Source of the DNA: a virus
Lineage: Duplodnaviria; Caudoviricetes
IMG/VR virus record: IMGVR_UViG_3300021514_000002
Span: 160,001 to 224,000 of that record
DNA length: 64,000 nt
Strand: one strand, 5' to 3'
Part shown: one piece after another, positions 1 to 64,000 of the stretch
How the letters are laid out: every line of letters starts with the position of its first letter
Position numbering within the stretch: position 1 is the first letter of the stretch
The notes under the pieces: model-generated
What the model saw: only the letters and a program-made list of their open reading frames with translations
The model's database searches: none
What the model was told of the DNA's origin: nothing
Made by a program: the position numbers and the translations under genes

Positions 1-4
1 AAAG

Positions 5-120
5 AGGTGGCTGGTGCTATGTGTGCCAATAATAGCACTAAAATTGTTCTGTTTGACAAAGCAGCCCCCAGCCAATACGCTCTTTGTCCGAAGAACCTTT
101 ATAGTCCCCCTTAGCCACCT
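5..120 (-). ncRNA. Candidate structured RNA (multi-stem)
   Basis: Non-coding; stems 5-12/113-120, 14-20/32-38, 55-61/82-88; cUUCGg tetraloop on minus strand at 86-96. Confidence 0.3.
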
Positions 121-160
121 ACAACCACATTCTACGTAACGTGGTCAAGCGTTCGGGCTT

Positions 161-310
161 TTATCCCCAAAAACCGTCTTCCATTGGTTCCATGTTTTCA
201 AAGCAACCATCCTGTGCGAAGTCCATTAACTCTTGCTGTTCTAGCAAGTGGTTATTATCTTCGTCAAAATCGTACTGTAAATCAAAATCTTCTGCGTAGT
301 CGTCTTCCAT
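161..310 (-). CDS. Small acidic hypothetical protein (49 aa)
   Basis: Start re-set to ATG 310 behind cassette promoter/SD; very D/E-rich. Confidence 0.6.
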   Translation of the reverse strand: MEDDYAEDFDLQYDFDEDNNHLLEQQELMDFAQDGCFENMEPMEDGFWG

Positions 311-383
311 TGTATTGTGCCTTTTAAGTCCGTTGACAGTGGAATAATTATACATGTTATTTAGGTTATGTCAAGAATTATTT

Positions 384-650
384 TTAATAAACCTTAGTTG
401 CAATTACCTTATCTGTGCCAGTATTAACAACAGACACAACTTTTTTAATCATGTCCTTGACATTATCAAAATCCAACATTAACTCAGGTAATGGTTCACG
501 AACCTGCATATTTGTTAAACAATGTGCAATGCGCGTTATAGCTCCAGTCAATGAATAACTAATCATTTGATCATCGTTCGCTTTAACCATTAATGTAAAC
601 AAGTTACCAAACGGATCTTTTAATGAAAGTTTTGCAAGTACAGTTGCCAT
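384..650 (-). CDS. Hypothetical protein
   Basis: ORF with cassette promoter and SD at 655-711. Confidence 0.75.
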   Translation of the reverse strand: MATVLAKLSLKDPFGNLFTLMVKANDDQMISYSLTGAITRIAHCLTNMQVREPLPELMLDFDNVKDMIKKVVSVVNTGTDKVIATKVY

Positions 651-714
651 AATGTGTTACCTTGTTTGTTGACGTTAGAGCTATTATTACATAACCCTAT
701 ATCTTTGTCAATAA

Positions 715-963
715 CTATTTCAGGATTCTTTTCAGCCCTTCAACCACCAGCTGATATTGTTTAGCTAATGTCATGTCAAACAGTCGATCAACTGTTATAA
801 AATAATCCGCATAATATCCAACTTCTGTTACGCCTAATGGTGCTAGTTCTTTTAAGATACATTCAATATCTTCATCGTTTTGCTCGCTTGTGCGATTTAT
901 CACACAACCATCAGGCGTAGATATTACGAAACTTCTTATTTCATAACCATCGACTTCGTTCAT
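715..963 (-). CDS. Hypothetical protein
   Basis: ORF coupled to upstream gene (ATGA overlap). Confidence 0.7.
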   Translation of the reverse strand: MNEVDGYEIRSFVISTPDGCVINRTSEQNDEDIECILKELAPLGVTEVGYYADYFITVDRLFDMTLAKQYQLVVEGLKRILK

Positions 964-1313
964 AACTTTGTTACTGCTACAATTTTAGCATTCTGCGCGC
1001 GTAAATATTTCGCCTTTGCAAGTGCTGGGGTTTTACTTGCTCCATCTGGTATGGTGAAAGTATTTTCAACTTTTAAATATGGCGCGGTTGGTTTACCATC
1101 ACGAATGTCTCGCACAGTATACGCTTTTACCATTACACCATTTTCTTTATTGATTGTTCGATGAGCGGCATACAATGTAGCGGCATATGAATCACCAATA
1201 TTAAAAGTATCTTTTAAAATACTAATTGCATTCTCACGCTTGGTTGCTGTTTGACTATCAAGCACAGTGAATGCGCGTTGCCGTACCGAATTTGGATCTT
1301 TTTTACGTGCCAT
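960..1313 (-). CDS. Hypothetical basic protein, possible DNA-binding
   Basis: ORF with SD; basic N-terminus and helical segment. Confidence 0.7.
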   Translation of the reverse strand: MARKKDPNSVRQRAFTVLDSQTATKRENAISILKDTFNIGDSYAATLYAAHRTINKENGVMVKAYTVRDIRDGKPTAPYLKVENTFTIPDGASKTPALAKAKYLRAQNAKIVAVTKL

Positions 1314-1541
1314 TTAAATTTCCTCTTGTTCGTCGTCTGCTTTACCATTGATAGTACAAGGACGAAACTTATACAATGGACAATTCTTTGAAGTACAATC
1401 TTCAACTTGTTTACGCCAACTACCACACCCCAATGCTTCGGGGTCATAGATACATTCACAACACATCGCATTGATGGCTGCAGCGCGCCCCTTTTTACTA
1501 CGGAGTTTATTCATTACTTTTTCTTTCTGATCTGTTTTCAT
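1314..1541 (-). CDS. Small Cys-rich protein (CCEC...C...CPLY), likely metal-binding
   Basis: Start re-set to ATG 1541 after CAGGTAA; Cys cluster. Confidence 0.65.
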   Translation of the reverse strand: MKTDQKEKVMNKLRSKKGRAAAINAMCCECIYDPEALGCGSWRKQVEDCTSKNCPLYKFRPCTINGKADDEQEEI

Positions 1542-1568
1542 ATTTGTTACCTGATCTGTTTTAAGAAA

Positions 1569-1719
1569 CTTATGTAAGACCAGTGACACGACATGAATAC
1601 CTAGTCGACTCCAGCTATGCTGGCTTGGTTTCATCCCGTAGCAAGGGCATTCCTAGTTACACTTGCCGCCTGTTTCCAGACTGTTGTTTTTCAACAACTA
1701 CCACTTAATCTTACATAAG
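1569..1719 (-). ncRNA. Candidate structured RNA or long 5' leader
   Basis: 11-bp closing stem 1569-1579/1709-1719 with internal hairpins incl. CTG-GAAA-CAG; directly downstream of promoter at 1765. Confidence 0.35.
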
Positions 1720-1895
1720 CTCCCTACGTTGAGAACATTATTACACAACCGTAGTTCTTTGTCAATAACTTTAAGCCCTTATAAGTGCTCTTATAGTTTA
1801 TTACCCTGCGCGTCAGGTCGCGTCTATAAGATCGGCGTGGCAATTTGACGCCGATGTTTTACTTTTAACATACATTGTATGTTCTTCTTATAAGC

Positions 1896-2069
1896 AGCCC
1901 CTAACAGGATTCGAACCTGTGAGAAGATAATACAATAACGATGTTTTGGGGACATCAAGACAATTACCCAAAATCCTTGTCTACACACTACACTTAGCGC
2001 AATTGTATGCAATGTATTATCTAAGTCGCTTCTTCAAGTGACTCCCTAAGCCGACAGGGGGCTAGGGGC
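1896..2069 (-). ncRNA. tRNA-like RNA with ~100-nt insertion in the variable region
   Basis: Acceptor GCCCCTA(2069-2063)/TAGGGGC(1903-1897); perfect T-arm ACAGG-TTCGAAT-CCTGT; D-like hairpin CCCT/AGGG; no encoded CCA; promoter at 2191. Confidence 0.5.
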
Positions 2070-2199
2070 ATAGATTTATTCTGCCCACCTCACGACACTG
2101 GGTGGCGATGCCGTAACATTCCTACATGATTGCGTTCCTCTTTGTTTGTTGACAGTGGGGATATTATTACATACCCCTAGTTATTTGTCAATAACTATT

Positions 2200-2406
2200 T
2201 TAATACATTGTCCTGAAACACCACATAGTTATCCATGCCAACGCACCCGATAATAATATAATGTCGCGTGGTAGACGCAGGTTAATCTTTTCGGTAACAT
2301 GCACTGGATTAAGGAGTAACATAAAAACATATATCGCCATACTTAATACCCACCACCCAAAACATACGAATGTCATTACTTTTGGATCTAATAAAAAATC
2401 AAACAT
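2200..2406 (-). CDS. Small membrane protein (2 TM)
   Basis: Two hydrophobic segments; SD GGAG. Confidence 0.65.
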   Translation of the reverse strand: MFDFLLDPKVMTFVCFGWWVLSMAIYVFMLLLNPVHVTEKINLRLPRDIILLSGALAWITMWCFRTMY

Positions 2407-2418
2407 GTTATTCTCCAG

Positions 2419-2796
2419 TTAAGAACCCATAACGAATTTATATATTTTTACACCCCGTGGGGTCTTAGTCTTACGTGGTGCTACTGCTTCCAAGAAGATA
2501 TGATGATAATCACCGGTGACCTGAATCATTTCGTTAGCGACTACAGCAAGGTCTAACCAAGTAGGATTTTCTAATACTTTACTTTGGTATGTTTTACCTT
2601 CGCCCCAAAATTCATCGTGTTCTTGTATGACCATAACCTTACCACTAACTGCAACCTGTTTAAGATTGTTTAGTGGGTTGTCAGTTGTCTTAGAAGTTTT
2701 GTACGCTGAATAAGACACGTACATCTTCTCGCCTTCTGGTAAAGCCGCATGAATAGCATCACTCATTTCATCTAGTTTTTGACCATATTCTGACAT
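2419..2796 (-). CDS. Hypothetical protein
   Basis: ORF with cassette promoter at 2858. Confidence 0.75.
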   Translation of the reverse strand: MSEYGQKLDEMSDAIHAALPEGEKMYVSYSAYKTSKTTDNPLNNLKQVAVSGKVMVIQEHDEFWGEGKTYQSKVLENPTWLDLAVVANEMIQVTGDYHHIFLEAVAPRKTKTPRGVKIYKFVMGS

Positions 2797-2861
2797 AACT
2801 TAATTCCTTTGTTTGTTGACTGTGGGGACATTGTTACATGCCCCCGTTTGTTTGTCAATAA

Positions 2862-3374
2862 TTATTTTGAACATATCCAAACAGGTGCTGACTTAGTACC
2901 ACCTAGAACTTGAACAGTGTTAAACTGTTCTAATAGTAATTGCACCATTTCAGAAACTGTGATATCAGCCTTGCGTGGCGACTGTGGAAAATTCGCGTAG
3001 AACCTACCATCGTCTTTTACTACTTCCGCAACCTGTTTAATAGTTTCACGCGCCATGTCGAACCCTGATTGAACATTCAACACGTTTGACGCATATACAA
3101 TATCGTATTTCTGCATCAATGCTAATTCGTTGTGAACCCGTGGATCAATGTTGTCACCGAATTCGTATGCTGTTACCATCCAACCATCAGCCAACATTGC
3201 CTGTGCATGTGCTGCAGATTTACCTGCGCCAAAATCCAACACTGTTGCGTCTTCTTTATCGTAAAACAATTCTAAATATTCACGTACAAAGCGTGGCGTA
3301 ATAGCGTTCTTGCCTACTGCACCACTATTACGTGATGTCTTGTTTGCTACTTCAATATCTGTTTGTTTGAACAT
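2862..3374 (-). CDS. Class I SAM-dependent methyltransferase
   Basis: Motif I VLDFGAGK, motif IV-like YDIVYASNVLNV; start re-set to ATG 3374. Confidence 0.75.
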   Translation of the reverse strand: MFKQTDIEVANKTSRNSGAVGKNAITPRFVREYLELFYDKEDATVLDFGAGKSAAHAQAMLADGWMVTAYEFGDNIDPRVHNELALMQKYDIVYASNVLNVQSGFDMARETIKQVAEVVKDDGRFYANFPQSPRKADITVSEMVQLLLEQFNTVQVLGGTKSAPVWICSK

Positions 3375-3518
3375 ACTAAATTGCCTTTGCTTGTTGACAG
3401 TGAAGCTATTATGGCACAAGGCATTGCCCTTGTCAACAAATGTTTTAATCTGCTTCACTTGACTATGTAATAATGTCTTGTTATAATCTTTATAACGTCA
3501 ACAAACAGGAAGAACATT

Positions 3519-3710
3519 ATGAAAAAAGTCAAATCAACATCAGAGATTATGCGCGCTATCTGGAAAAAACGTATGGAAGGTGGTGAAGATATATTGCGCA
3601 TCGAGATAGGTCGTTACAAGCAACACCCTCAAACCGTAATGAAGTTTATTCGTGACAACGACCTTACTGTAATTAAAAATGATGGTATTTGGGTGGTATC
3701 TAAAAAGTAA
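3519..3710 (+). CDS. Hypothetical protein
   Basis: Cassette promoter 3459, SD AGGAAG. Confidence 0.7.
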   Translation: MKKVKSTSEIMRAIWKKRMEGGEDILRIEIGRYKQHPQTVMKFIRDNDLTVIKNDGIWVVSKK

Positions 3711-3773
3711 TTATTGACAGTTGCGTAGGGATGCGCTATAATTCTTTCAACGTCAACAAACAGGAAGAACAAT

Positions 3774-4058
3774 ATGCGTAAGACGATTAATATAAAATGG
3801 TTAATCGAACATGTCAACAACTTTAATGCTACCAGTGCTGATCAATATAAGACAGAGCGCGAAGGCAAGAACATGATGCTTGAAATGATCTTACATGAAG
3901 CGGGGGCATATAGTGGGTTTGGTTATTTAGAAGCCCGTGACCTTCGCAAAGATGCCATGTCGGTTGGGGTACGTGAACAAAAGGACGATGGTTCATGGAA
4001 TTTTGATGATACAGATCATACACGCGTTTATTATTACATTAACAGGAGACTATACTAA
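3774..4058 (+). CDS. Hypothetical protein
   Basis: Cassette promoter 3714. Confidence 0.75.
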   Translation: MRKTINIKWLIEHVNNFNATSADQYKTEREGKNMMLEMILHEAGAYSGFGYLEARDLRKDAMSVGVREQKDDGSWNFDDTDHTRVYYYINRRLY

Positions 4059-4291
4059 TGGCAGACTTAGCCTTTAAAGAAAAGATTACCAAACGAAAAT
4101 TTGATGCAAAGATGGTTGAAGATTTTGGTTACGATAATATCTATTCATCACCCTATTCTGAAAATGGTGCAGATGGAGATGGATACCACATCGTTAAGAA
4201 AATGACATTGTACTATACTAATGAACATACACATATCGGCACATGGATGAAAGGTGAAGGCTGGATATTTGAAAAAGCATACCAAAAATAG
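4058..4291 (+). CDS. Hypothetical protein
   Basis: Coupled to upstream ORF (TAATG). Confidence 0.7.
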   Translation: MADLAFKEKITKRKFDAKMVEDFGYDNIYSSPYSENGADGDGYHIVKKMTLYYTNEHTHIGTWMKGEGWIFEKAYQK

Positions 4292-4355
4292 TTATTGACA
4301 ATAGTGCAGGGATGCACTATAATGGTTTCAACGTCAACAAACACAGGCAATAAAA

Positions 4356-4676
4356 ATGTACACCTTTGAAACACATAATACTGACGAAAATATTGATCCG
4401 ACTAATACTTATCTATGTGGGAACTTAGATTGTCCACGCCATGTATTGGTAGAATTATTTGGTGAACCATTTGGCCCAAGTGATAAGGTTATCAATGAAT
4501 GGGACTTAGAAGTTACTGATGAAGTTGGTAAAACTGTTATCATTACCATATATGATTGGAAAAATTATCATCTAACATCTTTGCCCGACGATTACTATAA
4601 TTGGAATATTGGTGGCAAAGGGTATGATGCTGTTACCTTTATTCATGAATTAATTGCGCAACTGAGGACAAAATAA
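4356..4676 (+). CDS. Hypothetical protein
   Basis: Cassette promoter 4295. Confidence 0.75.
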   Translation: MYTFETHNTDENIDPTNTYLCGNLDCPRHVLVELFGEPFGPSDKVINEWDLEVTDEVGKTVIITIYDWKNYHLTSLPDDYYNWNIGGKGYDAVTFIHELIAQLRTK

Positions 4677-4677
4677 C

Positions 4678-5163
4678 ATGGGATATACCACTGACTTCGA
4701 GGGTGTTATTAATATTGATCCACCCTTAAACGAAAAAGAAATTAAATACATTAACAAGTTTAGTGACACGCGGCGCATGAATCGTCGTAACGGTCCATAT
4801 TATGTGGGTGGTACTGGCATTGCTGGACAAGGAGATGATGCAGATATTATCAACTCTAATAGCCCAGACCCAAGCCAACCGGGACTTTGGTGCCAATGGA
4901 TGGTTAATGAAGAAGGTACTGAAATTGAATGGGACGGTGGTGAAAAGTTTTACTATGCTGGTGAGTGGATGAAATATATCATCGATCACTTCATTGGTAA
5001 AGACCCTATTGCCAAACGCAACAACGAACACTTTGATTTTCTTGAAGGTCACAATACCAATGGTGAAATCTATGCTAATGGTGAAGAGTCTGGCGACAAC
5101 TGGAAGATTGAAGTAAAAGATGGTGTTGTAGTTATTAAAGAAGGTACTATCTCTTACGATTGA
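4678..5163 (+). CDS. Conserved phage hypothetical protein (MGYTTDF...CQW...WDGGEKFY)
   Basis: Motif pattern recalled from many phage hypothetical proteins. Confidence 0.75.
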   Translation: MGYTTDFEGVINIDPPLNEKEIKYINKFSDTRRMNRRNGPYYVGGTGIAGQGDDADIINSNSPDPSQPGLWCQWMVNEEGTEIEWDGGEKFYYAGEWMKYIIDHFIGKDPIAKRNNEHFDFLEGHNTNGEIYANGEESGDNWKIEVKDGVVVIKEGTISYD

Positions 5164-5175
5164 TGTGATGATCAT

Positions 5176-5442
5176 GTGATGCTTGACAACGGAACATATG
5201 ATATGATACTATTAACATTAACAGAAGGGGATGGTATAACAACCCATTTATCTATAGGGGTAGATCCTATAGCAGTGAAGATGGGTGACTTCTTTGAAAA
5301 TGTAATTGGTTTAGAAGTTGAATATGATAAAATTGATAGTGTATATCTACCCACTGTACGCAATCAAGAAGAATCACAACGCGCCGAGTATCTTATAAGA
5401 GAGTGGCGCAAATACGACAGCCACTTGATGGTTGTTAAATAG
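5176..5442 (+). CDS. Hypothetical protein
   Basis: ORF; start lies within an 18-nt repeat unit. Confidence 0.6.
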   Translation: MMLDNGTYDMILLTLTEGDGITTHLSIGVDPIAVKMGDFFENVIGLEVEYDKIDSVYLPTVRNQEESQRAEYLIREWRKYDSHLMVVK

Positions 5443-5449
5443 AATTCTT

Positions 5450-5605
5450 GCTGTTGTTTGTTGACGCTGCTCTAGCAAGAGCTGGTTGTTAGTATTGAGT
5501 TGTCACACATGGGCAACTATGCCAACGTAATAAGCCCGTATTCCTACATTTGGCATACGGGCTTTCCTATGGCCCATAGAAAATTCACGATACGAACCCC
5601 CACAA
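5450..5605 (-). ncRNA. Candidate structured RNA with possible pseudoknot
   Basis: Perfect 10-bp stem 5532-5541/5555-5564; loop GCCAA complementary to TTGGC at 5521-5525; upstream TTGACT-N17-TATTGT. Confidence 0.35.
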
Positions 5606-5625
5606 TAACAAAGATAATTTTTAAA

Positions 5626-5760
5626 GTCAATAACTATTTGCCTGTGGATAACCTGTGGATAACTTATCGACCACCCAGGGGTGGCGTGGTATTATTATAG
5701 CATACCGCTGACCAATAGTCAAGAACTTTTTAACATTATTTTTAATTGTTTTTATTGACA
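5626..5760. repeat. Duplicated intergenic element, copy A, with two perfect DnaA boxes
   Basis: TGTGGATAA (=TTATCCACA) at 5643-5651 and 5654-5662; near-identical to 8197-8312. Confidence 0.8.
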
Positions 5761-5814
5761 AGCGCATAGGCTTATGTAATAATTACCATAGTCAACTAAC
5801 AACAGGTAAGTAAC

Positions 5815-6012
5815 ATGATACATAAAAACATTCTATCTATGACCTTAAACGAGCTTAGGAATCTACACCATAATATAAGCAATACACCAAGCGCACATGG
5901 GCATGAATTATCAAAGAAACCGTTCATTGAATGGTTAGATATTGTCATGAATTGGAAAGGTAAAACTATACTTTTCGATACTACCCTTATTGATTTAACT
6001 GGCCTTAAATAA
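5815..6012 (+). CDS. Hypothetical protein
   Basis: Cassette promoter 5755. Confidence 0.7.
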   Translation: MIHKNILSMTLNELRNLHHNISNTPSAHGHELSKKPFIEWLDIVMNWKGKTILFDTTLIDLTGLK

Positions 6013-6077
6013 TTCTTGACATTAGCCCAGTGATAGGCTAATATTACTACAATCAATTAACAACAGGAAAACATATT

Positions 6078-6716
6078 ATGTGGAAGTATATAAAAGAAAT
6101 CAACTGGGCGGTGCTTAGTAAAACCAATCGTGGTTATAAAGCTGGTAAAAAGTATATGTTGGAAAACTTTACAGCTAAACGTGGCAACGAAATCAATGAA
6201 TTTGTAAGTGAACGCTTTAGTGAACTATACAAACGTATTAATGAATACGAACGTGCCAACGATACGCATTGTGGTGCTTACGGCGGCGATGATTCATTTG
6301 GTGATATGATACACCATGTTATCGGATTAGGTGAAGACAAGTTCAATGAAATCATGGAAGATCCAAGCAAATTAAACGGCATGGAATTTGTAGAATCATT
6401 TAGCTATTGTATGCCGTATGAAGAAGACTACAAAATGCTTAAAGAAGATTATCACGTTGACCGTGCCAAAACAGCCGTGGTTGACTTAGCGCGCATTGTA
6501 ACAGAAAACGCGCCAAGCGGTCAAGACGTAATGGTCATTAAAGAACTAATGAATCGTTTCTTATTAATGATAGCTGGTGATATACATAGCGCACTGGAAG
6601 ATTATAATTATGACAATGATTATAGTCGCCATTATCAATTTGAAGCTAATGATTGCCATGCGTCCTTTGCTAACTATATAAATGATTGTTACGAATATAA
6701 AGATATTCTTTCTTGA
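6078..6716 (+). CDS. Hypothetical protein
   Basis: Cassette promoter 6016; 212-aa ORF. Confidence 0.8.
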   Translation: MWKYIKEINWAVLSKTNRGYKAGKKYMLENFTAKRGNEINEFVSERFSELYKRINEYERANDTHCGAYGGDDSFGDMIHHVIGLGEDKFNEIMEDPSKLNGMEFVESFSYCMPYEEDYKMLKEDYHVDRAKTAVVDLARIVTENAPSGQDVMVIKELMNRFLLMIAGDIHSALEDYNYDNDYSRHYQFEANDCHASFANYINDCYEYKDILS

Positions 6717-6775
6717 CAAACAATTGGGGCTATGTAATAATAGCCCTAACGTCAACAAACAACAGGTAAAATATT

Positions 6776-6985
6776 ATGTCATACGATCAAGATCCAAAAT
6801 ACGCACAAAAACCATGGACGATGTTTATAATGGATGGTTACGGTACTGATTTTATAGTCGCTAATCCATTACATGTGCCACGCAAAGGCGAAGCAATTAT
6901 GGACTTTAACTATAATCCCGCGCCGTTAGTTCAGACTGTGGTGTATGATTACAAAGGCAAACAAATCTTTGTAAAGTGTGAATAA
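6776..6985 (+). CDS. Hypothetical protein
   Basis: Cassette promoter 6713. Confidence 0.7.
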   Translation: MSYDQDPKYAQKPWTMFIMDGYGTDFIVANPLHVPRKGEAIMDFNYNPAPLVQTVVYDYKGKQIFVKCE

Positions 6986-7060
6986 GAGTAATACGTTGTT
7001 GACTACGGCACATGGACGTGCTACTATTAATTACAGTCAACGAATAACAGGTAAAATATT

Positions 7061-7213
7061 ATGACAAGAACAGCGATATTAATAATGGAAGTTGAAATGC
7101 GAATTGAGCAGGCAACACGGCGCAATGTACCCGAAGGGGAATTACAGGAATTGCGGCGCGAACTGTATTCACTTGAAGAACAACTTGAAGATGAACAAGA
7201 TGAAAACTCCTAA
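7061..7213 (+). CDS. Small coiled-coil protein (50 aa; not in ORF track)
   Basis: Translated by hand MTRTAILIMEVEMRIEQ...; cassette promoter near 6998. Confidence 0.6.
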   Translation: MTRTAILIMEVEMRIEQATRRNVPEGELQELRRELYSLEEQLEDEQDENS

Positions 7214-7381
7214 ACCAACTATATGGGGTATATTATAATTCTTACTTTTTTCAGCAACACATTTAGTACAATCCCTAGAACTAACATATCTATCATCCAC
7301 ATGACCATATTTACACGGGTTTCCAGTGTAGTATTTTTTTAGTCCCTTTACAAGTGCTTCTTTTCTTGATATAATATTCAT
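7169..7381 (-). CDS. Small protein with TGNPCKYGH...RY...CxxC module and hydrophobic tail; possible homing-nuclease remnant
   Basis: Motif resembles the N-terminus of phage HNH proteins; ATAAATA at 7387-7393 upstream. Confidence 0.5.
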   Translation of the reverse strand: MNIISRKEALVKGLKKYYTGNPCKYGHVDDRYVSSRDCTKCVAEKSKNYNIPHIVGLGVFILFIFKLFFK

Positions 7382-7394
7382 TGTAGTATTTATC

Positions 7395-7440
7395 CGATGT
7401 GATGATCATGTGACGATGTGATGATCATGTGACGATGTGA
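7395..7440 (+). repeat. 19-nt tandem repeat (CGATGTGATGATCATGTGA x2.4)
   Basis: Read directly; the same 18-mer occurs at 5162-5179. Confidence 0.85.
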
Positions 7441-7778
7441 AATCAGGAATAAACATGATAGATAATTTAATAATTGGTGAACCTATTGAAGGATTAACAT
7501 TACATGACTTGGGAATAGGGACAGAGGAAACAACATTAACCATAGGGGTGAATGAAGCCATTGAAATGGAATTATTTCTACCACGAATCCTTGTACATGT
7601 TGGTATATTTAATACTACCTCTGAAATCAAGCGCATTAACAAAGACAGACAAAACAGTACGAAGATTAAAGACGAAAATTCACGTAATTTGTGGCGCAAA
7701 CTCAACAAGCCAGAATTCACTTATATAAAATGCGGCAAAAAAACATTCTGGTTATTAGTCGGCGATATAACACAATAA
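7437..7778 (+). CDS. Hypothetical protein
   Basis: ORF of 113 aa; true start may be ATG 7456. Confidence 0.65.
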   Translation: MKSGINMIDNLIIGEPIEGLTLHDLGIGTEETTLTIGVNEAIEMELFLPRILVHVGIFNTTSEIKRINKDRQNSTKIKDENSRNLWRKLNKPEFTYIKCGKKTFWLLVGDITQ

Positions 7779-7850
7779 GCGAATATTAGTACATCCTAAT
7801 AAGCGAATATTCAAACGTACTAATACGCTCCCACTTTTTACAGGCAAGAG

Positions 7851-7878
7851 AAAAGCCCTGAATTATATCAGGGCTTTT
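7851..7878. terminator. Bidirectional intrinsic terminator
   Basis: AAAAGCCCTGA-ATTATA-TCAGGGCTTTT between convergent genes. Confidence 0.8.
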
Positions 7879-7881
7879 CGT

Positions 7882-8142
7882 TTAATTCAAGTCAGCTAAT
7901 ACGTACTCGCCAGCTTGGATCTTTTTGCGGGTTATCGCGATGCCTTCACCTAAGAACTTGTTACGATACTTTCCTGTAGTTACTGAATAATCCCACTTAT
8001 TCTCGTCGAGGGTGATTTTGCCGCCTTCGTTAATAGCGATAATAGACTGATAGCTCTGGAATGTTTCTTTATTCCCATCAGTAATAATAAACTGATTAGC
8101 AATATCATTGCCTTGCGCGCTTTGCATGTTTTGTACTTTCAT
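7882..8142 (-). CDS. Hypothetical protein
   Basis: Cassette promoter 8200 on minus strand, SD AAAGGA. Confidence 0.75.
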   Translation of the reverse strand: MKVQNMQSAQGNDIANQFIITDGNKETFQSYQSIIAINEGGKITLDENKWDYSVTTGKYRNKFLGEGIAITRKKIQAGEYVLADLN

Positions 8143-8196
8143 AATATTTCCTTTCGTTTGTTGACTGGGGATATAGTACCAACATGGCGTGCAGTT

Positions 8197-8312
8197 GTCA
8201 ACAATTATTTGCCTGTGGATAACTTATCGACCGCCCAGGGGTGGCGTGGTATAATTATAGCACATGGTCAAGCCCTTGTCAAGAACTTTTTAACACATTT
8301 AATTGTTGACAA
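8197..8312. repeat. Duplicated intergenic element, copy B, with one perfect DnaA box
   Basis: TGTGGATAA at 8214-8222; perfect minus-strand promoter TTGACA(8282-8277)-N17-TATAAT(8259-8254). Confidence 0.8.
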
Positions 8313-8361
8313 CCGTTGACCATTGCCCTATAATTACCACAGTCAACGAATAGGTGCAATC

Positions 8362-8637
8362 ATGGCAAACCGTAAATTATATAAATTAGAGCTGTCTGGC
8401 GATGCTATAATCGTGTACAGGACTGATAATAACTATGGACGGCAAGGGGTTATATTTAAGGATGGTACTATTCGTAAAGAATACACACCATACGCCCTAC
8501 CTCAATACATTCAAAGGGAAGCATTTAATATTCTGAACGCTGACAGTTTCGAATTGAGGCGCGGGTACACATACGGCGGGTATCGTTGCAGATTGATACT
8601 TAATCATATCATGTTAGTTCTTGACAATTTGATCTAA
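8362..8637 (+). CDS. Hypothetical protein
   Basis: Start re-set to ATG 8362 after cassette leader. Confidence 0.65.
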   Translation: MANRKLYKLELSGDAIIVYRTDNNYGRQGVIFKDGTIRKEYTPYALPQYIQREAFNILNADSFELRRGYTYGGYRCRLILNHIMLVLDNLI

Positions 8638-8678
8638 GTAGGCTATTATTACCCCAGTCAACAAACAAAGGCACGACC

Positions 8679-9086
8679 ATGAAACGCTTTGAAAAGATTA
8701 AAAAGTCAAGATACCGCAAAAAGTTAAACGAGTCTAATGACTGTGTGGTCATTGCTATCGCTATCGCTGCGCGCATGACATACGAAAAGGCACATGGTAT
8801 ATGTGAATTCCAAGGCCGCAAAAAAGGCAAAGGCATACACACTGAGCACGTCTTAAAGCATCTTAAAGTTATTGGTTTTAAAATTGAAAAGGTTAAAAAC
8901 CTTCGTCAAAAAAATGGATCACGTTATACACCTAAAACGATAGGCGATAGATTAAAACGTGGATATTATATAATACGCAAAAACCGTCATGCTATTGCGG
9001 TAGTCAATGGCGTAGTCGAAGACTGGACGAGTGGCAGACAACACCACATTAAAGACGCCTTTAAAATAACACGTATTAGATCTTGA
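8679..9086 (+). CDS. Phage protein with NDCV...H...D pattern (possible papain/C39-like fold)
   Basis: Cys in NDCVVIA and His in HAIAVVNG...D; cassette promoter 8621. Confidence 0.55.
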   Translation: MKRFEKIKKSRYRKKLNESNDCVVIAIAIAARMTYEKAHGICEFQGRKKGKGIHTEHVLKHLKVIGFKIEKVKNLRQKNGSRYTPKTIGDRLKRGYYIIRKNRHAIAVVNGVVEDWTSGRQHHIKDAFKITRIRS

Positions 9087-9144
9087 CAATCGCGCAGGCT
9101 TGCGCTACTATTAACATAGTCAATAAACAAAAGGAATAATAATT

Positions 9145-9300
9145 ATGCTTTATATTCAACGTAAAGATAATAACACTCTTGAAACAGTGGACGAATTTGA
9201 AACCCGTAAAGAAGCGCGAGAAATGCTAACCGAATATCAAATGTCTGATGCAACTGCCTCTTTTTACATGTCGACACGTGCCTGTAAAGGTTGGAAATAA
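9145..9300 (+). CDS. Small hypothetical protein (51 aa; not in ORF track)
   Basis: Translated by hand MLYIQRKDNNTLETVDEF...; cassette promoter 9083. Confidence 0.65.
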   Translation: MLYIQRKDNNTLETVDEFETRKEAREMLTEYQMSDATASFYMSTRACKGWK

Positions 9301-9375
9301 ACTAGTTAAGTTATTGACAAGGGCAACGGATTGCCCTATAATTACCACAGTCAACAAACAAAAGGAATAACCATC

Positions 9376-9558
9376 ATGTCTAATTCTAATAACATGCAAC
9401 CGTTTAACTTTAATAAACAACAATCTTGGAACGTCCTTATCGGTGACAACGTAATCGACACCGTTTTCTATGATAAAAATCTCGATGCTGATTATGTACG
9501 AGATGGCCTTGTGAACCATGACGGATACCCCGCAGAGATTGAAGTATTAAAAGGGTAA
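9376..9558 (+). CDS. Small hypothetical protein
   Basis: Start re-set to ATG 9376; promoter 9314. Confidence 0.65.
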   Translation: MSNSNNMQPFNFNKQQSWNVLIGDNVIDTVFYDKNLDADYVRDGLVNHDGYPAEIEVLKG

Positions 9559-9628
9559 AATAATAATTGACAATAGCGCAGGGATGCGCTATTATTACCA
9601 CAGTCAACGAACAAAAGGAATACAGCTT

Positions 9629-9817
9629 ATGAATATTTCACAATACGACGATTCAGAATTATCTAATATGGTCGATAACGATGAATACTTATACAATATT
9701 GCACTGTTTGCAGATGATTTTGAAGAACTAAAAACTGCAGTAATTGAATGCTTTGTTTTTAACGCCGATCAAATGGCAGAACTTGAACGTGATTTCAATG
9801 AAGGCCGGTGGTCTTAA
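9629..9817 (+). CDS. Small acidic hypothetical protein
   Basis: Start re-set to ATG 9629; promoter 9567. Confidence 0.65.
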   Translation: MNISQYDDSELSNMVDNDEYLYNIALFADDFEELKTAVIECFVFNADQMAELERDFNEGRWS

Positions 9818-9882
9818 TACTTGACAAGGGCGCAAGGATGCGCTACTATTACCACAGTCAACGAACAAAAGGAATAAACACC

Positions 9883-9996
9883 ATGCACTTATTTCATTCC
9901 ACTAAAACCGATACCGTTTTTAACTTTTTGTTTTTAATTACCGCTATCGTGATCCCTGTATTCATCTTCATTGGTTCAAACATTCCCGCTATTTAA
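9883..9996 (+). CDS. Small membrane peptide (37 aa)
   Basis: Start ATG 9883; single hydrophobic helix; promoter 9821. Confidence 0.55.
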   Translation: MHLFHSTKTDTVFNFLFLITAIVIPVFIFIGSNIPAI

Positions 9997-10218
9997 TACT
10001 TGACACTAGCCCAGCAATGGGCTATAATGTTTACAGAGGCTAAGGAAAGCCGAAGGCCAAAAGGTCTACATAAGACTGGCCAACCTGCCTACCTATATCG
10101 GTATATCCTAATAAACTAATGTACTAACTATTTTAACCTAATTGCTTGACTTTTAATTTAAAAGATGTATAATTGCTTTAAATCAACAACTTAACACAAA
10201 ACAAAAGAGGCACAAATC

Positions 10219-11067
10219 ATGTTTAGAGAAATGACACATACGGGCACTATCGCGTTATTAAATGAACAGATGATCCAGAACGCGCCAAGTATTTTCGCAA
10301 CCGAGCCGCATTCAGAAGTATCTGATCGCTATGGTTTTGTTTCCACTATTAATGTCATCGACGCTTTACGCAAAGAAGGCTGGATGCCTGTTGACGTATC
10401 GCAAAAGAATGTACGCGATAAATCAAAACGTGAACTAACAAAACACTTGATCCGTTTTCGCCGTTTAGCTGACGATATACAGATCGGTGATTCTTTTGTA
10501 GAGTTAATCCTTACTAACAGCCATGACCGTTCGAGCGCGTTTGTTTTACATGCTGGCCTTTTCCGTATGGCGTGTGCTAATGGTATCGTGATCGCAGATT
10601 CTACATTCAATAAGTTATCTGTACGCCACGGCAAAAACGTAGTATCTGATATCATCGACGGCGCATACGATGTCATCGACGATGTTCCAATGATTGCAAA
10701 CGAAGTTGAAACAATGCAAAATGTTGAGCTTTCAGGTGCAGAGCGTGCATTGTTTGCTAAGACTGCATACAACTATATCAACGGCGATCAAGGTGAAAAC
10801 CTGCTAACGTCTGAGGGTAATATTGTTAATCAAATGTTACGCCCTAAACGCCACGCGGATCAAGGTCACGACCTTTGGACTACTTTCAATGTAGTGCAAG
10901 AGAATGTTATCCGAGGCGGGATTCGTACCACTAAGCGCAATGATAAAGGACGCTTACGCCGTAGTACATCACGCGCAGTCAAGGCCATTGATAAGAATAT
11001 TAAACTTAATAAGGCATTATGGGAGATGGCTGAACAATTCAAGCAATTGAAAACACAAGCCCATTAA
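10219..11067 (+). CDS. DUF932/DUF945 family phage/plasmid protein
   Basis: APSIFA...SDRY..VST..V...L..EGW, NSHD..S, GLFR..CANG, DLW..FNV.QEN motifs. Confidence 0.85.
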   Translation: MFREMTHTGTIALLNEQMIQNAPSIFATEPHSEVSDRYGFVSTINVIDALRKEGWMPVDVSQKNVRDKSKRELTKHLIRFRRLADDIQIGDSFVELILTNSHDRSSAFVLHAGLFRMACANGIVIADSTFNKLSVRHGKNVVSDIIDGAYDVIDDVPMIANEVETMQNVELSGAERALFAKTAYNYINGDQGENLLTSEGNIVNQMLRPKRHADQGHDLWTTFNVVQENVIRGGIRTTKRNDKGRLRRSTSRAVKAIDKNIKLNKALWEMAEQFKQLKTQAH

Positions 11068-11146
11068 AAAGGTTTAAATAGTTCTTTACATAGCCCACTT
11101 TCGTGGGCTATGCTCTTTACATTGTCAACCAATAAAGGATCGCATA

Positions 11147-11284
11147 ATGTATTGGATTATTAAGATGTACAAGGATCATGATAGTTACTTAGATCCTATT
11201 GTTATTAATAATAGGAATCCACCGTTTTACACTGTGCAGGGGCATAAGAAGAAAGGCGGCCATTATTCTAATAGACGTGGATAA
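11147..11284 (+). CDS. Small hypothetical protein (45 aa; not in ORF track)
   Basis: Preceded by GTCAACCAATAAAGGA cassette leader. Confidence 0.45.
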   Translation: MYWIIKMYKDHDSYLDPIVINNRNPPFYTVQGHKKKGGHYSNRRG

Positions 11285-11374
11285 TATCTAATTCTTTTAA
11301 CCTAATTGCTTGACATTATCTCCCACTGTGGTATTATAGTTTCACTGTCAACAACATCACAAAGGCTTATCATT

Positions 11375-11893
11375 ATGACTAGCAAATTAGAAACAATCCT
11401 TTCCACTGTAAACGGTGCAACCTTCATTAGTATGGACACTTGTACCACACCTATCTTAACAGGTGGCAAAAAGAACCCTATGCAAGGCCGCATACGCAAG
11501 CATAATACTGGTGCTAATATCATGGTATTCCAGAATAAGAATAGTAATGGTTATTCTAACATGGTTAAGCGCCGCCTTGAGAAAGAAGGTAAAGATCCTG
11601 TATCGTTCAACCTATCGCCGCGCAAATGGGGTACGCGTATCCCTAACCTGCCTATCGTTGAGCATAAGGGCGCACAATATCTCGAGGTTATCTACCTTAA
11701 ATCAGGCCGTACAGCGTACACGTTAGACGGTCAACCAATAGACAAGGATAGTATCGAAGGCTTAAAGGATAAGCCTAAGCCTTTGCAAGGTGGCCTCACT
11801 GACAGCGTTACCGTTCGTACGTTCAAGGTCGGCAGTATCACACGCTTGAAGGTAGGCGGCAAGGAATACAACACCGTTGACCTGATCGACTAG
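11375..11893 (+). CDS. Conserved phage hypothetical protein
   Basis: Start re-set to ATG 11375; promoter 11310. Confidence 0.75.
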   Translation: MTSKLETILSTVNGATFISMDTCTTPILTGGKKNPMQGRIRKHNTGANIMVFQNKNSNGYSNMVKRRLEKEGKDPVSFNLSPRKWGTRIPNLPIVEHKGAQYLEVIYLKSGRTAYTLDGQPIDKDSIEGLKDKPKPLQGGLTDSVTVRTFKVGSITRLKVGGKEYNTVDLID

Positions 11894-11900
11894 CACACTA

Positions 11901-11925
11901 GCCCAGCCCTGTCAAGGGGCTGGGC
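11901..11925. terminator. GC-rich hairpin at the end of the cassette array
   Basis: GCCCAGCCC-N7-GGGCTGGGC; no clear U-tract. Confidence 0.4.
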
Positions 11926-12139
11926 ATTGACTGCCCACTGTTGACACGACCACCCAGCTATGCTATACTGGTATGGGTAAAGCCTGTCAGTTTGAACTAA
12001 CCCCCTTAAGCAAAGAGAAAAATGTATTAGGTACCCCCCGCTAAGAAATGTTTTTAGGAAAAAATAATTTTTTTGAAAACTTAAAATATTTTAATATACA
12101 CGTCAATATTCCAAAATTATTTTTTCAGGAGAAAAATAA

Positions 12140-12751
12140 ATGCCAGAACGTTTATGTAGGAATTGTGGTGAAACAAATCAACAAAATTTCTACAAACACC
12201 AAAAAACTTCATGTAAAAAATGTAGTAACGAAAAATCTAAAATTAGATACCATAATGGTAAAAAATCACCGAAAGTTAAAAAAACTATTCTTGAAAAATT
12301 TAATGAAAAATATGATATAGATAGTACTGGTTGTTGGATATGGAATGGTTCTAAAAATACAGATGGTTATGGACAAATAGGATTCAATTATAAACAATAT
12401 TTAGCACATCGTTTAGCATATGAACTATTTAAAGACATAATTCCAGAAAGGTTATTCGTATGTCATGAATGTGACAATCCTTCTTGTGTTAATCCTGAAC
12501 ATTTATTTTTAGGCACTCATCAAGATAATATGGATGACATGGTGGCAAAGGGTAGATCACCTAAACAACGTGGCGAGGCAGGCTCTACGCATGTTCTTAC
12601 AGAAGAACAAGCCCAATACATTTTAGATTTTAAACACTATCACGGTTCACTTACGATGCTGGCCAAAGAATTTACTGTAGATGTATCTACCATATTCTAT
12701 GTAAAGAGTGGTAAATCGTGGTCACATCTTAAAAGGAACAAAATAACATGA
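12140..12751 (+). CDS. HNH (homing-type) endonuclease
   Basis: CWIWNG...GYG...AHRLAY...VCHECDNPSCVNPEHLFLGTHQDNMDDM. Confidence 0.9.
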   Translation: MPERLCRNCGETNQQNFYKHQKTSCKKCSNEKSKIRYHNGKKSPKVKKTILEKFNEKYDIDSTGCWIWNGSKNTDGYGQIGFNYKQYLAHRLAYELFKDIIPERLFVCHECDNPSCVNPEHLFLGTHQDNMDDMVAKGRSPKQRGEAGSTHVLTEEQAQYILDFKHYHGSLTMLAKEFTVDVSTIFYVKSGKSWSHLKRNKIT

Positions 12752-13422
12752 GAATAATTATACCTACAGATACACAAACCACATATACGCCTACACCAAT
12801 ATACATGAGGTCAATACTTCCGATAGAAGTTTGTCCACATTGTATGATTAAACGTCCATTACTTGAACGTGTACATAGAATAAAAACCAGTGACCATTAT
12901 GAAAATAACTATTATATATGGAGTTGGTATAGATGTTCCAGTTGTGGATGTCTTACAACAGCGCGTTCTGAACGTCTCATCTCTAATGATCCTGATGATA
13001 TTGATGATATTGAAAAACAACATCTTAAAGTTGATAAAATCTATCCGTCTATTGTAGAAATTTCAAACGATATTCCAGATCCTGCTCGGCAATATTTACA
13101 AGAGGCAAAAAATGCAATCAACGATTCTCCAAGTGGTTCTATTGTAATAAGCGCAAGTGCGGTAGATGCCATGTTAAAAATAAACGGATTCGTCGATGGT
13201 AATTTATATCAACGAATCCATTCAGCAGGCGATGCTCATTTATTGACTCAAACAATGGTTGATTGGGCGCATGAAGTGCGAATGGACGCCAATGGACAAC
13301 GCCATGCGGACGAAGGCGTAGGATTGCCAAGCAATGAAGATGCAGAAAAAACTTTTAATTTTGCATTAATGTTTGCAGAATACTTATTTGTAATGGATGC
13401 ACGCATACGCCGTGAAAGATAA
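12748..13422 (+). CDS. DUF4145 (HEPN-like) protein with N-terminal zinc ribbon
   Basis: CPHC/CSSC; ASAVDAMLK...LYQRI...WAHEVRMDANGQRH. Confidence 0.75.
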   Translation: MRIIIPTDTQTTYTPTPIYMRSILPIEVCPHCMIKRPLLERVHRIKTSDHYENNYYIWSWYRCSSCGCLTTARSERLISNDPDDIDDIEKQHLKVDKIYPSIVEISNDIPDPARQYLQEAKNAINDSPSGSIVISASAVDAMLKINGFVDGNLYQRIHSAGDAHLLTQTMVDWAHEVRMDANGQRHADEGVGLPSNEDAEKTFNFALMFAEYLFVMDARIRRER

Positions 13423-13533
13423 CAACCGGCAAATATTTATTTAGTTGGTTTAAATAACCTTTTCTCACTTTTTTAATTTTTTCTAATAATTTTTTCATCC
13501 ATAAATACTTTTTTCATAAAGGATGATAATTAA

Positions 13534-13677
13534 ATGGTTTCCAAAGTTAAACCCCCTGAAGTCGCCGAAGGTCAACATACCGAAGGTTGGGGTCATTGTG
13601 TTAAGTGTAACGACTGGTCATATTTCTTAAATCGTAATAAAAAGTGTGCTACTTGTGCAAAATCTAAGAAAAAATAA
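13534..13677 (+). CDS. Small zinc-ribbon protein (47 aa; not in ORF track)
   Basis: CVKC...CATC; SD AAGGA; ATAAATA at 13501. Confidence 0.55.
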   Translation: MVSKVKPPEVAEGQHTEGWGHCVKCNDWSYFLNRNKKCATCAKSKKK

Positions 13678-14077
13678 AATGGCCGGTTACTTTAACGCAT
13701 AACTTATTGATTTTTAAACAGTTTTTCAACATTTCCCACTGTTATTGGCCAGTTCTTTGGCCGGTTGGAGCACGATACTCCACTGTTTTCCACTATTCAT
13801 ACCCAAATTGTGAACCATCGTTCATAAAATGTGAACCTTTTAATTCTTGACAACTGTCGCGTGCACCAGTTGAACTTGACAACTGTTTTGCCACTGTGTT
13901 ATAGTGGTAGCTTATGGAAACTGAAAGAATTAAATTAAATTCCAAATTTAGAACAGACACTCCCGTCATGCCTGATGTTAAGCTTATTGAAACATGGGCT
14001 TATTACGATGGTCCACTGTTTGGTATATGCACGAAATATAAGAGGCGAACGATTTGACACATTGGTAGACGGATTAA

Positions 14078-14725
14078 TTGAAAATGAAAATTAAAATTTC
14101 CACTGTTATTAAACTGTTACTGACAGATCTTGATCGTCTTGACCCTATTACGGTCATTGCAGAAAATTTCGAACCTGGACAGGGTAAAATCACAATAGAA
14201 TGTTATGGCCGACCATGGACTGCCTATTGGGGTAGTATGGGCAATCAAACTATTCATGAATTCTTTTGTACGTCTGATAACGATTACCTTATTGGTAAAT
14301 TAGCCCCTGACATTAATAGTTCAATTTATGATGAAGGTCAGGCATTGATTGATGTTGCGTTATCTCGTGTTCAGACATTGCGAGGCTATGGTAACTGGGA
14401 TGAGGCACGTTTTGCTGAAATGAACCAACGGGTTATTAATGAATTGGCTAGTGGCATAGAAGGGAATGAAGAATTATTATATCATGTATTCGGAAGTGAA
14501 TGGTGGCACTGGATGCCAGAAAAGACAAATCCTGATTATGACTACCTATGGCGCATTATAGATGTTGTCAAGGTGGGACTGACCGAATGCAATAAGATTA
14601 AAAAAGAAAACCCCAAGAACAATGATAGTATTATTCATTGTCCCGATTGTGGGCAGGACACTGATCAGGATAGTAATAGTTACTGGTGTGATGGCTGTCA
14701 AAAACTGTGGGAAAAGGAAGGATAA
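14078..14725 (+). CDS. Conserved phage hypothetical protein with C-terminal zinc ribbon
   Basis: LDPITV...GKITIECYG..WTAYWGSM; CPDC...CDGC. Confidence 0.75.
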   Translation: MKMKIKISTVIKLLLTDLDRLDPITVIAENFEPGQGKITIECYGRPWTAYWGSMGNQTIHEFFCTSDNDYLIGKLAPDINSSIYDEGQALIDVALSRVQTLRGYGNWDEARFAEMNQRVINELASGIEGNEELLYHVFGSEWWHWMPEKTNPDYDYLWRIIDVVKVGLTECNKIKKENPKNNDSIIHCPDCGQDTDQDSNSYWCDGCQKLWEKEG

Positions 14726-14730
14726 AGAAA

Positions 14731-15147
14731 ATGAATGTATTTGAAGAATTAGAAAATATTTTTGAAGAACAAGGTGTTGTTCAAATTTCAGGCGGAGTAT
14801 TAAAAGATCATACTGGTAAAAGATTAATTCCGAATGATGACCCTGATGCTAAACCTGAATATCGCACTTTTCCAATAAAGGCGAATACCACAGTAGAACA
14901 GTATTGTAATCGCTTGGGCGAAATGCATAATGTTTCAGGCAAAGATTATGCCCTTGAATTATTAGCCATCGAAAAAGCTATTGCTTCAGGTAAAGCGACG
15001 GAAGTAGTAGGTGAATGTCGTCGCTGCTGGACGTTTATGTACAAAAATGAAGAGCACGTTTGCGATGAAACTCGGGTTAAAGAACAACAAGAAAATCAAA
15101 AATTGTGGGCAAGCCTACAGAAAAACCATGAACAGGAAATAAAATGA
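14731..15147 (+). CDS. Hypothetical protein
   Basis: ORF in co-directional run. Confidence 0.7.
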   Translation: MNVFEELENIFEEQGVVQISGGVLKDHTGKRLIPNDDPDAKPEYRTFPIKANTTVEQYCNRLGEMHNVSGKDYALELLAIEKAIASGKATEVVGECRRCWTFMYKNEEHVCDETRVKEQQENQKLWASLQKNHEQEIK

Positions 15148-15641
15148 CAGACATAACATGCGATGACTTCAATAAGAGATTCATTGTAGGACAACCCGTA
15201 TTTCTGGAATTGGACGATGGTAGTCTGATGGAAACCTATCTACGTTCACCTGCATGGGTTATTGGTGGTGGGGATATTATTGCCAAGGTAAAAGGTAAAA
15301 CAGGGGGCTGGCTTATTGAACGCATTCATCCGCGCACGGAAGATAACCCAACGTCAAACAATATAGACATTACAATCAACATAGCAGATGAAGATAAAGA
15401 AGCAACAATAAAACATTATATTCGCTCTACCATGAGCAGTGCGTCCTATGAAGTCTTTGAACGGGAATATGTGCCGGGTAGTTTATATGACGCCGCAGGC
15501 AAGGCATTGCTTAATGAGATCTTGGTTGAACTTATTATTAAGGGTATGTTAATGGACAAAAATGAATTATTTTTGAAGATAGAAGCCGAGAGAAAAACTG
15601 AGCTTAATAACGATGAATTATTTAATCAAAGAAGGTCGTGA
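15144..15641 (+). CDS. Hypothetical protein
   Basis: ATGA coupling. Confidence 0.7.
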   Translation: MTDITCDDFNKRFIVGQPVFLELDDGSLMETYLRSPAWVIGGGDIIAKVKGKTGGWLIERIHPRTEDNPTSNNIDITINIADEDKEATIKHYIRSTMSSASYEVFEREYVPGSLYDAAGKALLNEILVELIIKGMLMDKNELFLKIEAERKTELNNDELFNQRRS

Positions 15642-16137
15642 AAAACTGAAAGGTGTGAGCGATGCGCCATGGACTATTGGTGATACAACTACATCAGAAG
15701 ATAAAGGATATGAAAAAGATTTTCCAACTTATTCTTTGGATTTGCCCATAGACGATGCTATACATAAAACACATTACTCATGTATAGAGCTTTATTCGTG
15801 CGAAGAAGATAGAGACTTTATCGAGTGGTCGCGCGATAACCTAGAAGCAATACTAAAGGGTTGGCAAGAAGATAAAGATAAATTGGAAGAGTTAAAGAGA
15901 AGAGAGGATTTAACTAGAACCAAATGGAAAGAACTTTATATCGTAAGTATTGAAAATGCGGAAGAAGTAATCGAACAACAAAAACAAATTGTTAAGTTGC
16001 AGAAGGTTATTGAGGTTGCAAAAGCTTCACACTTTAACGCAATATTAAACAAAGACGGCAACTACGTAGTAGCGGGAAAAGACATTTATTTTTTAGGTAT
16101 AGCCTTAATAGAACTGGAGATTAATAATGGACGATGA
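15613..16137 (+). CDS. Hypothetical protein (Ead/Ea22-like GPW-type start)
   Basis: SDAPW motif; coiled-coil C-terminal half. Confidence 0.65.
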   Translation: MNYLIKEGREKLKGVSDAPWTIGDTTTSEDKGYEKDFPTYSLDLPIDDAIHKTHYSCIELYSCEEDRDFIEWSRDNLEAILKGWQEDKDKLEELKRREDLTRTKWKELYIVSIENAEEVIEQQKQIVKLQKVIEVAKASHFNAILNKDGNYVVAGKDIYFLGIALIELEINNGR

Positions 16138-16492
16138 AAGAGAAATGACACTTAAAGAATGGGTTAATAGATTACCTGAGTTTCATTTAGTTAATAAAGA
16201 ATATAAGGATTTACAGGAAAGATTAGACAAAGCAATTGCTATGCAACAACCTGTTGAAATGATGAATGCTTTTGGTATCTGGGTAGTGGGACATGATGCC
16301 TATCCTGTGGCAATCTTCCGATATGAGGAAGGAGCTGTAGAATGGGCTCGCGAAAATTTCTTTGGTGCATGGCTAATGAAGCAGGTACAGATGCCTGCCA
16401 TGCCCTTTTGTACCGAAGAAGAATTAGCCGAAGCTAAAATAAAAGCTGAAAAAATGGCTGTTCTCTTTAAACAATCATCAGAAATGGATTAA
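16127..16492 (+). CDS. Hypothetical protein
   Basis: ORF in co-directional run. Confidence 0.7.
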   Translation: MDDEREMTLKEWVNRLPEFHLVNKEYKDLQERLDKAIAMQQPVEMMNAFGIWVVGHDAYPVAIFRYEEGAVEWARENFFGAWLMKQVQMPAMPFCTEEELAEAKIKAEKMAVLFKQSSEMD

Positions 16493-16501
16493 TATAAAGA
16501 C

Positions 16502-16762
16502 ATGCCAGAAATTTATGAACATCAGATACCGCATCGCAGAATGCTTAATTTTGCATACGGACGAATATGTGAAATTGATGAACAGGTAAAACAATTACAA
16601 CTGGAAAAAGAATTAATGCAAACAATTCTTGAAAAATTTGAACCATTAGTTTGCCCGGATTGTATGGGCGATGGTCATATTATGAAACCAATTAAAGGTT
16701 GTGAGCTTGATGGTCCAAGATTGCATCATTGTGAAACCTGTGATGGTAAAGGTGTAGTATAA
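16502..16762 (+). CDS. Small protein with DnaJ-type CxxCxGxG zinc finger
   Basis: CPDCMGDG...CETCDGKG. Confidence 0.7.
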   Translation: MPEIYEHQIPHRRMLNFAYGRICEIDEQVKQLQLEKELMQTILEKFEPLVCPDCMGDGHIMKPIKGCELDGPRLHHCETCDGKGVV

Positions 16763-17490
16763 TGTTAAAGCCTAATTTCCATATTGTTATTCCTGCCCGA
16801 TACGGCTCTAGTCGTTTCCCAGGCAAACCCCTGGCCAATATTTGTGGCAAGCCTATGATACAACATGTTCATGAAATAGCCTGTCGTACAAAAGCCAAGT
16901 CTGTGACTATTGCAACTGACAATGTTCAAATATTGGACTTTTGTAAAACTATTAAGGCACAATGTATATTGACAGACACTACTTGCGAATCAGGCACAGA
17001 CAGACTGGCAGAGGTCAGTCGAATACATGGTTGGTGCTCTGATGATATCGTGGTTAATCTACAAGGCGACGAGCCCTTGATGCCTCCAAGCTTAGTAAAT
17101 CAAGTTGCGAGTTTATTAGAATATTTCACAGGCAGTGATTGTAATATAGCCACATTGTATACCCCCATAGAAAACGGTAATAACCCTAATGATGTTAAGG
17201 TTATTACTGACGAATATGGTTATGCAATGTATTTCAGCCGCTGCGCTATCCCACATGGAGCCACTATATTTAAACGCCATATAGGACTGTATGCCTATCG
17301 GGTTGGGTTCTTACAAAATTTTGAATACATGCCCAACTGTGGATTGGAACGTGTCGAACATTTAGAACAATTACGTGCCATGTATCATGGTGCCAAGATA
17401 AGGGTTGAAGAAGCCGTAGAGATTCCTGGACCGGATGTTAATTGTCCAGAAGACTTAGAACACGTAATAAAGGCAATGAAGAATGAATAA
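16762..17490 (+). CDS. kdsB: CMP-Kdo synthetase (3-deoxy-manno-octulosonate cytidylyltransferase)
   Basis: IPARYGSSRFPGKPLA, SGTDRLAE, VNLQGDEP, HIGLYAYR, LEQLRAM, DVNCPEDL. Confidence 0.92.
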   Translation: MLKPNFHIVIPARYGSSRFPGKPLANICGKPMIQHVHEIACRTKAKSVTIATDNVQILDFCKTIKAQCILTDTTCESGTDRLAEVSRIHGWCSDDIVVNLQGDEPLMPPSLVNQVASLLEYFTGSDCNIATLYTPIENGNNPNDVKVITDEYGYAMYFSRCAIPHGATIFKRHIGLYAYRVGFLQNFEYMPNCGLERVEHLEQLRAMYHGAKIRVEEAVEIPGPDVNCPEDLEHVIKAMKNE

Positions 17491-17674
17491 TTTTGAAAAA
17501 TTGAACGAAATATTAATAGCATATACACCAATACCTACACCAGGACCACTATTTTTTAATGGTATACCAGATAATGCAATAATTCCTATTATTATAATAC
17601 TAGGTGTTATAATAGTATTTTGTATTGGATTAGTAATTTGGCAAGTAATAACGGTAATGAAAAATGAAAAATGA
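17483..17674 (+). CDS. Small membrane protein
   Basis: Single TM helix. Confidence 0.6.
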   Translation: MNNFEKLNEILIAYTPIPTPGPLFFNGIPDNAIIPIIIILGVIIVFCIGLVIWQVITVMKNEK

Positions 17675-17859
17675 AAAATGAAGAAGAAATCATGGAAGCA
17701 TTTAAAGAAGAATTCAGTCCTGAATATTTAGGATTTATGGATCTTAAAAGTACGCCCGATAATAATATAGTGGAATTGTTGTGGATGGCATTTGCGCGCG
17801 GGTATACTTGTAAAGACAAAGAAGCCGTAAATAGATCCAAAACAGAAGGTTTGGATTGA
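17671..17859 (+). CDS. Hypothetical protein
   Basis: ATGA coupling. Confidence 0.6.
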   Translation: MKNEEEIMEAFKEEFSPEYLGFMDLKSTPDNNIVELLWMAFARGYTCKDKEAVNRSKTEGLD

Positions 17860-17974
17860 CCCTGTAGTTTGTAAGGATTCTGTGCAATTATCTCTTGACT
17901 ATTACAAGAGTTTAAGGTTATAATTAATACTTGAAATATTAGGAATGTTTGAATGGTAAATTGGAGAAATAACA

Positions 17975-18322
17975 ATGCATAGTTCTAGATATGAGTTTGA
18001 CGATGGTATCAAGTATGTTGTTCATCATGACGGTGACTGCACGGGCGAAGCCATTTTTATTATCGTTGAAAACAATGAGCGTGTTATAGAAGAGCATCAG
18101 GACATTATCACTGTTCAGAACACAATACAAATGGCGAAAGTAATAGGTTCTGACAAAATTAAGATTAATGATTCTACTTTTATGGTTGAAGGTATTGAAT
18201 ATATTTTACAAGGATTAATAATCCAACGCATTAATCACTTAATTGAAAATGAATCCCATTCACCCTATTCATTTGACACGCTTGTCGAATTGGAAGAATA
18301 TCTTAAGGCTTTGGATTACTAA
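17975..18322 (+). CDS. Hypothetical protein
   Basis: SD GGAG. Confidence 0.65.
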   Translation: MHSSRYEFDDGIKYVVHHDGDCTGEAIFIIVENNERVIEEHQDIITVQNTIQMAKVIGSDKIKINDSTFMVEGIEYILQGLIIQRINHLIENESHSPYSFDTLVELEEYLKALDY

Positions 18323-18510
18323 TGAAACGCTATGAACCAGAAGAAATAACAGACGAAGATGGCACCTATGATCCTGATATGGTAGAATGTAGTGATGGTG
18401 CATATGTATTATATGAAGATGTGCTATCTGTCTTACGCAAAATTGCACAGGATGGTAGTCTTGATAAAGAAGCAATGAATATTATTCTTGATGTTTTGGC
18501 GAGTGATTGA
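18322..18510 (+). CDS. Hypothetical protein
   Basis: TAATG coupling. Confidence 0.65.
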   Translation: MKRYEPEEITDEDGTYDPDMVECSDGAYVLYEDVLSVLRKIAQDGSLDKEAMNIILDVLASD

Positions 18511-18657
18511 ATGAACTTGGAATCGTAATGGCAAAAGTGGAAAGAAAATTTGAAGGGTGGTCGGCTCTATGTCCTCATTGTTTTGTTCGTATGGGATATT
18601 ATAGATTACGGAAACATCGTCCAACCTGCCACATGATTTCAGATAAGGAAACAAAAG

Positions 18658-18864
18658 ATGGAAAATGATTTAATTTATTTTGTAGAAGTTTGTGACTATG
18701 AAGCCTGTTGGTATGTCAGCATTTGGGACAATGAAGAAGACGCTCGTGATCATTATAATGATTATAAATTAGATGATGGTAATTTTGAACAGGTAGTACG
18801 ATTAGGTAAACGTAAGATAAACACGCGCAAGTTTAATGGTGAGTTTTTAGATACGGAAGATTAA
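18658..18864 (+). CDS. Hypothetical protein
   Basis: SD AAGGA. Confidence 0.6.
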   Translation: MENDLIYFVEVCDYEACWYVSIWDNEEDARDHYNDYKLDDGNFEQVVRLGKRKINTRKFNGEFLDTED

Positions 18865-18890
18865 TATGCAAGAATTAGAGAAAAATTAAC

Positions 18891-19085
18891 ATGAAGAGAT
18901 TACATCCATTTGTAGGCGTTGGGATTGGGATTATTGTAATGGTATTATTGCTTACTTTGCTTGTTACACTTATTGGTCATCAAATTGACCAAGCAGGTGG
19001 TACCAAACAAATCTTAATTGATGTTGGTAAAGATGCTAAAGATATTATTAATGAAATTCAAAAACATGAAGATGAAAAGCAATGA
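18891..19085 (+). CDS. Small membrane protein
   Basis: N-terminal TM helix. Confidence 0.6.
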   Translation: MKRLHPFVGVGIGIIVMVLLLTLLVTLIGHQIDQAGGTKQILIDVGKDAKDIINEIQKHEDEKQ

Positions 19086-19238
19086 GTAACATCATTAAAG
19101 AAATCAATGTAGCATATTATGAAGCATTAGATGGTCGCATGGCTGCATCACGTAATAACGATACGGAACAGGCAGCAAAGTTTGAAAGTCTTCGGGTCCA
19201 AATTGGAAACATATTAGTCATGGTGGAAAGAATGGAGA

Positions 19239-19445
19239 ATGAGCGTGGTAGATGAATTAGAAAGTGGTAAATGTTCATGTTGTGGAAACGTAGCCATTGT
19301 GAATCGCAAGTATTATCACTATGATGTAAACTGTGATTGTTGTAATGGTGATGAACATTTTGAAATAGTGTATTATTGTGAAGATTGTAAACCAAGACCG
19401 CCGAGTCTTATACGAATTGTATTAGAAATGCAACCAAGAGATTAA
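19239..19445 (+). CDS. Small Cys-rich zinc-finger protein
   Basis: CSCC, CDCC, CEDC. Confidence 0.65.
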   Translation: MSVVDELESGKCSCCGNVAIVNRKYYHYDVNCDCCNGDEHFEIVYYCEDCKPRPPSLIRIVLEMQPRD

Positions 19446-19448
19446 AAA

Positions 19449-19703
19449 ATGAAAAATCCCGATAACGCAATAGAATCAAGTAGAATCAACCGCAACACGA
19501 TTGAAAATAATACCCAATGTGGTTGTTATTTTTGTACGACTGTATTTAAAGGTAGTGAAATAACTGAATGGGTAGATGATGGTCAAACAGCATTATGTCC
19601 GCATTGCGATATAGATGCGGTTATTCCTAATGAAACAGACGTTGATTATTTAAAAGCTTCCTTTGAACGATGGTTTACGGGAATTGGAACTATAGACGAA
19701 TAA
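19449..19703 (+). CDS. Small zinc-ribbon protein
   Basis: CGCYFC...TALCPHCDIDAVI. Confidence 0.7.
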   Translation: MKNPDNAIESSRINRNTIENNTQCGCYFCTTVFKGSEITEWVDDGQTALCPHCDIDAVIPNETDVDYLKASFERWFTGIGTIDE

Positions 19704-19920
19704 GTGAGAAACGAAGACTAACGGAGAATCAAAATGGGTATACCGATTAACAATGTTCCACTTATTCCTATTCCCGAAGGTGCAACGGAAGAAGAACGGT
19801 TAGAATTGTTTGAAGAATGGAAGCGTCAATTTGCACAGGCAAATCCTGGACATTTTAATTCTGACGGAAGCAGAATAACTATATGGCAACAAATTAAAAA
19901 TTTATGGAAATAAAAAAGAA

Positions 19921-20355
19921 GTGATGCAAGCGATATTTAATATAGACAATAATCAAATCAATGTTGAATTTGATCCTACAAAATTACCAACGAAAGTTGA
20001 ATATGTTTTGGTTGGGGGTGAATCAGATGAAGATTTCCATAGTCGACGAAATACATTTGTTCGATGGTTAGTGGGTTTGCCCAAGAAGCGTAACGAATCT
20101 ATTGGACGATTCCCTGTACCTCCTAAATATATTGACGTATCATTAAAAGTTAAAACAGAAGACTTGGAAATATTTCGGGAATGGATACATCGTGATTTTG
20201 GTAATCTTAAGTCAGAGTGTATAATCCATGCAGACGATAAAACCTATACTTTTTTAGGGGCATTTCCCTCAGAATTGATAGATGATGGTAATGTCAAATT
20301 ATCGTATGATTGTTATAGAAGAGAAGATCGTCAACCACAAACTATCGGTGAATAA
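19921..20355 (+). CDS. Hypothetical protein
   Basis: ORF in co-directional run. Confidence 0.6.
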   Translation: MMQAIFNIDNNQINVEFDPTKLPTKVEYVLVGGESDEDFHSRRNTFVRWLVGLPKKRNESIGRFPVPPKYIDVSLKVKTEDLEIFREWIHRDFGNLKSECIIHADDKTYTFLGAFPSELIDDGNVKLSYDCYRREDRQPQTIGE

Positions 20356-20356
20356 A

Positions 20357-20557
20357 ATGACTAATTGGAAAAAATGGAAGAAGAAAATCATTGAGTGGAT
20401 TATCTATGCACATTATGGGCAGAAGCATCCATTTTGCAAACATCCAAAAGTTGACATTAAAACAGTGTATCCTGTTACCTTACAATCTAAGACAGGTGTA
20501 TGTAAGATATGTAAAAAAGAAGTTATTGCCAGAACGGTTTGGGAAGTAAAGCAATGA
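20357..20557 (+). CDS. Small zinc-binding hypothetical protein
   Basis: Start re-set to ATG 20357; CKH...CKIC. Confidence 0.55.
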   Translation: MTNWKKWKKKIIEWIIYAHYGQKHPFCKHPKVDIKTVYPVTLQSKTGVCKICKKEVIARTVWEVKQ

Positions 20558-20597
20558 TTACAACTATTTTCTTGTCTAAGCGTAATAGAGGATTAAT

Positions 20598-20888
20598 ATG
20601 ATTAAAATACTTAAAAGAATTGTAGAAAAATATATAAAGTTTAAGCCTTGTCGTTGTCCATTCATAAATGCCGATGATCAACTATCGGGTAAACTATTTA
20701 AACATTATAAGAATGAAAAATTGTATCGGTATATGTTCCCAGCAGCTCCCGAGGCAGAACGTACTAAATTAGTCGTTGTCTATCAGGACATTGAATCGGA
20801 ACAGTATTATACTCGTCCATGGAATGATTTCTTTTCTTCGGTTAAACAAAATGGACAAAGCGTTCCACGATTCGAGGCACAAGAATAA
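20598..20888 (+). CDS. DUF1653 family protein
   Basis: FKHYK...Y...VVYQ...Y.RP..DF. Confidence 0.75.
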   Translation: MIKILKRIVEKYIKFKPCRCPFINADDQLSGKLFKHYKNEKLYRYMFPAAPEAERTKLVVVYQDIESEQYYTRPWNDFFSSVKQNGQSVPRFEAQE

Positions 20889-21166
20889 TGACATCTTTAG
20901 AAGAAATTAAAAAAGAATATGAACCATTTATCGGAACAGTCGTTTTAGATTGTTGTTTGAAACCAGTTTTATTGCATGGTATTGTAGAAGATGAACGTGA
21001 TGTGTATTATGATTATGAAACAATAGACAACACTCGGGTTCTTTATACGTGCGTCGGTTGGTGTATAGGTTTAAAAGGTTTAATTTCAGACAAGGCATAT
21101 AAGTATGTTGAATATCAATATAATGTTAGTAAAGAACGCCACGAGTTAAAAAAGGAACAAGAATGA
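20888..21166 (+). CDS. Hypothetical protein
   Basis: TAATG coupling. Confidence 0.65.
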   Translation: MTSLEEIKKEYEPFIGTVVLDCCLKPVLLHGIVEDERDVYYDYETIDNTRVLYTCVGWCIGLKGLISDKAYKYVEYQYNVSKERHELKKEQE

Positions 21167-21320
21167 AAGTACGTATTATAGATGATGTGTTACAAGTAAT
21201 ACCAGAGACAGACGACGAAGTGAAAGAATTGAAATTCTGGAAAATGTGTAATACCCGCGTTATTGGTAAGGCTAATGCTTATTGTGCTAAAGCCATTAAT
21301 ATTATTGAGGAAGTACAACA

Positions 21321-21701
21321 ATGAACGAACTTCATAATAATGGAAAACAATCTGAAAGTATGGCTAGTATGGAAATAAGTCCTATAAACGATGATAAATT
21401 CTTTGCTCGTTTAGTTGCGGCTGAGGTTGCGGCGAATTTACAAATTAATTTTGGCGACAGAGATATTGTTGTTAAATTATTAACATCCGCATTAGAAAAA
21501 CAGTTATGTCAACATGGCGGACTGTTAGAACAGTATTTACATACCCAATTAGATATTCTTGTGAAAACGATTAAATTTAAATTTGATATTGCAGATGATG
21601 TAGGTGTTAACTATGGGTATGCCACACATGCTAAATTTAATGACATATTGGATATCATTAAAGAAAAATATGATCCTGAACAAGAATTTGGCACGATTTA
21701 A
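21321..21701 (+). CDS. Hypothetical protein
   Basis: SD GAGG. Confidence 0.65.
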   Translation: MNELHNNGKQSESMASMEISPINDDKFFARLVAAEVAANLQINFGDRDIVVKLLTSALEKQLCQHGGLLEQYLHTQLDILVKTIKFKFDIADDVGVNYGYATHAKFNDILDIIKEKYDPEQEFGTI

Positions 21702-22068
21702 AACTGTAAAAACTGTAGGATAGTAAAATGAAAACAAAAGAAACGATAGCACCCTTTACAACTGACGGATGTTCTGGTGGAATGTCATGGTTGTATAATA
21801 ATCTTTTTCATAAAGAATTACCATGGCGTGATGTTTGTGTAAAACATGACAAAGCGTATTGGCAAGGTGGAACTAAAAAAGAACGACGAGATGCAGATAT
21901 TAAATTACTGTGTGGTGTTGCGAAATCAGGATATCCTATTATTGGATCACTAATGTATGTAGCAGTTCGTTTTGGTGGACATTGGATATTCCCTACGCCA
22001 TATAGATGGGGTTATGGTTGGAAGTATCCAAAAATGTATACAAACAATTTAAAACTGTAAAAACTGTA
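21696..22068 (+). repeat. 22-bp direct repeats ATTTAAAACTGTAAAAACTGTA flanking one gene
   Basis: Identical copies at 21696-21717 and 22047-22068. Confidence 0.85.
21728..22060 (+). CDS. Prokaryotic phospholipase A2-like protein
   Basis: DGCSGG...CVKHD.AY...AD..L...MY.AVR.GG. Confidence 0.6.
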   Translation: MKTKETIAPFTTDGCSGGMSWLYNNLFHKELPWRDVCVKHDKAYWQGGTKKERRDADIKLLCGVAKSGYPIIGSLMYVAVRFGGHWIFPTPYRWGYGWKYPKMYTNNLKL

Positions 22069-22164
22069 ATGGTCACCTTTTGAATAATTAGGTTACAAAA
22101 TTAAAAACGCAAACCGAACCTCCTGAAGTGTGAAAAAGGGTTCTTAAATGATGAGGAAAGTAAG

Positions 22165-22770
22165 ATGAGTAATAAAGACGATTTTGGAATGTCACCAGCG
22201 GCGCTTGCTGCTTTGTTAACTGGCGATTATAAAAATGCAATGGTAGCGACAATTCCGGGTGGTATTGAAGCACAAGAGGCACAAGGTCAGAAAGACTTTG
22301 TTGCTTCCGAAACATTGCCTATTAATTGTCCACGCGAACGACTAGAAAGCCTTGGATTTGTTTTTGGCGAAGCCGTTGATGAGCTCTTTAACGATGTACA
22401 ATTTCCAGAAGGTTGGACGAAAACGCCGACTGAACATTCCATGTGGTCTGACTTGTTAGACGAACAAGGTCGCAAACGCGGCAGTATTTTCTACAAGGCG
22501 GCGTTTTATGATCGTAGTGCACATATGAGCCTTAATCATAAAATGTCATACAGTCCAGTATATGAACACCACGATGGTTATGTAGAAAATGGCATACAGT
22601 ATTTCGTATCAGACGGCAAAGATATTTTATATGAAACAGAACTTGTAATGGTGGAAAAGAAATACGAAGGCGATTACTGGAAGCTGGACGATGCAGCATC
22701 AGCTAATGTCGTACAATGGCTTGAAGACAACTACCCCGATTATAAAAATCCTTTAGCATACTGGGATTAA
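22165..22770 (+). CDS. Conserved phage hypothetical protein
   Basis: GGIEAQEAQGQ...LP.GW...T.HSMWSDLLD..GRKR.SIFYKAAFYDR. Confidence 0.75.
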   Translation: MSNKDDFGMSPAALAALLTGDYKNAMVATIPGGIEAQEAQGQKDFVASETLPINCPRERLESLGFVFGEAVDELFNDVQFPEGWTKTPTEHSMWSDLLDEQGRKRGSIFYKAAFYDRSAHMSLNHKMSYSPVYEHHDGYVENGIQYFVSDGKDILYETELVMVEKKYEGDYWKLDDAASANVVQWLEDNYPDYKNPLAYWD

Positions 22771-22773
22771 AAT

Positions 22774-23010
22774 ATGAGATGGAATGTATTTTATGGTATA
22801 GCAGGGATGTATATTTTTATTAGCGCTCTGGAAAATTTAATATTGCAATTCGCGGATGGTATACTTGGGCGGGAACAAACGCTAGATATTTTAAATACAC
22901 ATTTAAATGAAATGTCCCAACAGGTATGGATCTTACCATGGGCATTGTTTTTCATTAGTCTTGGTATAATAATATGGGCATTGTTTTTTAGTAATAAAGA
23001 AAATGAATAA
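22774..23010 (+). CDS. Membrane protein (2 TM)
   Basis: Hydrophobic segments. Confidence 0.6.
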   Translation: MRWNVFYGIAGMYIFISALENLILQFADGILGREQTLDILNTHLNEMSQQVWILPWALFFISLGIIIWALFFSNKENE

Positions 23011-23197
23011 TGCAACCGACATTATAAAGGATTGGAATCGTGAACATTCTGGAAGAGATAGTTCTGTATTTGTTGATAGGTTAGTTATTGGCGGTTTGAC
23101 TAATGACCAAATCGTAACAGTTCTTCAGGTTCTTGAAAGCGTATGCCATGAATGTTGGGACGATGATCTTGATTGTCACTGTTGGAATGACGAATGA
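23003..23197 (+). CDS. Hypothetical protein
   Basis: Overlapping start; C-terminal CxxC. Confidence 0.6.
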   Translation: MNNATDIIKDWNREHSGRDSSVFVDRLVIGGLTNDQIVTVLQVLESVCHECWDDDLDCHCWNDE

Positions 23198-23511
23198 AAG
23201 AAATAACAGCATATAAATGTGAATATTGTAATATGGTCAGTATGTATAAAGGCCATACCAAACGACATGAACGCGATCATTGTAGGAAAAGTCCTGAGCG
23301 CAGATGTTGTGGTCTATGTGTATATCTTGATAATGATCAGCAAACCATTTACAATCCGATTCATGGTGGAAACCCAGGTTCAACAGACTATGAAATAGAT
23401 AGTTGGTGGTGTAAAGAGTTAGATATGGATCTTAATGATCGTGAACTGAATGCGAATAATGAATGCGAATGTTTCATTTCCAAAATAGTAGTAAATACAA
23501 ATAAAACATAA
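23194..23511 (+). CDS. Zinc-finger protein
   Basis: YKCEYC...HERDHC; CCGLC. Confidence 0.65.
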   Translation: MKEITAYKCEYCNMVSMYKGHTKRHERDHCRKSPERRCCGLCVYLDNDQQTIYNPIHGGNPGSTDYEIDSWWCKELDMDLNDRELNANNECECFISKIVVNTNKT

Positions 23512-23528
23512 TTTGTAGGAGAAGTATC

Positions 23529-23723
23529 ATGTTAGAGCAAGCTAAATTTTTTATTGAAAAAGTAAATGAAGAAAATAGAAAATGTTGGGGATTTGCGAAA
23601 TATTGTACAAATGTATTAACGTTTCCCATTGTTTTAACAGGTACTCTGCTTGTAATAATAAGTACAGGATTTAAACATGTTGAAGATAGTATTGACATAT
23701 TAATAAGATTTATATTTAGATAA
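23529..23723 (+). CDS. Small membrane protein
   Basis: SD GGAG; hydrophobic segment. Confidence 0.55.
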   Translation: MLEQAKFFIEKVNEENRKCWGFAKYCTNVLTFPIVLTGTLLVIISTGFKHVEDSIDILIRFIFR

Positions 23724-23743
23724 CCAGATAGGAATAAAATAAA

Positions 23744-23959
23744 ATGGTGTATGAAACAGACGAATACAGTAACTTACAAAAAGTTGAAGAAAAAGTTAGT
23801 TGTGCTGCACCTGCTACAGTAAGCATCAATCTCGACGATGTTAAACGCATGGCTGGTTTTATAAATGATGCACTACAACCCAAAGTTACATATACAGAAG
23901 ATATGAGCGGGATGCGGGAAGCGGGAAGAAGCAGAACGTGTTTCAAGGCAAAGTATTAA
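23744..23959 (+). CDS. Hypothetical protein
   Basis: SD AGGA. Confidence 0.55.
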   Translation: MVYETDEYSNLQKVEEKVSCAAPATVSINLDDVKRMAGFINDALQPKVTYTEDMSGMREAGRSRTCFKAKY

Positions 23960-24005
23960 AATGGTACGCGATATTTTAGCGCGATATGTATCACCAAAGT
24001 ATTAA

Positions 24006-24725
24006 TTACCAGATAATGGTTGATGTTGTTCCCGCCGCTAATCGTTCCACTGCTACATTATAATATTCATCATCTTTTTCAATACAAATATATTGGCGAT
24101 TGAGGTCACGAGCTGCTGCTGCGGTTGTTCCTGAACCACCAAAACCATCAAATACTACGTCGCCTTGTTTAGAATGTTTTTCAATACATTGTTTAATTAA
24201 GTCAAGTGGTTTTTGGTTCTGGTGTAATTGGCTTGCGCCAACAACCTTATCAAATTCCCAAACGTCCTGTATGCGCTTGCCTTGTATCGGTGCATTGCCT
24301 TTATTAACTAATATGATAAATTCATGTTTTTTACCAAACGCGTGCACAAGGTCACCCGCAGTATGATTATTCTTAATCCAAACAATAATGTTGCGAACTG
24401 TAAATAAATTTTCCAATTCATTTATAAAGAATGCTACTTTGTTGGAATTACAAAACATATACATTGCAGTATCTGGTTTCATGATACGATAACATTCTTC
24501 AATATATTTAGATATTAGATCAGGATCATCATCACCATCTATTGTTGTGGAAAATTTATGTTTTACATCTTCCCTGTTAACGCTATATTTGTCAGCCTTA
24601 TTATTTCTACGGCCTGTTTTGTAATCCATGAGATATGGGGGGTCGGTTACAACAAGATCAATAGATTCGTCTTCCATCGTTGCCATGTGTTCAAGACAAT
24701 CCGCGTGTATTAATTCTTCTGTCAT
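24006..24725 (-). CDS. Beta-class N4-C/N6-A DNA methyltransferase
   Basis: LVVTDPPY; HQNQKP; VFDGFGGSGTT; YICIEKD. Confidence 0.9.
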   Translation of the reverse strand: MTEELIHADCLEHMATMEDESIDLVVTDPPYLMDYKTGRRNNKADKYSVNREDVKHKFSTTIDGDDDPDLISKYIEECYRIMKPDTAMYMFCNSNKVAFFINELENLFTVRNIIVWIKNNHTAGDLVHAFGKKHEFIILVNKGNAPIQGKRIQDVWEFDKVVGASQLHQNQKPLDLIKQCIEKHSKQGDVVFDGFGGSGTTAAAARDLNRQYICIEKDDEYYNVAVERLAAGTTSTIIW

Positions 24726-24822
24726 TCTTTTTCCAATATTCTTTTTGTTATATGTGCATTATATATGATTTCTTACGAGTCGTCAAGTTGACTTTGTGGT
24801 AATGCCGTGTTAAGATTAACAC

Positions 24823-25467
24823 ATGGATACTACTAACAATTATGAAGTTCAAAGAAAATGGTCAGATAATCTAATACCACAAGTTGCTCCGTTGATTCTT
24901 AGTGCATTAAATTGCGATCCTGTAATTTGGCGAATAGAAATCACCACCCCCGAAGTAGATATGAAAGAGGCAGCCGATTTAATATTAACCAATGGAAATG
25001 AATCTTTTTATATTGCACTAAGATTGCGCAATGAGCATTACATGATTAATTTTCCATTCGATTTTACAATTCGACGGGAATATACGCAAGGCTACAAAAC
25101 TGAATATGAAAAAGTTTTAGTTGATGGCTTCGCCGATTTAATGTTTTATGGATTTAGAGTTAATAACATTGTGGTGCGTTGGGTGTTATTGCATATGGAT
25201 AGTTACCGTGATGAACACTTCTTTGATAAAGAAACACAAACATGGTTACCAAAGAACTATATTAATCACGAAATTCGTGAAAACCACGATGGTAGAAATA
25301 ATTTTATAGGTTACGATATTTGTTCTTTCAGAAAACCAAGTCTTATAATAAGCCATAGCCCTGGTTATTATGATGATGTGATAACAAAATGGCTTCCAAA
25401 ATCTAATGGTACTAAAATACCAATGTATACTTTAAAACCTAAAGAGGAAAGAAAAGATGGGAATTGA
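24823..25467 (+). CDS. Conserved phage protein, possible PD-(D/E)XK fold
   Basis: D...AD.....IALR.R...DFTIR...TEY.K...GFAD.MFYG; promoter TTGACT-N17-TAAGAT at 24789. Confidence 0.55.
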   Translation: MDTTNNYEVQRKWSDNLIPQVAPLILSALNCDPVIWRIEITTPEVDMKEAADLILTNGNESFYIALRLRNEHYMINFPFDFTIRREYTQGYKTEYEKVLVDGFADLMFYGFRVNNIVVRWVLLHMDSYRDEHFFDKETQTWLPKNYINHEIRENHDGRNNFIGYDICSFRKPSLIISHSPGYYDDVITKWLPKSNGTKIPMYTLKPKEERKDGN

Positions 25468-25798
25468 TTTTTCACACGGGGATGCACACTGGTCGTATAG
25501 TGGATTCAATAACTTTAGAAATAGTTTGGTTAAGACATTAGGTTATACAACATCCTTACACATTATGTACGAAGATGGTACATATGTACGAATGCAAAAA
25601 GAACCAATATATCCATTGATTAACCATTCGGATTGCGATGGTGTATTAACAGTTAAAGAAATGCAACAAGTTCTTCCACAATTAAAAGATATTGTTAATT
25701 GTTGGCCTGAAGGCGACTACGATAAAGTACGGGGGTTGAGTTTCATAGACGGCATAGAAGAAGCTATCAATGAAAATGAATCTCTGGAGTTTATATAA
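25457..25798 (+). CDS. Conserved phage hypothetical protein
   Basis: WSYSGF..FR...HSDCDG. Confidence 0.7.
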   Translation: MGIDFSHGDAHWSYSGFNNFRNSLVKTLGYTTSLHIMYEDGTYVRMQKEPIYPLINHSDCDGVLTVKEMQQVLPQLKDIVNCWPEGDYDKVRGLSFIDGIEEAINENESLEFI

Positions 25799-25992
25799 TG
25801 AGTCTAGAATCTAATAGATTAGATTTTGAAAAGGTTTTGAAAGATGCAAAAGAAACAATTGAAGAGGTATGGCAATTAGAAAACTCAATAGATATTCTAA
25901 TCAGTCGCGTTGAAACATTGGAAAATAAAAATATCGCATTAGAAGAAAAAAATACATTTTGGGAAGAAACAGCGACAACATATGAAGATTGA
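25798..25992 (+). CDS. Coiled-coil hypothetical protein
   Basis: TAATG coupling. Confidence 0.6.
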   Translation: MSLESNRLDFEKVLKDAKETIEEVWQLENSIDILISRVETLENKNIALEEKNTFWEETATTYED

Positions 25993-26518
25993 ACGCATTT
26001 GGGCAATGCCCAACAAAAATACTTTTGTGATTCCGCCCATTAATTCATTAATTCGCCGACACGTCCATGGAAAGTCAATCGATCCGTTTGCAAATGTCAA
26101 TAAACTGGCAATGATTACAAACGATATTGACCCAATATACCCAACCGATTACCATTTAGATGCTTTAGACTTTTTAAAGACATTTGATGATGAAAATGTT
26201 GACTGTGTTTTATATGATCCACCATATTCGCCTCGTCAAGTCAGTGAAGTTTACACAAAATTGGGTATGACAGTCAATATGGAGACAACACAGGCTTCTT
26301 TTTGGTCAAAACTGAAGAAAGAGATCAGCAGACTCACTAAAATGGATGGTATTGTTGTGGGTTGCGGCTGGAACAGTGGTGGAATAGGCAAAAAATACGG
26401 TTTTGAACTACTAGAAGTACTTTTAGTGCCTCACGGCGGTCATCATAACGATACTATCATTACCGTTGAAAAAAAGGTACAAAAATTGTATAAAAGTGAC
26501 GATACTTTAATAGAATAA
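25982..26518 (+). CDS. Small phage adenine-type DNA methyltransferase
   Basis: WAMPNKNTF.I, IDPFA, LDALDFL, LYDPPYS, GWNSGG.G, HGG.HNDTI. Confidence 0.8.
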   Translation: MKIERIWAMPNKNTFVIPPINSLIRRHVHGKSIDPFANVNKLAMITNDIDPIYPTDYHLDALDFLKTFDDENVDCVLYDPPYSPRQVSEVYTKLGMTVNMETTQASFWSKLKKEISRLTKMDGIVVGCGWNSGGIGKKYGFELLEVLLVPHGGHHNDTIITVEKKVQKLYKSDDTLIE

Positions 26519-26817
26519 GGGTGTCTATCCACTAATATCACCCATAATAACCTACTTTCTGTTAAATTGTTGTAAGAATACCCATTTCTTGGCAATTTTG
26601 TATGAATCTTGCTTGTATGTCCGCATTTGGTACTATTTTTTCTACTATTTTAGTTTGAACTTCGCCATCCGATGTAATAATATCATTAAATGTGAGATCG
26701 AAGTCATTAATTAGTTTATATTGCGTTCCCATTACGTTACCTTTTGTATTTTAGATAAGATGAATATATTGTAACCTAATATGAACGCAGAGTCAAGGTT
26801 TAAGGTTACAAAAAATA

Positions 26818-27324
26818 TTAACCGACAGTTTTGCGCTCAATTGCCAATTTTTTATTCATAATAGGTTCAATTTTTGATTGTAGTTGTTTAGTAAACGCTT
26901 CAATTGTACGTACATCTTCTACGGCTTTTAAAGCATTAGTGACAAATGTTCTTACGGATGGATCATTGCCAACCATTAAAAGACGTTGAAGTCCTGCATT
27001 GCTTTTAATATTGTCCTGATCGCCTGCATTGAAAAGAATAGTACCAAGGTCACCCTTTTCATCAAGCGCATCAGCTAAATCAGGATTAGAAATTGCTGAC
27101 AATGCACCGAGTATTTTAACAACAGAGTCTTTTTTGGCAGGGTCTAGTTTTCCAGACGTAATCGTATTCCTAACTTTAACAAGCCATGTAGTAATAGCCT
27201 CGTTAAGTTGTTCTGTTGACATTGACAAATATTCCGTCAAACGGCCAATGTTACCATTAATAATTTCATTTTCTGTTAAAACAGTTTTAGTCTGTTCATT
27301 GATTTGGCATAATAAAGAATCCAT
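26818..27324 (-). CDS. Late hypothetical protein
   Basis: TATAAATA at 27346-27353 (minus) upstream. Confidence 0.7.
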   Translation of the reverse strand: MDSLLCQINEQTKTVLTENEIINGNIGRLTEYLSMSTEQLNEAITTWLVKVRNTITSGKLDPAKKDSVVKILGALSAISNPDLADALDEKGDLGTILFNAGDQDNIKSNAGLQRLLMVGNDPSVRTFVTNALKAVEDVRTIEAFTKQLQSKIEPIMNKKLAIERKTVG

Positions 27325-27348
27325 TAAAATCTCCTAAGTATGGAGTAT

Positions 27349-27543
27349 TTATACGTTTGTTATTGAACTTGCCACAATTCCCGCAGACAGGTTGCCATCA
27401 ATCCATGCGTAGTAGAGACTGTTTTCTGTATCAAAAGTATGTGGGTTCGTTTTATCTTTATCAAAATACGCGCGCCAGCCTGCATTATACGCAATTTCTT
27501 CTGGCGTTGGCATTGTTGGGGGCAATTCTTGAATATCGTCCAT
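27349..27543 (-). CDS. Small protein (AYNAGWRAY...NP...AW..G; Rmf-like motif)
   Basis: Motif only. Confidence 0.55.
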   Translation of the reverse strand: MDDIQELPPTMPTPEEIAYNAGWRAYFDKDKTNPHTFDTENSLYYAWIDGNLSAGIVASSITNV

Positions 27544-27611
27544 TGTTAATCTCCACGTGAATATGTCCTAAATTATATATTAATTAGGTTACATTGTCAA
27601 GGGTTAATCGT

Positions 27612-27845
27612 TTATGGAAGATCCTTCTTTCGTCCATGGGCATTAATCTCAGCAGTACGATGACTTATAAAATTATGAAACTCCATGTCTGCCTCTTCCT
27701 TTTTAGAAGAATATTTCCAGTGCGATAAGTTGGGATTTTTCGCCGTAAAGTAAATCCAAATATTTTTAACATTGCGCCTAACATCCTTTGAAAATACACG
27801 AATGATTAATTGCATGATTATTGCCCCAAAAAAAGAAGAAAACAT
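27612..27845 (-). CDS. Hypothetical protein
   Basis: ORF; start uncertain. Confidence 0.5.
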   Translation of the reverse strand: MFSSFFGAIIMQLIIRVFSKDVRRNVKNIWIYFTAKNPNLSHWKYSSKKEEADMEFHNFISHRTAEINAHGRKKDLP

Positions 27846-27963
27846 CCATCCGCGAACTGTGAAAAAATAATGGCCACCATAATTGCAATCAGTAAACTTA
27901 TAATTATTTTTGCAAGTAAATCTGAAATAGCAACTACTACTTGAACTGGCAACATGTTAATGT

Positions 27964-28185
27964 TCATTTTTCTATCCTATTAAAATATTTAGTTTCTTGG
28001 GGATCATCCATCCAATAATCTTGCACTATAGGATAAGATTTAATCGTGTTATATTTCTGCTGAATACGCATTGCATGTTTTCGCAATTTTCGTAATCGCA
28101 AGACATTAAGAATATGTAGAATAGTAAATAGGGTTAATACTAACCCTAGAAAAATTACTGCAATTATTAATATTGTAATATTCAT
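27964..28185 (-). CDS. Small membrane protein
   Basis: N-terminal TM helix. Confidence 0.6.
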   Translation of the reverse strand: MNITILIIAVIFLGLVLTLFTILHILNVLRLRKLRKHAMRIQQKYNTIKSYPIVQDYWMDDPQETKYFNRIEK

Positions 28186-28193
28186 AATATTAC

Positions 28194-29153
28194 CTACATA
28201 TAAATTTCGCTAACGGACTGTCCGTTATTGATCCTTCTAATTGTTTCTGCTAATAATGAGGCGATTGATATAACACGTATCTTACTAGATTTTAATTCTG
28301 TTGATAACGGAATGGTGTCCGTTACGACAACTTCATCTAATACAGAGTTTTCAATATTATCATATGCAGTGCCTGAGAAGACCGCATGTGTTGCATATGC
28401 GGTCACAGATAAAGCTCCACGTTCTTTTAAGGCCGTTGCTGCTTTCGCCAACGTTCCTGCGGTGTCAATCATATCATCAACAACAATACATGCTTTACCT
28501 GATACATCACCAATAACATTCATAACTTCCGATACGTTTGCTTTAGGTCTACGTTTATCGATAATAGCAAGGTCTGCATCGTTTATTTGTTTTGCGATAC
28601 TGCGCGCACGGGCAACGCCACCAGTATCGGGCGAGACAATAACAATGTCGTTAATGTTCTTATGATAATTTCTCCAAATATCACCAATGATTATTGGCGC
28701 TGCAGAAATATTTGTAACTGGAATTGTGAAAAATCCTTGTTGTTGTTCGGAATGTAAATCGACAACAATAAGTTGTGCAACCCCTGCGACTTGTATCATG
28801 TCCGCAACCAAACGTGAGGTTATTGGTGTTCTTGTATAAGAAGGTCGCCTATCCTGTCGCGCATAACCATAATATGGAATAACACCGATGACTTTTTGCG
28901 GCGCAGAACGTCTTACAGCATCCGCCATAATAAGAAATTCCATAAGATTATCATTAACAGGAGCGCATGTTGGTTGAACGATAAAAACATTTTGCATTCT
29001 CACCGTTTCATCCAATTCAATGCGAATTTCGTTATCGCTAAATTTATCGACTTCCACTCTTCCAAGTGGAATACGTAACGATTTAGCAATAGCCTTCGCC
29101 AATGCTGGATTAGCATTACCTGCAAATACTTTAGAATTTCCCAACGCTGTCAT
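28194..29153 (-). CDS. prs: Ribose-phosphate pyrophosphokinase (PRPP synthetase)
   Basis: KFSDNEI, YYGYARQDR, VDLHS, VSPDTGGVARA, DKRR, VDDMIDTAGTL; start re-set to 29153. Confidence 0.95.
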   Translation of the reverse strand: MTALGNSKVFAGNANPALAKAIAKSLRIPLGRVEVDKFSDNEIRIELDETVRMQNVFIVQPTCAPVNDNLMEFLIMADAVRRSAPQKVIGVIPYYGYARQDRRPSYTRTPITSRLVADMIQVAGVAQLIVVDLHSEQQQGFFTIPVTNISAAPIIIGDIWRNYHKNINDIVIVSPDTGGVARARSIAKQINDADLAIIDKRRPKANVSEVMNVIGDVSGKACIVVDDMIDTAGTLAKAATALKERGALSVTAYATHAVFSGTAYDNIENSVLDEVVVTDTIPLSTELKSSKIRVISIASLLAETIRRINNGQSVSEIYM

Positions 29154-29607
29154 TATTATCTTCCTCGTATTCTTCAATATGTTCATATGCTTGTATTAGC
29201 ATATTGTATGATTCACATGTGACATTAGTTTCTAATTTAATCTTCGTAAATGAAGGGAATATAATTATAATAAATGAATTAGTCAATGTCGCCAACCACG
29301 ATATAAATAACCATGCAGGTGTTGCTTGTAATTCTGGAACTATTGCAAATAATAATATAGTAAGATCAACTAATAAAGTTAGCGTACTAAAATAGAACAT
29401 TCCCTTAGATGCTTGAAAAGATTCTTGTAGTATCGGTATATCTTTTGTTGTCAATATCTCCGATTCTTCTGTATCATCATTTTCCAATAAAACATCATTT
29501 GCGTATGTTAAAAAACGTAAACCCTTTGCATTGTATAACATAATACTAATCATGTACGCGATTGTCATAATATTTGCTAACAATAATATTACTATAAATG
29601 TTATCAA
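29131..29607 (-). CDS. Membrane protein (3 TM)
   Basis: Hydrophobic segments. Confidence 0.65.
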   Translation of the reverse strand: MITFIVILLLANIMTIAYMISIMLYNAKGLRFLTYANDVLLENDDTEESEILTTKDIPILQESFQASKGMFYFSTLTLLVDLTILLFAIVPELQATPAWLFISWLATLTNSFIIIIFPSFTKIKLETNVTCESYNMLIQAYEHIEEYEEDNNDSVGKF

Positions 29608-29777
29608 TTAATAATCCTTTAAATATTAGTATGTAATTCATTATTATATACGATACGTATAAAATGTCAAGAACTTTTAACCTTTGGTGTAATTTCAAAC
29701 TTTTCAGTTGAAGACTTAGTAAACTCCCCAATTCCAAATACGATGATTACAAACACCGTTGGTATTAACATCATCCG

Positions 29778-30206
29778 CTAATATATTTTGTTGGGTTTTA
29801 CCTTTCTGTTTTCATCCCCATGAATCGGGCAATCAGAATTCATTACACTTTCTTCACTACCAATACGATCAGCGTTGTCGAGTTTAGGACATTTACATTT
29901 TGGTACATCAAACCATTGATGCCAATTGCTATCTTTTTTAAATCCCCACAGCTCTTGTTGAAGGAATTCAAGTCTTTCAAACATCTTGGCAAAGTTTTTT
30001 AATGTGGTAATATTATCTGTGCGTTCCATCGCCGCAAAGATTAATGCACGCAATATATGCGTCTCTTTCAACATTTCAATGTTTTCTGATGATACATTTT
30101 GATCACGAGCCATATTACTATTTAAAGTGGTAACATAGTCGCCATTACTAAAGCGAACTTCCATATTTTTTGCGTTGTAAATGTCGTCAGACATAAGATA
30201 CTCCAA
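29778..30206 (-). CDS. Conserved phage hypothetical protein
   Basis: QELWGF..D..WH.WF.VP.C.CP..DN. Confidence 0.7.
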   Translation of the reverse strand: MEYLMSDDIYNAKNMEVRFSNGDYVTTLNSNMARDQNVSSENIEMLKETHILRALIFAAMERTDNITTLKNFAKMFERLEFLQQELWGFKKDSNWHQWFDVPKCKCPKLDNADRIGSEESVMNSDCPIHGDENRKVKPNKIY

Positions 30207-30295
30207 AGTTGTTTATTCAGTAGGAGTAGTTTATATTAAAATAAGTTATAAGTCAAGACTTTTTAACCTAAATAATATATTAGCATATTCTAATA

Positions 30296-31177
30296 TTAGA
30301 AATCTATTAACCCATTGGATTGGTAGCCTTCTAGCCGCTTCTCTATTATATTAATATATGCTTTTTCGCGTTCAATCAAAATAGCGTTTCTTCCTAACGA
30401 TAATGCGGCTTCGCCTGTTGTTCCTGTTCCCCCAAAACAATCCAATACAGTATCGTCTTGATTTGTAGTAAGTGTAACCAACCATTTCATTAACGCCAAG
30501 GGCTTCTGTGTCTGGTGCTCTTTAATTGATTCTTTTCCGCGCGGCTTTTTTACATCAATCACGTTCGATGGATGTGTCAATTCCACAATTGATTCAGTAA
30601 TTACATTATAAGGATGCCTGCCATTTTCATTCATTGTATATGGTTTATCGTCTAAAGCCTTACCATATATCTTCGCATCAGTATCACCACTATATCCAGG
30701 CCTTCCCGGATGTTTGCCAGTTGGTAAACCGGGTAATAACAATTCATCATGGAGAGTTTTAAATTCTTCTTTATATGTAATGCGACATTCTTCTATGTTA
30801 AGCGGCACTGTTTTATGTTTAACGCCAAAGTAAATTGGTTCATGACACGATTTTAAATTTTGTGCTTTGGGCATAGTACTCCAATATACCCATTCAATCA
30901 TATCTCTAGTTTTAAACCCTGCTGTTTCTAATCCACAAGCCATCCAATGGTACGTTTTGGTACATCCAAATGATAATAAGTTTCCAGACGGTTTTAAAAT
31001 ACGGTACGCTTCTTTGCCCCATTCATTACACCAATCACTGAATTCTTTATTGGAAGGCCAAGTATCCCACTTGTCCATTCCCAAGTTATATGGTGGATCG
31101 ACAATTATGGCATCGACGCTATTGTCTTCAAGTGTTTTTAATTGTTCAATCACATCACCATGAAGAAGCGTTAACAT
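30296..31177 (-). CDS. Beta-class N4-C/N6-A DNA methyltransferase
   Basis: IIVDPPY; HQTQKP; VLDCFGGTGTT; LIERE. Confidence 0.9.
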   Translation of the reverse strand: MLTLLHGDVIEQLKTLEDNSVDAIIVDPPYNLGMDKWDTWPSNKEFSDWCNEWGKEAYRILKPSGNLLSFGCTKTYHWMACGLETAGFKTRDMIEWVYWSTMPKAQNLKSCHEPIYFGVKHKTVPLNIEECRITYKEEFKTLHDELLLPGLPTGKHPGRPGYSGDTDAKIYGKALDDKPYTMNENGRHPYNVITESIVELTHPSNVIDVKKPRGKESIKEHQTQKPLALMKWLVTLTTNQDDTVLDCFGGTGTTGEAALSLGRNAILIEREKAYINIIEKRLEGYQSNGLIDF

Positions 31178-31923
31178 TTTGTGTTACCTATTGGTTTATT
31201 ATAAAATGGTATTCCAGTATCATAGGCATCATATAATTGTTCAACTGTTATTATTAATTTGCTAAAAGGTTCGCCCTTAATAATTCCTACAATTGGCAAC
31301 TCGAGGGGGGTGACGTATCCTTCCGTTTTTTGATCTGCTTGTTGTTCACGTAATTGAATTTTGGAGGGATTATATTTCGCTGGGCTTGTTGAGGGGTTTA
31401 TTTTATTACTTTCTATCATATGAAATACCACAGCATCCATGTATATTAATGCACCTATCATATAATCAAATTTGGCAGGTTTTACGTGTTGATACATTGT
31501 AGAACCTTTACATGGATTAGTAGGGTCAAAGCGCAATGCACGCTTTGCAAAGGTTGAAAGGGGCATTTTGTGTTTCGGTTGCATTATACGTGATACTTTT
31601 ATTTCAATTTTATTATTATTGATAAAGTCGTATCCATCGTAATGCGTATCGAGTGGTTTAGATAATCCTAACGTTGCAACAAGGGACTTCTCAGCATGGT
31701 CACCAAATGCTTTAGAATTTTCTTCTAAAAATTCACTAACGTTTGCATACCTTGTTAAGTCATCTACGAGGGTAGCAACTTTACGTGCAATGATATGATC
31801 TATATGGATTAATTCATTTACTGTTTTGTTGTCATTTGTCGTTGTTATGTCTAATAGGATCAATAGTAGCTTTTCATCGATACACAATTCTTCAGCCAAG
31901 CAAGCAAGACTTGTCATCTTCAT
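31171..31923 (-). CDS. Putative type II restriction endonuclease (PD-(D/E)XK)
   Basis: YDGYD...KIEIKVSR; overlaps and precedes the methyltransferase. Confidence 0.55.
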   Translation of the reverse strand: MKMTSLACLAEELCIDEKLLLILLDITTTNDNKTVNELIHIDHIIARKVATLVDDLTRYANVSEFLEENSKAFGDHAEKSLVATLGLSKPLDTHYDGYDFINNNKIEIKVSRIMQPKHKMPLSTFAKRALRFDPTNPCKGSTMYQHVKPAKFDYMIGALIYMDAVVFHMIESNKINPSTSPAKYNPSKIQLREQQADQKTEGYVTPLELPIVGIIKGEPFSKLIITVEQLYDAYDTGIPFYNKPIGNTKC

Positions 31924-32008
31924 ATGTGTTCCTTTTTTGTGCGTTAATCACACTTATAATTATTATATAAGCAATATATCATAAACACATAAAAAAGTCA
32001 AGCAAAGC

Positions 32009-32033
32009 AAAAAGCCCACAACGTGGGCTTTTT
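32009..32033. terminator. Intrinsic terminator (bidirectional form)
   Basis: AAAAAGCCCAC-AAC-GTGGGCTTTTT after rIIB. Confidence 0.8.
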
Positions 32034-32038
32034 GTTAG

Positions 32039-33124
32039 TTATTCGTGATCGACAATGTCACCATCATCATGATCGTCTTGGGAATTAGGCCAATCATTAT
32101 CTGCCCAAATGACATCAATATCAAGAGTAAAATCTTCAACATAATTATTCGGATTGTTTGATGCCCAACGCCAACCAAAACCACCAGCAGAACGACGAGT
32201 GCCCATACATGCCTTTACAATACTCGCAGCATCAATACCGCTATCATTGCCTGCATCTTCAGGTGAATCAAACGTAGCAATAACGCTAGGATCTTTATCC
32301 GATGATAGCGCTTCTGCTAAATTCAGTTGTTCTACTGCCGAACTAGAAACTACTGTACGCGAATCGCGGAAGGAACATTCTAAATTTTCAGTTGGAAGAT
32401 TGCCATAAGAATCTTCATCAGTCGGCAATTCTCTTACCACAGTATATGCACAACATCGTCCTTTGGCGTTGTCGTAATCACTCGGAATCGCAACAACATC
32501 ACGTGGATTAATTTTAATCATCACCACCTTATTACTATAGCTTGTACCATAGTGTGGAAGATAACTACGTGCACAAAAATGTAAACCATGTGAGCACGTA
32601 TTGTGTTTATCTTCATTTACTGTATTACGTTGCATTTCGACGAAAGCACCGGGTGTATTATCTACACGACCTGTATAGATATCTTTGAAATGTTCATTGA
32701 CACGCTTATATGCGAGGAAATGACCATCTTCTGTAATAGGAAGTTTTGATGCTTCCAAGAAATCGTATAATTCATTCACTGCACGATTTGATGGATTGTC
32801 CATCAAGTTATCAAGAAAAATAGCCATGGGCGCAATATCAAAATCGTCAGCATACATTTCAAGCATTCTTGCTGTAAGTGTAGTATGTAGAGGTGTACCA
32901 TTATATGTTACAAAACCACCTTCAATTGCAACGTTCTCAATTCCTGCAATCGATTTTTTTATTAATTCTACTGGCAATGCAAGTTCTTTCGCTAATTCCC
33001 AATCTTTGTTTCGTACTGCGTCGCAAACCGCGTCGTATTTGTTATTGGTGCTATAAACTGTTGCCGAATCACCGTCGTCAAATACAAGGGTTAGATGTGT
33101 GTCTGCTTTAATAAAAGCTGTCAT
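32039..33124 (-). CDS. rIIB: rIIB-like protein with C-terminal NUMOD1 HTH
   Basis: LPITEDGHFLAYKRV, CSHGLHFC, NPRDVV.IP.DY..AKGR.C.Y; F.S..DA...I..AC.G.R.SAGGF.WR. Confidence 0.85.
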   Translation of the reverse strand: MTAFIKADTHLTLVFDDGDSATVYSTNNKYDAVCDAVRNKDWELAKELALPVELIKKSIAGIENVAIEGGFVTYNGTPLHTTLTARMLEMYADDFDIAPMAIFLDNLMDNPSNRAVNELYDFLEASKLPITEDGHFLAYKRVNEHFKDIYTGRVDNTPGAFVEMQRNTVNEDKHNTCSHGLHFCARSYLPHYGTSYSNKVVMIKINPRDVVAIPSDYDNAKGRCCAYTVVRELPTDEDSYGNLPTENLECSFRDSRTVVSSSAVEQLNLAEALSSDKDPSVIATFDSPEDAGNDSGIDAASIVKACMGTRRSAGGFGWRWASNNPNNYVEDFTLDIDVIWADNDWPNSQDDHDDGDIVDHE

Positions 33125-35418
33125 TTTTTACTCCTGTCAATTAATTTAATATAGTCAAATAGAACTGACCAATCTCCATTATACGCTAATTCGGATACTA
33201 ATGTCAACATTGGATATTTAGTAAACGCAGTATCATCATAAAATGATGGTTGATCAATATCAACCGTGTCCAGTAATCTATTGTATAACGTTTCGATTAC
33301 CTTAATCTGTGACATTACTTCTGCAGAATATTTTTCATTTCCTTCGATTAACGGCAGAACTTGCTGCTTAAACACAGAATCTGAATCTAATTTTTTAATA
33401 TTTTCTACGAACCCATCCTCCATGATGTGTTTCTTTATACCCAGTATTCCAGATGTCTTAGAGACTTGTTTATGGAATGTTAGTTCTTCAATATAATTGG
33501 GTAAAATTTCTTTAACAAAACTAAAAATGTCAACCCAGTCATCTAATTTCTTAACTTTATTATACGTGATTGTTGGCAATGCCATGATAGCTGATACTGT
33601 ATAGTCTGTATCATTAATATCATTATATGCACTTAATATAAAATGGATAGTTGGCGCAAACATTTCCACGCCAAGATGTAACGGTTCAAGCTTGCCATCT
33701 GAATTAATAAAAGAAGGTGATGATGCATATTTTAATGGTATATATAAACCACCATCATCAATATTGCCAATTATGGAGTTCCATGCAATTTTATCATGAT
33801 AATAATGCGAACCTGAGCCAGAATACGTCCCGCCATAACGATAAAATGATAAAGAACGGGAAATAGATTCTCTTATAGGTTCTTCTGTAATTTCGGATAT
33901 TTTATGAACATCAGGGGAACCCAACTCTTCAATTAGTCTAGAAAATTCTAAATCGTATCCTTCAAATTTTACAGGGTTGCAATTGTTGTCCAAACGTTCA
34001 AGTGGCACTAATCGTTGTGTGATTACAATCGCATCATTATAGTGGCTCTCCATTAAATATTCTTTAAGACGCGCAAGACCACCTCTTTTTACATCATTGA
34101 TAACGATAAGGGTAGTGTCATTAGGATCAACTGTACTGGAAACATCTGAACGTTTAAGCTTTGATGATTTTGTATAATAACCATTAATTCTATAACGATT
34201 GAGATCATGACCTAAGATTTGTTTATATCCAACCCTACCATTATCTTCAATATACCTTTTTAAATTTTTATTATGAACTTCATCGGCTTTAAGAAATGAC
34301 CGAATAGCATCTTCCCTATTAAATAGTTCATTGGATAATTTATTTAATTCAATACATGCAAACCAATATTTTTTATTAATGTCGCCAAATTTTTTCACAA
34401 CTTCACTCGTAAATTCTTTATTAAGTTTCTTCAACTTATTGGCGATAGCTTCTACAGATTTTGCATCATACCGAATTTCTTCGCGATTAGCAGATACTTC
34501 AAGCTCGCCGATATTATAAAACATAACAATATGTGAGCGATTGATAAATGCATATAAATCATCATCTACTTTGTCTTTGATTTGTTCACTATTTACACGG
34601 TAAGCGACATTTCCCTGTACAGCAATTAACGAAGAAGAACTATAACGCCCTGCAGATGAAAGCATCCATTCATCTGTTTCAATTTTATACTTCGGTAATT
34701 GGTCAAATTCAAAATTAAGCGCCCCCGTAATTTTTGGTTTAACGGGGAAATACATTAACGCGGTGGCTGTTTTATTTTTGAACTTATAAAAATCATTGGG
34801 TTTAATAGTTATTTTAACTTCAAGACCACTATGTTCATCTGTATCAATATCGCCCATTTTTGCAATTGTTGGGATACCATCCTCATTAAGGAAAATCGCG
34901 TAGGTACGTTTCTTGCCATTATATCGTGAAATAACTTCAAACGCATCAGAATAACTAAATGGACTTTTTGAACCAAGCCCCAGTGCTCCAATGAAATCAT
35001 TAGAATTTGTCTTCGTAGAATCAAAATAAGTTGTATATAACCCACCAGTACGATTAAATTGTAACGTTCCATCTTCATTGGTTGCAGTTATTAATTCACC
35101 AGTGGGGTCTTCTACCATTACAGGAACCATCTCGCCTTGGATATCTTCATCAGACAATCCGATACCATAGTCCTTAATTGAAAGGAACGGCTCTAACTCA
35201 TTTGGTAAATGGATCTCGAAAGGGGTATTACTATTTTTTGCGGCAATATGTGCATCGTAAGCGTTACAACTTAATTCGCGGACGATAGCCATTTCGGGAT
35301 CGGTATATAGTCCGCTCGAAAGGATACTAAAAGAAAGTGCGTTGGTTTTGATAGTAAACGAAGATTCGGCTTGCACGCCGCCACGTTCAATATTTGTATG
35401 ATTTGTATGAAGTTTCAT
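33121..35418 (-). CDS. rIIA: rIIA-like protein (N-terminal GHKL ATPase)
   Basis: LSSGLYTD...AIVREL.CNAYDAH, DYGIG, GALGLGSKSPFSY; adjacent to rIIB. Confidence 0.88.
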   Translation of the reverse strand: MKLHTNHTNIERGGVQAESSFTIKTNALSFSILSSGLYTDPEMAIVRELSCNAYDAHIAAKNSNTPFEIHLPNELEPFLSIKDYGIGLSDEDIQGEMVPVMVEDPTGELITATNEDGTLQFNRTGGLYTTYFDSTKTNSNDFIGALGLGSKSPFSYSDAFEVISRYNGKKRTYAIFLNEDGIPTIAKMGDIDTDEHSGLEVKITIKPNDFYKFKNKTATALMYFPVKPKITGALNFEFDQLPKYKIETDEWMLSSAGRYSSSSLIAVQGNVAYRVNSEQIKDKVDDDLYAFINRSHIVMFYNIGELEVSANREEIRYDAKSVEAIANKLKKLNKEFTSEVVKKFGDINKKYWFACIELNKLSNELFNREDAIRSFLKADEVHNKNLKRYIEDNGRVGYKQILGHDLNRYRINGYYTKSSKLKRSDVSSTVDPNDTTLIVINDVKRGGLARLKEYLMESHYNDAIVITQRLVPLERLDNNCNPVKFEGYDLEFSRLIEELGSPDVHKISEITEEPIRESISRSLSFYRYGGTYSGSGSHYYHDKIAWNSIIGNIDDGGLYIPLKYASSPSFINSDGKLEPLHLGVEMFAPTIHFILSAYNDINDTDYTVSAIMALPTITYNKVKKLDDWVDIFSFVKEILPNYIEELTFHKQVSKTSGILGIKKHIMEDGFVENIKKLDSDSVFKQQVLPLIEGNEKYSAEVMSQIKVIETLYNRLLDTVDIDQPSFYDDTAFTKYPMLTLVSELAYNGDWSVLFDYIKLIDRSKK

Positions 35419-35638
35419 AGTGTTCCTATACATTAATTATTAATATTGGAACTACTATATCAAATTAGGTTATAACAGTCAACCTTTTATTTTTATTCTT
35501 TTTCTTCTTGTTGTATATCAGTAAGATAATCTGCAACTGTCTTGCCTGTAGGTTCAGCGGGTTTAGTTGCTTCAATTGCGGCTTCAACTGCATCCTTTTC
35601 GCGTGCTGTGTTATTGATATCTTTTATTAAATCCATGG

Positions 35639-35875
35639 TTAATTATCCAATTCTTGTTTTATTTGTTGTTTGACTTCTTGACGTTGTGCTTTAGCTTTAG
35701 CATATTTACCTGTTTCTTTATGTGCGCCTGCGCCTGATTGTTGGGCGAACTTAGCCACTGGATTATTAGGTGCATCCATAGTTGGTTTTTCTGCCTTGTT
35801 TTTACGTGCACGCTTGGCTTCGCGCTTACGCTTTGTGCTACTTTTCGCCATTTCCAATAATTCAGCAACTTTCAT
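35639..35875 (-). CDS. Small basic late protein
   Basis: MKVAELLE start, NPVAK...GAGAHK; ATAAATA at 35903-35909. Confidence 0.65.
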   Translation of the reverse strand: MKVAELLEMAKSSTKRKREAKRARKNKAEKPTMDAPNNPVAKFAQQSGAGAHKETGKYAKAKAQRQEVKQQIKQELDN

Positions 35876-35908
35876 AACTGCTCCACAATAAAGATTATAT
35901 TGTATTTA

Positions 35909-36232
35909 TCATACAGTAAAACTTTCCCCACATCCACATTCGGCAGCAACATTGGGATTATTAAACTTAAACCCTTCATTAAGACCTTCTTTGGTGTAAT
36001 CTAATTCAGTTCCATTAATATAAATAAGACTTTTTTGGTCAACGATGAGTTTAACTCCGTTTGATTCAAACACTACATCATCTGCGTTAACAATATCAAT
36101 AAATTCAAGAACGTATGCCATTCCTGAACATCCTGTTGTTTTTATACCTACGCGCAAACCTAAGCCTTTACCACGACTTGTAAGATAATCCTGAACTCGT
36201 TGCGCGGCAATCTCTGTTATGGATAGTCCCAT
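35909..36232 (-). CDS. iscA: Fe-S cluster assembly A-type carrier
   Basis: TGCSGMAY...FNNPN...CGCGESF. Confidence 0.95.
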
Positions 36233-36513
36233 TAGTATTCAAGGCATCCAATAAACGGTGATATTCCACCAATATTTATTGCATCGTATCCACGTTCTGA
36301 AAGGTATGAAGCCGCCGCGCCGCTGCGCGCGCCGCTGCGACAGTAAAGTAAAAGCTTACTATCTTTTTTAAGGGTTAGTAGTTGGTTGGGTAGTGCGGCA
36401 AGAGGAATATTAACAGAGCCAGTAATACGGCTGGCGGTATGTTCATTAGGTGTACGCACATCAATAACATGTGCACCACTGTTTACCATGGCTTTTAATT
36501 TTTCGCAATTCAT
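36232..36513 (-). CDS. Single-domain rhodanese (PspE/GlpE-like sulfurtransferase)
   Basis: IDVRTP.E...I.GS.NIP; active loop CRSGARS. Confidence 0.9.
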
Positions 36514-36890
36514 TTATTTTTCTCTTGATAATCATTTATAGCGGCTTTAATCGCATCTTCTGCCAAAACCGAACAATGAATTTTTACTGGAGGCAGTTCT
36601 AATTCATTTGCAAGGTCGACATTTTTAATCGTACTTGCTTCATCTATTGACATACCTTTAACCCATTCAGTTAAAAGGCTTGATGATGCAATAGCTGAAC
36701 CACATCCGTATGTTTTAAATACGGCGTTTTCGATTATCCCGTCATCGTTGACTTGAATTTGTAGACGCATTACGTCACCACAAGCGGGTGCGCCTACCAT
36801 GCCTGTACCTACTGTTGAATCGTCCTTATCTAATACCCCTACATTTCGTGGGTTTTCATAATGATCCAATACTTTATCTGAATATGCCAT
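36510..36890 (-). CDS. iscU: Fe-S cluster scaffold
   Basis: YSDKVLDHYENPRNVG, GAPACGDVM, FKTYGCGSAIASSS, LPPVKIHCS; start re-set to 36890. Confidence 0.96.
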   Translation of the reverse strand: MAYSDKVLDHYENPRNVGVLDKDDSTVGTGMVGAPACGDVMRLQIQVNDDGIIENAVFKTYGCGSAIASSSLLTEWVKGMSIDEASTIKNVDLANELELPPVKIHCSVLAEDAIKAAINDYQEKNK

Positions 36891-36944
36891 AATATATCTC
36901 CTATGGAAGTATATATTATGGTAACATAGTAAAATAGTCAAGTA

Positions 36945-37367
36945 TTATTTTAGCTTTTTATGTTCTACTATCCAGCGAGTTGCGGCTTTTACTACAGGTC
37001 TATGAAGTTCACGACCAACCCCAGAAAATTCATCTGGGGTCATCCAAGTAACTTCACCAGTTTCACTGTCTGGATCGCCAAACATATTGGGGTCTTCAAT
37101 TTCTGCAAGGTAAATCCTTGTTCTTCCAAGGAAATTTCCGAGATCGTGTTTGTTTATAACATTACCGTTAAATAATCCTAATTCTTCACCGGCTTCCCTA
37201 AATGCTGTTTCTTTATCAGATTCACCATCTTCCTGTTTCCCCTTAGCTACTTGAAAACATTTCCCACCAAATTTTGGATTCGATGGTTTCATGAACATCA
37301 TTTTGATTTCATTTTCTTCTACGTAGTAAGGGATTACACCCGCACGATATATTTTTTCTTTATTCAT
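36945..37367 (-). CDS. Nudix hydrolase
   Basis: Nudix box GKQEDGESDKETAFREAGEELG. Confidence 0.9.
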   Translation of the reverse strand: MNKEKIYRAGVIPYYVEENEIKMMFMKPSNPKFGGKCFQVAKGKQEDGESDKETAFREAGEELGLFNGNVINKHDLGNFLGRTRIYLAEIEDPNMFGDPDSETGEVTWMTPDEFSGVGRELHRPVVKAATRWIVEHKKLK

Positions 37368-37443
37368 TTGAACCTACTTACCTTTGGTTACTTTTACTAT
37401 ATTTATCAAAAAGAAATATAATAAAAAACAATGGGTTAGGATA

Positions 37444-37737
37444 TTACTTTTCTGCAGGTTCACGCCAAATCATCATTGTTTTAGTTAGTTTGTTTTTACG
37501 AACGAATACTTTGCCTGTTTCCACATAGCGGTCATGTCGCTTAATTTGGCGAAGAACCTTAGTAGAAACACTATGTGATTTCGCATATTCTTCAAAATTC
37601 ACGGGGGTAGAAGGGACTTCTTTAAAAGCGGTGGCAATATTGTTTCCTTTTCTACCGCGTTTTTTTAGCTCTTTTGTAGCAGATTGTGCAGGAGCATTTA
37701 ATACATGTGTTGTTGTGTTGTCGTTAGACATAATCAT
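37444..37737 (-). CDS. Small basic hypothetical protein
   Basis: SD AAGGA. Confidence 0.65.
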   Translation of the reverse strand: MIMSNDNTTTHVLNAPAQSATKELKKRGRKGNNIATAFKEVPSTPVNFEEYAKSHSVSTKVLRQIKRHDRYVETGKVFVRKNKLTKTMMIWREPAEK

Positions 37738-37826
37738 TTTTTCCTTTTAAAAGTTTTTGCAAATTAATTATATGGTAATAAAAATTAAAAGTCAAGAATT
37801 TTAGGTTATTAAAATAGGTTACATAT

Positions 37827-38162
37827 TTAATTTTCGTGTTTCTTTTTAAAATCAAGAATAGTCCCTGATTCTAATTTTTCTATAGGTTGTGCTGATATAC
37901 TAGCACAGTTTTTCGTAACCTCAACAAATTCATTTACGCCTTCCCAAAAGATGGCAACCATCCTATTCATTCGTTCTAACGGATCTTTAATCTTATCAAG
38001 TTCTTGCTTAAGTCGCCATTGTTTTCTGCGATACAACTCCTGATTTTCAGCCCGCATATTACTAATAGCGTTTTCAATCATCGCCGATGTAACTTTTTCA
38101 AATTCATCGGGACTTTCAATGTACAGATTTTTTAAGTAATCAAAATCGTATTCCATTGTCAT
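37827..38162 (-). CDS. DUF3135-like protein
   Basis: FD.L..L....P..FE......I...I....QWR....P..RM. Confidence 0.65.
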   Translation of the reverse strand: MTMEYDFDYLKNLYIESPDEFEKVTSAMIENAISNMRAENQELYRRKQWRLKQELDKIKDPLERMNRMVAIFWEGVNEFVEVTKNCASISAQPIEKLESGTILDFKKKHEN

Positions 38163-38167
38163 TACCT

Positions 38168-39517
38168 TTAGAATATTAACATGTTATTGTCGATCCTTGT
38201 CCATGTACTAAAATCCCAACCCGTTAGAAAGTCAGCGCAAACTATGTTATGTTGCACTATTCTCCTATTTTCTACAGTATCACCAACTAATTCCAATAAT
38301 CTGCGGTGACACAATTTAACGTTATCTTCCATTAAATCAATTCCAAATGTTGTCTCCAATGCTTCTTTGGGAGATTGTCCACACCTCAACTTTTCCTTAA
38401 TTATTGCTAAGATAAAATTGCCATCACCACAAGTAGGTTCAAGTGTTATTTTGTCACTATCACATAATCCAGCTTCTGCTAAGTCTGCAATAATATCAGC
38501 GGTGTGTTGATGTGACGTAAAAATTTCACCTGTAATTTTTACTCTTTCAGATGAGCGTTTTATTTCACTAACAATTAAATCATTTTTAAGATTAATAGTA
38601 TTATAATGATCCGAACCTACCGTTCGTACCCATTCAATTAATTCAATTGATAAATTTTTTGATTTATAATAAGCACGCTCATATTCTTCCTGTGAACGAT
38701 ACGCCTTGCCCGTTAATATATCATATGGCATCGATCCCAAAGATTGACGATTTACATGTGATATTGTTGTTGTCATGCACAACAATAATCCAAATATCCT
38801 CATCTTAAAATGATAATAGGCGTTCACTGCTTGAAATTCATCATCAAACGTGAGCATGTATCGTTTCGCTGCGTTGTCGGTGTGTGTGCCGTTCTTTAAA
38901 TCTGGAATCCACACAACGGAACCATCTAAGTCTAATTTGACACCTGTTAATAATTTACTACCAGTTAAAAATTCAAGAGGTTTTGAACCGCCAATATAAT
39001 TTATATCCAGTTTACTATTAAAATGAATCTTTGGTTTAGTAGAAGGTTGGTAAGGAACAAGTGGCATTCTTTTTTGACCAACCGTACAAATATTCCATAA
39101 TTGTTTCCCTTCTTCACCTAAATATAATATAGTTCCATTAGATGTAGTAAAAACTGTCGTGGTATGCAATGCCGTGGTACCAAAATATCTTATCAACTCA
39201 GTTTCTTTTTGACTTTCGCCATTAGCGAAGAATATACAAGCACCAATACCTTTGATTGGTTTATTTGTAACTGGACTTATAAAAGCAGAGCCAGGATACG
39301 TACTTATCTTCTTAACGTTACCACTTAAAAAGGATGACCTTAATTCTTTATTACTATTACTACCACCGCGCAAATAACTGGCGCTGGTAATCAGTGCCAT
39401 TTTACCAGTATCGCTTAATAAGTCATTCTTACATTTTTGTAAAAATATCTTATCAATTTCCTTGTCCCATGGGACATTTCCAACAATAAAGTCAAACATT
39501 TTACTCTGCGGTGGCAT
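38168..39517 (-). CDS. Eco57I/TaqI-family N6-A methyltransferase in circularly permuted motif order
   Basis: N-terminal FDFIVGNVPW (motif IV); C-terminal RVKITGEIFT, LEPTCGDGNF, GIDL, NIVCADFL (motifs X, I-III). Confidence 0.7.
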   Translation of the reverse strand: MPPQSKMFDFIVGNVPWDKEIDKIFLQKCKNDLLSDTGKMALITSASYLRGGSNSNKELRSSFLSGNVKKISTYPGSAFISPVTNKPIKGIGACIFFANGESQKETELIRYFGTTALHTTTVFTTSNGTILYLGEEGKQLWNICTVGQKRMPLVPYQPSTKPKIHFNSKLDINYIGGSKPLEFLTGSKLLTGVKLDLDGSVVWIPDLKNGTHTDNAAKRYMLTFDDEFQAVNAYYHFKMRIFGLLLCMTTTISHVNRQSLGSMPYDILTGKAYRSQEEYERAYYKSKNLSIELIEWVRTVGSDHYNTINLKNDLIVSEIKRSSERVKITGEIFTSHQHTADIIADLAEAGLCDSDKITLEPTCGDGNFILAIIKEKLRCGQSPKEALETTFGIDLMEDNVKLCHRRLLELVGDTVENRRIVQHNIVCADFLTGWDFSTWTRIDNNMLIF

Positions 39518-40361
39518 TAGCTCTAAGTTTCTCAGTCTCGTTAAATTTTTTAAAGTGTGTTTTTAGATAATCAGTTCCATGTGGATTGCATGGGATAGAT
39601 AATACCTTTTCAGTTAGATCGCGGCAGATAATTGGGTCATGTAAGTATTCACTTACGACAATCTCATAAGAACTTGGATTTATAGTAAAGTGATAGTTAT
39701 CATATGCGCTATGAATATCGCGTCTAAGAAAAATCCCATTATTACTATCAGAACACTCCGTTGGCGTAGCATCACCTACTTTGAGGTTTTCAGTTAATAC
39801 ACTATCCGGTATAATATGTGCTGCTTCACATGTGCCATATTCCCCTAAAGCTCCCGTTATTTGGCACATGTTGTTTGCATTATCCGCCACCTGATTTTTA
39901 AATTCGGGTTGATATTGCCTCACCGGTCTTGCGGCACCTAACTTTATTTTATAGTTTTTTGGGTTTTTCACTACATGATGATATGGATTGATGTTATTGC
40001 AAATAATCGCTGGCGAGGCCGCATCGAAGTCCAATAACTCTTCTTCTTTAGCGTGGATACGCGCTCGCATATCACGGGTCGTCCACCCTTTACTAATTTT
40101 TTTTATCCCCAAATCTTTTAATAATTTACTATTATGTGAAACTAAATTATTAAGCGCAGAACGCAAATTAGTTTCTCTAGGTTGTCCGTCAAGGCTGACA
40201 GTTTTCAAATCATCAACTTTGGGGATAAAATACTTAGACTGTACTAAGAGAAAATTATATATTTCTTTATGTGTCATTGGGCGATCAAAATGATCAAGAA
40301 TCTTAGGAAAGATTGTTGCTAATTCTTTTTCAGTAGTTCGTTTGTTTTTTGTGTGTATCAT
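39501..40361 (-). CDS. HNH endonuclease (restriction-type HNH_2)
   Basis: CQITG...EAAHIIP...NGIFLR.DIH..YD; overlaps the methyltransferase. Confidence 0.8.
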   Translation of the reverse strand: MIHTKNKRTTEKELATIFPKILDHFDRPMTHKEIYNFLLVQSKYFIPKVDDLKTVSLDGQPRETNLRSALNNLVSHNSKLLKDLGIKKISKGWTTRDMRARIHAKEEELLDFDAASPAIICNNINPYHHVVKNPKNYKIKLGAARPVRQYQPEFKNQVADNANNMCQITGALGEYGTCEAAHIIPDSVLTENLKVGDATPTECSDSNNGIFLRRDIHSAYDNYHFTINPSSYEIVVSEYLHDPIICRDLTEKVLSIPCNPHGTDYLKTHFKKFNETEKLRANATAE

Positions 40362-40382
40362 ATATTATCCATTATGTTATGA

Positions 40383-41054
40383 TTACATATCGAACTTAGC
40401 AAATGCACGGAACGCAATCTTCTTATAGAGTCCTTGGAATCTACCATACATCCAATTCGCAAGTTTAACAAGTGGATCATTTAATATCGTCCAGAAAGCA
40501 GACGTAGGCCACCACAGAATCCATGTAACGATTTTTTCTTTATGATTTTGGGCAGATGGGATAACACCATCAAGTTTATCTTCGTCGTAGTCGTATCTAC
40601 TACCATCTATAAAATACCGTTCTCTTAGAAACGTATTAAAGGCGGGAATAAAATGCACAGGAAGTTTTGTTTTAGTATTAACTTCTAGTTTTTCATCATC
40701 TGCGATTTCATTTTTACCAATCTGTCTATTACAACGCTTAATAAATTCTAATTTCAATTCACCAAAAGCATCAGCTTTCTTGTTAATAAATGAAAACCAT
40801 TTGACGAATGACCAACCACCACCTACAACAAAATACACAACAAAGTAACCAATCAATGCAATAGGATCGTTAAAAATTGTAACGACAATACCAGAGTGAT
40901 ACATAATCCCCATAAAAATGCCAACTGTTAAAAATGCAAAAAAGTTTTTCTCATTTTCCGCGAATGCTAACACTAATACGAAACAAACTGCTGCCCAAAT
41001 CCAAACCCAGACTCCTGCGGTAATAATTAATGCTGCTGCTAACCATTCTATCAT
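40383..41054 (-). CDS. Membrane protein
   Basis: Three N-terminal TM helices; WILWWP. Confidence 0.7.
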   Translation of the reverse strand: MIEWLAAALIITAGVWVWIWAAVCFVLVLAFAENEKNFFAFLTVGIFMGIMYHSGIVVTIFNDPIALIGYFVVYFVVGGGWSFVKWFSFINKKADAFGELKLEFIKRCNRQIGKNEIADDEKLEVNTKTKLPVHFIPAFNTFLRERYFIDGSRYDYDEDKLDGVIPSAQNHKEKIVTWILWWPTSAFWTILNDPLVKLANWMYGRFQGLYKKIAFRAFAKFDM

Positions 41055-41063
41055 TTCTTTCTC

Positions 41064-41513
41064 CTATAATTCCCAAGGGAATATTAATTTTGTATTATAT
41101 TCTAAATGTTGCCAAAAACAATCAGGAACAAATCCATTACAATTAAATAATGTAATAACATTCAGTTCATGGCCACGATCTTTGTAAGTATCGGCAATTA
41201 ATTCAATTTCAGATACGATGGTAACCATAGAACTTACTATGATTAATTTTGGAAGTACTGGCGCTACGCCATGGCCAGACTGTATTGGCTTACATATGTC
41301 AATAAGTTTTTCTGTTGGTCTTCTACAAAGTTCAGATTTATTAATTACGACAAGTGGTAGGCTGACTAGATTTGCAACAATGGAGGCGCTTACAAGATCA
41401 TCAGATAACGCAAGAACTGCTTCTGATGAATTAAGCGCTTCTGCGTTATTCATTACAAGGGAAAGACACCCTTTAGAAATTTGTTCCCATGAAATGTATC
41501 TTTCATTATTCAT
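41064..41513 (-). CDS. Degenerate type I phosphoribosyltransferase-like protein
   Basis: YISWEQI start and IFPWE end as in Gpt-like PRTases; PRPP loop reads IVSSMVTIV. Confidence 0.5.
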   Translation of the reverse strand: MNNERYISWEQISKGCLSLVMNNAEALNSSEAVLALSDDLVSASIVANLVSLPLVVINKSELCRRPTEKLIDICKPIQSGHGVAPVLPKLIIVSSMVTIVSEIELIADTYKDRGHELNVITLFNCNGFVPDCFWQHLEYNTKLIFPWEL

Positions 41514-42147
41514 ATGCGTTGACGCCTATATTAGCATTCCATAATGTTCTAATTCTACGACACGAATCAAGTGCTAATCTGGCATCTTCTAATGCGTTAT
41601 GACCATCTCTATCGTCGTACCCCATAGTAGAAAAGAAATCATCTGATATGAATGAGCCAACAGTCGCAAAGCCGATTGAATTAGTATCATAGTGTCTACT
41701 ACCGAATGGAATCTCGACACCATGGCGTCTTAACATTTTCCGTAAGAATGGAACATCAAAAGTGTGTACATTATGACCCAGCGTTTTAACTTGCGAGGTC
41801 GGCCCCCAATACTTAACTATTAAATTGGCAATTTGTACTACGGCTTCTTCTTCGGCAATACCATACTTTTCAAGATGTTGTAATGTTAAACCATGTATTT
41901 TTGCAGCCGCTTTGCCAAATTCTGGATCGGCAATACGTGCAGCTAAACTTTCTTCATTCCACTTTATTTCAACGTAGAGTTCTTCTATGGGTTTTAATGT
42001 CTGACCATCCGCAACTATAATACCCCAAGAAATTGCTTGATGTCCATCAGATGGATTATCCGAATCCCAATCAAGTCCCGTGGTTTCACAATCTATCGCC
42101 AGAAGATGTTTAAAGTAACCTCTTGGTTTGTTTTTTAAATCTACCAT
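41506..42147 (-). CDS. DEDDh 3'-5' exonuclease (DnaQ-like)
   Basis: AIDCETTG, GHN...FD..FL, DT, HNALEDA. Confidence 0.88.
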   Translation of the reverse strand: MVDLKNKPRGYFKHLLAIDCETTGLDWDSDNPSDGHQAISWGIIVADGQTLKPIEELYVEIKWNEESLAARIADPEFGKAAAKIHGLTLQHLEKYGIAEEEAVVQIANLIVKYWGPTSQVKTLGHNVHTFDVPFLRKMLRRHGVEIPFGSRHYDTNSIGFATVGSFISDDFFSTMGYDDRDGHNALEDARLALDSCRRIRTLWNANIGVNAYE

Positions 42148-42151
42148 GTTT

Positions 42152-42475
42152 TTATCCGATTCCCCAATTTACTATTTGTTTTGCCCAGTTTGGCTGTTCG
42201 GTGTGTATCCAACATTCTACGCCATCATCCCATTGATACCAAATTTCTTCTTTTGGTATTGAGTGCAACCCTTCTGGGATTTTTTCTATTATTAACCAAT
42301 TGTACATGCATTCATGCATGTCTGCCCAATTTTTATCTGCAGCTTGTAATGCTTTTTGTTTATCTGAAAAATATCCAAAACAACGTTCATGTTTTGGTTG
42401 GGGTTCGAACCCTTCTTCCGCTTTGGCGAAGATTGCTGTTAAAAAATACATTATACATCCACCGCTTTTTCCCAT
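42152..42475 (-). CDS. Hypothetical protein
   Basis: RCFGYF...A...E..Y..IEKI.EG. Confidence 0.65.
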   Translation of the reverse strand: MGKSGGCIMYFLTAIFAKAEEGFEPQPKHERCFGYFSDKQKALQAADKNWADMHECMYNWLIIEKIPEGLHSIPKEEIWYQWDDGVECWIHTEQPNWAKQIVNWGIG

Positions 42476-42708
42476 TGGGCAAATTCTATTTCACCGTCAA
42501 TTAGGATAGGTTTGTCACATGCTTCTGCCATGCGTTCAAATATTGTTTTTAGTTCTTCTATATCGTTACCTGATGGTACGATAGGGTTTTCAGTAATGGC
42601 ACAAAGTTCACCATTTTCATTATAATGCGCCTCGTGAATTTCATAATAAAATTCATCTTCGCAATGGGCATCGCGTTTCCGTACTACTCTATGATTCCAT
42701 GTTGTCAT
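42451..42708 (-). CDS. Conserved phage hypothetical protein
   Basis: WNHRVV...YEIHE.HY; start re-set to 42708. Confidence 0.7.
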   Translation of the reverse strand: MTTWNHRVVRKRDAHCEDEFYYEIHEAHYNENGELCAITENPIVPSGNDIEELKTIFERMAEACDKPILIDGEIEFAQWEKAVDV

Positions 42709-42771
42709 AAAAAATCCCCAGCTATTTTCATAACTAGGGATTATATAACACAATTATTTAATTGTCAAGGA

Positions 42772-43116
42772 TTAATCTTTAACTTTACCTTCTTTCATCA
42801 GGTACTTCTTGATACGCTCATCAATTACTGGCATCTTCATACGGAGCATTTCTAATAACATCATTGCATGATCGGCTTCTTCATCGCGATTATGTTCAAG
42901 GAGTTCACGTAGAGCTTCATCTTCCGTGGCATTCATGCGCATATTGTAATCATTAAACGCAGCAAATTCTTCCATCATTGAATGAATAATACGTGAAATA
43001 TCAATATTTTCACTACTTAATTCATTATATGGTTCATCTTCTGCTACCATGGCTTCGCTAATTGGTAGTGTGCTATCATTAAGCATTCTAAATATCCCAA
43101 ATTTCTTCTTTTTCAT
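42772..43116 (-). CDS. Encapsulated-ferritin (EncFtn/Flp) family ferroxidase
   Basis: SMMEE..A...Y..R...T.D..L..LL.HNRDEE..HA.M.LE.LR matches the EncFtn ferroxidase centre. Confidence 0.85.
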   Translation of the reverse strand: MKKKKFGIFRMLNDSTLPISEAMVAEDEPYNELSSENIDISRIIHSMMEEFAAFNDYNMRMNATEDEALRELLEHNRDEEADHAMMLLEMLRMKMPVIDERIKKYLMKEGKVKD

Positions 43117-43139
43117 ATCCTATCCTATTTTATGATTAT

Positions 43140-43397
43140 TTATGAAGGTAAGATAATAGTTTTCTTTGAACCATACGTCAGTTCTTGTTGAAATATTTCT
43201 TCAAGTTCATCATTCCATTCATCTAATTCTTTAAGGAGTGTTTTGGCCAATTCAAAATCACCACGCTGATGATGCATAAATGCCAATTCGCGTTTTTGCA
43301 TAATTACTTGTTCACAAGCTTCAAGATAAGTAATTTCATAAATTTCGCGTAAACTTTCAATGATTTCTTCTTCTGGTGGGGAAAAATATACTGTCAT
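43140..43397 (-). CDS. Hypothetical protein
   Basis: ORF in run. Confidence 0.65.
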   Translation of the reverse strand: MTVYFSPPEEEIIESLREIYEITYLEACEQVIMQKRELAFMHHQRGDFELAKTLLKELDEWNDELEEIFQQELTYGSKKTIILPS

Positions 43398-43409
43398 CTT
43401 AATATGTTC

Positions 43410-43976
43410 TCATTTTGTATTGATTTTATCTATAATCAAATTTATCCTTTCTGACAAATCCAATGTCTTTATAGTAGTGAGATTATCATTAATTATCATC
43501 TGTTTGGTAATGTCCATCATTGTATGATTAATTAATTTACTATAATATTTATTAGTACTTCTAACACCATCATGCTCCACAGCATCAAACACCGTTTCTA
43601 TATAAAAGACATGCGCATATGATTGACAATAATTATAACAAGTTTGAAAATAATCACCCAACCATGTATCATATTCATTGTATTGCCCAAATGAAATTAA
43701 TGAATATGTGAAAAGGTCTGAATATGTTCTTTCTGTAAAAAATATTTCCGAGCTTAGGCTGGCTTCCAGTTCATCATTATATTTTCGGCGAACGAGTTCT
43801 TCTTGGAATGCCAATTTTAAATCAAAATCCGAATTAACAACATCTAAAGATACCCCCCAATCATCTAAAATTGAACGAGCTGTTTTTCTTTCTATGACAG
43901 GATATCCTAAAGATTTCAGTTCATTTAGAACTGTGGTTTTTCCTGAACCTTGTGAGCCTGATATTGCTATTAACAT
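43410..43976 (-). CDS. P-loop NTPase / nucleotide kinase (AAA_28-like)
   Basis: GSQGSGKTT; FTERT..D. Confidence 0.8.
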   Translation of the reverse strand: MLIAISGSQGSGKTTVLNELKSLGYPVIERKTARSILDDWGVSLDVVNSDFDLKLAFQEELVRRKYNDELEASLSSEIFFTERTYSDLFTYSLISFGQYNEYDTWLGDYFQTCYNYCQSYAHVFYIETVFDAVEHDGVRSTNKYYSKLINHTMMDITKQMIINDNLTTIKTLDLSERINLIIDKINTK

Positions 43977-44018
43977 ATTTTTCCAATTATTGTAAGCTTT
44001 ATAATATTTTTCATTATC

Positions 44019-44219
44019 TTAGTCATTATAATTGGCTTTTTCCACTTTGTCAAGCGCTACAACTAAATCGGCTACAATTTTATTGTTCTTTTTAAGTTTC
44101 TTGAGATAAACGGCGGCTTTTGTTTTTGTTTTGGCTGATTTAATTTTAGATGAATATTCGGTTGATAACGCTATTGACGATTTCAATTCTTCCACTAATA
44201 TGTTTTTTACTAAACTCAT
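44019..44219 (-). CDS. Hypothetical protein
   Basis: SD GGAA; basic. Confidence 0.6.
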   Translation of the reverse strand: MSLVKNILVEELKSSIALSTEYSSKIKSAKTKTKAAVYLKKLKKNNKIVADLVVALDKVEKANYND

Positions 44220-44497
44220 ATTAAAATCTGCTCATCCTTAGATGCAGCCTCAGCCTTTTGTTGAAGAATAGCATCAATAGTATTAATGCCTACTTGTAAT
44301 TGTTTGGCTATTTCTGCATGGCCAGCTTGTAATGCCATTACTGAACGATTATTTAGTATGATACGCTGATCCCAAAGAGCATTAATATCCATTTTACCCC
44401 AGTTTTCTGGAGACACTTTTTCTATTTTTTGTCGCGTGATTGGTGTGATATCACCATTAATATTTACTGCACCGGTAAAATCTTTTACATCTGCCAT
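44216..44497 (-). CDS. Hypothetical protein
   Basis: Start re-set to ATG 44497 after AAGGAG. Confidence 0.65.
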   Translation of the reverse strand: MADVKDFTGAVNINGDITPITRQKIEKVSPENWGKMDINALWDQRIILNNRSVMALQAGHAEIAKQLQVGINTIDAILQQKAEAASKDEQILI

Positions 44498-44590
44498 TAT
44501 ATTCTCCTTTATTGTTGTATATATCAACTTAAAACGCAACTAGTATAAATAATAGACATAGCACAGATTTTATATATTAAAGGGCATAGT

Positions 44591-45574
44591 ATGAAACGTA
44601 AAACAACCAAGGAATTTATAGATGAATCTATAGCGATTCATGATAATAGATATGACTATTCGTTAGTTAAATATAAGAATAATAAAACTAAAGTAGAAAT
44701 TATTTGCCAGCTACATGGTAAATTTTTACAAGTAGCTAAAAGTCATTTAATGGGTTCTGGTTGTATTAAATGTCACCATACAGAAACCTCGAAAAGGTTA
44801 CAATACAACAATGCCGATTTTATTAAATTAGCAAAAGAAAAACATAATAATAAGTATGATTATTCTACAACGATTTATGTTAATAGCCATTCAAAGGTTA
44901 ATATTGTTTGTCAGGAACATGGAACATTTATGATGTTGCCAAGTAACCATATATACGGACAAGGTTGTCCAAAATGCGGTCAAATGATAACAGGTAAGTA
45001 TACAACCGCACAATTTATACAAAAGGCGAAACTATGTTACAATGGTAAATTTGACTATTCGTTGGTAGAATATAAAAATTCAACAACGCCCGTGATTATA
45101 AAATGTCCAGAACATGGGAAATTTAAACAACGTCCAGATTATCATTTGACAAATACCATATCTTGCCCCACGTGCGTGAACAATATACGTTCCGAAAATG
45201 GTATAGGTGGGTATTCAATGGCTTTATTCGAGGCGAATTCAGACTTAAAAACTAAAGCTGCATTGTTATATGTAGTAAAAATATATGACAACAACGAATC
45301 TTTTATTAAAGTTGGAATAACTATACAATCATTGAGCGCAAGATTTTCAAAATTTAATATCAATGGTTACAAAATAGTTCCAATTTATACATCGGCCTAT
45401 TCGTTATATGATGCTTTTATAAAAGAACAATCTATTATACAACATTTTATTGGAAGTACTTATAAACCAAAAAGGAAATTTAATGGTTGGACGGAATGTT
45501 TTGTATCAAACATAACACAAAATATTATCAATTTTGTAGACCAACAATGTGCAGAAGTTGTCCATTACCCATAG
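44591..45574 (+). CDS. Putative homing endonuclease: three DUF723-like Zn repeats plus GIY-YIG/T5orf172-like domain
   Basis: C..HG.F.....H..G.GC.KC x3; LYVVK...IKVGIT; opposite strand to neighbours; TATAAATA at 44544. Confidence 0.7.
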   Translation: MKRKTTKEFIDESIAIHDNRYDYSLVKYKNNKTKVEIICQLHGKFLQVAKSHLMGSGCIKCHHTETSKRLQYNNADFIKLAKEKHNNKYDYSTTIYVNSHSKVNIVCQEHGTFMMLPSNHIYGQGCPKCGQMITGKYTTAQFIQKAKLCYNGKFDYSLVEYKNSTTPVIIKCPEHGKFKQRPDYHLTNTISCPTCVNNIRSENGIGGYSMALFEANSDLKTKAALLYVVKIYDNNESFIKVGITIQSLSARFSKFNINGYKIVPIYTSAYSLYDAFIKEQSIIQHFIGSTYKPKRKFNGWTECFVSNITQNIINFVDQQCAEVVHYP

Positions 45575-46454
45575 TAGTAATACTATAAGATTGGTTACGA
45601 TCTGCTGATTTCGTCTTTTTGACAGGTATATCAGTACCTGCTAATATATCCCTACGAATATCTAATTCATCATGTGTGGCATCGTGAAGATTGTATATCC
45701 ACAATTCTTCATATGTTCCAGATTCGGATTGGCGCTTGTAAATTAAATGCGCATCTTTGACCGTTCTAATAATACCTGCACGATTAGGATCAACGGGTTC
45801 TTCCATATTTACATCATCAACAGGTGGGGTCAATACTTCTTCGCCGTTGCCCTGACTTGGTTGGTCCATACCACCGCCCATAGAAACCCCTTGTCCAAGG
45901 CTTTCAGCTCCTTCCTTGGAACTTAGTCCAAATTCATCAAGGAAACGGGTATAATAACTAACTGCTGTAGAATTAGTCACACCGACTTCTTTCATAAACG
46001 AATTGATTATATCTGCACGGGTTGCATTTGGGCGATTAAACATTGCTTGAAATAATTGTCTAGCTTGATCAACCTTAGCAGCCTTCATTTCTGGTTCTTC
46101 TTCTTTTGGTGTTTCGCTAGGATATGTAGTCATCCCAGCATCAGCATCATTATTGTTTTTCCCATATGCTGGTCCTGAAAGAACATTAGCCGAAAAAGAA
46201 CTTGGAGTTATACCTGCTAATAATTCTAAAATGAGGCTTTCGCCCACAATACCACCAGAGGAACCTGCATACGAACCTGAGCTTGAATCAGCGCCTGCAA
46301 CACCTGCGGTAAACCATGCGTCAGCTAGACCCCCTGGATTATATTCGCTTTTGTTGTATTTGATTTTCTTCAATTTTGGCTTTTTAAGAAGTTTCTTTTT
46401 AGAAATAGTCTTATTTTTAATAAAGTCTTTAAGTGATAATTTTTTGGTTGTCAT
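45528..46454 (-). CDS. Conserved jumbo-phage late protein
   Basis: GIIRTVKDAHLIYKR...YEELWIYN...ILAGTDI; TATAAATA at 46478-46485. Confidence 0.7.
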   Translation of the reverse strand: MTTKKLSLKDFIKNKTISKKKLLKKPKLKKIKYNKSEYNPGGLADAWFTAGVAGADSSSGSYAGSSGGIVGESLILELLAGITPSSFSANVLSGPAYGKNNNDADAGMTTYPSETPKEEEPEMKAAKVDQARQLFQAMFNRPNATRADIINSFMKEVGVTNSTAVSYYTRFLDEFGLSSKEGAESLGQGVSMGGGMDQPSQGNGEEVLTPPVDDVNMEEPVDPNRAGIIRTVKDAHLIYKRQSESGTYEELWIYNLHDATHDELDIRRDILAGTDIPVKKTKSADRNQSYSITTMGNGQLLHIVGLQN

Positions 46455-46547
46455 TACAATTCCTCATGTACACTAGGTATTTATACAACCTGTTGAAGAT
46501 GGTGAAAAATTGCAGCGATAAATATATTAAAACAACGAGGGAATGTA

Positions 46548-47000
46548 ATGACAACCAAAAAACGCGTACGAGGTAATCCACTACCTTTAATTGTTGAAGA
46601 ACATCCAGAAAATTATGACGGTTACCCATTTATAACATTAATCCAGTATCGCGACCAGCATTTATTGGGTATAATTGATAATACTACAGATAAAATGATA
46701 AAAGCGTATATTTTAGACTTGTGTGGGCCTGCTCGCGTGAATGAAGAACAGGTTATTGAGATTGCTAGTCAATGGTACGCTACAGCAAAGGATAGATACC
46801 CGTTATCGTTTGAATTTTCAAAGCGTGGACTTTCCGAAGAGGTGAAGGGAATTTATAGATCGTATGCTGTAGGATTCGTCACGCGCATTATTGGACCACT
46901 TCCTCGATTTGAAATGTCAGAAGTTAAGAGCGTGAAAAGACGCAGAAGAAAGCCAATTTCAAATAATATTGAAGTTCATAATAAAATTATGAAATTATAA
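46548..47000 (+). CDS. Conserved jumbo-phage hypothetical protein
   Basis: ATAAATA at 46518; SD GAGG. Confidence 0.7.
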   Translation: MTTKKRVRGNPLPLIVEEHPENYDGYPFITLIQYRDQHLLGIIDNTTDKMIKAYILDLCGPARVNEEQVIEIASQWYATAKDRYPLSFEFSKRGLSEEVKGIYRSYAVGFVTRIIGPLPRFEMSEVKSVKRRRRKPISNNIEVHNKIMKL

Positions 47001-47507
47001 GCTGGTTTTAATCTTGTGGTTTTTTAGAAATTTCTTTTCGGATAAATCCTGTTGAATATCTGAAATCATTGCCCATGATTCTGTTGCCATATTAGTATCT
47101 TCTTGTGAACTAATTCCCATAGGATTTGCAGGGGTTTCCATATCGTGATCAGTTGCAGGAAGTTCTGGTGCTTTGGTTTTAGCTGCAATTTCTTCAATAG
47201 CTTCTAAATTTTCAGCATAGGCATACTGTTCACCTAAGTCTGTTAAATTTCCCGTATCATTTGTAAGTCCTTCATTTCGCATAGCATCTTTACCTTTTTC
47301 AGTAATTGCTGCTTCATTTTCACCGACCTGCACCATGCCAAGTTTCACAAGAACGTCACGATTAGCAACGACGTTTTTATCATTTGAAATACTTGAATAA
47401 GCTGTCAGGGGCGTAGATTCAGGCAAGCTGAGTTTAGCTAACACAAATTTTTGAGCATGTGATAGCCGAATATTAGTAAGAATTTGAACTTCGTTTATTT
47501 TATCCAT
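46995..47507 (-). CDS. Late hypothetical protein
   Basis: ATAAATA at 47513-47519. Confidence 0.7.
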   Translation of the reverse strand: MDKINEVQILTNIRLSHAQKFVLAKLSLPESTPLTAYSSISNDKNVVANRDVLVKLGMVQVGENEAAITEKGKDAMRNEGLTNDTGNLTDLGEQYAYAENLEAIEEIAAKTKAPELPATDHDMETPANPMGISSQEDTNMATESWAMISDIQQDLSEKKFLKNHKIKTSL

Positions 47508-47524
47508 GAAGGTATTTATGATGA

Positions 47525-48103
47525 TTAAATAATATTTGCTTTTATTAGGTGTAATTGTAAAACTATATTTAATGCATATGCCAGCGAATGGCTTCTTTTG
47601 AAATAATATTTCTTAGGATCTTCTGGTTTTTTATATAATTCTTCTCTAATTTTTTCTTTATCGTTTACATAATAATTGATAAGGTGTTTCTTCGCGGGTC
47701 TTATAAGAGAGATGGCATCGGCCAATTCTTCGGTTGATTTTGGTTTAATTTTAAATATAACATCAAAATGTCTATGAATTTGGAACATTTTTTCAACTGA
47801 TTCACGATCTTCTAATATAGACCAATCAGGTTCCACCTTTAATAAGGTACGAATTTCTTCTTTACTTTCAAATATATCTAATAGTGACAAATGTAAAAAA
47901 TCTACTTTGAAGTAACCTAATTCGTCTGCTTTTTTATACGGAATTGCTGCTAACTTAGATATTGAATCTTTGGGCATGTATTGAAGATACGCGCCTGCGG
48001 GATGTTTCTTTAATTCATCCTTGTCGACCATAGCGGCTCGAACCGCTTGTGGAAAATACTCAAGCGGATCAAAATCTGTTTTAAAATCAATATCAATATC
48101 CAT
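47525..48103 (-). CDS. Miniature DNA polymerase III alpha (DnaE)-like catalytic fragment
   Basis: MDIDIDF, KHPAG, GYFKVDFL, FKRSHS.AYA. Confidence 0.75.
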   Translation of the reverse strand: MDIDIDFKTDFDPLEYFPQAVRAAMVDKDELKKHPAGAYLQYMPKDSISKLAAIPYKKADELGYFKVDFLHLSLLDIFESKEEIRTLLKVEPDWSILEDRESVEKMFQIHRHFDVIFKIKPKSTEELADAISLIRPAKKHLINYYVNDKEKIREELYKKPEDPKKYYFKRSHSLAYALNIVLQLHLIKANII

Positions 48104-48153
48104 ATATTAATTATACACGGCTATTATTTATATGTCAAATATACCAACCGATA

Positions 48154-50655
48154 TCATGCTAACGCCATCTCCTCGTCTGTTAGTGCATATGTCCAATCTC
48201 TGTACCTGATTAAAACACCATTCATATAAGATGTATTTTTTGTGCCAAGTTCAATACTGGATGTGGAAATATCATTCGGTGTTCCGTTATAGGTGGAACC
48301 ATCCTGAACGCCGTTCAACCACATTTTAAAAACGCCGTTAGTATGTGTTATACCTACTCTTATAGGAACCCCAATAGGCAAAGGGGTTGTTCCCGTTATT
48401 CGAGCGCCTGTGTTATAGAACCATTCTAAATAGAAGTTTATACCATCAGCAGTAGTGTACACCAATGAATCATGGGTGTTATTATAAACATATATACCAC
48501 CAGTGGAGAACGTTGTACCATACAACACAATATCTAAAATCCTTGTGTAATCATAAATAACTTGTAATGTAACATTGTCCTTCTGCAATGAAATTGTAGG
48601 TGAATGTTTTCTAGTTACCGCGACGGTAGTAGTTTCTATTCTGGATGATGGACCAGATGCATACTCTAGTTGATTATAGTCTATTGCTAGTTTATCACCA
48701 GAGGTGCTTATCTTAATTCCAAACTGGGGATCAAGTTGAGTTTGATTCATCCACACTCTTACCCATGGACGATTTAATATATTCAACTGAGCTGTCACAT
48801 CTGTATAAGTAGCCCCACCATCCATCGTTATGGATATTGTTCCTGTACCAACCAGTCGTTTTATATCACAACTATATGCTCTTCTGGCTGAAGAAGCAGT
48901 AAAAGTTTGAAACACCGTAGCATCGGCTGCTGTTGCTAAGATAGATGATGCTGCACTCGCAACATTGTCCATACCTAGTTGATCAAACAACGCGGTCATG
49001 TTGGTCTTAACCCATGCAGCATTCGACATGTCACGTGAGTAAAGCACCTCATTAGTACGGTCATCTTCACAAACAGTACCGCGAAAATTCTTACCCTCTG
49101 TAGATATTGGGAAACTCCCAACTGTGTATGCTTCGGTAGCAACAGGAATACCGTCAAAAGGTCTGTTCAAAAATAATTGCGTGACATTATTGCCAGTTAT
49201 CCAACGTGCTTCGCCGTCACCACTCCACCATACTAGCTTGTCTTTGTGTTCTCCAGGAGTCCATGTTTGTGTGGTGTCTTCCAATATAGACTGAGTTGAC
49301 CCCGCGCCTGTCAGCGTACCTGAAAATTGTACAAGTGTTTCTACATACTCAAAGCGGTCTTTCTGTGTGAATGTACTTGTTGATGTAGAGTGTACTATAG
49401 GCTCTGGGAACCCGCTATTTATAACTGCGTTATAGTTTGTAAAACTATGGTCGTTAGTAGGAATTGCTATTGTACCAACAGAACCAACAGGAACACCACC
49501 TCCACTAGCAGGTGTTTCATTAACCCATTTACTAGTACCACTATCATAAGTAAGTACCTGACCATCTACAATGTCTAACGGTGAACCCGTTGGTGTAAGG
49601 GTAACATCAGTTAAACCATTTAATGAAGTAACACTGCTCGCACCACCAATACTAGTAAATTTTGCAGCTTCTATAAAGACCGCATCTGCGCTGTCGGATA
49701 AATCTATCGCACCACCGCGAATAATTAAATATCCACGGGTTATTCCTGTGGCAAATGCTGGATTGTATAGGTGATTAACATCCGGCAAATCTGCAAGTGC
49801 CTCGGCGAAGCTTCCATAATCCGTTTGCCCATATTCAATGCGATGACCTGCACCAGGACAATGGTTTATAATCTGGACTGTCCATGTGTTTGAACCAACA
49901 GTACCAGGTGCGCCGTCACCATCATCCCATTCATCAGGAACAATGGTATTAGTCTTGTTTGTTAATGTATATCCGCCAGAGCCATCTTGGTAACTATAAA
50001 TCCATTCGAATGCTGTTTCTGCGCCATCTGTTGTAATATCGGGGACTGCTTTATTAATATGAAAATTGTTACCAACGCGATAACTTTCGCCAATGGATTT
50101 ATCTAAGTTTAAATTTCCACCATTTGCACTATATACGTTACCACTAATGTTAAAACTTCCAAGAGCTAGACCAAGATCGGACAACCGCGCAGCTGTATCA
50201 AATGCAGCAATAGGATCACTTCTTATACCAAGAACATTAGTATTATTTGCATGGCCGATAGTACCAAGAATAATATAATCCCTTGTATTGGCGGGTGTGA
50301 AATTTGTTGTTTGTTGTATAAGATTAACTGAAGGCGAGCCGGAAATATCAATGGCAATAAAAGTTTGTGGCTCGGTCGCAATATTTGTAATTGCAACATC
50401 CGTATAAGCTGACCATGATACAAGTTGATATGTTGGATTTTCAGGATCGGTATAATTATTAACTACAATACCAGACCCTGCTGTTACTGAAAATGTTGTT
50501 GTTGTTAATGGAGAACCAGACAATGTACCAAACGAAAGCGCGCCGCCCGTAAACAATCCTGTTGAAATTTTACTTAATTGTATTGGCAATAAGCCATTTG
50601 CATCAGGAAAAACAACTTCACCTGGTTCGATTTGAAAACCTTTAATACGTGCCAT
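48154..50655 (-). CDS. Virion fibre/spike protein with C-terminal LamG-like domain
   Basis: T/G/S-rich; L..LTDV linker; EDDRTNEVLYSRD..NAAW; VGIT.TNG...WLNG...G.K...NG...ALTDEE. Confidence 0.75.
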   Translation of the reverse strand: MARIKGFQIEPGEVVFPDANGLLPIQLSKISTGLFTGGALSFGTLSGSPLTTTTFSVTAGSGIVVNNYTDPENPTYQLVSWSAYTDVAITNIATEPQTFIAIDISGSPSVNLIQQTTNFTPANTRDYIILGTIGHANNTNVLGIRSDPIAAFDTAARLSDLGLALGSFNISGNVYSANGGNLNLDKSIGESYRVGNNFHINKAVPDITTDGAETAFEWIYSYQDGSGGYTLTNKTNTIVPDEWDDGDGAPGTVGSNTWTVQIINHCPGAGHRIEYGQTDYGSFAEALADLPDVNHLYNPAFATGITRGYLIIRGGAIDLSDSADAVFIEAAKFTSIGGASSVTSLNGLTDVTLTPTGSPLDIVDGQVLTYDSGTSKWVNETPASGGGVPVGSVGTIAIPTNDHSFTNYNAVINSGFPEPIVHSTSTSTFTQKDRFEYVETLVQFSGTLTGAGSTQSILEDTTQTWTPGEHKDKLVWWSGDGEARWITGNNVTQLFLNRPFDGIPVATEAYTVGSFPISTEGKNFRGTVCEDDRTNEVLYSRDMSNAAWVKTNMTALFDQLGMDNVASAASSILATAADATVFQTFTASSARRAYSCDIKRLVGTGTISITMDGGATYTDVTAQLNILNRPWVRVWMNQTQLDPQFGIKISTSGDKLAIDYNQLEYASGPSSRIETTTVAVTRKHSPTISLQKDNVTLQVIYDYTRILDIVLYGTTFSTGGIYVYNNTHDSLVYTTADGINFYLEWFYNTGARITGTTPLPIGVPIRVGITHTNGVFKMWLNGVQDGSTYNGTPNDISTSSIELGTKNTSYMNGVLIRYRDWTYALTDEEMALA

Positions 50656-50669
50656 TTTTTATATTCTCC

Positions 50670-52922
50670 TTATACCAATAATATGTTTTCAATTTGATTA
50701 CCACTAGGAATAGTGTAATTAAATGTAACGTAACTAGAAAACTCACCAACTGGTACAATGTTGCCGCTTATATCTGTTTCCGCGTAATCGCCGTCTGTGC
50801 CTGCTATGGCAGCTTCTAATTGTGCAAACCCACCCATAGGCGTAAAGTGCACATCCCCATACGGCGATGGCGCGGGTGGTGTTGGTGACGGTGAGCCACC
50901 AGGTATATATGCACCTAATAAAGGTACATTTAATGTGTAATCTGCAACCCAACCGATTGGAATTGTCGTAACGCCTGGTGAGCCGCCAAAACTTGGACCT
51001 GATTGATATACCGAATAAACACTATCAAAGTTGCCATATGTAGCATCAACGGAGCCGCGAATTGTAAATGTTTTTCCTGCTGGGAAAAGTGCAGTTACAT
51101 CGCCACTTATTATAATTTCATCTGGAATTATTGGCGAGCCAGAACCCATACTTGGTGCGCTTATAAAATTCGCGCTTATAATTACTGTAGGACTAGGATC
51201 GGTCGCGAACAAATATGTTCCATCAGGTGAACCAACACCTGGATCAGTTATGGCAATAGAACTAGTCGAGCCTGCTGAATCTGTTGTAAACTTTTCAAGA
51301 TCATCATCTTCGAGTTCAAATAACACATGTGCTAAGTGCGGACTTCCTGAAGACATAATACTATTAATTGTTGCTATAAGACTGCCGTGTGTAACCACAG
51401 ATGCCCCTGCTGGGATAGTTACGGTTACAGCACCACCTCCATTGATGCTTACGGCAAAATCATACGTCACTGTTGCATCTAGACCTGTATAAGTCGTTGA
51501 AGAAATAAGTCCTACGCTTGTATCGTATCTAACACGCTGTACACCATGGGTATGTGCATATTGTTTTAATCCATTTATCGTAATGGATAATTTGTTATCA
51601 TTAACAACATGTGCTAAAATTTCATACGGCGCAGGAGTTGTAAGATCGGCAACAAGTGTTTCAAGATTACGGATAACAGAAAGTTCCGTTGGTTCCGTTG
51701 ATGTTCCACCACTGCCAACGGCTGCGACATTATCAACATAATTTTTTGTAGCAAGATCATTACTGGCTACTGGTTCGGCAGCTGCCACTTGTCCGCCAAA
51801 ATTAGCACCACCCGAAGATGTTACCGTACCAGTAAACGTAGGTGAGGCTCTATTGGCCTTAATTAAATCAATATTTTCAATGACAGCTTGTACTGACGCG
51901 CCCGCAATATCAAGGATTGGGGAACCAGTATTATCAAACGTTATTTCAGTCGCAGTATGGGCATGTCCTACCCGCGATACACCATCTATTGTAAGTATGC
52001 CTATATTTGGCGAGCCTGGATGTGTTATTGTAAATTGTAACGAAGTTTCAGTTATATTTGGTAAGGGTGAACCGCCAGCTGCTGCAATCCAATCGACTTG
52101 ACTTAATACGCCATCGCCCCCAGCACCAGTAAGAACAAATGATTCAACATAGGCTTTAGAAGCTGCCTCGTCTGGATCGGTTGGAGTAAGTGGTAACCCT
52201 GTAATAGTACCACCACCTACAGTAACTGGTGACGCTGGACTACCAAGTGGTGCAACTATTAAATTGCCACCATTTATAGTTAAATTAGCACTGACATCCA
52301 TTGTATCACCAGTGCGACTGATTTTACCATCAAGTTGGTTTTGAATAGTAATTGAACCAATCGGGGAACCAGTGACAATACCTTTTAACGTATTAACTTC
52401 GTCGGCGGTTAACGTTGGCAAATCCAATGAATCTAAGAATGTATTTTGTGTTGTTGTGAGGTGAATAGTATCAAGAACAGTATGGGCATCAACATATTGT
52501 CTAGGTACTGCTCCAAGCGCACTACTGGGGTTACCATCCAATATCAGTTCACCTGTCATAGCAGATGTGCCTGTGGCTAAAATAACAGCATCCCAAGCAG
52601 TTGCACTATTACGAATAAATAACTCTGGACCAAGAATAGGACTTCCAGTACCAATGTTGTTGTACCATAATTGGCCTTCTATCGCAGAACCAGGTTCAGT
52701 ACCTGCTGCGAAGTTTTCAAGCATGTAGATTAAATCTTGCTCAATTCCCTGACCATAATCTTGCATACCTTTACCATACAATTTTAAGGTTGTAGTTGCA
52801 GCTACTGCATGATCAATAAAAATAGGATCGGATGGACTTGTTGGTCCATTCGTGGTATACGGATAAACGGAAAATTCCGGTTTCGTAGTATCTGAATAAA
52901 AAAACGTATATTTTGTTGCCAT
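50670..52922 (-). CDS. Virion baseplate/tail-fibre protein
   Basis: LYGKG...YGQ......MLENFA...GQLWYN; A.K.YVD fibre repeats; 11 GSP motifs. Confidence 0.75.
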   Translation of the reverse strand: MATKYTFFYSDTTKPEFSVYPYTTNGPTSPSDPIFIDHAVAATTTLKLYGKGMQDYGQGIEQDLIYMLENFAAGTEPGSAIEGQLWYNNIGTGSPILGPELFIRNSATAWDAVILATGTSAMTGELILDGNPSSALGAVPRQYVDAHTVLDTIHLTTTQNTFLDSLDLPTLTADEVNTLKGIVTGSPIGSITIQNQLDGKISRTGDTMDVSANLTINGGNLIVAPLGSPASPVTVGGGTITGLPLTPTDPDEAASKAYVESFVLTGAGGDGVLSQVDWIAAAGGSPLPNITETSLQFTITHPGSPNIGILTIDGVSRVGHAHTATEITFDNTGSPILDIAGASVQAVIENIDLIKANRASPTFTGTVTSSGGANFGGQVAAAEPVASNDLATKNYVDNVAAVGSGGTSTEPTELSVIRNLETLVADLTTPAPYEILAHVVNDNKLSITINGLKQYAHTHGVQRVRYDTSVGLISSTTYTGLDATVTYDFAVSINGGGAVTVTIPAGASVVTHGSLIATINSIMSSGSPHLAHVLFELEDDDLEKFTTDSAGSTSSIAITDPGVGSPDGTYLFATDPSPTVIISANFISAPSMGSGSPIIPDEIIISGDVTALFPAGKTFTIRGSVDATYGNFDSVYSVYQSGPSFGGSPGVTTIPIGWVADYTLNVPLLGAYIPGGSPSPTPPAPSPYGDVHFTPMGGFAQLEAAIAGTDGDYAETDISGNIVPVGEFSSYVTFNYTIPSGNQIENILLV

Positions 52923-53040
52923 GTAATAAATCCCTATAAACCAATTACTTTCCAGTATTTATTACTTTGTAATTTAAACACTCTACTAACCTTTTTGGGG
53001 GTCAGTTGTATTGATTTAGGGGATATTTAGTACATAACTA

Positions 53041-54249
53041 TTATTGTCTGTTTAGTCGCTCCGCAAGCAGCATTACGTCAGAAAGGGTTGGCTCTTCAAT
53101 AAACGGTACGTCGTAACTATCATCAAATTCAAATGGTCGGGACATAACTCCATATAATTCGTTCAGGAATACGGGATTCTGTTCGGCAAGCAACCCATTT
53201 TGCATTTCTTCATACGTGTCTTTATGCACGAATGGGAGTTGACAATATCCGTTGACGGGTGCTAAAAATTCATCACCATTTAATAGTTTATTTGCAAGAT
53301 GGCATTTTGAACAAAATTGTCTAGCTTCACAAGTACCACATCGTATATCTTTTTGTGGTACTGGAATATCCAAACTATCCTCAAGTTCTTTTAAGCTACT
53401 AACTTCAAGAATGTTACCAAACCCATACTTATCTTTCTCTTCTGGGTGTTCTTGTGCATACGCATAATACCTATGACATGACCACAAACCACCATCGGGC
53501 GATAAGGCAAGCAAGTATTTTCCTGCACCACATCCGTAATGATCTTGGTTGGTTGAACGGAATGGTGATAAATGTGTAATAAATACAGACGCACCATCTC
53601 TATAAGATTTTACGACCATATCTTTTATGCGCCTAAATTCTATGCGGTATTTTTCTGCATCTTCCATCGTCCATTTATCAACTTCAATAACAGGAACAAT
53701 ACCAATAGATCTAATACCAAGATTGATCATTTTTTGAATACCATCTGCAACACCATCTATTGTATCTGGGGTTACGGTAGTTTCAATATGTAATGTTCGT
53801 TCATTACCCGCTTCGCTTTCGCAACGCATACAACCAGTACCTTGGTATTCTTCTACATAACGCTTAATATTATCTTCGACATTTGTTAAATTGATGCCAC
53901 CCATGGGGTGAACGAAATCTTGTCTAGTACCATCATAACTTATTTGTACCATAATATTTCTTTTAGTTTCTCTAAGTTTTTCCAATAGTGGTTCTTTCAT
54001 GAAACTACCATTTGTGAAAATCTTAATATATGACTTATTGCCTTTTTCGTCTAAGCGATTAAGGATATCAATAATCATATCACTGAATAGAAGTGGTTCA
54101 CCACCAAAAATACTCAATACATCGTTATCAGTCAATAGTTCGATAATTTTATCAACTACTCGTGGTTCTGCTTCTTCATTCTTAAATGGTACATAACAAT
54201 ATGTACATCTAAAATTACAGCGTCGGGTAAGATATAACTTAAGCTCCAT
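53041..54249 (-). CDS. Radical SAM/SPASM enzyme (rSAM-4)
   Basis: CNFRCTYC; FGGEP; Cx12Gx4C...Cx2Cx5Cx2C...C. Confidence 0.92.
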   Translation of the reverse strand: MELKLYLTRRCNFRCTYCYVPFKNEEAEPRVVDKIIELLTDNDVLSIFGGEPLLFSDMIIDILNRLDEKGNKSYIKIFTNGSFMKEPLLEKLRETKRNIMVQISYDGTRQDFVHPMGGINLTNVEDNIKRYVEEYQGTGCMRCESEAGNERTLHIETTVTPDTIDGVADGIQKMINLGIRSIGIVPVIEVDKWTMEDAEKYRIEFRRIKDMVVKSYRDGASVFITHLSPFRSTNQDHYGCGAGKYLLALSPDGGLWSCHRYYAYAQEHPEEKDKYGFGNILEVSSLKELEDSLDIPVPQKDIRCGTCEARQFCSKCHLANKLLNGDEFLAPVNGYCQLPFVHKDTYEEMQNGLLAEQNPVFLNELYGVMSRPFEFDDSYDVPFIEEPTLSDVMLLAERLNRQ

Positions 54250-55441
54250 AATATTTCCTTAGTGCGTAATAAACGCTTACTATTGTTTTTAGAACTTGTG
54301 TGGTACAATAACCGGGTTGTGTGGCTTCAACTGGACACGATACCCCGCAATATTTTAATACGTTACATGTTTTACACTTATCAGCAACAGAAGATGGGGA
54401 ATCCTCTAAACCCACCTGTGTACAACGTTGAAATGTTGACGCTTTTGATGTTTCTGGTGTTACTACAGGAACGTCACCAACATACAATCTACATCCTCTT
54501 GCTAAGAAGAAATTAGAATCGTTGGCTTTTAATCTCTCGTAAATCTGTTCACCGCGTTCAATTGCACTTAGTGGCATTTCGGTACGCTTGCCATCAATTA
54601 TTGCATTTACGTCAATAAGCAACAATGCCAATAGTGTATCAAACTCATTATCGGTTGGTAAGAACTTATCTTCTGAAACTACTTCAAATGTTAATGACAG
54701 TTCACGATTTAAGTCTGGCTCAAATTCCTTACGAATTTCTGTATAATCATAACTACCATTACACAGTGTCGCGCGAATACCAAAGTCATCGCCTGTTAAT
54801 TTGGCTAATTCTTTCGCTCTGGGTATAATGTTTTCTTGGAATTTTCCTGGTCGGTATTTGTTAGTAGGGTCTAAACTAACTTGAAGAGCTATCCTATTTG
54901 GATATTTGTCTAAAACATCAAGTAAGTTGTTATATTCTTTATCACTCACAAATAGGCCAGTTGAGATCGATACCACATATTCTGTCTGTTCTAGAATATC
55001 TTTTATTAGTTCAAAATTTAATAATGGCTCACCGCCTAAAATCGTTATATCTTTTAAAGTATCTACACTATCAATAGCTTCTAATGATTTCATTAGATAT
55101 TCAAATGTTACAACTTCACCGTTTATCATCCATGGCGTAGCGTAACAATAAGTACACTTTCCGCGACAAACGTTTGTAGAATTAACATAAATTGATTCCA
55201 CACGGCTTGGTGTAAATTGACCCAATTCCACTTCTAACTCGGCAAGAAATTCTGTTCTTGCCATGTCTGCGTCTGTTGTGTCGCTTACAATATTAACGTC
55301 ACCATGATACAACAATTTAACTGGTTGCTTTAGTGGATAGTCTGGTAGTTCTTGAAACATAGCAAGTTCTAACGAATAGGCAATATTTTTATCACCTATC
55401 TTAAACATCACAAGTTCAGGAATTTCATTTCTGCGGATCAT
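54239..55441 (-). CDS. Radical SAM/SPASM enzyme (rSAM-3) with ~85-aa N-terminal extension
   Basis: CRGKCTYC; LGGEP; Cx2Cx5Cx3C...C. Confidence 0.9.
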   Translation of the reverse strand: MIRRNEIPELVMFKIGDKNIAYSLELAMFQELPDYPLKQPVKLLYHGDVNIVSDTTDADMARTEFLAELEVELGQFTPSRVESIYVNSTNVCRGKCTYCYATPWMINGEVVTFEYLMKSLEAIDSVDTLKDITILGGEPLLNFELIKDILEQTEYVVSISTGLFVSDKEYNNLLDVLDKYPNRIALQVSLDPTNKYRPGKFQENIIPRAKELAKLTGDDFGIRATLCNGSYDYTEIRKEFEPDLNRELSLTFEVVSEDKFLPTDNEFDTLLALLLIDVNAIIDGKRTEMPLSAIERGEQIYERLKANDSNFFLARGCRLYVGDVPVVTPETSKASTFQRCTQVGLEDSPSSVADKCKTCNVLKYCGVSCPVEATQPGYCTTQVLKTIVSVYYALRKYYGA

Positions 55442-56648
55442 TTATTACTCCTTTTCGTGTGATGAAAAACGTGGCATATAAACTAAATACATAATCAATA
55501 ACTTTAACGTAACAATATAGTTCTTTAAATTTCTTAATCCCACATGAGCCACCACATAGCTTCAAGTAATTACATTCTTTACAAACGCCCGACGTTTCTA
55601 CAACTTCCTCGACCATGCTTTCATTATATAATGATTCGTCTAAAATTGGACGATTTGGACTATCACAGTAAGATAAACTGCCGTCTGGTAATAGCGTAAA
55701 GTAATTAAAACCACAGCCACATGTGCGCATATTTTTAACAATACCTTCATCATGGAACATAGGGAAAACATTCATCATAAATGAAGTTCTTTCGGTTAGG
55801 TCGCCAGCTAAAAACGCATCGAGTTCTTTATCATACAATCCACGTACTTGATCTAATGTATTGTGATTAGATAAGCGGATATCTTCAAATCCATATCCCA
55901 CCCCATCAAAGTTCACCTGAGCGCCGTCAGGAAGTTCACTACGTAAGGCATGGATGTCGTACGCTTCACGGTTTATTGTGGTTTTAACCCTAATGCGCGA
56001 ACCAAGAAATTTATATAATTTATGGAACAATCTTATATTTCGTTCGCGCTTACCTTGTTCGCTACTTGCCTTATATCGTAGCGAATTGGGAGGATCGATG
56101 CTTAATGAAATTTCAACATTATCACGGAACATTAAAAAGGTTAATAGGTCATCTATCTCGCCATCTGAACAAGGAAATGATGTACAAATTGTCCAGTCTG
56201 TATTGGGAAATAAATCAATGATATGTTTTACAATTCCAATATTCTCAAGTGGGTCACCACCAAGGAACATTCCACCCTTAATGTCTTCTGGTACAATATT
56301 ATATCGTTTAATGAATTCAGCTACGGTTTTTTCAGTTAAGACAGTCTTATCATTTTTTTCAGAAGCGGCGTAACAATATGAGCATTTAAGAGAACAATAC
56401 CAAGATGGTATTACAGTAAGGCTAGTTATTTTGCGTTCTGCAAATTCACAACTGCGAGATTGTTGAATATTATTATATATTTCATTTTGTTTGTTTTTAT
56501 TATCTTTTATGTCGTTGCATACATCCAACACTATTGGTTGATCGTATTTCCTTGGTGATACTTTCCAAGTAAGATTGATTAGATCAACCTCAACGGTAGT
56601 GTCGTCGTGGGACAGGAATGCCGTGTCCCATTTCATTAAATCTTTCAT
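55425..56648 (-). CDS. Radical SAM/SPASM enzyme (rSAM-2) with ~80-aa N-terminal extension
   Basis: CSLKCSYC; LGGDP; Cx12Gx4C...Cx2Cx5Cx3C...C. Confidence 0.92.
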   Translation of the reverse strand: MKDLMKWDTAFLSHDDTTVEVDLINLTWKVSPRKYDQPIVLDVCNDIKDNKNKQNEIYNNIQQSRSCEFAERKITSLTVIPSWYCSLKCSYCYAASEKNDKTVLTEKTVAEFIKRYNIVPEDIKGGMFLGGDPLENIGIVKHIIDLFPNTDWTICTSFPCSDGEIDDLLTFLMFRDNVEISLSIDPPNSLRYKASSEQGKRERNIRLFHKLYKFLGSRIRVKTTINREAYDIHALRSELPDGAQVNFDGVGYGFEDIRLSNHNTLDQVRGLYDKELDAFLAGDLTERTSFMMNVFPMFHDEGIVKNMRTCGCGFNYFTLLPDGSLSYCDSPNRPILDESLYNESMVEEVVETSGVCKECNYLKLCGGSCGIKKFKELYCYVKVIDYVFSLYATFFITRKGVINDPQK

Positions 56649-56660
56649 TCTAACCTTCTT

Positions 56661-58232
56661 TTATAAGGATGATATGTCTATATTATTATCTATAAGTGGA
56701 AGCGCTTCGCCAATATTTGCGTAAACTTCTGGATATGTATATGTTTCTTTATTTTTTATTACCCCGTATACATGTTTTGCTCTACCCATCATGATTACTC
56801 TGAATGGGAAGTTATGAAACGTATATACTGCAACCAAACTCTCAGGATCGATTTTTAAATAACTTCCTTCAACCCCGTAACTTTCTTCAAATTGATGGAT
56901 TTCTAATACGCGAACATCTTCGCCATTTTGGTCTTTGACATATTGATCGTCGTTACAAAAACCATCAGTGGCCATAATATTTCGTACAGAAATTCCAATC
57001 TTTGAAAACATACGAACAATAGACATGTAAGTAAATTCCATTTGTGGAATTAATGCATCTATTGCAACGAGTTGCTCACCTTCATTTACTTTACTAGTAA
57101 GAATACGCTTAAAATTAATCATGGCATGATATAATCCCATGATGCCATTAACTCCTTCTTCTAAATTCCCACCAAACTTGTCAAGTATATTAACACCCAT
57201 TATAGAATATGTCAAGCGTTCTAATATGTCATAATTTGCTGGCATATTAAATTTATTAAGAATAGAACAAACATGGGCAGTACCTGCCGAAACTGTCATT
57301 TCATTATTAACATCTGTAATTATTTGGTCATGTTTACTTAACACATCAAGATCTTTTCTAAAGGTGCAAGTAGATATTTTACCAAATTGTTTAATTACAA
57401 CATTACCATTTAAGCAAGATACAATAGGAAATAGTAAGCTTGTCGGGGAATACATTTTTTTCATTTCTGGAACAACGTCTAATAGATGTTTAATATGCTC
57501 AACTTCATATCTTTCATCATTTTTCCAGAACCCTTCTATTTCATTTAATGGTTGTATTGCAACGTTAATACCTTGTCGCTTAACATCATCCATTAATGTG
57601 CGAATTTCTTCAGGTGTTTGTTTATCTGACATCATTAGGTTGGTCTGTACGCGCGTGGGATCGATATCCGACACCGCTTGAAGTGTTCGGCGTACATCAG
57701 CATATTGAATAAATCTTGGATTAACCATACGAGGGTCAGACGAAATAGTAATATATGAACGAGGATCTGAAAAATATTTAGTAATAGTATTGGTATCCAT
57801 TCCGTTGGAAAACAATTCTACTTTAATGTGTTTATCAGGATCAATTTCATCAAGAAACCCATATAACTTTTTTAGAGCTGGTTCATTTTTGGCTTGTAAC
57901 AGTTCACCACCAGATGTTTCAAGAACAGAAGGTTTAAATTCTGCAATACGATCCATGGTGTCTTTAAGTTTAGGGTAGTTGTTTCGCACTTCTGGGAAAT
58001 TTTCAACAAAAAAACGTTCCAAACAATAATCACATGTAGTATTGCATTGTTTGTAACTTGTAATTTTTGTTTCCATTCGGGAAATATCTACTTTCGGAAG
58101 GGCGGCGATTTCGGATTTATTAAACCCATCGCCAGATCCATGAACACCCAAAGTATTTACCCAATGTTGGTCTGCTTCTGAATTACAAGGGTCGTTGAAG
58201 AATAGCTTGGTGCCATTTTTAAATGTTATCAT
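56661..58232 (-). CDS. Radical SAM enzyme (rSAM-1) with twitch-like motif and extra C-terminal domain
   Basis: CNTTCDYC; SGGE; SNG; Cx10Gx4C. Confidence 0.85.
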   Translation of the reverse strand: MITFKNGTKLFFNDPCNSEADQHWVNTLGVHGSGDGFNKSEIAALPKVDISRMETKITSYKQCNTTCDYCLERFFVENFPEVRNNYPKLKDTMDRIAEFKPSVLETSGGELLQAKNEPALKKLYGFLDEIDPDKHIKVELFSNGMDTNTITKYFSDPRSYITISSDPRMVNPRFIQYADVRRTLQAVSDIDPTRVQTNLMMSDKQTPEEIRTLMDDVKRQGINVAIQPLNEIEGFWKNDERYEVEHIKHLLDVVPEMKKMYSPTSLLFPIVSCLNGNVVIKQFGKISTCTFRKDLDVLSKHDQIITDVNNEMTVSAGTAHVCSILNKFNMPANYDILERLTYSIMGVNILDKFGGNLEEGVNGIMGLYHAMINFKRILTSKVNEGEQLVAIDALIPQMEFTYMSIVRMFSKIGISVRNIMATDGFCNDDQYVKDQNGEDVRVLEIHQFEESYGVEGSYLKIDPESLVAVYTFHNFPFRVIMMGRAKHVYGVIKNKETYTYPEVYANIGEALPLIDNNIDISSL

Positions 58233-58262
58233 ATTATCGTCCTATGTTAAGGGTATAAATTA

Positions 58263-58577
58263 TTATATGTTCTTAATTATTACGGAACGCGGAGCACCAT
58301 CAATTAATAGTTTTAATTGTGCAAACGGTGTTTCTTTTTGAATTAAAAGATTATATACAATATCTTTTGTATTTTCGCCCGTATCTAAAGTACGATTATC
58401 CGTGAGTTTAATATTATTATCGGATATATCAACATCGATACTCATATCAAGATCAGCCGATATAATTAACTCTAACCTATTAAAACCTTCGGTATCTAAA
58501 GCGCTATTAGCAATCTCTACTACGACCACATCAGATGATGTGTTTACTACATCTACTAAAAATTTATTATTGTCCAT
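58263..58577 (-). CDS. Accessory protein of the rSAM locus
   Basis: ORF between fibre gene and rSAM genes; SD AAGGA. Confidence 0.7.
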   Translation of the reverse strand: MDNNKFLVDVVNTSSDVVVVEIANSALDTEGFNRLELIISADLDMSIDVDISDNNIKLTDNRTLDTGENTKDIVYNLLIQKETPFAQLKLLIDGAPRSVIIKNI

Positions 58578-58590
58578 GATATATCCTTTA

Positions 58591-59247
58591 TTAAATTACA
58601 ACTAATGTGTAGGTATATGTAGTTGGTACGCTAAATTCCATAAAATTATTTTTTGGAACTGAAGCTTTACCAATGGATATAACGTACATTCCAGATGTTG
58701 TTAAATTAAATTGCTTTGTTGTAGGATCATAATAATCCACTGTATTGCCCGTATTCATACGGAAACATTTAATAGATTTTAATAACTCTGGGGTACGAAT
58801 ATCAGAGAATGGACTAAGATCGAAACCGTTCAATGAATATGTTCCAATAGAACATATGTTACCATACGACGTTTTCATTCTAAGTTTTGTTGTTGTTTCC
58901 GTGATATCAATCTTCGGCGTAAGCATTTCTATCAACATAGAATATGTTCCGGCCATCATTCGTGCTTCACCAGTATCACTAAACTGTGTAGCAGGTGACA
59001 AAATAACTACCTTTTCTGAATATCCATTAAATTCTTCAATACTGCCAATTAATTCATCAGTTGGTAATATTACATCTTTAACTTCAATCGCTAACGTATT
59101 TACATTGAAAACGATATATTTTCCAACCGTACCATCACCTATCATGGTATCATCAAAACTGATAGTATCAATTGTGGCAATCGCATTTAATGAAATCTTG
59201 GAAAAAGATAACGATTCAACAACGTCTGTTAGTACAAATATTCTCAT
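58591..59247 (-). CDS. Accessory protein of the rSAM locus (beta-rich)
   Basis: Start re-set to ATG 59247, 1 nt after the fibre stop codon. Confidence 0.7.
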   Translation of the reverse strand: MRIFVLTDVVESLSFSKISLNAIATIDTISFDDTMIGDGTVGKYIVFNVNTLAIEVKDVILPTDELIGSIEEFNGYSEKVVILSPATQFSDTGEARMMAGTYSMLIEMLTPKIDITETTTKLRMKTSYGNICSIGTYSLNGFDLSPFSDIRTPELLKSIKCFRMNTGNTVDYYDPTTKQFNLTTSGMYVISIGKASVPKNNFMEFSVPTTYTYTLVVI

Positions 59248-59248
59248 G

Positions 59249-60904
59249 TTATCCCCATTTAGCACATTTACTATGTGCGCAGTTACAAGTGCAAGTGCAA
59301 GTGCAAGTGCATGTACACCCACAAGTATTATTAGAACTTGGTATATATTTTGTAGTAGCACCAAATACTACTTCTAGTGAATTACCTACGAGGTTACTAG
59401 CAGAATCATAATAAGCTGCCCCATTATATGTAACTGTAGCGCCACCCGTAACTACAAAATTAAGTTTATTTGCACCATCATCATATGTTACATCAATTCC
59501 AGATTCGAAGTTTCCACTTATCATTGCACCGACAATATCCTGCAAACTTTCGGTTTTTTGTGTTTCAAAATTTGCGGCGGTTAATACTTCCGCACCACTA
59601 ATGGTAATATTAGTACCATCTAATGTGGTTGGTCCAATCCACGAAATCGTTGCACCTATCGTACCTGATATTGCATGATATATCTCAATACCCGTAGTAT
59701 GTATTCGCAGCATCACAGCTGGCTCGCCGGATTTTGCGTATGTGTGTACAGCACCTGTCCATGTAGCATTCCATAAATGTTCTACCCTACCTGAGCCATC
59801 GTCTTGGACAATTGAGTATTTGCCATTGGTTGATGTTTGTTCTAACAAGGTCGCAACAGCAGAAAATGCTAAGGTGCCTAACATAGTATCGCCAGTATCG
59901 TTTACATATCGTCCATCTGCATAATCTCGGTTTATTCCATCTGTGCCAACAACAGGAGTTCCAACATTATTAATTTGATTCGTTGCCATATCCAAGTCGC
60001 CTGCCATGGCATCGCCTGTTACATTAACAAATCGGTTGTCAGCGTAACCAAGATTTACAGCATCGTCTGCCGAATCAGGATCAGCAAGATTTTCAATTTT
60101 ATGCGAGTCCATGTTGAGAGCGCCTTGCATAGCTTTACTACCGTCACGCGGTAAGTAATTTGCGGAAACGCGTGTCCAATCTGGGGAACCACCTGTAAAA
60201 ATTCGTAAATTTCTTTCATATTCATCACTGCTAATGGCGTATGTTGAAGTTTCCCACCATAGATCGCTTATCGATGGTGCTGTTGGTGCTGTATCAGAAA
60301 AAGTAATACCACCAACACGTTTCCATATTCCTGTGAGTGGTGAACCTAAAAATTCATAAACGTAGATTTGTCCCCGTGTTTGGTTATACCACATCTGTCC
60401 TTCTATTGGGGTAGTTGCGCTAAATTGGCCTGCTTTATTTGGAACGCCAAGTTCGCCCGCACTAGCTGAAATTGCACCTGATGTAAGGTTCGGTGCAGTA
60501 AGAGGACTACCCGTAGATGCTAATGTAATTGTTGTTTCTGTAGAACCATTATATACTGCTGACTGAACGACATACGTTCCATCGTCTGTAGGTGACCCAG
60601 TAGAACCCCAAATATTAAAACTCCTTGTTGGGGGGAATGCTCGTTCAACGTCACCCACAATAGTAAAAGTTGTCCCTGTTGGAACACTAGTTATAATATG
60701 AATGTCTTCTTCCGATGAAAAATTTTCCAACATATGGATGAAGTTTTCGAGGATAGTTTCGCCCCATAGCGAATGCCCCATGCCAATAAGGTCTATGTCT
60801 GTTTGTCTGTTTCCACCGCGTGGACCAGCAACAGCATTGGGTAAAACGTTGAGAGTACTTTTTGTTGGATCAACAAAATTTATAGTGTAATTCTTAGCGG
60901 CCAT
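59249..60904 (-). CDS. Tail-fibre-like virion protein with C-terminal (Cys-X)7-Cys tail
   Basis: LIG.G...WGE..LENF..MLENF; GQMWYN; three G..M.G.L.M...I.N..P..DA.N..YAD repeats; ends NTCGCTCTCTCTCTCNCAHSKCAKWG. Confidence 0.85.
   Translation of the reverse strand: MAAKNYTINFVDPTKSTLNVLPNAVAGPRGGNRQTDIDLIGMGHSLWGETILENFIHMLENFSSEEDIHIITSVPTGTTFTIVGDVERAFPPTRSFNIWGSTGSPTDDGTYVVQSAVYNGSTETTITLASTGSPLTAPNLTSGAISASAGELGVPNKAGQFSATTPIEGQMWYNQTRGQIYVYEFLGSPLTGIWKRVGGITFSDTAPTAPSISDLWWETSTYAISSDEYERNLRIFTGGSPDWTRVSANYLPRDGSKAMQGALNMDSHKIENLADPDSADDAVNLGYADNRFVNVTGDAMAGDLDMATNQINNVGTPVVGTDGINRDYADGRYVNDTGDTMLGTLAFSAVATLLEQTSTNGKYSIVQDDGSGRVEHLWNATWTGAVHTYAKSGEPAVMLRIHTTGIEIYHAISGTIGATISWIGPTTLDGTNITISGAEVLTAANFETQKTESLQDIVGAMISGNFESGIDVTYDDGANKLNFVVTGGATVTYNGAAYYDSASNLVGNSLEVVFGATTKYIPSSNNTCGCTCTCTCTCTCNCAHSKCAKWG
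59279..59323 (-). repeat. In-frame hexamer repeat (TGCACT x4) encoding alternating Cys
   Basis: AAGTGC x4 at 59287-59310 on the plus strand. Confidence 0.95.
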
Positions 60905-60915
60905 GTTTATTCCTC

Positions 60916-61551
60916 TTATGTCCTTATGATGTATATTAAGTTATCGCCAGGTGACGCAATATTTGGCACATCAAATGTAGTTACAGACAGCGGACTTCCT
61001 AAACTAAAAGTATCACCAATTTCAATATAAAGTGCAGCAAATCGTGCTTTGTTTACAGATTGTCCAGAACATTCTAGTTCATTTGCCGACATTGTATTTC
61101 TTGCATCAATCCGTATGGTACCCGGTGAAATATTAACAGATACCCAATGGGTACCATTAAAAGTAAAGTGGTCTTTTGATGTCGTGTCGTACCAATGTTG
61201 TCCTATGATTGGTGTAGTTATTCCATTACCAATCCCAAGGTCGTTTTCGTCTTTTGGCATTACTGGATGAATAGTTTCATCATAAAGCGTCGTAGGGGAA
61301 CCTACAATAAAAGTGTCGCCTGTTACTTTTCGTGGGCAGGAAAAATTTTCCAACATACGGTATAAATTTTGATCTACGCCTTCGCCCCATTTTAGTGAAC
61401 CAAATCCAAATAAGCGCAGATCTGTCTGTCGGGCTAATCCAGCCGGACCATTTAACTCACCTGGTCCAATAACAAACGAATTGGCTTCCTTTTCAGATAA
61501 AATAGCTGCGTCATTGAAGGCTGTTTTCTTTATTACGAACGTTTCTGACAT
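60916..61551 (-). CDS. Virion protein with shared ENF-type N-domain and tail-collar-like C-domain
   Basis: LFGFG...WGE...NL..MLENFS; GQHWYD; ECSGQ.V....FAALY..IG.T...TTF..P. Confidence 0.75.
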   Translation of the reverse strand: MSETFVIKKTAFNDAAILSEKEANSFVIGPGELNGPAGLARQTDLRLFGFGSLKWGEGVDQNLYRMLENFSCPRKVTGDTFIVGSPTTLYDETIHPVMPKDENDLGIGNGITTPIIGQHWYDTTSKDHFTFNGTHWVSVNISPGTIRIDARNTMSANELECSGQSVNKARFAALYIEIGDTFSLGSPLSVTTFDVPNIASPGDNLIYIIRT

Positions 61552-61582
61552 AATATATCCATTAAATAATTAATTATATGAC

Positions 61583-61589
61583 TATTTAT
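61583..61589 (-). promoter_or_regulatory. T4-type late promoter core ATAAATA heading the fibre-rSAM operon
   Basis: Same motif 6-47 nt upstream of starts at 7387, 13501, 27346, 35903, 37400, 43137, 44544, 46478, 46518, 47513, 52956. Confidence 0.7.
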
Positions 61590-61605
61590 CACAGGCATAT
61601 AATCT

Positions 61606-62292
61606 TTATAATCCTAATTCAGTCACGTATTGTTTCACGATTTCTACCTCGTTTGGTTGTTTGTTGAATCTTCCTGTCCAATAATCTGGATTTACGATAG
61701 TTTCCAGTACTATTCTTTCTTCCGAGGAAGTGGTATTAATATAGAATTTTGCGAATTTCTTACTATTTAATAACATCCATGGCGATAACCTGCGTTGATG
61801 TAATAATTGTATCACTTCATTTGGCGTTAATATATTAAATACTTCGCTTACATCTACTTCCGCCGCATCTGCGATATCAAATAGAGTTTTTATTGTTATT
61901 TTGACCAGTTCCCTAGTTGGCAATTTTCGTGTAATATATTCAAGATATTTTCGATATGCTGTGTCACTTGACCAGTAATTAGGATCTATACCCGAACCTA
62001 CCATTAATTCTATAAATACGCCAATATCTGGTAATTGGGTTTTTTTCACAAATTTTGTGAAATTGAAAAATGTAGTGAAGTACCTAGATTTCTTAAAAGC
62101 CATTGCTGACGAGGGCACGCTTTTATGTTTCACTTTCATCCAAGATTTATAATAATTCCACGCAGCTTGACCTGCAACCGATTTAAAATCTTTCTCGCGA
62201 ATCATTGCAGTACATTCATGTCGTAAAAATCTTGCTTCGGTTGTAAATGTTGCCCTGCAAAAATTACACCTATGTAAAATTTCTCTTGTCAT
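61606..62292 (-). CDS. Conserved jumbo-phage protein with N-terminal zinc finger
   Basis: HRCNFC..F......RHEC. Confidence 0.7.
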   Translation of the reverse strand: MTREILHRCNFCRATFTTEARFLRHECTAMIREKDFKSVAGQAAWNYYKSWMKVKHKSVPSSAMAFKKSRYFTTFFNFTKFVKKTQLPDIGVFIELMVGSGIDPNYWSSDTAYRKYLEYITRKLPTRELVKITIKTLFDIADAAEVDVSEVFNILTPNEVIQLLHQRRLSPWMLLNSKKFAKFYINTTSSEERIVLETIVNPDYWTGRFNKQPNEVEIVKQYVTELGL

Positions 62293-62293
62293 A

Positions 62294-62773
62294 TTATGCC
62301 TGTCTCGTCTTTAATTCCCTTTTTATTACAGTGATTTCTTGCGCTTGCCTGCCAAGTTGTTCTGCAAAAGAAAGTATATCGTCATTTGAGATTACGGGCA
62401 AGACATCTAATGCATCAATAGTATTATAACTAAAAAATTCTTTTATAACTCCAACAACTTTTGGCGTTGAAGTCGTTTTTTTGCTTTTTGTCTTATTGAA
62501 CTTATATCGCTGAGTTTTACCTGACGCGCACAATGTTATAAGATTAACTAACAATTCTTTATGTTTGCCCAAATTAAAAACGAACGGATTAACTAATTCG
62601 TTTAAAAAATAAACCTGACGTGCATCGTCCGTACCAGACATCCATCTCATTAAAATTAATGGACTGATCTCTTTGGCTTGATCTTCGGTAAGCGATTTAT
62701 AAAATTTTCTGTTCTTCCTACTTAGATTAGGAAGAACTTCATTAAACAAATCTAATTTATATTGTTTAACCAT
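62294..62773 (-). CDS. Clamp-loader small subunit (T4 gp62-like)
   Basis: PLILMRWMS...LNE.VN...KH..L....RY.F...VIKEFFSYN..DA...L. Confidence 0.6.
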   Translation of the reverse strand: MVKQYKLDLFNEVLPNLSRKNRKFYKSLTEDQAKEISPLILMRWMSGTDDARQVYFLNELVNPFVFNLGKHKELLVNLITLCASGKTQRYKFNKTKSKKTTSTPKVVGVIKEFFSYNTIDALDVLPVISNDDILSFAEQLGRQAQEITVIKRELKTRQA

Positions 62774-63101
62774 TTGCTGCGTTTATCCGACGGTTACAGA
62801 ATTTGCATTCCACGTAACCATCTTTTTGAACCAAATGCTCATAAGGATGGATACAGTCTTTAACCATTACTTGTCGCAATGCTTGTATTTCATCAAGCAT
62901 TGGTTGTTTTTCATCCTTAATAATATTAAGGATTTTTTCTTCAATCGGTCGAAGCTTTTCAATTAACTTTTCCATATTAGCAAGTTTACGCTTCCACGCA
63001 GTTTTTTCACTACGATCTGCATGGTTCGATATGCTCTCGAATAAATTACGTTCTACCGCCTGTTCTGGTGTTTCATTTTCTGGTTTTTTTCTTCTAGCCA
63101 T
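62766..63101 (-). CDS. Hypothetical protein with C-terminal C-H/CxxC
   Basis: CIHP...ECKFC. Confidence 0.7.
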   Translation of the reverse strand: MARRKKPENETPEQAVERNLFESISNHADRSEKTAWKRKLANMEKLIEKLRPIEEKILNIIKDEKQPMLDEIQALRQVMVKDCIHPYEHLVQKDGYVECKFCNRRINAANG

Positions 63102-63298
63102 TATTTTATTAACTCCTCAGAAACGACATCTTTTTCATGACAAACCATATTCAATTTTATATTAATTTCGGTTGGTAACCCAAATAACGTGATTGATGAA
63201 GCTACTGTTTCAAATTCTGTTATTGTTCCTTCAAGATTGTGTTGTTCTAAAAATACAATCAAATCTTCAGGTGTTGTTGGCATTATCATGCTTTTCAT
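63101..63298 (-). CDS. Small hypothetical protein
   Basis: Coupled to upstream ORF. Confidence 0.55.
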   Translation of the reverse strand: MKSMIMPTTPEDLIVFLEQHNLEGTITEFETVASSITLFGLPTEINIKLNMVCHEKDVVSEELIK

Positions 63299-64000
63299 TT
63301 TACTAACTCCATTGCATCATCAAATTTGTTCACTCTAAGTTCTTTGATGAATTGTTTTCCAATATCAGAATCTTTATCAACTATCATACTTGGTTTAGTT
63401 TCAAGTTGTGCTTTTAGAACCTCATATTGAAGTTTCGTTCTTTCCATGTAAGATTCTGGAACCCTCATGGCATCAGAAACTTTGCGTTGGAAATATTCAA
63501 GATCATCTAACATACCAAGACCTTGACCACATGGTAATGTTTCAACAAGTGAACCCCGCCCTTCTGGATTTGATGAAGAAATGAAATCTTCTGTTATCCA
63601 TTTACCATCACGGACAACTTTTGAGGTCATTTGTGGTATATACGGTGCATAAAAATATCCAGTATCTAATTGTTTCGGTTCTGTTTCAAAATCAAACACG
63701 AGTTGTTTTTCACAATTTTCTTCGTCTATATTAAGCAACTCTACCCCTAATGACTTTATGTGAATTGGTATGTGAATGAATTCTGCGGCATCATTTGGTT
63801 TAATAGTAACATCAACGTGCAATTTATTGTTATCAATACGACTAGGCGTATTATTGGTTTCATCACAAACTACCGAATAGTCAACGATGCTACTGTTTGA
63901 AAGAATATTAGTAATATCACATCTCACCCGCTCGTGGGTTAATGAATCATTTGGTTTGTCTATGTGGACTGCCAGTCCCGCTTGAATGTTTCTTTTAAGA
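63295..64000 (-). CDS. Mosaic ORF (5'-truncated by window): tail-sheath C-terminus + major-capsid motif + portal segment
   Basis: DYSVVCDETNNTP.RID (gp18); DTGYFYAPYIP (gp23); EGRGS.VETLP.G..LG.LDDL.YF...RVP.SY (gp20); frame open to base 64000. Confidence 0.75.
   Translation of the reverse strand, partial: LKRNIQAGLAVHIDKPNDSLTHERVRCDITNILSNSSIVDYSVVCDETNNTPSRIDNNKLHVDVTIKPNDAAEFIHIPIHIKSLGVELLNIDEENCEKQLVFDFETEPKQLDTGYFYAPYIPQMTSKVVRDGKWITEDFISSSNPEGRGSLVETLPCGQGLGMLDDLEYFQRKVSDAMRVPESYMERTKLQYEVLKAQLETKPSMIVDKDSDIGKQFIKELRVNKFDDAMELVK

Follow-up and report, generated by a model that had tools for sequence, protein, structure and literature searches.

A conserved non-decoding tRNA mimic as the 5' module of a two-part phage RNA

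What is the role of a phage RNA that has the acceptor stem and T arm of a tRNA but also about 100 extra nucleotides? We considered this question for an element in a window of 64,000 nucleotides (bases 160001-224000 of a 363.5-kb virus record), which belongs to a giant deep-sea phage and codes for rIIA, tail-fibre proteins, and radical-SAM proteins. The initial annotation had placed a stand-alone RNA of about 175 nucleotides at 1896-2069 and had suggested that it was a tRNA mimic (YrlA/Y-RNA-like or an anticodon-nuclease decoy) or a new class of phage noncoding RNA. We find that the element is a conserved, non-decoding tRNA mimic, which makes up the 5' portion of a phage noncoding RNA with two modules. 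A tRNA mimic and a new phage RNA are thus the parts of that suggestion that stand, as the structure is kept in homologues; the YrlA/Y-RNA and decoy labels are not supported. Nor does the element stand alone, and the 3' part that had been overlooked is the more conserved of the two.

Structure of the element and its cassette

The element lies on the minus strand (2069..1896) and is 174 nucleotides long, including the discriminator U at 1896. We identified it as a tRNA-like module from its fold, from deletion of the insert in silico, from its homologues, and from covariation. Reading from 5' to 3', it consists of the first acceptor strand (GCCCCUA, 2069-2063); GC; a D arm (CCC(C)/(A)GGG, 2060-2044) with GG at positions 18-19; an A; an anticodon-like arm (GUCAC-UUGAAGAA-GCGAC, 2042-2025) with one A.C mismatch; UU; the insert; UCUC; a T arm (ACAGG-UUCGAAU-CCUGU, 1920-1904); the second acceptor strand (UAGGGGC, 1903-1897), which forms seven perfect base pairs with the first; and the discriminator. 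The 7-bp acceptor stem, the 5-bp T stem, the T loop (which fits UUCRANY), and the D arm with G18G19 are all canonical features of tRNAs. Position 3-70 is C-G, and CCA is not encoded. Each of these points agrees with the initial annotation, which had reported a perfect acceptor stem with a canonical T arm, a D-like hairpin, an imperfect anticodon-like hairpin, and neither CCA nor a G3-U70 pair; its description of the element is confirmed.

The minimum-energy structure of the element, as computed by RNAfold, is a cloverleaf (-57.6 kcal/mol, z = -3.7), and none of 200 shuffled sequences were as stable. The standard finders do not call the intact element, as a check proposed earlier with ARAGORN and the Rfam models made clear: ARAGORN reported 0 genes in the window, and the Rfam tRNA model (RF00005) matched only the 3' part, at 15.3 bits against a threshold of 29 bits. 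With the insert deleted in silico, ARAGORN called a tRNA at 90% of its default threshold (-ps90; the default setting was not tried). A BLAST search of the region against phages in GenBank gave no match.

The insert is a 98-nucleotide domain at the position of the variable arm (element positions 48-145; 1925..2022, minus strand) and was defined by its fold and by covariation. It is closed by a 10-bp helix (AGAUAAUACA/UGUAUUAUCU) and contains three hairpins on the minus strand: H1 (2011-1982), H2 (1981-1959), whose loop includes UUUGGG, and H3 (1956-1940), whose loop includes CCCAAA. The expected 100 or so extra nucleotides within a closed helix, with two hairpins whose loops are complementary, were therefore found. 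H1 was not noticed in the initial annotation; neither were the 3' tail and the homologues that are described below. We also considered whether the element might be a tRNA with a group I intron. The insert is much smaller than such an intron (98 nucleotides versus at least about 200), it lies at the variable-arm position and not in the anticodon loop, and Intron_gpI gave no match, which bears out the earlier argument from size. Two potential reading frames were also rejected: a tmRNA-like tag frame in H1, which is broken in the homologue L057, and a frame of 62 amino acids at 1824-2012, which is not conserved and whose indels are not multiples of three.

The element sits in an array of small, early, single-gene cassettes, each with its own sigma-70-type promoter. 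In line with the claim that it occupies a promoter cassette of its own, it is preceded on the minus strand by a sigma-70-type early promoter at 2191..2163 (TTGACA, 17 nucleotides, TG-n-AATAAT; 11 of 12 matches, with an extended -10), and there are equivalent promoters at the homologues L057, L029, and L028. The 5' leader of about 85 nucleotides (2070..2155, minus strand, read directly from the sequence) contains a Shine-Dalgarno sequence (2141..2136), an AUG-UAG start-stop (2127..2122), and a CCACC/GGUGG hairpin (2106..2085), all on the minus strand. The leader of L057 has the same layout, with AUG-AAG-UAA, and the leaders of L029 and L028 are only about 14 nucleotides long. A reading frame that would continue from the leader's AUG by read-through of UAG was dropped, as the frame in L057 ends in UAA. 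The nucleotide just before the acceptor stem (position -1) is U in four of the five members of the subfamily, including the one in the window. On the other side, the promoter of the next cassette (1737..1765, minus strand) begins 5 nucleotides past the tail, and we found no terminator between the tail and this promoter.

Across the whole genome of this phage, ARAGORN identified 45 tRNAs, two CUA suppressors, and a permuted tmRNA. Several of the class-I tRNAs have long variable arms, and the phage also encodes an enzyme of the PolyA_pol/CCA-adding type.

Homologues and the conserved 3' tail

The upstream neighbor of the element is a gene for a protein of 125 amino acids (2419-2796). This protein has 18 relatives, and we fetched their contigs and searched them with covariance models built from a single sequence (R1) or from two sequences (R2). 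R1 gave a full-length match to L013/L014/L015 (53.5 bits, E = 2e-12), and R2 matched L057 (84 bits), L029-L032 (35 bits), and L028 (24 bits). These four homologues are all in related metagenomic phage contigs, and three of the four are in the same gene slot: L013, L029, and L028 lie downstream of a homologue of the 125-amino-acid gene. With the window, the subfamily with large inserts has just five distinct members. The element is patchy, being kept in some relatives and swapped for another noncoding RNA in the closest ones: L004 and L005, which are closest as judged by the neighboring protein (77% identity), lack the element, and a different noncoding RNA of about 165 nucleotides fills the slot. 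Other searches for this locus were negative. Six IMG/VR records that we fetched by aligning the neighboring protein had no match to R1; locus searches with single proteins (the 125-amino-acid neighbor and rIIA) returned nothing; a Cys-rich neighboring protein led to two loci, neither with the RNA; and DNA patterns, exact or degenerate, that combined the kissing loops with the T loop, or the T arm with the acceptor stem, found nothing in IMG/VR.

The features of the tRNA body are kept in the homologues, except that L013 lacks G18G19 and has U in place of C56. In a four-sequence alignment of the tRNA-like part, 94.7% of the cells in helices are paired, and 27 of 53 pairs change on both sides, compared to 10.8 +/- 2.3 for shuffled alignments and at most 5 for slid partners. 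The alignment was fitted to the model, which favors the structure, but we argue that the signal is real because of the slid controls and the independent minimum-energy folds. The proposed check for homologues with covariation thus came out in favor of a real structure.

Covariation extends into the insert. The 10-bp closing helix, H1, H2, and H3 are kept with compensatory changes in the window, L057, and L013, and for helices 4, 5, 7, and 8 the pairing is 80-100%, with both sides showing changes. Also, all five members of the subfamily have neighboring hairpins with complementary loops, although the letters differ (UUUGGG/CCCAAA, UAGGG/CCCUA, UAGGCA/UGUCUA, UGCGCA/UGCGCA in L029, and GCGC/GCGC in L028). 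When the loops were shuffled, pairings of these lengths were reached in 60, 212, 27, 30, and 645 of 2,000 trials, in the same order. So, the support for a loop-loop contact from any single sequence is modest; it is the recurrence with changed letters that supports the predicted contact. Because a pure processing signal would not need these helices or the kissing loops, and they are kept by compensatory change, the insert probably has a function of its own.

The anticodon-like arm is another matter. Its loops (UUGAAGAA in the window, CAUGACAG in L057, UGUGAUAA in L013, and GCAGAAAC in L029) have 8 nucleotides, or 6 if the outer pair forms, and the loop in L028 has about 9. The first and last bases of the loop covary (U-A, C-G, U-A, and G-C in the window, L057, L013, and L029, respectively), so the arm is best read as a stem with a 6-nucleotide loop. 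Overall, the arm has a stem of 5-6 bp and a loop of 6-9 nucleotides with no fixed sequence, and there is no anticodon common to the family. The combination of a 7-nucleotide loop, U33, and an anticodon that is conserved among orthologues, as expected for a decoding tRNA, is not found. Across the subfamily, position 3-70 is never G.U and CCA is never encoded. Judging from these sequences, the element is not a decoding tRNA.

The clue to a second module is that the conservation between the window and L013 continues past the discriminator: about 125 nucleotides share 83% identity, and yet BLAST shows no match in the tRNA-like part. This tail (about 120 nucleotides; 1770..1895, minus strand) scores 97.6 bits with R3, a covariance model of the tail, and is also supported by covariation. 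After G74 (1895), P1 (1894-1887 with 1785-1778) closes a four-way junction with two hairpins, P2 and P3 (P3 at 1855-1831), and an arm, P4-P5; J2/3 is AAAAGUAAAAC, and P4 encloses P5 (CCUG-ACGCG-CAGG) and an internal-loop strand, GUAAU. All of these are on the minus strand.

The P3 hairpin is unique within the phage genome. A 20-nucleotide pattern for P5 identified 22 loci in IMG/VR, 20 of which are real; since the collection is pattern based, it is skewed towards copies in which the P5 motif is retained. BLAST revealed unannotated tails in the Pseudomonas phages Psa21 and D6, in Phage TPWB-08, and in three Vibrio phages. The tail is present in 23 distinct loci, and the 23 distinct tails fit a single fold. 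According to RNAalifold, 21 of the 31 pairs have compensatory changes across these 23 sequences. Among the paired cells of this alignment, 96.4% can pair, and 171 change on both sides (versus 47 +/- 6 for shuffles and at most 28 for slid partners). About 45 positions of the tail are invariant or nearly so, and most of these are in the junctions and in the internal loop of P4/P5.

The tail does not match any family in Rfam 15, even at E <= 10, and no ribozyme family reached the gathering threshold in 10 of the loci. Given the lack of a family match at E <= 10, we dropped possible resemblances to 5S rRNA, the SRP Alu domain, the hairpin ribozyme, the c-di-GMP-II aptamer, and CRISPR repeats. A conserved small reading frame in the tail was rejected as well: its AUG is missing from L029, and a 2-nucleotide indel shifts the frame. 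The tail is thus absent from Rfam 15 and unannotated in GenBank, but it may have been described beyond the literature that we searched. R3 found nothing in the genomes of T4 or E. coli or in plasmids, nor in 150 other sampled genomes of the same class as the metagenome-assembled genome in which L057 lies. Searching prokaryotic genomes with P5 as an anchor yielded 14 matches, of which 13 were due to chance and only L057 was real; using the P3 hairpin as an anchor in metagenome contigs yielded three chance matches, in GC-rich coding DNA, and a contig that we already knew of.

How are the two modules linked? Exactly two nucleotides (N73 and G74) separate the acceptor stem from P1. Using a script, we examined the sequence immediately 5' of N73-G-P1 in 24 loci; 22 of them have a 5-bp T stem, a 7-nucleotide loop, and an acceptor stem in which at least 6 of the 7 pairs form. 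The tail begins two nucleotides past the acceptor stem in all 22 of the parsed loci that are linked to a tRNA-like element and also, as judged by eye, in L052, which has a similar T arm with a mismatch. The tails in the Vibrio phages, whose genomes are 47 kb, stand alone: they have a promoter and a terminator of their own and no tRNA-like part. The upstream elements range from 68 to 181 nucleotides, and their anticodon regions are diverse: that of L036 is a 3-nucleotide loop, that of L047 is a UUCG tetraloop, and that of Psa21 is an 8-bp stem, while others have inserts of 40-100 nucleotides. Just 7 of them are called as tRNAs by ARAGORN, and 3 of these 7 have "anticodons" of 2 or 4 nucleotides. 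In other phages, the mimic and its tail lie inside tRNA arrays. Given this linkage and variation, we view the tail as the constant part, the tRNA-shaped body as its usual 5' companion, and the decoding end as unconstrained.

Possible roles of the two-part RNA

We give roughly an even chance to a model in which the tRNA mimic is a scaffold for the processing and stability of the two-part RNA. The tRNA body would be kept because it is recognized and folded like a tRNA. Going by shape alone, the leader would be cut off at U(-1)/G1 by RNase P, and the paired 5' end would then guard the RNA against decay that depends on the 5' end. Similarly, the junction without CCA resembles a natural substrate for an RNase Z-type enzyme, which would cut after N73 and may free a tail with a defined 5' G. 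Since such handling would not require the anticodon or variable region, this region would be free to shrink or to carry folded cargo that is specific to a lineage. The pattern across the family fits, with acceptor, D, and T arms that persist and an anticodon end that drifts or acquires cargo. The tail would be the conserved effector, and the conservation of its sequence across hosts would fit a target that is a conserved host machine or a phage protein. However, a scaffold leaves the conservation of the 98-nucleotide domain unexplained, and the constant linker of two nucleotides could equally mean that the modules stay joined as one rigid body. Also, since the Vibrio tails lack the tRNA-like module, the mimic must be dispensable for the tail's function in some settings.

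Tentatively, the RNA might be a widespread but uncatalogued phage RNA machine, with an invariant junction that is a catalytic core or that binds a conserved host component with high affinity, and a hypervariable grafted region (the kissing-loop domain in this phage, tetraloops or other inserts in others) that serves as a lineage-specific module for specificity or assembly. This seems possible to us but improbable.

We think it unlikely that the RNA is a decoy or sponge, that is, a tRNA body blocked by its tail that titrates a host factor which recognizes the elbow or the acceptor stem of tRNAs. Such a factor could be a tRNA-targeting defense nuclease or toxin, an RNase, or a modification enzyme, and the tail or the insert would strengthen the binding or bring in a second activity. 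Early accessory cassettes with patchy presence are typical of genes for host takeover or counter-defense, the location inside tRNA arrays in other phages would fit, and so would the conservation of the acceptor, D, and T arms while the rest varies; however, none of the loci that we examined had a linked partner protein or defense system. The more specific suggestion of a decoy for an anticodon nuclease fares worse, as a loop that is neither conserved nor shaped like an anticodon cannot mimic the usual target of these enzymes.

It is also doubtful, and rather more so, that the tail has catalytic or self-processing activity and thereby matures the tRNA-shaped RNA upstream at its 3' end. The fixed spacing of two nucleotides (in the 22 parsed tRNA-linked loci and L052) would make sense for such an RNA. 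A profile of about 45 near-invariant nucleotides in junctions and internal loops, with a covarying fold of several helices, is typical of ribozymes and aptamers, and there is a precedent for ribozymes at this position (PMC10879173). On the other hand, the tail matches no ribozyme family in Rfam at E <= 10, it forms a four-way junction and not a nested double pseudoknot, and the Vibrio copies have no tRNA upstream. Furthermore, most of the upstream elements cannot decode, so maturing them as tRNAs would have no obvious purpose.

Two further proposals seem very unlikely. First, the kissing loops and the tail might drive self-assembly into a dimer or a ring, as in the phi29 pRNA or the ROOL and GOLLD cages. 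The loops of L029 and L028 are self-complementary and so could pair between molecules, and ROOL and GOLLD are also found near tRNAs (PMC5737381; bioRxiv 10.1101/2024.12.08.627333). But the loops in the window, L057, and L013 are not palindromic, their adjacent hairpins fit a contact within the molecule, and there is no similarity to ROOL or GOLLD in Rfam. Second, the element might be a functional tRNA that is charged after all, for example of the Phe type, with an 8-nucleotide loop that reads a four-base codon or shifts the frame, and with an exceptionally long variable arm. With the insert deleted, ARAGORN at the 90% threshold does report an anticodon, "GAAG", and the loop (UUGAAGA+A) differs from that of this phage's tRNA-Phe by one extra A. 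The long variable arms of other class-I tRNAs and the CCA-adding-type enzyme, both mentioned above, could be accommodated as well. But a Phe-like four-base decoder would draw on the loop in the window only, and the family lends it no support: the sequence of the loop varies among homologues, and its outer bases covary as a pair. In addition, L013 lacks G18G19 and has U for C56, CCA is not encoded, and every tRNA-linked member continues on its 3' side into a conserved structured RNA.

Finally, that the element is a decayed and functionless tRNA pseudogene which picked up an insertion, an outcome that the initial annotation had named as a potential refutation, would explain why standard finders make no call and why the closest relatives lack the element, but it is scarcely credible given its own promoter, its fusion to a conserved RNA, its covarying kissing loops, and helices that are kept by compensatory changes even though the homologues have diverged beyond the reach of BLAST.

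Relation to known RNAs

The initial annotation mentioned YrlA. The Y RNAs of this class are modular and include a tRNA-mimic module with D and T arms and an elbow; some are substrates of RNase P, and some are found in phages (PMC4201824). However, the topology is different: in YrlA, the ends of the RNA form the stem that binds Ro and the tRNA-like part is internal, whereas the structured RNA of the phage starts at the acceptor stem and carries its second module on the 3' side. As for the YrlA motif that is expected near the 5' end (GNCGAAN0-1G), some tails have GACGAACG, but in an internal loop, where the window has ACG-CGAC. No YrlA match was found in Rfam at E <= 10, and TROVE/Ro60 (PF05731) is absent from the 363-kb phage, while control genomes did give matches. 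With no Rfam match, no gene for Ro60, and a different topology, we do not retain the YrlA or Y-RNA label.

Another RNA with a tRNA-like domain is tmRNA, where a long helix connects this domain to an additional one with pseudoknots; there are phage examples, including this phage's own tmRNA, which is encoded elsewhere. Unlike tmRNA, the element has an anticodon-like arm, it lacks G3.U70, and its 3' end runs into the tail and not into CCA. We noticed a 9-codon frame (GCA...UAG) in the window and L013, but it is interrupted by UGA in L057, and neither ARAGORN nor Rfam calls a tmRNA. The earlier view that this is not a tmRNA therefore holds: there is no G3.U70, no conserved tag frame, and no call by a finder. 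HDV-like theta ribozymes are similar in that they are conserved structured RNAs just 3' of tRNA-shaped genes in phage arrays (PMC10879173). They differ in that the tail is a four-way junction of about 120 nucleotides and does not have the HDV fold, and in that its upstream partner is mostly non-decoding.

The logic of a processing signal is best illustrated by mascRNA, at the 3' end of MALAT1, and by the t-elements of plant mitochondria (PMC8457004 and PMC1920247). In these RNAs, the acceptor and T arms and the elbow are kept, the anticodon region is degenerate, and the tRNA-like structure sits at the edge of a second functional RNA; both RNase P and RNase Z would be expected to cut them. The phage element shows the same pattern: the minihelix and elbow are kept, the anticodon region is degenerate, and it borders another RNA. 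However, mascRNA and t-elements are eukaryotic or organellar, and for the phage element such cleavage is predicted from its shape. Unlike them, it has a conserved 98-nucleotide domain and a 3' partner RNA that is joined by a fixed linker of two nucleotides.

The closest known RNAs are species 1 RNA (rnaC, 139 nucleotides) and species 2 RNA (rnaD, 119 nucleotides) of phage T4, which are stable, do not decode, and are encoded beside the phage's tRNAs. The function of these stable RNAs is still unknown (PMC9697503). rnaC folds into an acceptor-like stem, two long inserted hairpins, and a canonical T arm (GGGUUCGAAUCCC). Like rnaC, our element is encoded by a phage, is over 100 nucleotides long, has a true T arm and long inserted hairpins, and is non-decoding. 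In T4, the order is tRNA-Arg, rnaD, rnaC, with neither a fused four-way-junction tail nor a kissing-loop domain. We considered homology to rnaC or rnaD and rejected it: R3 was blank in the tRNA region of T4, and R2 gave rnaC 17 bits, which is within the range of ordinary T4 tRNAs.

To our knowledge, phage tRNA look-alikes have been known since species 1 RNA of T4, in the 1970s, and none has an assigned function. Here, one such mimic is tied to a second and much more conserved RNA, which recurs in very different phages: the T4-like jumbo phages of vents, the 305-kb Pseudomonas jumbo phages Psa21 and D6, and siphophage-sized genomes of 47 kb from Vibrio. Because some of the carriers are in culture, the role of non-decoding tRNA mimics in phages becomes testable. 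There is also a warning for annotation: some of the tRNAs that are called in phage arrays, such as Ile-AAU and Gly-ACC, are parts of a noncoding RNA of this kind. Lastly, Ponchon and Dardel reportedly engineered tRNA scaffolds in E. coli, in which a folded RNA within a tRNA body is processed and protected like a tRNA. Their scaffold is artificial, with the cargo in the anticodon stem, whereas the phage RNA occurs naturally, carries its cargo at the position of the variable arm or the anticodon, and has a further RNA on the 3' side. The phage element can be seen as a natural version of the same idea, with folded cargo grafted into the body of a tRNA.

A second structured RNA in the mimic's slot

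In the two closest relatives by neighboring protein (L005 and L004), the slot of the tRNA mimic is taken by a different structured noncoding RNA of ~165 nt (L005:6425-6595; L004:6636-6800). This RNA is also present in L013 (L013:5700-5860), a locus with a homolog of the mimic, where it lies directly upstream of the mimic in the same transcript. It has a closing helix of 14-15 bp, a fold z-score of -4.6, and a conserved core, CCAAACCCGUAAUAGGGAUG; it does not match any family in Rfam.

Leader and downstream cassette

The leader of the mimic retains the generic Shine-Dalgarno sequence of the phage's small early cassettes, followed by a start-stop mini-ORF (minus strand; window 2122-2141; about 2805-2835 in L057, another locus with a mimic homolog). 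The mini-ORF is AUG-UAG in the window versus AUG-AAG-UAA in L057. The next cassette (window 1568-1765, minus strand) begins 5 nt past the tail, which is the conserved four-way-junction RNA 3' of the mimic, and has a promoter of its own (1765..1737, minus strand). A structured leader of ~150 nt separates this promoter from a Cys-rich gene of 106 amino acids (1634..1314, minus strand). Loci L002 and L003 contain relatives of the Cys-rich gene and lack the mimic.

The tail in cultured phages

The tail also occurs in unannotated gaps of cultured phages. In Pseudomonas phage Psa21 (NC_062581, 295226-295343), it lies between tRNA-Pro and tRNA-Asn and is preceded by two elements: a tRNA-Tyr-like gene that lacks annotation, and a tRNA mimic whose "anticodon" stem is 8 bp long. 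In Vibrio phages, such as 1.106.O (MG592478, about 9484-9602), the tail is solitary, between divergent operons; repeated motifs of the ACACGGA type lie beside it, and a strong terminator comes after it. ARAGORN calls some of the elements that abut the tail (in L042, L040, L050, and Psa21) as tRNA-Ile(AAU), Ile(UAU), Thr(GGU), or Gly(ACC). These odd-anticodon "tRNAs" of phage arrays may be pieces of a tail-linked noncoding RNA rather than decoders.

tRNAs of the phage and T4 species 1 RNA

The whole phage genome (G000) encodes 45 tRNAs (regions outside the window at 2-72 kb and 249-253 kb), two CUA suppressor tRNAs, and a permuted tmRNA (233835-234219). Six class-I isoacceptors with long variable arms (Met, 90 nt; Trp, 87; Glu, 85; Asn, 91; Thr, 88; Lys, 86) occur alongside normal-length twins. 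Just past the second tRNA block, a 401-aa open frame (locus L071, G000:C1:78389-78775) matches PolyA_pol (PF01743, 73.9 bits) and is probably a CCA-adding enzyme.

As modeled, T4 rnaC (species 1 RNA; L072, 1909-2047; fold z = -4.6) is itself a tRNA-shaped RNA carrying large inserts, because its predicted fold combines an acceptor-like stem and a canonical T arm with two hairpins, one of ~65 nt and one that is variable-arm-like and 10 bp long.

Follow-up and report, generated by a model that had tools for sequence, protein, structure and literature searches.

Why do the tail-fibre proteins of an uncultured 363-kb phage carry the exact tripeptide Gly-Ser-Pro (GSP) about 19 times more often than expected by chance? 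The question is raised by a 64,000-nucleotide stretch of its genome (the window), in which four proteins carry the tripeptide as follows.

48154 to 50655, minus strand: tail-fibre protein of 833 aa, its C-terminal domain Laminin_G_3-like; three GSP, at residues 47, 106 and 357.
50670 to 52922, minus strand: 750-aa tail-fibre-like protein containing no Cys; 11 GSP, at residues 93, 185, 227, 284, 303, 333, 526, 564, 595, 647 and 676.
59249 to 60904, minus strand: 551-aa fibre; four GSP, at residues 103, 132, 187 and 239, plus a separate C-terminal Cys-X tail.
60916 to 61551, minus strand: 211-aa tail-collar-domain protein (Pfam Collar match); two GSP, at residues 84 and 185, the second in a variable collar loop.

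These counts are exactly those given in a preliminary description of the locus, which had also put the expectation at well under one per protein. Calculated from each protein's own composition, the expected numbers are 0.28, 0.53, 0.18 and 0.08 for the 833-, 750-, 551- and 211-aa proteins, respectively, so that 20 GSP stand against 1.07 expected, and in a test with 5000 shuffles per protein each count was found to have p = 0.003 or less (p = 0.003 for the 833-aa protein). The proteome-wide comparison that the description had called for, made on a simple set of 535 ORFs from the entire 363-kb genome, ranks GSP as the most enriched of all tripeptides, with 85 copies versus 14.8 expected (5.7-fold). 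Thirteen proteins account for 72 of the 85; where an identity was assigned, they are tail-fibre-like or the tail sheath. The Ser codon at the 20 sites of the window is AGT in five cases and TCN in 15; both Ser codon families are used, indicative of selection on the protein rather than on a DNA word. The following residue is Leu or Ile at 10 of the 20 sites, in line with the earlier remark that it often is. GTP is not enriched genome-wide (21 versus 16 expected), and no enrichment of Arg was observed at position +3 or +4 of 83 GSP sites. The second most enriched tripeptide, GCP, was ruled out as a Cys analogue of GSP, its source being H..G.GCPxC zinc-knuckle repeats in other proteins.

GSP had been described as sitting in loops, and for the 750-aa protein, the only one of the four to be modelled, this is the case. 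In its AlphaFold model all 11 sites were assigned by DSSP to coil. The C-terminal half (about residues 415-750) is modelled confidently and contains five sites, of which four lie inside blocks of dipping pLDDT; the model has weak fold matches to FliD D2-D3 and to the outer domains of myophage baseplate and sheath proteins. All 11 sites also fall in gap-prone stretches of the family alignment, where 23% of GSP residues, versus 6-7% of other residues, occupy columns that are less than half filled. The related claim that GSP interrupts conserved motifs holds in one of its two examples. The loop of the GQxWY hairpin is indeed longer than in about 40 distant homologues and accommodates GSP, whereas the GSP of the tail-collar domain lies in a loop that separates the IG.TYG motif from F.LPDL and is variable by nature, and was found in none of 30 distinct collar loops of relatives compared. 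Because Gly, Ser and Pro favour loops anyway, the loop position is by itself weak evidence. The same observations, with every modelled site being coil or hairpin turn and lying in a gap-prone stretch, would also be expected if GSP were a purely structural micro-motif for exposed loops, built from three loop-forming residues and read by no enzyme. This explanation is unlikely: the near-equivalent turns GTP, GAP and ASP are not favoured, and the excess is limited to a few proteins, of which the identified ones are outer tail parts.

Comparison with homologues carries the argument further. Among 51 homologues of the 750-aa protein, each has three to 16 GSP, amounting to 401 in total over about 45 alignment columns. 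Twelve of these columns are recurrent, and they hold either GSP or an unrelated tripeptide, with few instances of ASP or GTP. Some sites are strongly kept; at residue 93, for example, GSP is present in 42 homologues out of 44, and at residue 284 in 43 out of 52. GSP sites of the family turn over between lineages, many being lineage-specific. Seventy-eight loci of more distant T4-like fibres, which have the N-terminal domain in common, contain 0.84 times the expected number of GSP (maximum 2.96); the value is close to the 0.80 of random viral loci and compares with 12.9 in close relatives. The same folds thus occur in these 78 loci with no excess, which argues against the structural micro-motif, and on this comparison the GSP excess is not a property of the fold. 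The preliminary description had proposed a selected surface tag and had set a comparison with homologous fibres of unrelated phages against it; the excess is absent from the more distant fibres, and the proposal therefore withstands that comparison. Being exact, all-or-none at aligned sites, gained and lost in loops, and restricted to a clade, GSP is well supported by these alignments as a selected surface tag. It was also suggested that the tripeptide is a signal for protease processing or for assembly, including chaperone docking. The high conservation of residues 93 and 284 would suit such a signal, but up to 16 sites per protein (11 in the 750-aa protein itself) are scattered over folded domains with poor conservation of position, many of them lineage-specific, and cutting at every one would destroy the fibre, making this reading very improbable.

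Between the fibre genes lies a set of genes that was implied to be linked to GSP.

53041 to 59247, minus strand: a 218-aa ORF, a 104-aa ORF and four radical-SAM proteins (523, 407, 400 and 402 aa); outside the GSP system.
59252 to 59323, minus strand: Cys-X repeat tail of the 551-aa fibre, with eight alternating Cys followed by His-Ser-Lys-Cys; outside the GSP system.

Each of the four radical-SAM proteins (53041-58232) contains CX3CX2C, and the last three have SPASM-type C-terminal Cys clusters. By exact count, the four proteins and the 104-aa ORF contain no GSP, as noted before. Could these enzymes modify GSP by formylglycine formation, epimerisation or cross-linking? They are adjacent in the window, and they match peptide-modifying radical-SAM/SPASM families, PapB and HxsB included, well below the cut-offs; the 402-aa enzyme and the PapB model can be aligned over their full lengths (E 2e-36, below cut-off), the 407-aa protein has a weak match to the anaerobic sulfatase maturase family, and two homologues of the 402-aa protein are labelled as sulfatase maturation enzymes by their metagenome source. 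However, the sulfatase motif is C/S-x-P-x-R, not G-S-P, and the formylglycine acceptor motif C/S-x-P/A-x-R is unmatched at GSP, where Pro immediately follows Ser. A thioether-type modification would lack its Cys donor, there being no Cys in the 750-aa protein. The distribution of the genes is still more telling. Three syntenic relatives (L001, L002 and L003) have 16, 9 and 16 GSP in their fibre homologues but no radical-SAM genes within the 10-kb flanks of the locus, and two others (L369 and L370) have the full cassette but no clear GSP excess (3 versus 1.1 and 1 versus 0.9 expected); relatives with the cassette have 11, 10, 11 and 3 GSP. GSP and the radical-SAM cassette thus appear mutually independent in their occurrence, so the link implied by adjacency is not supported, and modification of GSP by these four enzymes can be considered extremely improbable.

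What the cassette does accompany is the Cys-X tail, which is likewise present in L368, L369 and L370, loci in which the cassette is kept, so that in four of four loci the cassette lies behind a fibre with such a tail. The tail of the 551-aa fibre is therefore probably the substrate of the cassette. In this respect the neighbouring genes, not GSP, resemble the ranthipeptide/SCIFF systems (PapB/PapA and CteB/CteA): as in PapB/PapA, a putative Cys-Thr repeat substrate lies directly upstream of the radical-SAM genes. Unlike in those systems, the substrate would be the C-terminal end of a tail fibre 500 to 800 aa long instead of a leader-core peptide, and the phage cassette contains four paralogous enzymes. 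The fibre/radical-SAM region has no match among GenBank phages at the DNA level; tblastn with the 402-aa protein gave 20-28% identity over most of its length and one 37% match over 21% of the protein; a search for close relatives via the 228-aa neighbour protein found just three IMG/VR loci; when viral contigs were scanned for coding patterns of alternating Cys, nearly all matches proved to be simple-sequence repeats in non-coding frames; and a literature search combining radical SAM/SPASM and tail fibres brought up no relevant paper.

Which genes, then, accompany GSP? Outside the window, at 44-51 kb of the genome, a cassette encodes two PF01973 proteins, a GT8-like protein, four methyltransferases and one radical-SAM/SPASM protein. 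The 257-aa Maf-like protein (genome 49977-50750) matches PF01973 (MptE-like/DUF115) with 37.4 bits against a cut-off of 34.6, whereas the second copy (214 aa, 22.6 bits) falls below it. PF01973 also covers a pterin kinase, MptE. The Maf-like protein has no PDB match at the sequence level, and its model (pLDDT 94) has the Maf glycosyltransferase 5mu5 as the best PDB fold match (E 1.1e-5, query TM-score 0.52), with archaeal MptE (8sd5) as a close second, then CstII, ST8Sia and ST6GalNAc, which are CMP-sugar enzymes. Neither this protein nor its 267 homologues of 150-270 aa have the full Maf architecture of about 600 aa with flanking domains. A possible source of activated sugar lies within the window.

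16762 to 17490, plus strand: KdsB, CMP-Kdo synthetase (NCBIfam kdsB, cut-off 155); a possible supplier of activated sugar with a putative role in the GSP system.

KdsB (221-252 bits) and KdsA (437 bits), which is encoded elsewhere in the genome, both score above their cut-offs, so a pathway to a CMP-ulosonic acid donor is available and might be used by the Maf-like enzyme. A 301-kb relative has a 16-GSP fibre and a Maf-like island with KdsA on the same record. Of the GSP-negative T4-like records, the five largest (30-70% complete) have no Maf-like gene. Around 79 Maf-like genes, GSP counted in the 10-kb flanks is in excess by only 1.7-fold, because such flanks rarely include tail modules. In a group of small phages, a capsid-like protein beside the Maf-like gene was observed to keep a G/D-S-P loop; all 80 relatives compared are Maf-positive, leaving no negative control, and no association is therefore claimed.

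A second phage group provides an independent contrast. Whole-genome checks of relatives, made on IMG/VR records only, revealed four near-complete phages of about 65 kb (GC 50-57%) in which the Maf-like gene is present and GSP, counted over the whole genome, exceeds expectation 2.8- to 4.4-fold, with the excess concentrated in the tail module. Seventeen further structural-module loci of their relatives pooled to about 74 GSP versus 15 expected (about five-fold), with 2.7- to 11-fold values in the 12 loci whose expectation is at least 0.9. In sister proviruses without the Maf-like gene (five of them 84-92% complete), GSP was only 0.7- to 0.8-fold. The two GSP-positive lineages have nine genes in common by BLAST, seven of which are cassette genes. 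As judged from two independent lineage contrasts in records that are mostly fragments, the GSP excess tracks a portable cassette (Maf-like, GT8-like, methyltransferases) in two unrelated phage groups, and for this reason the cassette is a better lead than KdsB, on which the earlier suggestion of Ser O-glycosylation had leaned. Recurrence of the excess in an unrelated lineage having just the sugar cassette in common also argues against a structural turn with no reader. Two complete Maf-positive genomes, G046 and G048, have no excess (0.5- and 1.0-fold), which would suit such a turn; either the gene is insufficient, or specificity differs between lineages. VTP and PVP were considered as substitute sequons in these two genomes and dismissed, being scattered over all kinds of proteins. 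KdsA and KdsB homologues were not found in the 65-kb group, and the donor sugar is therefore uncertain. A further co-occurring gene lies in the window.

8679 to 9086, plus strand: 135-aa ORF of no known family; homologues in four of four GSP-positive 65-kb phages and in none of three GSP-negative genomes; a co-occurrence lead.

In at least two of the 65-kb phages its homologues adjoin the GT8-like gene. The co-occurrence does not single out one enzyme, since the GT8-like protein, a 266-aa protein, a sulfotransferase-like 193-aa protein and a methyltransferase accompany GSP as well as the Maf-like gene does. GSP might accordingly be read by another enzyme or receive another chemistry, through the GT8-like protein, the 193-aa protein, the 332-aa radical-SAM/SPASM protein of the Maf-like island, a proline hydroxylase or a host enzyme. 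A sulfotransferase adjoins the Maf-like gene in the 301-kb relative, and a strict preference for Ser over Thr would be unusual among Maf enzymes. On the other hand, the 332-aa protein is missing from the GSP-positive genomes G045 and G047, no proline hydroxylase is among the genes common to both GSP-positive lineages, and their difference in GC content (36% versus 50-57%) argues against one shared host enzyme. Altogether, a reader other than the Maf-like protein is an unlikely alternative.

Since the GSP excess follows the sugar-transferase cassette and not the adjacent radical-SAM genes, GSP is probably an undescribed sugar-attachment signal. Our preferred reading, held at a probability of roughly 45%, is that GSP is a recognition sequon whose Ser is O-glycosylated by the phage Maf-like transferase. 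Ser O-glycosylation is the best-supported chemistry among those suggested earlier and the KdsB then cited is genuine; from the comparative evidence we infer the Ser modification as such, the responsible enzyme and the identity of the sugar. In the proposed mechanism, exposed loops of the outer tail proteins would display the sequon to the phage-encoded cassette, and late in infection the 257-aa enzyme would add an acidic ulosonic sugar to G-S-P turns at the surface of fibre, baseplate and sheath, with the Ser hydroxyl as acceptor. The sugar would plausibly be Kdo, from CMP-Kdo made by the phage KdsA and KdsB. The GT8-like enzyme, the methyltransferases or the sulfotransferase-like protein might then extend or decorate the sugar. 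The host-recognition apparatus would thereby become sugar-coated, and the coat could shield it from proteases, aggregation or recognition, or tune adsorption.

How does this candidate system compare with known ones? Known Maf enzymes are proteins of about 600 aa that act on flagellin and accept Thr besides Ser, and we know of no sequon or acceptor motif for them. The phage protein is likened to them (Magnetospirillum 5mu5 and Clostridium botulinum Maf) by its PF01973 match above the Pfam cut-off and by 5mu5 being its best fold match. It differs in being only 257 aa, with no flanking domains, in its presumed targets, which are tail proteins and not flagellin, and in the strict G-S-P motif with Ser only. 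Maf enzymes O-glycosylate exposed Ser/Thr; the flagellin enzymes are cytoplasmic and transfer CMP-activated ulosonic acids onto a folded structural protein, some accept CMP-Kdo, and that of Aeromonas caviae favours acceptor sites with Leu or Ile beside them (PMC11339370). The phage protein may act analogously, and in the window half of the 20 GSP have Leu or Ile as the next residue. Short linear motifs, with Pro favoured near the acceptor Ser, likewise set the site in other systems, namely the bacterial sequons of PglB (D/E-x-N-x-S/T) and PglL (WPAAASAP) and the Pro-proximal preference of ppGalNAc transferases (PMC11339370); unlike the candidate here, PglB and PglL are periplasmic oligosaccharyltransferases and ppGalNAc transferases are eukaryotic Golgi enzymes.

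To our knowledge, only a few mycobacteriophages are documented to have glycosylated particles. There, according to what is cited of Freeman et al. (2023; PMC10527164) in PMC12619734, phage-encoded enzymes O-glycosylate the phage's own virion proteins as a surface shield, with glycans at the C-termini of capsid and tail-tube subunits. The GSP sites, in contrast, belong to distal tail proteins and lie in their internal loops. A Maf-like enzyme is the candidate here, and the GT2 domain (PF00535) of the mycobacteriophage type has no match in the genome.

More speculative still, although possible, is a wider proposal: G-S-P(-Leu/Ile) would be the first strict sequon of the Maf family, a compact glyco-cassette of Maf-like, GT8-like, methyltransferase and sulfotransferase-like genes, moving horizontally, would give unrelated lineages a coat of acidic, Kdo-type sugar on their fibres, baseplate and sheath, and in each lineage GSP loops would evolve after gain of the cassette. 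The analysis tells apart two modification systems lying side by side, in which the radical-SAM enzymes go with the Cys-repeat fibre tail, not with GSP. E. coli already produces CMP-Kdo, and if the preferred reading is true, recombinant proteins could be given GSP as a simple tag and be O-glycosylated site-specifically in this host. A three-residue sequon in the loops of host-recognition proteins, with a compact reader, would indicate that environmental phages widely sugar-coat their tails, and this would matter for adsorption, for resistance to proteases and for how defence or immune systems recognise the phage.

The source IMG/VR record is the 363,531-bp genome (36% GC) of a T4-like jumbo phage. 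Within the window, its bases 160001-224000, the fibre and radical-SAM genes form one co-directional block on the minus strand.

Fibre block, with the number of Gly-Ser-Pro (GSP) tripeptides
60916-61551, minus strand: tail-collar protein, 211 aa, 2 GSP
59249-60904, minus strand: fibre with a C-terminal Cys tail, 551 aa, 4 GSP
58591-59247, minus strand: ORF, 218 aa, 0 GSP
58263-58577, minus strand: ORF, 104 aa, 0 GSP
53041-58232, minus strand: four radical-SAM proteins, 523, 407, 400 and 402 aa, 0 GSP
50670-52922, minus strand: fibre-like protein, 750 aa, 11 GSP
48154-50655, minus strand: fibre with a Laminin_G_3-like end, 833 aa, 3 GSP

These counts are exactly those of the preliminary description, which had proposed GSP as a selected surface tag. 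The compositions of the 211-, 551-, 750- and 833-aa proteins predict 0.08, 0.18, 0.53 and 0.28 copies, respectively (p ≤0.003 in all four, 5000 shuffles per protein). When tripeptides were counted across the 535 ORFs that a simple ORF caller predicted in the whole genome, GSP ranked first, with 85 copies versus 14.8 expected; 72 are concentrated in 13 proteins, the identified ones being tail-fibre-like proteins and the tail sheath, and the other 13 are scattered across ~520 proteins at near the background rate. GTP, GAP and ASP were not comparably enriched. At the 20 sites Ser is encoded by AGT (5) and by TCN (15), placing the signal at the level of protein, not DNA, and Leu or Ile directly follows GSP in half of them. 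The second-ranked tripeptide, GCP, was rejected as kin of GSP because it stems from zinc-knuckle repeats (H..G.GCPxC) in unrelated proteins, one to three per protein, encoded at 44591-45574 (plus strand) and by eight other genes of the genome. There are four GSP in the tail sheath (genome 318091-319923, plus strand, outside the window); three crowd into a 16-residue stretch (GSP-V-GSP-IVYVD-GSP) that appears to be an insertion in the outer part of the sheath.

Among 51 full-length metagenome homologues of the 750-aa protein, each was found to contain 3-16 GSP, amounting to 401 copies (19-fold over composition) across ~45 alignment columns. Recurrent columns hold either GSP or unrelated residues, with few ASP or GTP. 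Some copies are near-fixed, such as the one at residue 93 (42/44 sequences), and others are gained and lost; GSP residues fall in sparsely occupied columns 3.5 times more often than the remaining residues, Gly, Ser and Pro outside the motif among them. The AlphaFold model of the 750-aa protein (pLDDT 74, but >90 across most of the C-terminal half) bears out the proposed loop placement, all 11 sites being coil, and four of the five C-terminal sites lie within low-confidence dips. The GQxWY hairpin loop is, as described, lengthened to accommodate GSP, and the collar loop contains a GSP that is found in none of the corresponding loops of 30 distinct relatives. The coil placement would also suit a purely structural loop motif, an unlikely reading. 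The observed/expected ratio is 12.9 in eight close-relative loci versus 0.84 (88 versus 104.6; maximum 2.96) in 78 fibre loci of more distant T4-like phages sharing the N-terminal GQxWY domain, and 0.80 in 92 unrelated viral loci. Since distant homologous fibres show no excess, GSP is not equally frequent in the fibres of unrelated phages, and the tag idea is not refuted on that ground. Overall, GSP is a genuine motif that is under selection and specific to its clade.

Modification of GSP by the neighbouring radical-SAM enzymes is highly improbable. Radical-SAM-positive relatives have 10, 11 and 3 GSP, but three syntenic relatives whose 750-aa homologues contain 16, 9 and 16 GSP have no radical-SAM gene in the searched 10-kb flanks of the locus. 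Conversely, the seven-gene cassette is conserved in three more distant loci, two of which show no clear GSP excess.

Seven-gene radical-SAM cassette, conserved
window 53041-59323, minus strand
relatives: L368:3311-11119; L369:3738-11167; L370:2861-11149

It opens with a fibre bearing a Cys-X tail (CGCTCTC...NC-x-H-S/G-K-C); next come two ORFs of ~210 and ~100 aa, and then the genes of the four radical-SAM enzymes. In the 551-aa fibre the tail consists of eight alternating Cys and then His-Ser-Lys-Cys, without a second example in the genome. The same tail ends the 517-, 509- and 814-aa fibres of the distant loci; all four loci covering the upstream gene thus have the tail, on differing fibre bodies. 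All four enzymes carry CX3CX2C and three have SPASM-type Cys clusters, and for the 402-aa protein the PapB ranthipeptide maturase model gives a full-length alignment. The radical-SAM genes are a system separate from GSP; this independence and the Cys-tail association indicate that the enzymes most likely act on the tail, probably cross-linking the fibre tip. A literature search retrieved no paper on radical-SAM enzymes paired with Cys-tailed tail fibres. The DNA of the Cys-Thr repeat (59270-59300, minus strand) consists of TGCACT hexamers, about four in a row, and the number of alternating Cys varies from 7 to 10 among relatives, which suggests length change by in-frame slippage.

A better candidate reader of GSP lies elsewhere in the genome.

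Candidate glycosylation genes
genome 44-51 kb, outside the window: Maf-like/GT8-like island
genome ~58 kb: KdsA
window 16762-17490: KdsB

Besides a Maf-like protein that matches PF01973 above cut-off, the island encodes another copy with a weaker match, four methyltransferases, and one protein each of GT8-like and radical-SAM/SPASM type. For the predicted Maf-like structure (pLDDT 94), the top match is the Maf glycosyltransferase 5mu5, followed by the archaeal MptE kinase and then CMP-sugar sialyltransferases. The closest large relative (301 kb) carries a 16-GSP fibre and this island on a single scaffold; there (L441:9224-14518) the neighbours of the Maf-like gene are a sulfotransferase gene (PF00685), two Methyltransf_21 genes, a radical-SAM/SPASM gene and another MptE-like gene, and KdsA lies ~6 kb upstream. 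Island composition differs among relatives. The Maf-like gene is absent from the five largest GSP-negative T4-like records (30-70% complete).

An independent lineage of ~65-kb phages provides the stronger test. Four near-complete members (GC 50-57%) have the Maf-like gene and a genome-wide GSP excess of 2.8- to 4.4-fold (Poisson p 6e-4 to 4e-7), centred on tail-module proteins, and 17 further structural-module loci of relatives hold ~74 GSP versus 15 expected (~five-fold), the excess being 2.7- to 11-fold in the 12 with expectation ≥0.9. A sister provirus group lacking the gene (five of its members being 84-92% complete) shows 0.7- to 0.8-fold. By BLAST, the jumbo phage and the ~65-kb group have only nine genes in common: seven of the cassette, one fibre and the ORF at 8679-9086 (plus strand; 135 aa, no family match). 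Homologues of this ORF occur in 4/4 GSP-positive ~65-kb phages and 0/3 GSP-negative genomes, and at least two of the four phages have it beside the GT8-like gene. In G047, a Maf-positive ~65-kb phage (loci L405-L408, about 29-50 kb), SPE is the top tripeptide (24 copies, 7.4-fold) and the dipeptide Ser-Pro as a whole shows 2-fold enrichment, chiefly in structural proteins; some lineages may use a broader x-S-P motif.

The association comprises only two independent contrasts among records that are mostly fragments, and two complete Maf-positive genomes, G046 and G048, show no GSP excess. PF01973 also includes a kinase. Because several genes of the cassette vary together, none of them stands out as the reader enzyme; that another enzyme reads GSP, or that it undergoes another chemistry, is about as unlikely as the structural reading. 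KdsA and KdsB are absent from the ~65-kb group in the BLAST comparison, making the sugar uncertain. Known Maf enzymes are larger than the 257-aa phage candidate, accept Thr too and have no known sequon; they can use CMP-Kdo, and one favours Ser/Thr with Leu or Ile neighbours (PMC11339370), both of which fit the GSP case. The best explanation, with a probability of roughly 0.45 and drawn from sequence comparison, is that GSP would be a sequon for Ser O-glycosylation, with the Maf-like cassette as its reader. Should this explanation hold, the system would add a new variant to the virion and flagellin-type O-glycosylation already in the literature.

Follow-up and report, generated by a model that had tools for sequence, protein, structure and literature searches.

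The question raised by this locus is what a run of four radical SAM (rSAM) genes is doing in the late tail-fibre operon of a giant hydrothermal-vent phage (363-kb genome), beside a fibre protein that ends in strictly alternating cysteines. Our preferred reading, to which we give a probability of roughly 0.55, is that the genes form a RiPP-like maturation cassette acting on the phage fibre itself, which the four enzymes would cross-link through thioether bonds. The cassette would comprise the C-terminal module of fibre P0005 (a leader-like motif plus a core-like tail), two small accessory proteins (acc1 and acc2) and the four rSAM enzymes. Within the window (the whole 64,000-nt stretch of DNA analyzed), every ORF of the locus was found where a preliminary description of this DNA had placed it, all on the minus strand, in the order collar-domain protein, 551-aa fibre, two small ORFs, four rSAM genes and two further fibres:

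61583-61589, minus strand: T4-type late-promoter-like ATAAATA (pattern match only), 32 nt upstream of the collar gene
60916-61551, minus strand: collar-domain fibre protein P0008, 211 aa (Pfam Collar PF07484, 29.8 bits, above cut-off)
59249-60904, minus strand: fibre P0005, 551 aa, with the Cys tail; proposed substrate
59252-59422, minus strand: C-terminal module of P0005 (residues ~495-551), pre-tail motif plus Cys tail
59264-59323, minus strand: Cys tail proper (Cys 528, 530, 532, 534, 536, 538, 540, 542, 547)
58591-59247, minus strand: acc1, 218 aa, true ATG start
58263-58577, minus strand: acc2, 104 aa
56661-58232, minus strand: rSAM-1, 523 aa
55425-56648, minus strand: rSAM-2, 407 aa
54239-55441, minus strand: rSAM-3, 400 aa
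53041-54249, minus strand: rSAM-4, 402 aa
50670-52922, minus strand: downstream 750-aa fibre
48154-50655, minus strand: second downstream fibre
35909-36232, minus strand: IscA/HesB-type Fe-S assembly protein of the phage (PF01521, 76.5 bits), 17 kb from the cassette

The ATAAATA previously reported near 61583 is present, and no other copy lies within the block from the collar gene to rSAM-4; by pattern count TATAAATA is not enriched in the window, and the promoter call is a pattern match only. A second ATAAATA occurs at 52956-52962, ahead of the 750-aa fibre, which makes it probable that both downstream fibres form a late unit of their own. Because one related locus (L013) lacks both of them, we place them outside the conserved module; the preliminary description had listed them in one gene order with it. 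The mutual overlap that it had claimed for rSAM-2, rSAM-3 and rSAM-4 amounts to 17 nt (rSAM-2/3) and 11 nt (rSAM-3/4). From this layout, the fibre, acc1, acc2 and the four rSAM genes appear to be co-expressed from the late promoter.

An N-terminal anchor domain of ~70 aa is common to P0008, P0005 and the 750-aa fibre (BLASTP of P0008 vs. P0005, 7e-10). PHROG tail-fibre matches of P0005 are weak; its L013 homologue has PF12571, and homologues with other C-terminal domains bear Collar or tail-fibre domains. Together with the late operon, these domains make P0005 a candidate virion fibre. Its C-terminus reads CG(CT)5CNCAHSKCAKWG, and all nine of its cysteines fall within the last 24 residues, at residues 528-547, separated by G, T and N, then by A-H-S-K. 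Just ahead of them is the pre-tail motif (consensus VG.AL.VVFG..T.Y[VI]PS), and the tail-module alignment (A1) contains 18 invariant columns. A profile search recovered the pre-tail motif with a Cys tail in distant proteins as well, and we take the motif to be probably leader-like and the tail core-like. The operon holds no small Cys-rich ORF, and all frames of the 363-kb genome together contain just this one long (CX)n run, leaving no alternative candidate substrate. A 6-nt repeat, present in different copy numbers at different loci, encodes the tail; the codons vary synonymously (TGT/TGC, ACN, AGY/TCN) while the residues are invariant, which indicates that selection acts on the peptide.

At each of the six loci with sufficient context, 1 to 4 rSAM/SPASM genes come after a protein that has the pre-tail motif and a Cys tail, a RiPP-type layout in which a recognition-like motif and Cys core sit beside rSAM genes; the neighborhood association between Cys tails and rSAM clusters that had been proposed as a check thus holds throughout. 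The full order (Cys-tail fibre, acc1, acc2, rSAM-1 to rSAM-4) is repeated in L010, L011/L012 and L013, with rSAM-4 identities of 40-53% and unrelated N-terminal fibre bodies. All four rSAM paralogues are 1:1 orthologous across loci, so the four enzymes are non-redundant. Among distant tail variants, one rSAM/SPASM gene follows in L015 and three in L016. Neither acc nor rSAM genes occur in the syntenic L046, whose fibre homologue has another C-terminal domain, or in the 2.6 kb available downstream of the fibre of a second relative, L045, and the Cys tail is missing from fibre homologues P0035-P0044. Tail and enzymes are thus gained and lost together in related phages, and the phage very probably modifies its own fibre tip by chemical means. 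The comparative set is small, at about seven independent loci; pattern scans of three collections returned chance matches only, and the close Cys-tail family seems rare.

In all close relatives acc1 comes after the Cys-tail gene; the protein is all-beta (AF2 pLDDT 61), belongs to no known family, and its model has no significant fold match. The conservation of acc2 is one of position only, and both accessory proteins are unrelated to the companion ORFs of a gut-phage scaffold, L020.

The four enzymes all carry the CxxxCxxC and GG(E/D) motifs, as previously noted, and keep them in their orthologues, which places each in the radical SAM superfamily. Against the superfamily model PF04055 (cut-off 29.5 bits), rSAM-4 scored 61.9 and rSAM-3 41.4, rSAM-2 fell just below (29.3) and rSAM-1 well below (15.2); rSAM-1 also matches phrog_1802 (7e-9). 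The seven-Cys SPASM pattern (C-x9-15-G-x4-C ... C-x2-C-x5-C-x3-C ... C) binds two auxiliary 4Fe-4S clusters. By this pattern rSAM-2, rSAM-3 and rSAM-4 (the last with x2 for x3) are SPASM enzymes, with SPASM HMM scores (PF13186/TIGR04085) below cut-off (15.4 vs. 21.5; 24.1 vs. 27). The preliminary description had rightly called rSAM-2 and rSAM-4 complete, each having seven conserved Cys, but was mistaken in crediting rSAM-3 with half of the pattern, since all seven C-terminal Cys are conserved, and in counting rSAM-1 as a SPASM enzyme. Beyond its cluster motif (C63/67/70) and core, rSAM-1 conserves only C273, C289 and C322; it looks twitch-like, with the first half-motif (G-x4-C) present, and ends in a C-terminal domain of ~200 aa with no fold assigned.

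Both rSAM-2 and rSAM-3 have an N-terminal extension of ~80 aa (beta-rich in rSAM-3) ahead of the rSAM core and SPASM region, whereas rSAM-4 consists of core and SPASM region without an extension. Residues 1-80 of the rSAM-3 AF2 model form four strands and one low-confidence helix, and the VIA alignment with CteB, which gives ranges only, starts at residue 9 and covers the position of the RiPP recognition element (RRE, a PqqD-like winged helix), a putative role of such extensions that the preliminary description had raised. A PqqD HMM had no match in the enzymes even at E up to 10, and complex prediction for rSAM-3 with the tail module gave a score of 0.02.

By sequence, rSAM-4 is the member nearest to known thioether maturases. 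It matched the PapB family NF047865 at 2e-36 (125.9 bits, cut-off 340; the other three enzymes, ≤36 bits), the CXXX-repeat maturase TIGR04115 at 7e-20 (71.7 bits, cut-off 350), the SCIFF maturase TIGR03974 at 3e-17 (62.5 bits, cut-off 425), QhpD TIGR03906 at 2e-16 (60.0 bits, cut-off 453), TIGR04119 at 1e-13 (50.9 bits) and CteB (5wgg) at 3.8e-12. For rSAM-2, a match to the CrpC family TIGR04463 was obtained at 5e-6. Among solved structures, the rSAM-3 AF2 model (pLDDT 73) is closest to CteB (Z 14.4), then anSME (13.5), ChlB and TigE. The nearest families and structures are therefore thioether-forming peptide and protein maturases (PapB, CXXX-repeat, SCIFF/CteB, QhpD), and since named-maturase scores all fall far below cut-off, with no equivalog threshold of these families reached, their specific chemistry is not transferable. 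Membership of base-modification or cofactor families, raised earlier as a way in which the idea could fail, was not found: the best MoaA score was 39.5 bits (cut-off 325), QueE-type models gave 19-21 bits (cut-off 260) and NrdG2 gave 21.6 bits.

Under the proposed mechanism, each enzyme would reductively cleave SAM at its CxxxCxxC cluster, and the resulting 5'-deoxyadenosyl radical would abstract H from an acceptor between the cysteines (Thr, Asn, Gln, possibly others). A tail Cys held at the auxiliary SPASM cluster would then form a C-S thioether bond of the ranthionine or sactionine type, with the four enzymes making different links or acting sequentially. What results would be a ladder of cross-links, either inside a single chain or joining the chains of the trimeric fibre. 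Such thioethers, in contrast to disulfides, would outlast the reducing, sulfidic vent habitat and would lock the distal tip in one shape, so that the purpose of the system may be a redox-proof stapled fibre tip. The broader proposition, that some phages of anoxic habitats staple the receptor end of their fibres with a dedicated rSAM set that makes a thioether ladder, possibly joining three chains, is offered tentatively, at a shade under even odds. In the thioether substrates known to us, donor and acceptor are several residues apart, and we know of none with strict CX alternation; new ring topologies may therefore arise.

The proposed system resembles the PapB/PapA (freyrasin) and CteB/CteA (SCIFF) ranthipeptide systems in its rSAM core with seven-Cys SPASM region and in a Cys-rich substrate with acceptor residues nearby; over its full length, rSAM-4 can be aligned with both the PapB model and CteB. 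It differs in its PapB score (126 of the 340 bits needed), in having the C-terminus of a 551-aa fibre as presumed substrate in place of a short peptide, in strict CX alternation as opposed to C-x3-D or six Cys in 45, and in having four enzymes in a phage late operon instead of one. The CXXX-repeat system (maturase TIGR04115, TIGR04119, target repeat TIGR04114), to our knowledge defined by genome context only, likewise pairs an rSAM/SPASM maturase with a protein having regularly spaced C-terminal Cys, but with a period of 4 rather than 2; the tail has no match to TIGR04114, and rSAM-4 reaches 72 bits of the 350-bit maturase cut-off. In L020, an rSAM close to TIGR04115 (300 bits) has as its neighbor, within a structural module, a CXXX-repeat protein of 193 aa.

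Stabilization of virion parts beyond ordinary folding is known from the isopeptide chainmail of the HK97 capsid and the His-x-His iron sites of the T4 fibre tip, which are autocatalytic or simple metal sites; here, in contrast, dedicated radical enzymes would be involved. QhpD is an rSAM/SPASM enzyme that installs thioether links on QhpC of quinohemoprotein amine dehydrogenase. CrpC of Methanococcus voltae puts ranthionine links on CrpA, a 28.8-kDa Cys-rich protein, one part of which resembles a leader and whose C-terminal region consists of Cys-rich repeats (PMC13692751, 2026). These closest published precedents share with our proposal that the thioether links are placed on a folded protein, not on a peptide, so protein-level rSAM thioether chemistry is not new, and the earlier statement that no such system has been characterized stands for the phage-fibre context and not for the chemistry. 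Both are single enzymes acting on cellular proteins, whereas here the substrate would be a virus structural protein, and the enzymes, four paralogues, are accompanied by two further small proteins. The literature searched contained no published description of a phage fibre Cys tail with rSAM maturases.

If the proposal is correct, phage particles can bear covalent cross-links made by radical enzymes at their host-recognition end, a layer of virion maturation without published counterpart that would affect fibre stability, host range and recombinant fibre production. RiPP machinery would have been recruited to build a piece of the virion and not a natural product, and the substrate range of rSAM/SPASM thioether enzymes would extend from peptides to large structural proteins, beside QhpD and CrpC. 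For experiments, the candidate substrate is conveniently small, with a recognition motif that spans about 55 residues ahead of the tail, and there are four distinct enzymes to try on it.

Rather unlikely, in our estimate, is that the tail is a metal-binding element of a trimeric fibre tip, with the rSAM enzymes acting elsewhere or aiding folding or metal loading. With alternation, all the Cys side chains of a beta-strand point the same way, and a row of metal ions could be held among three chains, much as His-x-His repeats coordinate iron in gp37 at the tip of the T4 long tail fibre. Distant family members carry Cys/His repeats (CHSN-CHGN-CH type) in place of the CT repeats, all retaining an H-x-K-C end, and for these variants metal binding fits equally well; the strict alternation, foreign to substrates of known thioether enzymes, also favors it. 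Many Cys-rich proteins adjoining rSAM genes are metal-related (PMC13692751). This explanation nevertheless does not account for why the tail and 1 to 5 maturase-type rSAM/SPASM genes are gained and lost together, and the enzymes are nearer to peptide and protein maturases than to metallochaperones. Metal binding and cross-linking are compatible, in that a cross-linked tail could still bind metal.

It is also doubtful that the enzymes modify the tail by other rSAM/SPASM chemistry, such as formylglycine formation (anSME), epimerization or C-C cross-linking. The rSAM-3 model is about as near to anSME as to CteB, one homologue is labeled AslB-like by JGI, all named-family scores are below cut-off, and four distinct enzymes could signify several chemistries; the top sequence matches of rSAM-4, however, are consistently thioether formers, anSME is absent from the best 25 families listed for it, and the P0005 tail lacks the C-x-P-x-R sulfatase motif that bears on the formylglycine variant. 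Quite improbable is a precursor role, in which the fibre-like body is a long leader and the modified C-terminal peptide is cleaved off and set free as a RiPP that acts as toxin or signal. The leader-like motif immediately ahead of the Cys core and family members of just 94-148 aa agree with such a role, but no cassette contains a protease or exporter gene, the short members retain fibre-type repeats, and P0005 is a late-operon gene sharing its anchor domain with neighboring fibres. Coincidental adjacency of a functionless hexanucleotide repeat, variable in copy number, and rSAM genes for metabolism or nucleic-acid modification (the phage has two more unassigned rSAM genes elsewhere) is highly improbable given the invariant residues, the recurrence of the pairing in divergent loci with joint absence from syntenic relatives, and the distance of the QueE, MoaA and NrdG matches from their cut-offs.

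Returning to the proposed thioether cassette, its four enzymes would carry an Fe-S load of up to about 10 clusters, which the phage IscA/HesB protein may possibly help to support. An IscA/HesB homologue is also located close to the cluster in L007.

Sequence identical to the virus record (363,531 bp, rated complete, with the window at bases 160001-224000) is present on contigs from three metagenome runs of hydrothermal vents, which belong to three studies; one of these is probably the source. We confirmed the arrangement reported in the preliminary description, in which a fibre with a cysteine tail is followed by accessory ORFs (acc1 and acc2) and four radical SAM genes, including the ATAAATA motif at 61583 and the overlaps among rSAM-2, rSAM-3 and rSAM-4 (17 nt for rSAM-2/3 and 11 nt for rSAM-3/4).

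Table. Features of the fibre and radical SAM region, in order of transcription.
61583-61589, minus strand, ATAAATA motif ahead of the collar gene
minus strand, Collar-domain protein, 211 aa, first gene after ATAAATA
59249-60904, minus strand, fibre with Cys tail, 551 aa, after the Collar-domain protein
minus strand, acc1, 218 aa, true ATG one base past the fibre stop
minus strand, acc2, 104 aa, between acc1 and rSAM-1
53041-58232, minus strand, rSAM-1, rSAM-2, rSAM-3 and rSAM-4 (523, 407, 400 and 402 aa), consecutive after acc2
52956-52962, minus strand, second ATAAATA motif, between rSAM-4 and two further fibres
minus strand, two further fibres, 750 and 833 aa, after the second ATAAATA

The 551-aa gene is a member of the fibre set, since an N-terminal domain of ∼70 residues is common to it, the collar-domain protein and the neighbouring 750-aa fibre. 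ATAAATA is absent within the collar-to-rSAM-4 block. The two downstream fibres had been placed in the same unit, but they have their own promoter-like motif and are missing from one related locus (L013), and were thus ruled out as members of the module.

All nine fibre cysteines lie in residues 528-547, with none in the other 526 residues, and the protein ends in CG(CT)5CNCAHSKCAKWG, the sole long alternating Cys run found when all frames of the genome were scanned. No small Cys-rich ORF that could act as a conventional precursor occurs in the operon, and no variation in tail repeat number was seen within the population (contigs of the three runs).

Three independent loci with upstream DNA (L010, L011/L012 and L013) share the gene order fibre, acc1, acc2, rSAM-1, rSAM-2, rSAM-3, rSAM-4. 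Their fibres all finish with a tail of this type, ranging from (CT)3 to (CT)7 with some T replaced by Q or N, and closing invariably in N-C-x-H-(S/G)-K-C-x-K. Because the fibre bodies differ between these loci (PF12571 in one, an unrelated N-terminus in another), what accompanies the enzymes is the C-terminal module of ∼55 residues, a conserved pre-tail motif followed by the tail, whose alignment has 18 invariant columns. Tail codons vary synonymously between loci, with both serine codon families represented; judging by these differences, selection acts on the tail peptide, which is more than a repeat in the DNA. A degenerate DNA pattern of the tail end, searched in viral, metagenome and genome collections, matched the L013 contig and otherwise only off-frame by chance, and searches of IMG/VR with rSAM-4 and the tail profile gave no usable loci.

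Searching 1.84 billion representative proteins with a profile of the module recovered more proteins in which the pre-tail motif precedes a different Cys-rich tail, made up of CP/CQ alternations, of interrupted CT blocks or of Cys/His repeats; some of them span just 94–148 aa. Two were on long contigs, and in both the next genes were of the maturase-type rSAM/SPASM kind: one on a 212-kb phage contig (L015) and three on the other (L016). Altogether, rSAM genes followed a Cys-tail protein at each of the six loci with sufficient downstream DNA, which upholds the proposed association of (CX)n tails with rSAM clusters across phages. In most homologues of the fibre body, a different C-terminal domain takes the place of the Cys tail, and we inspected two such loci. 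One (L046) shows synteny with the window on either side of the fibre block and lacks the acc and rSAM genes; at the other (L045), none of these genes occurred within the 2.6 kb available. From this comparison, the tail, acc1, acc2 and the enzymes form one cassette, all present or all absent.

Complete short proteins of 94–148 aa (L018, ENA k141_1078085; P0079, P0082, P0089, P0073) combine repeats of the fibre type with this pre-tail motif and a long Cys tail, and may be mini-fibres or stand-alone substrates. On L018, the gene after the Cys-tail protein begins like acc1.

CxxxCxxC and GG(E/D) motifs are present in all four enzymes and kept in every orthologue. (For the rSAM-4 orthologue at L010 9923-11119, the database gene call starts late, and extending the open frame upstream restores CxxxCxxC.) All four match phrog_1802, and against Pfam Radical_SAM rSAM-4 and rSAM-3 score above threshold, rSAM-2 at threshold and rSAM-1 below it. 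The description of four rSAM/SPASM enzymes stands for rSAM-2, rSAM-3 and rSAM-4, each with seven conserved Cys placed as in SPASM domains, so that rSAM-3 keeps more than the half pattern first attributed to it. With just three conserved Cys, including a G-x4-C half-motif, rSAM-1 would be better termed twitch-like; its C-terminal domain (∼200 residues) has no recognisable relatives, family or informative atlas match. The one-to-one orthology of the four paralogues across loci argues for four distinct roles, and a fifth gene, similar to rSAM-3, occurs in some relatives. By DNA and by fibre protein, no near relatives were found in GenBank phages, where rSAM-4 has distant matches only; its homologues on metagenome contigs are 40–85% identical.

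From end to end, rSAM-4 aligned with the model of the ranthipeptide maturase PapB (2e-36), followed by models for a nif11-like peptide maturase (1e-20), CXXX-repeat maturases (7e-20 and 1e-13), the SCIFF maturase (3e-17) and QhpD (2e-16), all scores to named maturase families being far under the curated cut-offs. Among solved structures, its closest match in sequence is CteB (5wgg, 3.8e-12), to which the AF2 model of rSAM-3 (pLDDT 73) is also closest (Foldseek 1e-9; VIA Z 14.4), ahead of anSME, ChlB, TigE, PqqE, SkfB and SuiB. Given these affinities, and scores of just 19–40 bits for the QueE, MoaA and NrdG models, the enzymes do not group with those cofactor or base-modification families, an outcome that the preliminary description had named as refuting its proposal.

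The tail association and the maturase-type enzymes lend partial support to the earlier proposal of a RiPP-like modification of the virion fibre, and we consider it probable (roughly 0.7) that the tail is the substrate of the enzymes. In this reading, the one with the best support, the pre-tail motif would serve as the recognition sequence and the Cys tail as the core, with thioethers formed between tail cysteines and interleaved Thr, Asn or Gln. Thioethers are the most likely chemistry given the family affinities of the enzymes, and the full statement, chemistry included, is somewhat favored over its negation. A plausible purpose of such cross-links would be to staple the fibre tip in a redox-proof way where the habitat is reducing and sulfidic. 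The main rival explanation, a metal-binding fibre tip, is credible in light of the Cys/His tail variants, and is compatible with partial cross-linking of the tail. Known thioether substrates have wider spacing than this tail, and the enzymes might instead use anSME-type or other SPASM chemistry.

As to how an enzyme would recognize the module, the preliminary description pointed to the N-terminal extensions as a possible RRE, and no PqqD match was found in the ∼80-residue extensions of rSAM-2 and rSAM-3. At the position of the CteB RRE, the rSAM-3 model has a small beta-sheet together with a single helix that is poorly predicted. A predicted complex of rSAM-3 with three 4Fe-4S clusters, SAM and the tail module scored 0.02, which weighs neither way on binding. 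For acc1 (AF2 pLDDT 61), neither Pfam nor PHROG gave a family, BFVD held nothing significant, and just one further homologue turned up. Likewise acc2 has no family and no informative atlas match; by HMM, both are unrelated to the companion ORFs of L015, L016 and the gut-phage scaffold below.

Full-text literature searches returned no paper describing rSAM enzymes that act on phage fibres. Protein-level rSAM thioethers are known from QhpD, and the CXXX-repeat system of TIGRFAMs is a relative defined by context. Protein-level rSAM thioethers have also been known since September 2026 from CrpC/CrpA (PMC13692751). On an unannotated human-gut phage scaffold (MT835573.1, 5655-24458), we found a CXXX-repeat protein, a 202-aa ORF and a TIGR04115-like rSAM within a structural module, downstream of Ig-domain structural genes.

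Table. Cassette of the gut-phage scaffold MT835573.1.
7430-8011, CXXX-repeat protein, 193 aa, 22 Cys in the C-terminal CXXX repeat
8893-10233, rSAM, after the 202-aa ORF, 300 bits to TIGR04115

The scaffold thus holds a sister system, in a phage unrelated to that of the window. The cassette of the window differs in its source (a vent-derived T4-like jumbo phage), its period-2 tail with its own pre-tail motif, its four to five paralogous enzymes and its two private accessory proteins, a combination that makes it a distinct variant.

Gly-Ser-Pro is strongly enriched in proteins of the fibre-like and virion kind (four proteins hold 47 copies, vs. 12 for the next most frequent tripeptide), at window 48154-61551 and genome-wide, e.g., at genome positions 269110-283304 and 266165-266944. 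Its codons are highly varied and draw on both Ser families, and it is thus a protein-level motif, possibly a modification sequon. It was ruled out as the true rSAM substrate, and as linked to the cassette, because full-cassette relatives have fibres without it.

Table. Further Fe-S and radical SAM genes of the phage.
35909-36232, minus strand, IscA/HesB-type Fe-S cluster assembly protein (PF01521, 76.5 bits)
G000:C1:49269-49730 and 99335-99796 (genome coordinates, outside the window; L001 and L003), two further radical SAM genes, 332 and 352 aa

The two further radical SAM genes have sub-threshold matches only (tungsten-cofactor maturase-like and MoaA-like). A related contig (L007) also has an IscA/HesB homologue close to its rSAM cluster, and the protein may help the six rSAM enzymes of the phage to acquire their many Fe-S clusters. 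A few kb downstream of the fibres, L046, L007 and another comparison contig (L008) share a conserved block with Gad2-like and AAA_28 genes, which in L046 also includes an encapsulated-ferritin-like gene.

Follow-up and report, generated by a model that had tools for sequence, protein, structure and literature searches.

Why would a gene that lies among the replication genes of a giant deep-sea phage carry pieces of several virion proteins, and what could its product do? The question was raised by a preliminary description of a 64,000-nt window of this phage (G000:C1:160001-224000, from a genome of 363 kb), in which one ORF was read as fragments of tail sheath, major capsid and portal proteins stitched together. 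We analyzed this mosaic ORF, designated P0001, in the context of the whole genome and of related sequences. Judged from sequence, the best explanation is that it encodes a translated, selected and fast-evolving accessory protein.

Position and composition of the mosaic ORF

P0001 is 435 aa long and is encoded on the minus strand (G000 223298-224602). In the window, its frame spans 63295-63999/64000 (-), and its 5′ end is open at the window edge, where the frame had been claimed to stay open. The ORF listing and the whole-genome sequence together assigned 63295..64000 (-) to codons 202-435 plus the stop codon, i.e., the last 234 codons, and upstream extension recovered the other 201 codons, which occupy 602 nt beyond the window edge up to G000 224602. 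The claimed replication-type surroundings were also found, with P0001 flanked in the whole genome by the genes for the clamp-loader large subunit and a gp62-like small subunit. An AAGAG-like ribosome-binding site is located 10 nt past the clamp-loader stop. On the other side, and on the same strand, the P0001 stop codon is overlapped (ATGA) by a 65-aa ORF (63101..63298 (-)), followed by the gene for a conserved 111-aa zinc-ribbon protein (62766..63101 (-)) and by the candidate gp62-like clamp-loader small subunit (159 aa; 62294..62773 (-)), which was assigned by PHROG phrog_225 (E 0.002) and conserved synteny. A promoter and terminator scan of the P0001 locus gave counts not above those in shuffled sequence.

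The copy of the tail-sheath C-terminal domain covers aa 185-293 (aa 202-293 in the window; 63724..64000 (-)). Pfam Phage_sheath_1C (PF17482) matched aa 186-282 (E 1.6e-9, profile positions 2-103 of 104) and the PHROG tail sheath family matched aa 185-284 (E 2e-22). Within the resident sheath (618 aa), the C-terminal 112 aa matched with an HMM E value of 1e-35 and 42% identity, confirming the sheath C-terminus that had been recognized from the letters alone. This piece corresponds to T4 gp18 residues 538-653 and is a complete C-terminal domain, including the C-terminal strand. However, Phage_sheath_1 (PF04984), which represents the N-terminal and central sheath domains, had no match in P0001 at E <= 10, and the real sheath gene adjoins the tube gene elsewhere (G000 318067-319920); therefore, P0001 is not a sheath protein. 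A coiled coil (aa 156-184), outside the window, precedes the sheath domain, and only these two elements were predicted by AF2 to fold confidently (pLDDT of ~90 for the sheath domain). Low-confidence, flexible linkers hold the other motifs, as would be expected for displayed linear motifs. Foldseek returned sheath proteins as the top matches to the sheath domain, and then T4 gp25. The whole model had no match at E <= 0.001, with only the sheath domain aligning, because most of the chain is of low confidence.

Following the sheath domain, an acidic linker (EExCExQxxFDxE; 63679..63723 (-)), which is conserved between family members in alignments A1 and A2, leads into a motif of the major capsid (Gp23) family, DTGYFYAPYIP... 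(aa 309-331; 63610..63678 (-)). The Pfam Gp23 match (PF07068) was weak (E 0.006-0.011; 15.6-16.5 bits versus a cut-off of 24.4 bits; 23 of 376 profile positions), and thus no HK97-fold capsid domain scored above the family cut-off. The capsid claim was weak on this basis alone and yet upheld, as the two best genome-wide matches to the stretch were both Gp23-family genes at homologous positions, namely the MCP (aa 438-457, 14 of 20 residues identical) and a gp24-like protein (aa 318-337). The hexapeptide YAPYIP occurs in this genome only in P0001 and the gp24-like protein. In T4 gp23, the motif corresponds to approximately aa 439-460.

The portal segment (aa 335-390; 63433..63600 (-)) matched Pfam Portal_T4 (PF07230) over aa 336-390 with a score that passes the family cut-off (E 6e-12) and was 67% identical to aa 332-382 of the own portal (75% at the nucleotide level), as well as corresponding to T4 gp20 residues 324-385, which upheld the portal assignment. 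With domain limits taken from PMC4493910, it spans the clip strands, channel loop, stem helix alpha7 and the first residues of the tunnel loop. Only positions 254-308 of the 433-position profile were matched, short of the full clip-stem-wing-crown fold, and the real portal (567 aa) is encoded at G000 303769-305469.

A fourth copied piece was also found: LGVSSRG, which in the resident prohead protease forms the strand with the nucleophile serine. Genome-wide, LGVSSRG is present only in P0001 and in this Peptidase_S77 protease. The protease-like part of P0001 is limited to a ~25-aa strand around the motif, short of a protease fold with nucleophile Ser and catalytic His; Peptidase_S77 (T4 gp21) had no Pfam match in any of six family members, whereas the resident protease scored E 6e-26. 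The copied motif is a buried active-site strand and not an assembly interface. Comparison with the phage's own full-length genes thus gave matching segments in the sheath, portal and Gp23-family genes. The reading of the ORF as stitched virion fragments stood, but it had missed the strand, the 201 upstream codons, the LGVSSRG motif and a C-terminal tag.

Distribution and evolution of the mosaic family

Approximately 15 diverged homologs were identified in independent metagenomes, with the frame open over 300-530 codons. The combination of Phage_sheath_1C and Portal_T4 recurs in P0003-P0006 as well as in some ten further members found in JGI, ENA and Logan assemblies. The mosaic family was not found in protein-family libraries or in the literature, and Pfam and PHROGs gave only virion families. 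On all seven contigs for which the context is known, as in this genome, the gene comes directly after the clamp loader. Contig pieces identical to the P0001 locus were recovered from an independent vent metagenome of 2018 and marine runs carried variant copies of it, with no single independent contig covering the whole ORF; no RNA run was listed among the public runs that contain the locus. In the cultured relatives XacN1 and Xoo-sp13, nothing is present between the clamp loader and the 111-aa zinc-ribbon gene, indicating that the mosaic gene is a lineage-specific insertion and that the zinc-ribbon gene marks its downstream edge. The 65-aa ORF also belongs to the insertion; in relatives, its orthologue is a 68-aa ORF that lacks the tag, and a 77-aa ORF with the tag is its paralogue. 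A 'hypothetical protein' of RsoM2USA was considered as a further mosaic and rejected: it is most likely the unannotated sheath protein of that phage, because the match sits at its C-terminus. One related contig, L005, also encodes a homolog of Acb1, a known anti-defense family.

The sheath/portal architecture recurs, but the order of pieces first seen in P0001 is not fixed, as modules have been lost or rearranged. The sheath module is missing from P0002, P0025 and P0008, and the capsid motif from P0004; P0028-P0030 consist of leader, portal segment and C-terminal module only; P0050 and P0057 have the sheath and no portal; and in P0125 the order is reversed, the portal segment being ahead of the sheath module. 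The core is therefore made up of the leader, the portal segment (most members) and the C-terminal tagged module (nearly all), with protease, sheath and capsid pieces variable in presence and order. Several homologs, P0001 not among them, also contain a beta-rich 'FW' module (ending in FWDxISYxAP), for which searches of the own genome, PHROGs and PDB sequences gave no significant match. The N-terminal leader is conserved in the family as NQNFLDEFDKFLPE or MLDELEKMLK. P0001 aa 14-17, FLPE, resemble T4 prohead-protease sites (L-P-E at aa 15-17), and this site is not conserved across the family. The pieces that the family keeps are exactly the most conserved signature motifs of each virion protein. 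For example, GVSSRG and the portal motif GRGSxVETLPxGQxLG...DLEYFxRKV did not vary within alignment A1 (six members) and differed little from the resident genes. Overall, mosaic motifs were about equally close to the phage's own proteins and to each other.

The rate of evolution was assessed in two genome pairs. The dN/dS ratio of P0001 was 0.40 between this genome and L016, and that between P0003 and P0005 was 0.39 (dS 0.4-0.6). In the same pairs, adjacent genes were 93-96% identical with dN/dS of 0.06-0.15, whereas the mosaic was 65% identical and had lost the whole sheath module; at non-synonymous sites it evolved ~8x faster than its neighbors. A dN/dS of ~0.4 nevertheless indicates purifying selection, and with ~15 homologs the ORF is not unique. 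These values bear on a proposal, made in part by the preliminary description, that P0001 is a non-functional recombination relic, an assembly chimera or a DNA-level element such as a gene-conversion donor for virion genes. Nucleotide similarity to the own portal (76% over 155 nt) and sheath (73% over 108 nt) would be consistent with such an origin. However, the longest exact runs shared with resident genes are 8-17 nt, too short for efficient homologous exchange, the gene was present in independent samples, and the leader and C-terminal module are kept at the protein level. Since the frame is intact over 300-530 codons in ~15 diverged homologs, the genomic position is constant wherever the context is known and selection is purifying, a relic or artifact was rejected and is extremely improbable.

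A shared C-terminal tag and tagged mini-genes

The mosaic ends in a family-specific C-terminal module (aa 391-435; 63298..63432 (-)), defined by alignments and AF2 and containing two predicted helices. No other part of P0001 is as constrained (dN/dS 0.20-0.24), and the search for its source in the own genome found nothing beyond the terminal tag itself. This tag, KFDDAMELVK (63298..63327 (-)), was defined by a pattern search of the genome's ORF ends: an aromatic residue, an acidic residue or N, any residue, A or S, M, any residue, two aliphatic residues and then 0-3 residues. It closes ~10 ORFs of the 363-kb genome that are otherwise unrelated to each other (11 regex matches, one of them a doubtful 42-aa ORF, versus 1.35 expected from shuffled sequence). 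Residues F427, D428, D429, M431 and E432 of P0001 are invariant in the six members of A1. In addition, the tag is found on P0001 homologs and on the neighboring 77-aa ORFs of relatives, and the capsid vertex protein carries it at the end of a lineage-specific extension of ~50 aa; a helix of loose similarity, LDYLRKLA, closes the scaffold-like protein. A clamp-binding role for the tag was considered and rejected, as the DNA polymerase ends in ...SLLTDSLLDF, without the tag, and Pfam DNA_PPF detected no sliding-clamp gene in the genome. A shared tag would define a testable address or docking system with ~10 clients in one genome.

Separate tagged mini-genes of 80-120 aa were identified at G000 295.6-296.9 kb, 70 kb from P0001. 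Their tags are AFDRAMEIV, AFERAMEII and KFDDAMNIV, compared with KFDDAMELVK in P0001. The mini-portal matched aa 287-318 of the own portal (E 5e-4), whereas P0001 copies the directly adjacent stretch (aa 332-382). BLAST aligned none of the other three mini-genes (295.6-296.6 kb) significantly with the own protease, sheath or capsid. Each mini-gene is short and has a tag of its own, whereas P0001 unites its motifs in a single chain of 435 aa under one tag; it is the fused, larger counterpart of these genes.

Possible functions and comparison with known systems

Our preferred reading, to which we assign a probability of roughly 40%, is that P0001 is a polyvalent mimic that occupies factors recognizing conserved virion-protein features. 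The protein would probably be made with early or middle replication genes, and its one flexible chain would present copied features of the resident virion proteins, namely those least open to mutation: the protease nucleophile strand, the folded sheath 'handshake' C-terminal domain, the capsid motif and the portal inner-clip/channel-loop/stem-helix region, all placed between the conserved leader and the tagged module at the C-terminus. Acting ahead of the real late proteins or during their accumulation, such a mimic could bind the factors that recognize these features and blunt the action of those factors, candidate targets being host pattern-recognition defenses or proteins of rival or parasitic elements. 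The tag may serve as an address label or docking peptide. A broader idea, that this marine/vent jumbo-phage lineage runs a 'virion-motif display' in which shuffled self-motif copies, fused or as mini-genes and provided with one portable tag, form a polyvalent decoy blinding several host defenses at once, is tentative.

Bacterial sensors are known to target conserved core virion proteins, some via short motifs (Lit and CapRel), and published Avs sensors read whole folds through broad interfaces (bioRxiv 10.64898/2026.01.04.697583). Avs4 and CapRel, which were named in the decoy reading, are examples only. Several observations argue against a mimic. A fragment with the recognized feature could trigger a sensor instead of blocking it, and short motifs may not imitate the whole folds that Avs sensors read. 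The copied portal part lines the DNA channel and subunit interfaces, not the exposed clip tip, and fits interference with assembly at least equally well. Moreover, the tag ends a genuine capsid vertex protein, which points towards the head and not the cytoplasm. P0001 had no match to known anti-defense families in Pfam and PHROGs and no description in the literature, and our search of published literature found no phage-encoded decoy made of virion-protein fragments. Bacterial immunity senses core virion proteins; if the mimic reading is true, a fast-evolving, module-shuffling chain of self-motifs would be a new way of escaping it without altering those proteins, by mimicry of own proteins, and the copied pieces would point to the surveyed epitopes on the portal, sheath, capsid and protease.

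The features that fit a decoy, including fast evolution, module gain and loss, lineage-specific insertion and kept signature motifs, also fit a dominant-negative protein. Growing assemblies might be capped or poisoned by copies of polymerization interfaces, here the handshake domain of the sheath, a strand of the capsid and, from the portal, the clip strands with the stem helix. The targets could be own virion proteins, in which case P0001 would keep polysheaths, polyheads or aggregates of portal from forming too early, or the virion proteins of a related phage or a satellite in the same cell, with P0001 acting as a dominant-negative competitor. The sheath piece is confidently predicted to fold as a complete domain with its C-terminal strand, and its nearest structural match after sheath proteins is gp25, the starter of sheath polymerization. 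In the portal piece, the clip strands, channel loop and stem helix alpha7 are joined by the first residues of the tunnel loop, a loop reported to help dodecamer assembly (PMC4493910). However, control of the own virion should entail core-like conservation, yet the gene is absent from XacN1 and Xoo-sp13, modules are lost between near-identical genomes, and the non-synonymous rate is ~8x that of the neighbors. The buried protease strand offers no interface, and the equal closeness of the motifs reveals no selectivity for foreign over own targets. We regard interference with or control of assembly, which with capsid cargo is a main rival of mimicry, as rather unlikely; if P0001 did act on assembly, phages would gain their first example of such a dominant-negative or capping factor with several targets.

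The tag suggests another role, as cargo: the tag, possibly with the leader, could load P0001 and other tagged proteins into the prohead for injection into the next host, which would be compatible with a decoy role after injection. The same tag on ~10 unrelated ORFs, its location on the lineage-specific extension of the vertex protein, the loosely similar end of the scaffold-like protein and the L-x-E-type site FLPE are all in line with loading. Nevertheless, this role is improbable, given that the P0001 gene is located in a replication operon away from the head genes, that the tag is unlike the tails of the protease and scaffold, and that loading leaves the virion-motif payload unexplained. 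Precedents for capsid loading are the T4 capsid-targeting sequence, the HK97 protease C-terminal tail and the C-terminal cargo-loading peptides of encapsulins. These peptides and the P0001 tag have in common that unrelated proteins of one virus, including a shell protein, carry a short, portable terminal peptide; however, the T4 sequence is N-terminal, ~10 aa long and removed by gp21 at an (L/I)-x-E cleavage site, while the P0001 tag is C-terminal and unrelated in sequence.

Several other known systems share features with P0001. T4 gp25 and T6SS TssE (PDB 5iw9) represent a stand-alone sheath-like fold, which the P0001 sheath domain matched with E 0.018 and a target-normalized TM-score of 0.40. 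The gene for gp25, a conserved part of the baseplate that initiates sheath polymerization and docks sheath subunits, belongs to the tail module, whereas P0001 is an accessory gene in a replication operon, and its sheath domain is 42% identical to the own sheath and dispensable in the family. Truncated capsid proteins that block assembly, such as Ty1 p22 and Fv1, and likewise enJS56A1, show that a self-derived capsid fragment can interfere with particle assembly; these are eukaryotic and derive from a single source protein, whereas P0001 draws on up to four virion proteins and is encoded by the virus itself. Finally, hosts detect conserved pieces of late virion proteins, as in recognition of the Gol peptide of T4 gp23 by Lit, of capsid by CapRel, and of portal, terminase and capsid by Avs, and a mimic could exploit this recognition. 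The Gol region, which we take to be T4 gp23 aa 93-122, is well separated from the stretch equivalent to the P0001 capsid motif. Lit, CapRel and Avs are host sensors with natural triggers, whereas P0001 is encoded by the phage.

The mosaic gene and its setting

The window spans G000:C1:160001-224000 of a 363,531-bp virus record which, judged by its capsid protein, is a T4-superfamily jumbo phage; the nearest relatives are Xanthomonas phage XacN1 (61% aa), Xoo-sp13, Stenotrophomonas CM1/RAS14 and Ralstonia RsoM2USA. The preliminary description reported a single ORF joining sheath, capsid and portal fragments. Its frame is indeed open to the window edge (63295-63999) but lies on the minus strand, which had been missed; extended upstream in the whole genome (G000), the full ORF, P0001, encodes 435 aa (G000 223298-224602, minus strand). 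P0001 starts 10 nt past the stop codon of the gene for the clamp-loader large subunit (phrog_168, E 1.5e-65), behind a ribosome-binding site of AAGAG type; at its other end, its stop codon overlaps the start codon of an ORF of 65 aa. The genes downstream encode a zinc-ribbon protein of 111 aa, a gp62-like protein of 159 aa (phrog_225, E 0.002) and a protein of 228 aa whose N-terminal part contains a C2H2-like zinc finger (window 61606-62292, minus strand; phrog_11058, function unassigned). The earlier placement among replication-type genes is borne out by the clamp-loader and gp62-like neighbors. Promoter or terminator signals at the locus did not exceed the shuffled-sequence count, and P0001 therefore looks like a member of the replication operon. 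In this phage group, the conserved 228-aa zinc-finger protein always comes next after the gp62-like gene, where T4 has regA.

Segments resembling virion proteins

The sheath segment (P0001 aa 185-293) matched Pfam Phage_sheath_1C (E 1.6e-9) and the PHROG sheath family (E 2e-22), and aligned with the final 112 aa of the phage's own 618-aa sheath at 42% identity (HMM E 1e-35), equivalent to T4 gp18 538-653. The portal segment (aa 336-390; Portal_T4 E 6e-12) matched aa 332-382 of the own portal (67% aa and 75% nt identity; T4 gp20 324-385), and the exposed clip tip lies outside it (limits from PMC4493910). The capsid motif (aa 309-331; T4 gp23 about 439-460) had a weak Pfam score when taken alone (Gp23, E about 0.01, below cut-off); its top two matches genome-wide were both Gp23-family genes, at homologous positions, namely the own major capsid protein (aa 438-457, 14 of 20 residues identical) and a gp24-like protein (aa 318-337). 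YAPYIP is shared by P0001 and the gp24-like protein and occurs nowhere else in the genome. All three segments had been recognized from the sequence in the preliminary description, and these matches uphold them.

A protease motif (aa about 60-90), which has no Pfam match, is a fourth copied piece, new relative to that description. NKPISLGVSSRG in P0001 includes the heptapeptide LGVSSRG, whose only other genome-wide occurrence is in the prohead protease ORF (G000 306331-306975; Peptidase_S77 E 6e-26; T4 gp21, PDB 5jbl, E 3e-13), and GVSSRG was invariant in six of six aligned homologues. The T4 gp21 equivalent is the strand GV-A-SRG in 5jbl; since its alanine is probably an engineered active-site change, the P0001 motif would represent the nucleophile strand. 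Pfam, PHROGs and PDB sequence searches with the mosaic returned source virion families only.

Family members, insertion site and C-terminal tag

Five P0001 homologues (32-67% identity) were detected among 5.8 billion proteins; four had both Pfam domains and the fifth, P0002, a portal match only. Searching 1.8 billion cluster representatives with a profile brought in about ten more. The family order (alignment A2) is a leader (NQNFLDEFDKFLP or MLDELEKMLK), optional protease motif, optional beta-rich "FW" module with a coiled coil, optional sheath domain, acidic linker, optional capsid motif, portal segment and C-terminal module with a tag. The sheath/portal combination recurs, but the tripartite order described earlier is not fixed: the sheath module is missing from P0002 and the capsid motif from P0004, and in P0125 the portal precedes the sheath. 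In addition, P0050 and P0057 have a sheath and no portal, and P0028-P0030 (115-145 aa) contain only leader, portal and C-module. The FW module (about 95 aa; ...NPxPxDTIxIS..GSIxV..DGxI...GDI..DEAAKxFWDxISYxAP) is conserved in alignment A4 (P0003-P0006, P0025, P0026, P0008, P0033, P0158, P0050 and P0057) and absent from P0001. Searches of the own genome, PHROGs and PDB sequences detected no source for this module, which may have been copied from some virion protein. Outside the window, two untagged tandem ORFs of about 115 aa (G000 236006-236362 and 236332-236673, both minus; locus L025), adjoining a thymidylate-synthase-like ORF, scored E 6e-6 and 2e-3 genome-wide against the stretch of the mosaic profile that covers the sheath C-domain. 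Both are closer to the mosaic than to the real sheath and are possibly further stand-alone sheath-domain copies.

The mosaic gene directly follows the clamp-loader gene in seven other contigs (L005, L016, L017, L018, L019, L026 and L029), and the conserved 111-aa gene follows it, directly or past one or two small ORFs, in contigs reaching downstream and in short contig L020. In XacN1 and Xoo-sp13 the 111-aa gene comes immediately after the clamp loader; it follows that the mosaic with its one or two small ORFs, one tagged in relatives, was inserted into a conserved operon in a lineage-specific manner. The homologues show that the family is both conserved and shuffled and that its insertion site is fixed. 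The concern that the ORF was unique or an assembly artefact was dispelled by homologues from independent samples and by an independent 2018 vent run, whose contig pieces exactly matched stretches of the ORF and its junction with the clamp loader. Marine runs contained variants, one with unlike sequence replacing the sheath part and one without the 65-aa ORF. In L026 (IMGVR_UViG_3300009537_000559), the clamp-loader large subunit (L026:3840-5879, 679 aa) carries a roughly 370-aa intein-like insertion immediately after Walker A; the mosaic that follows is a minimal one of 137 aa, consisting of leader, portal segment and tagged module. In the related 21.5-kb contig L005, the mosaic gene lies about 9 kb downstream from a gene (L005:546-1082) for a homologue of Acb1, a known anti-defence family of anti-CBASS phosphodiesterases.

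P0001 ends in KFDDAMELVK. ORF ends of this pattern numbered 11 in the genome (one doubtful, 42 aa) versus 1.35 expected from shuffled sequences. Among them are three mini-genes at 295.9-296.9 kb and the gene for the gp24-like capsid vertex protein (G000 323019-324308, minus strand, L024; Pfam Gp23 E 4e-53). This protein has a roughly 50-aa acidic C-terminal extension closing with the tag AFESAMKILD; its Xoo-sp13 orthologue lacks the extension. The own DNA polymerase C-terminus is unlike the tag. In relatives, a tagged 77-aa ORF ending in GDFDAAMEIIK lies directly downstream of the mosaic (L005:11548-11781, L017:1795-2028, L018:1573-1806); this genome keeps only its untagged 65-aa paralogue (window 63101-63298). 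Between the genes for the protease and the capsid protein lies one for a scaffold-like protein, acidic and coiled-coil (L006:334-1311; G000 307159-308136), whose C-terminus, NKAQLDYLRKLAGIN, seems loosely similar to the tag (NKFDDAMELVK).

Selection, possible function and predicted structure

The mosaic is under purifying selection, with dN/dS of 0.40 (own genome versus L016, dS 0.61) and 0.39 (P0003 versus P0005, dS 0.44), lowest in the C-module (0.20-0.24). For adjacent genes in the same genome pairs, dN/dS was 0.06-0.15 and identity 93-96%, compared with 65% for the mosaic. The average similarity of the family's portal segments to the real portal of this phage equalled that among the segments themselves, and their common derived residues (DDLEYF versus SDLEYF) suggest one capture followed by constrained divergence. 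Exact nucleotide runs common to the mosaic and resident genes were only 8-17 nt. A relic, an artefact or a DNA-level role is essentially excluded; the recombination relic suggested initially does not fit a family selected at dN/dS of about 0.4.

Selected, accessory and rapidly changing, P0001 is a "beads on a string" protein that displays, in copied form, what is most conserved in each of four virion proteins. The best reading, to which we give a probability of about 0.4, is that it would act as a polyvalent mimic or decoy, because its behavior is that of an arms-race gene, its modules are individually dispensable, and a copied buried active-site strand suits a recognition target and not an assembly interface. 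The latter point bears against interference with assembly, an unlikely alternative that draws support from the handshake domain, which is folded, and from portal strands that form interfaces. Packaging as capsid cargo, suggested by the tag on the vertex protein, is compatible with a mimic or decoy and appears more doubtful still. Full-text literature searches found no description of such a mosaic.

In an AF2 model built from A2 (mean pLDDT 62), only two parts were confident: aa 156-184, the coiled coil, and the sheath domain at aa about 190-285, with pLDDT about 90. The protease motif, capsid motif and portal core GRGS...GQGLG fell in low-confidence stretches, and three helices were predicted with moderate confidence in the C-terminal 70 aa. 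For the confident part, Foldseek placed sheath proteins of T4 and KP1 first (about 31% identity), with T4 gp25, the initiator of sheath polymerisation, next.
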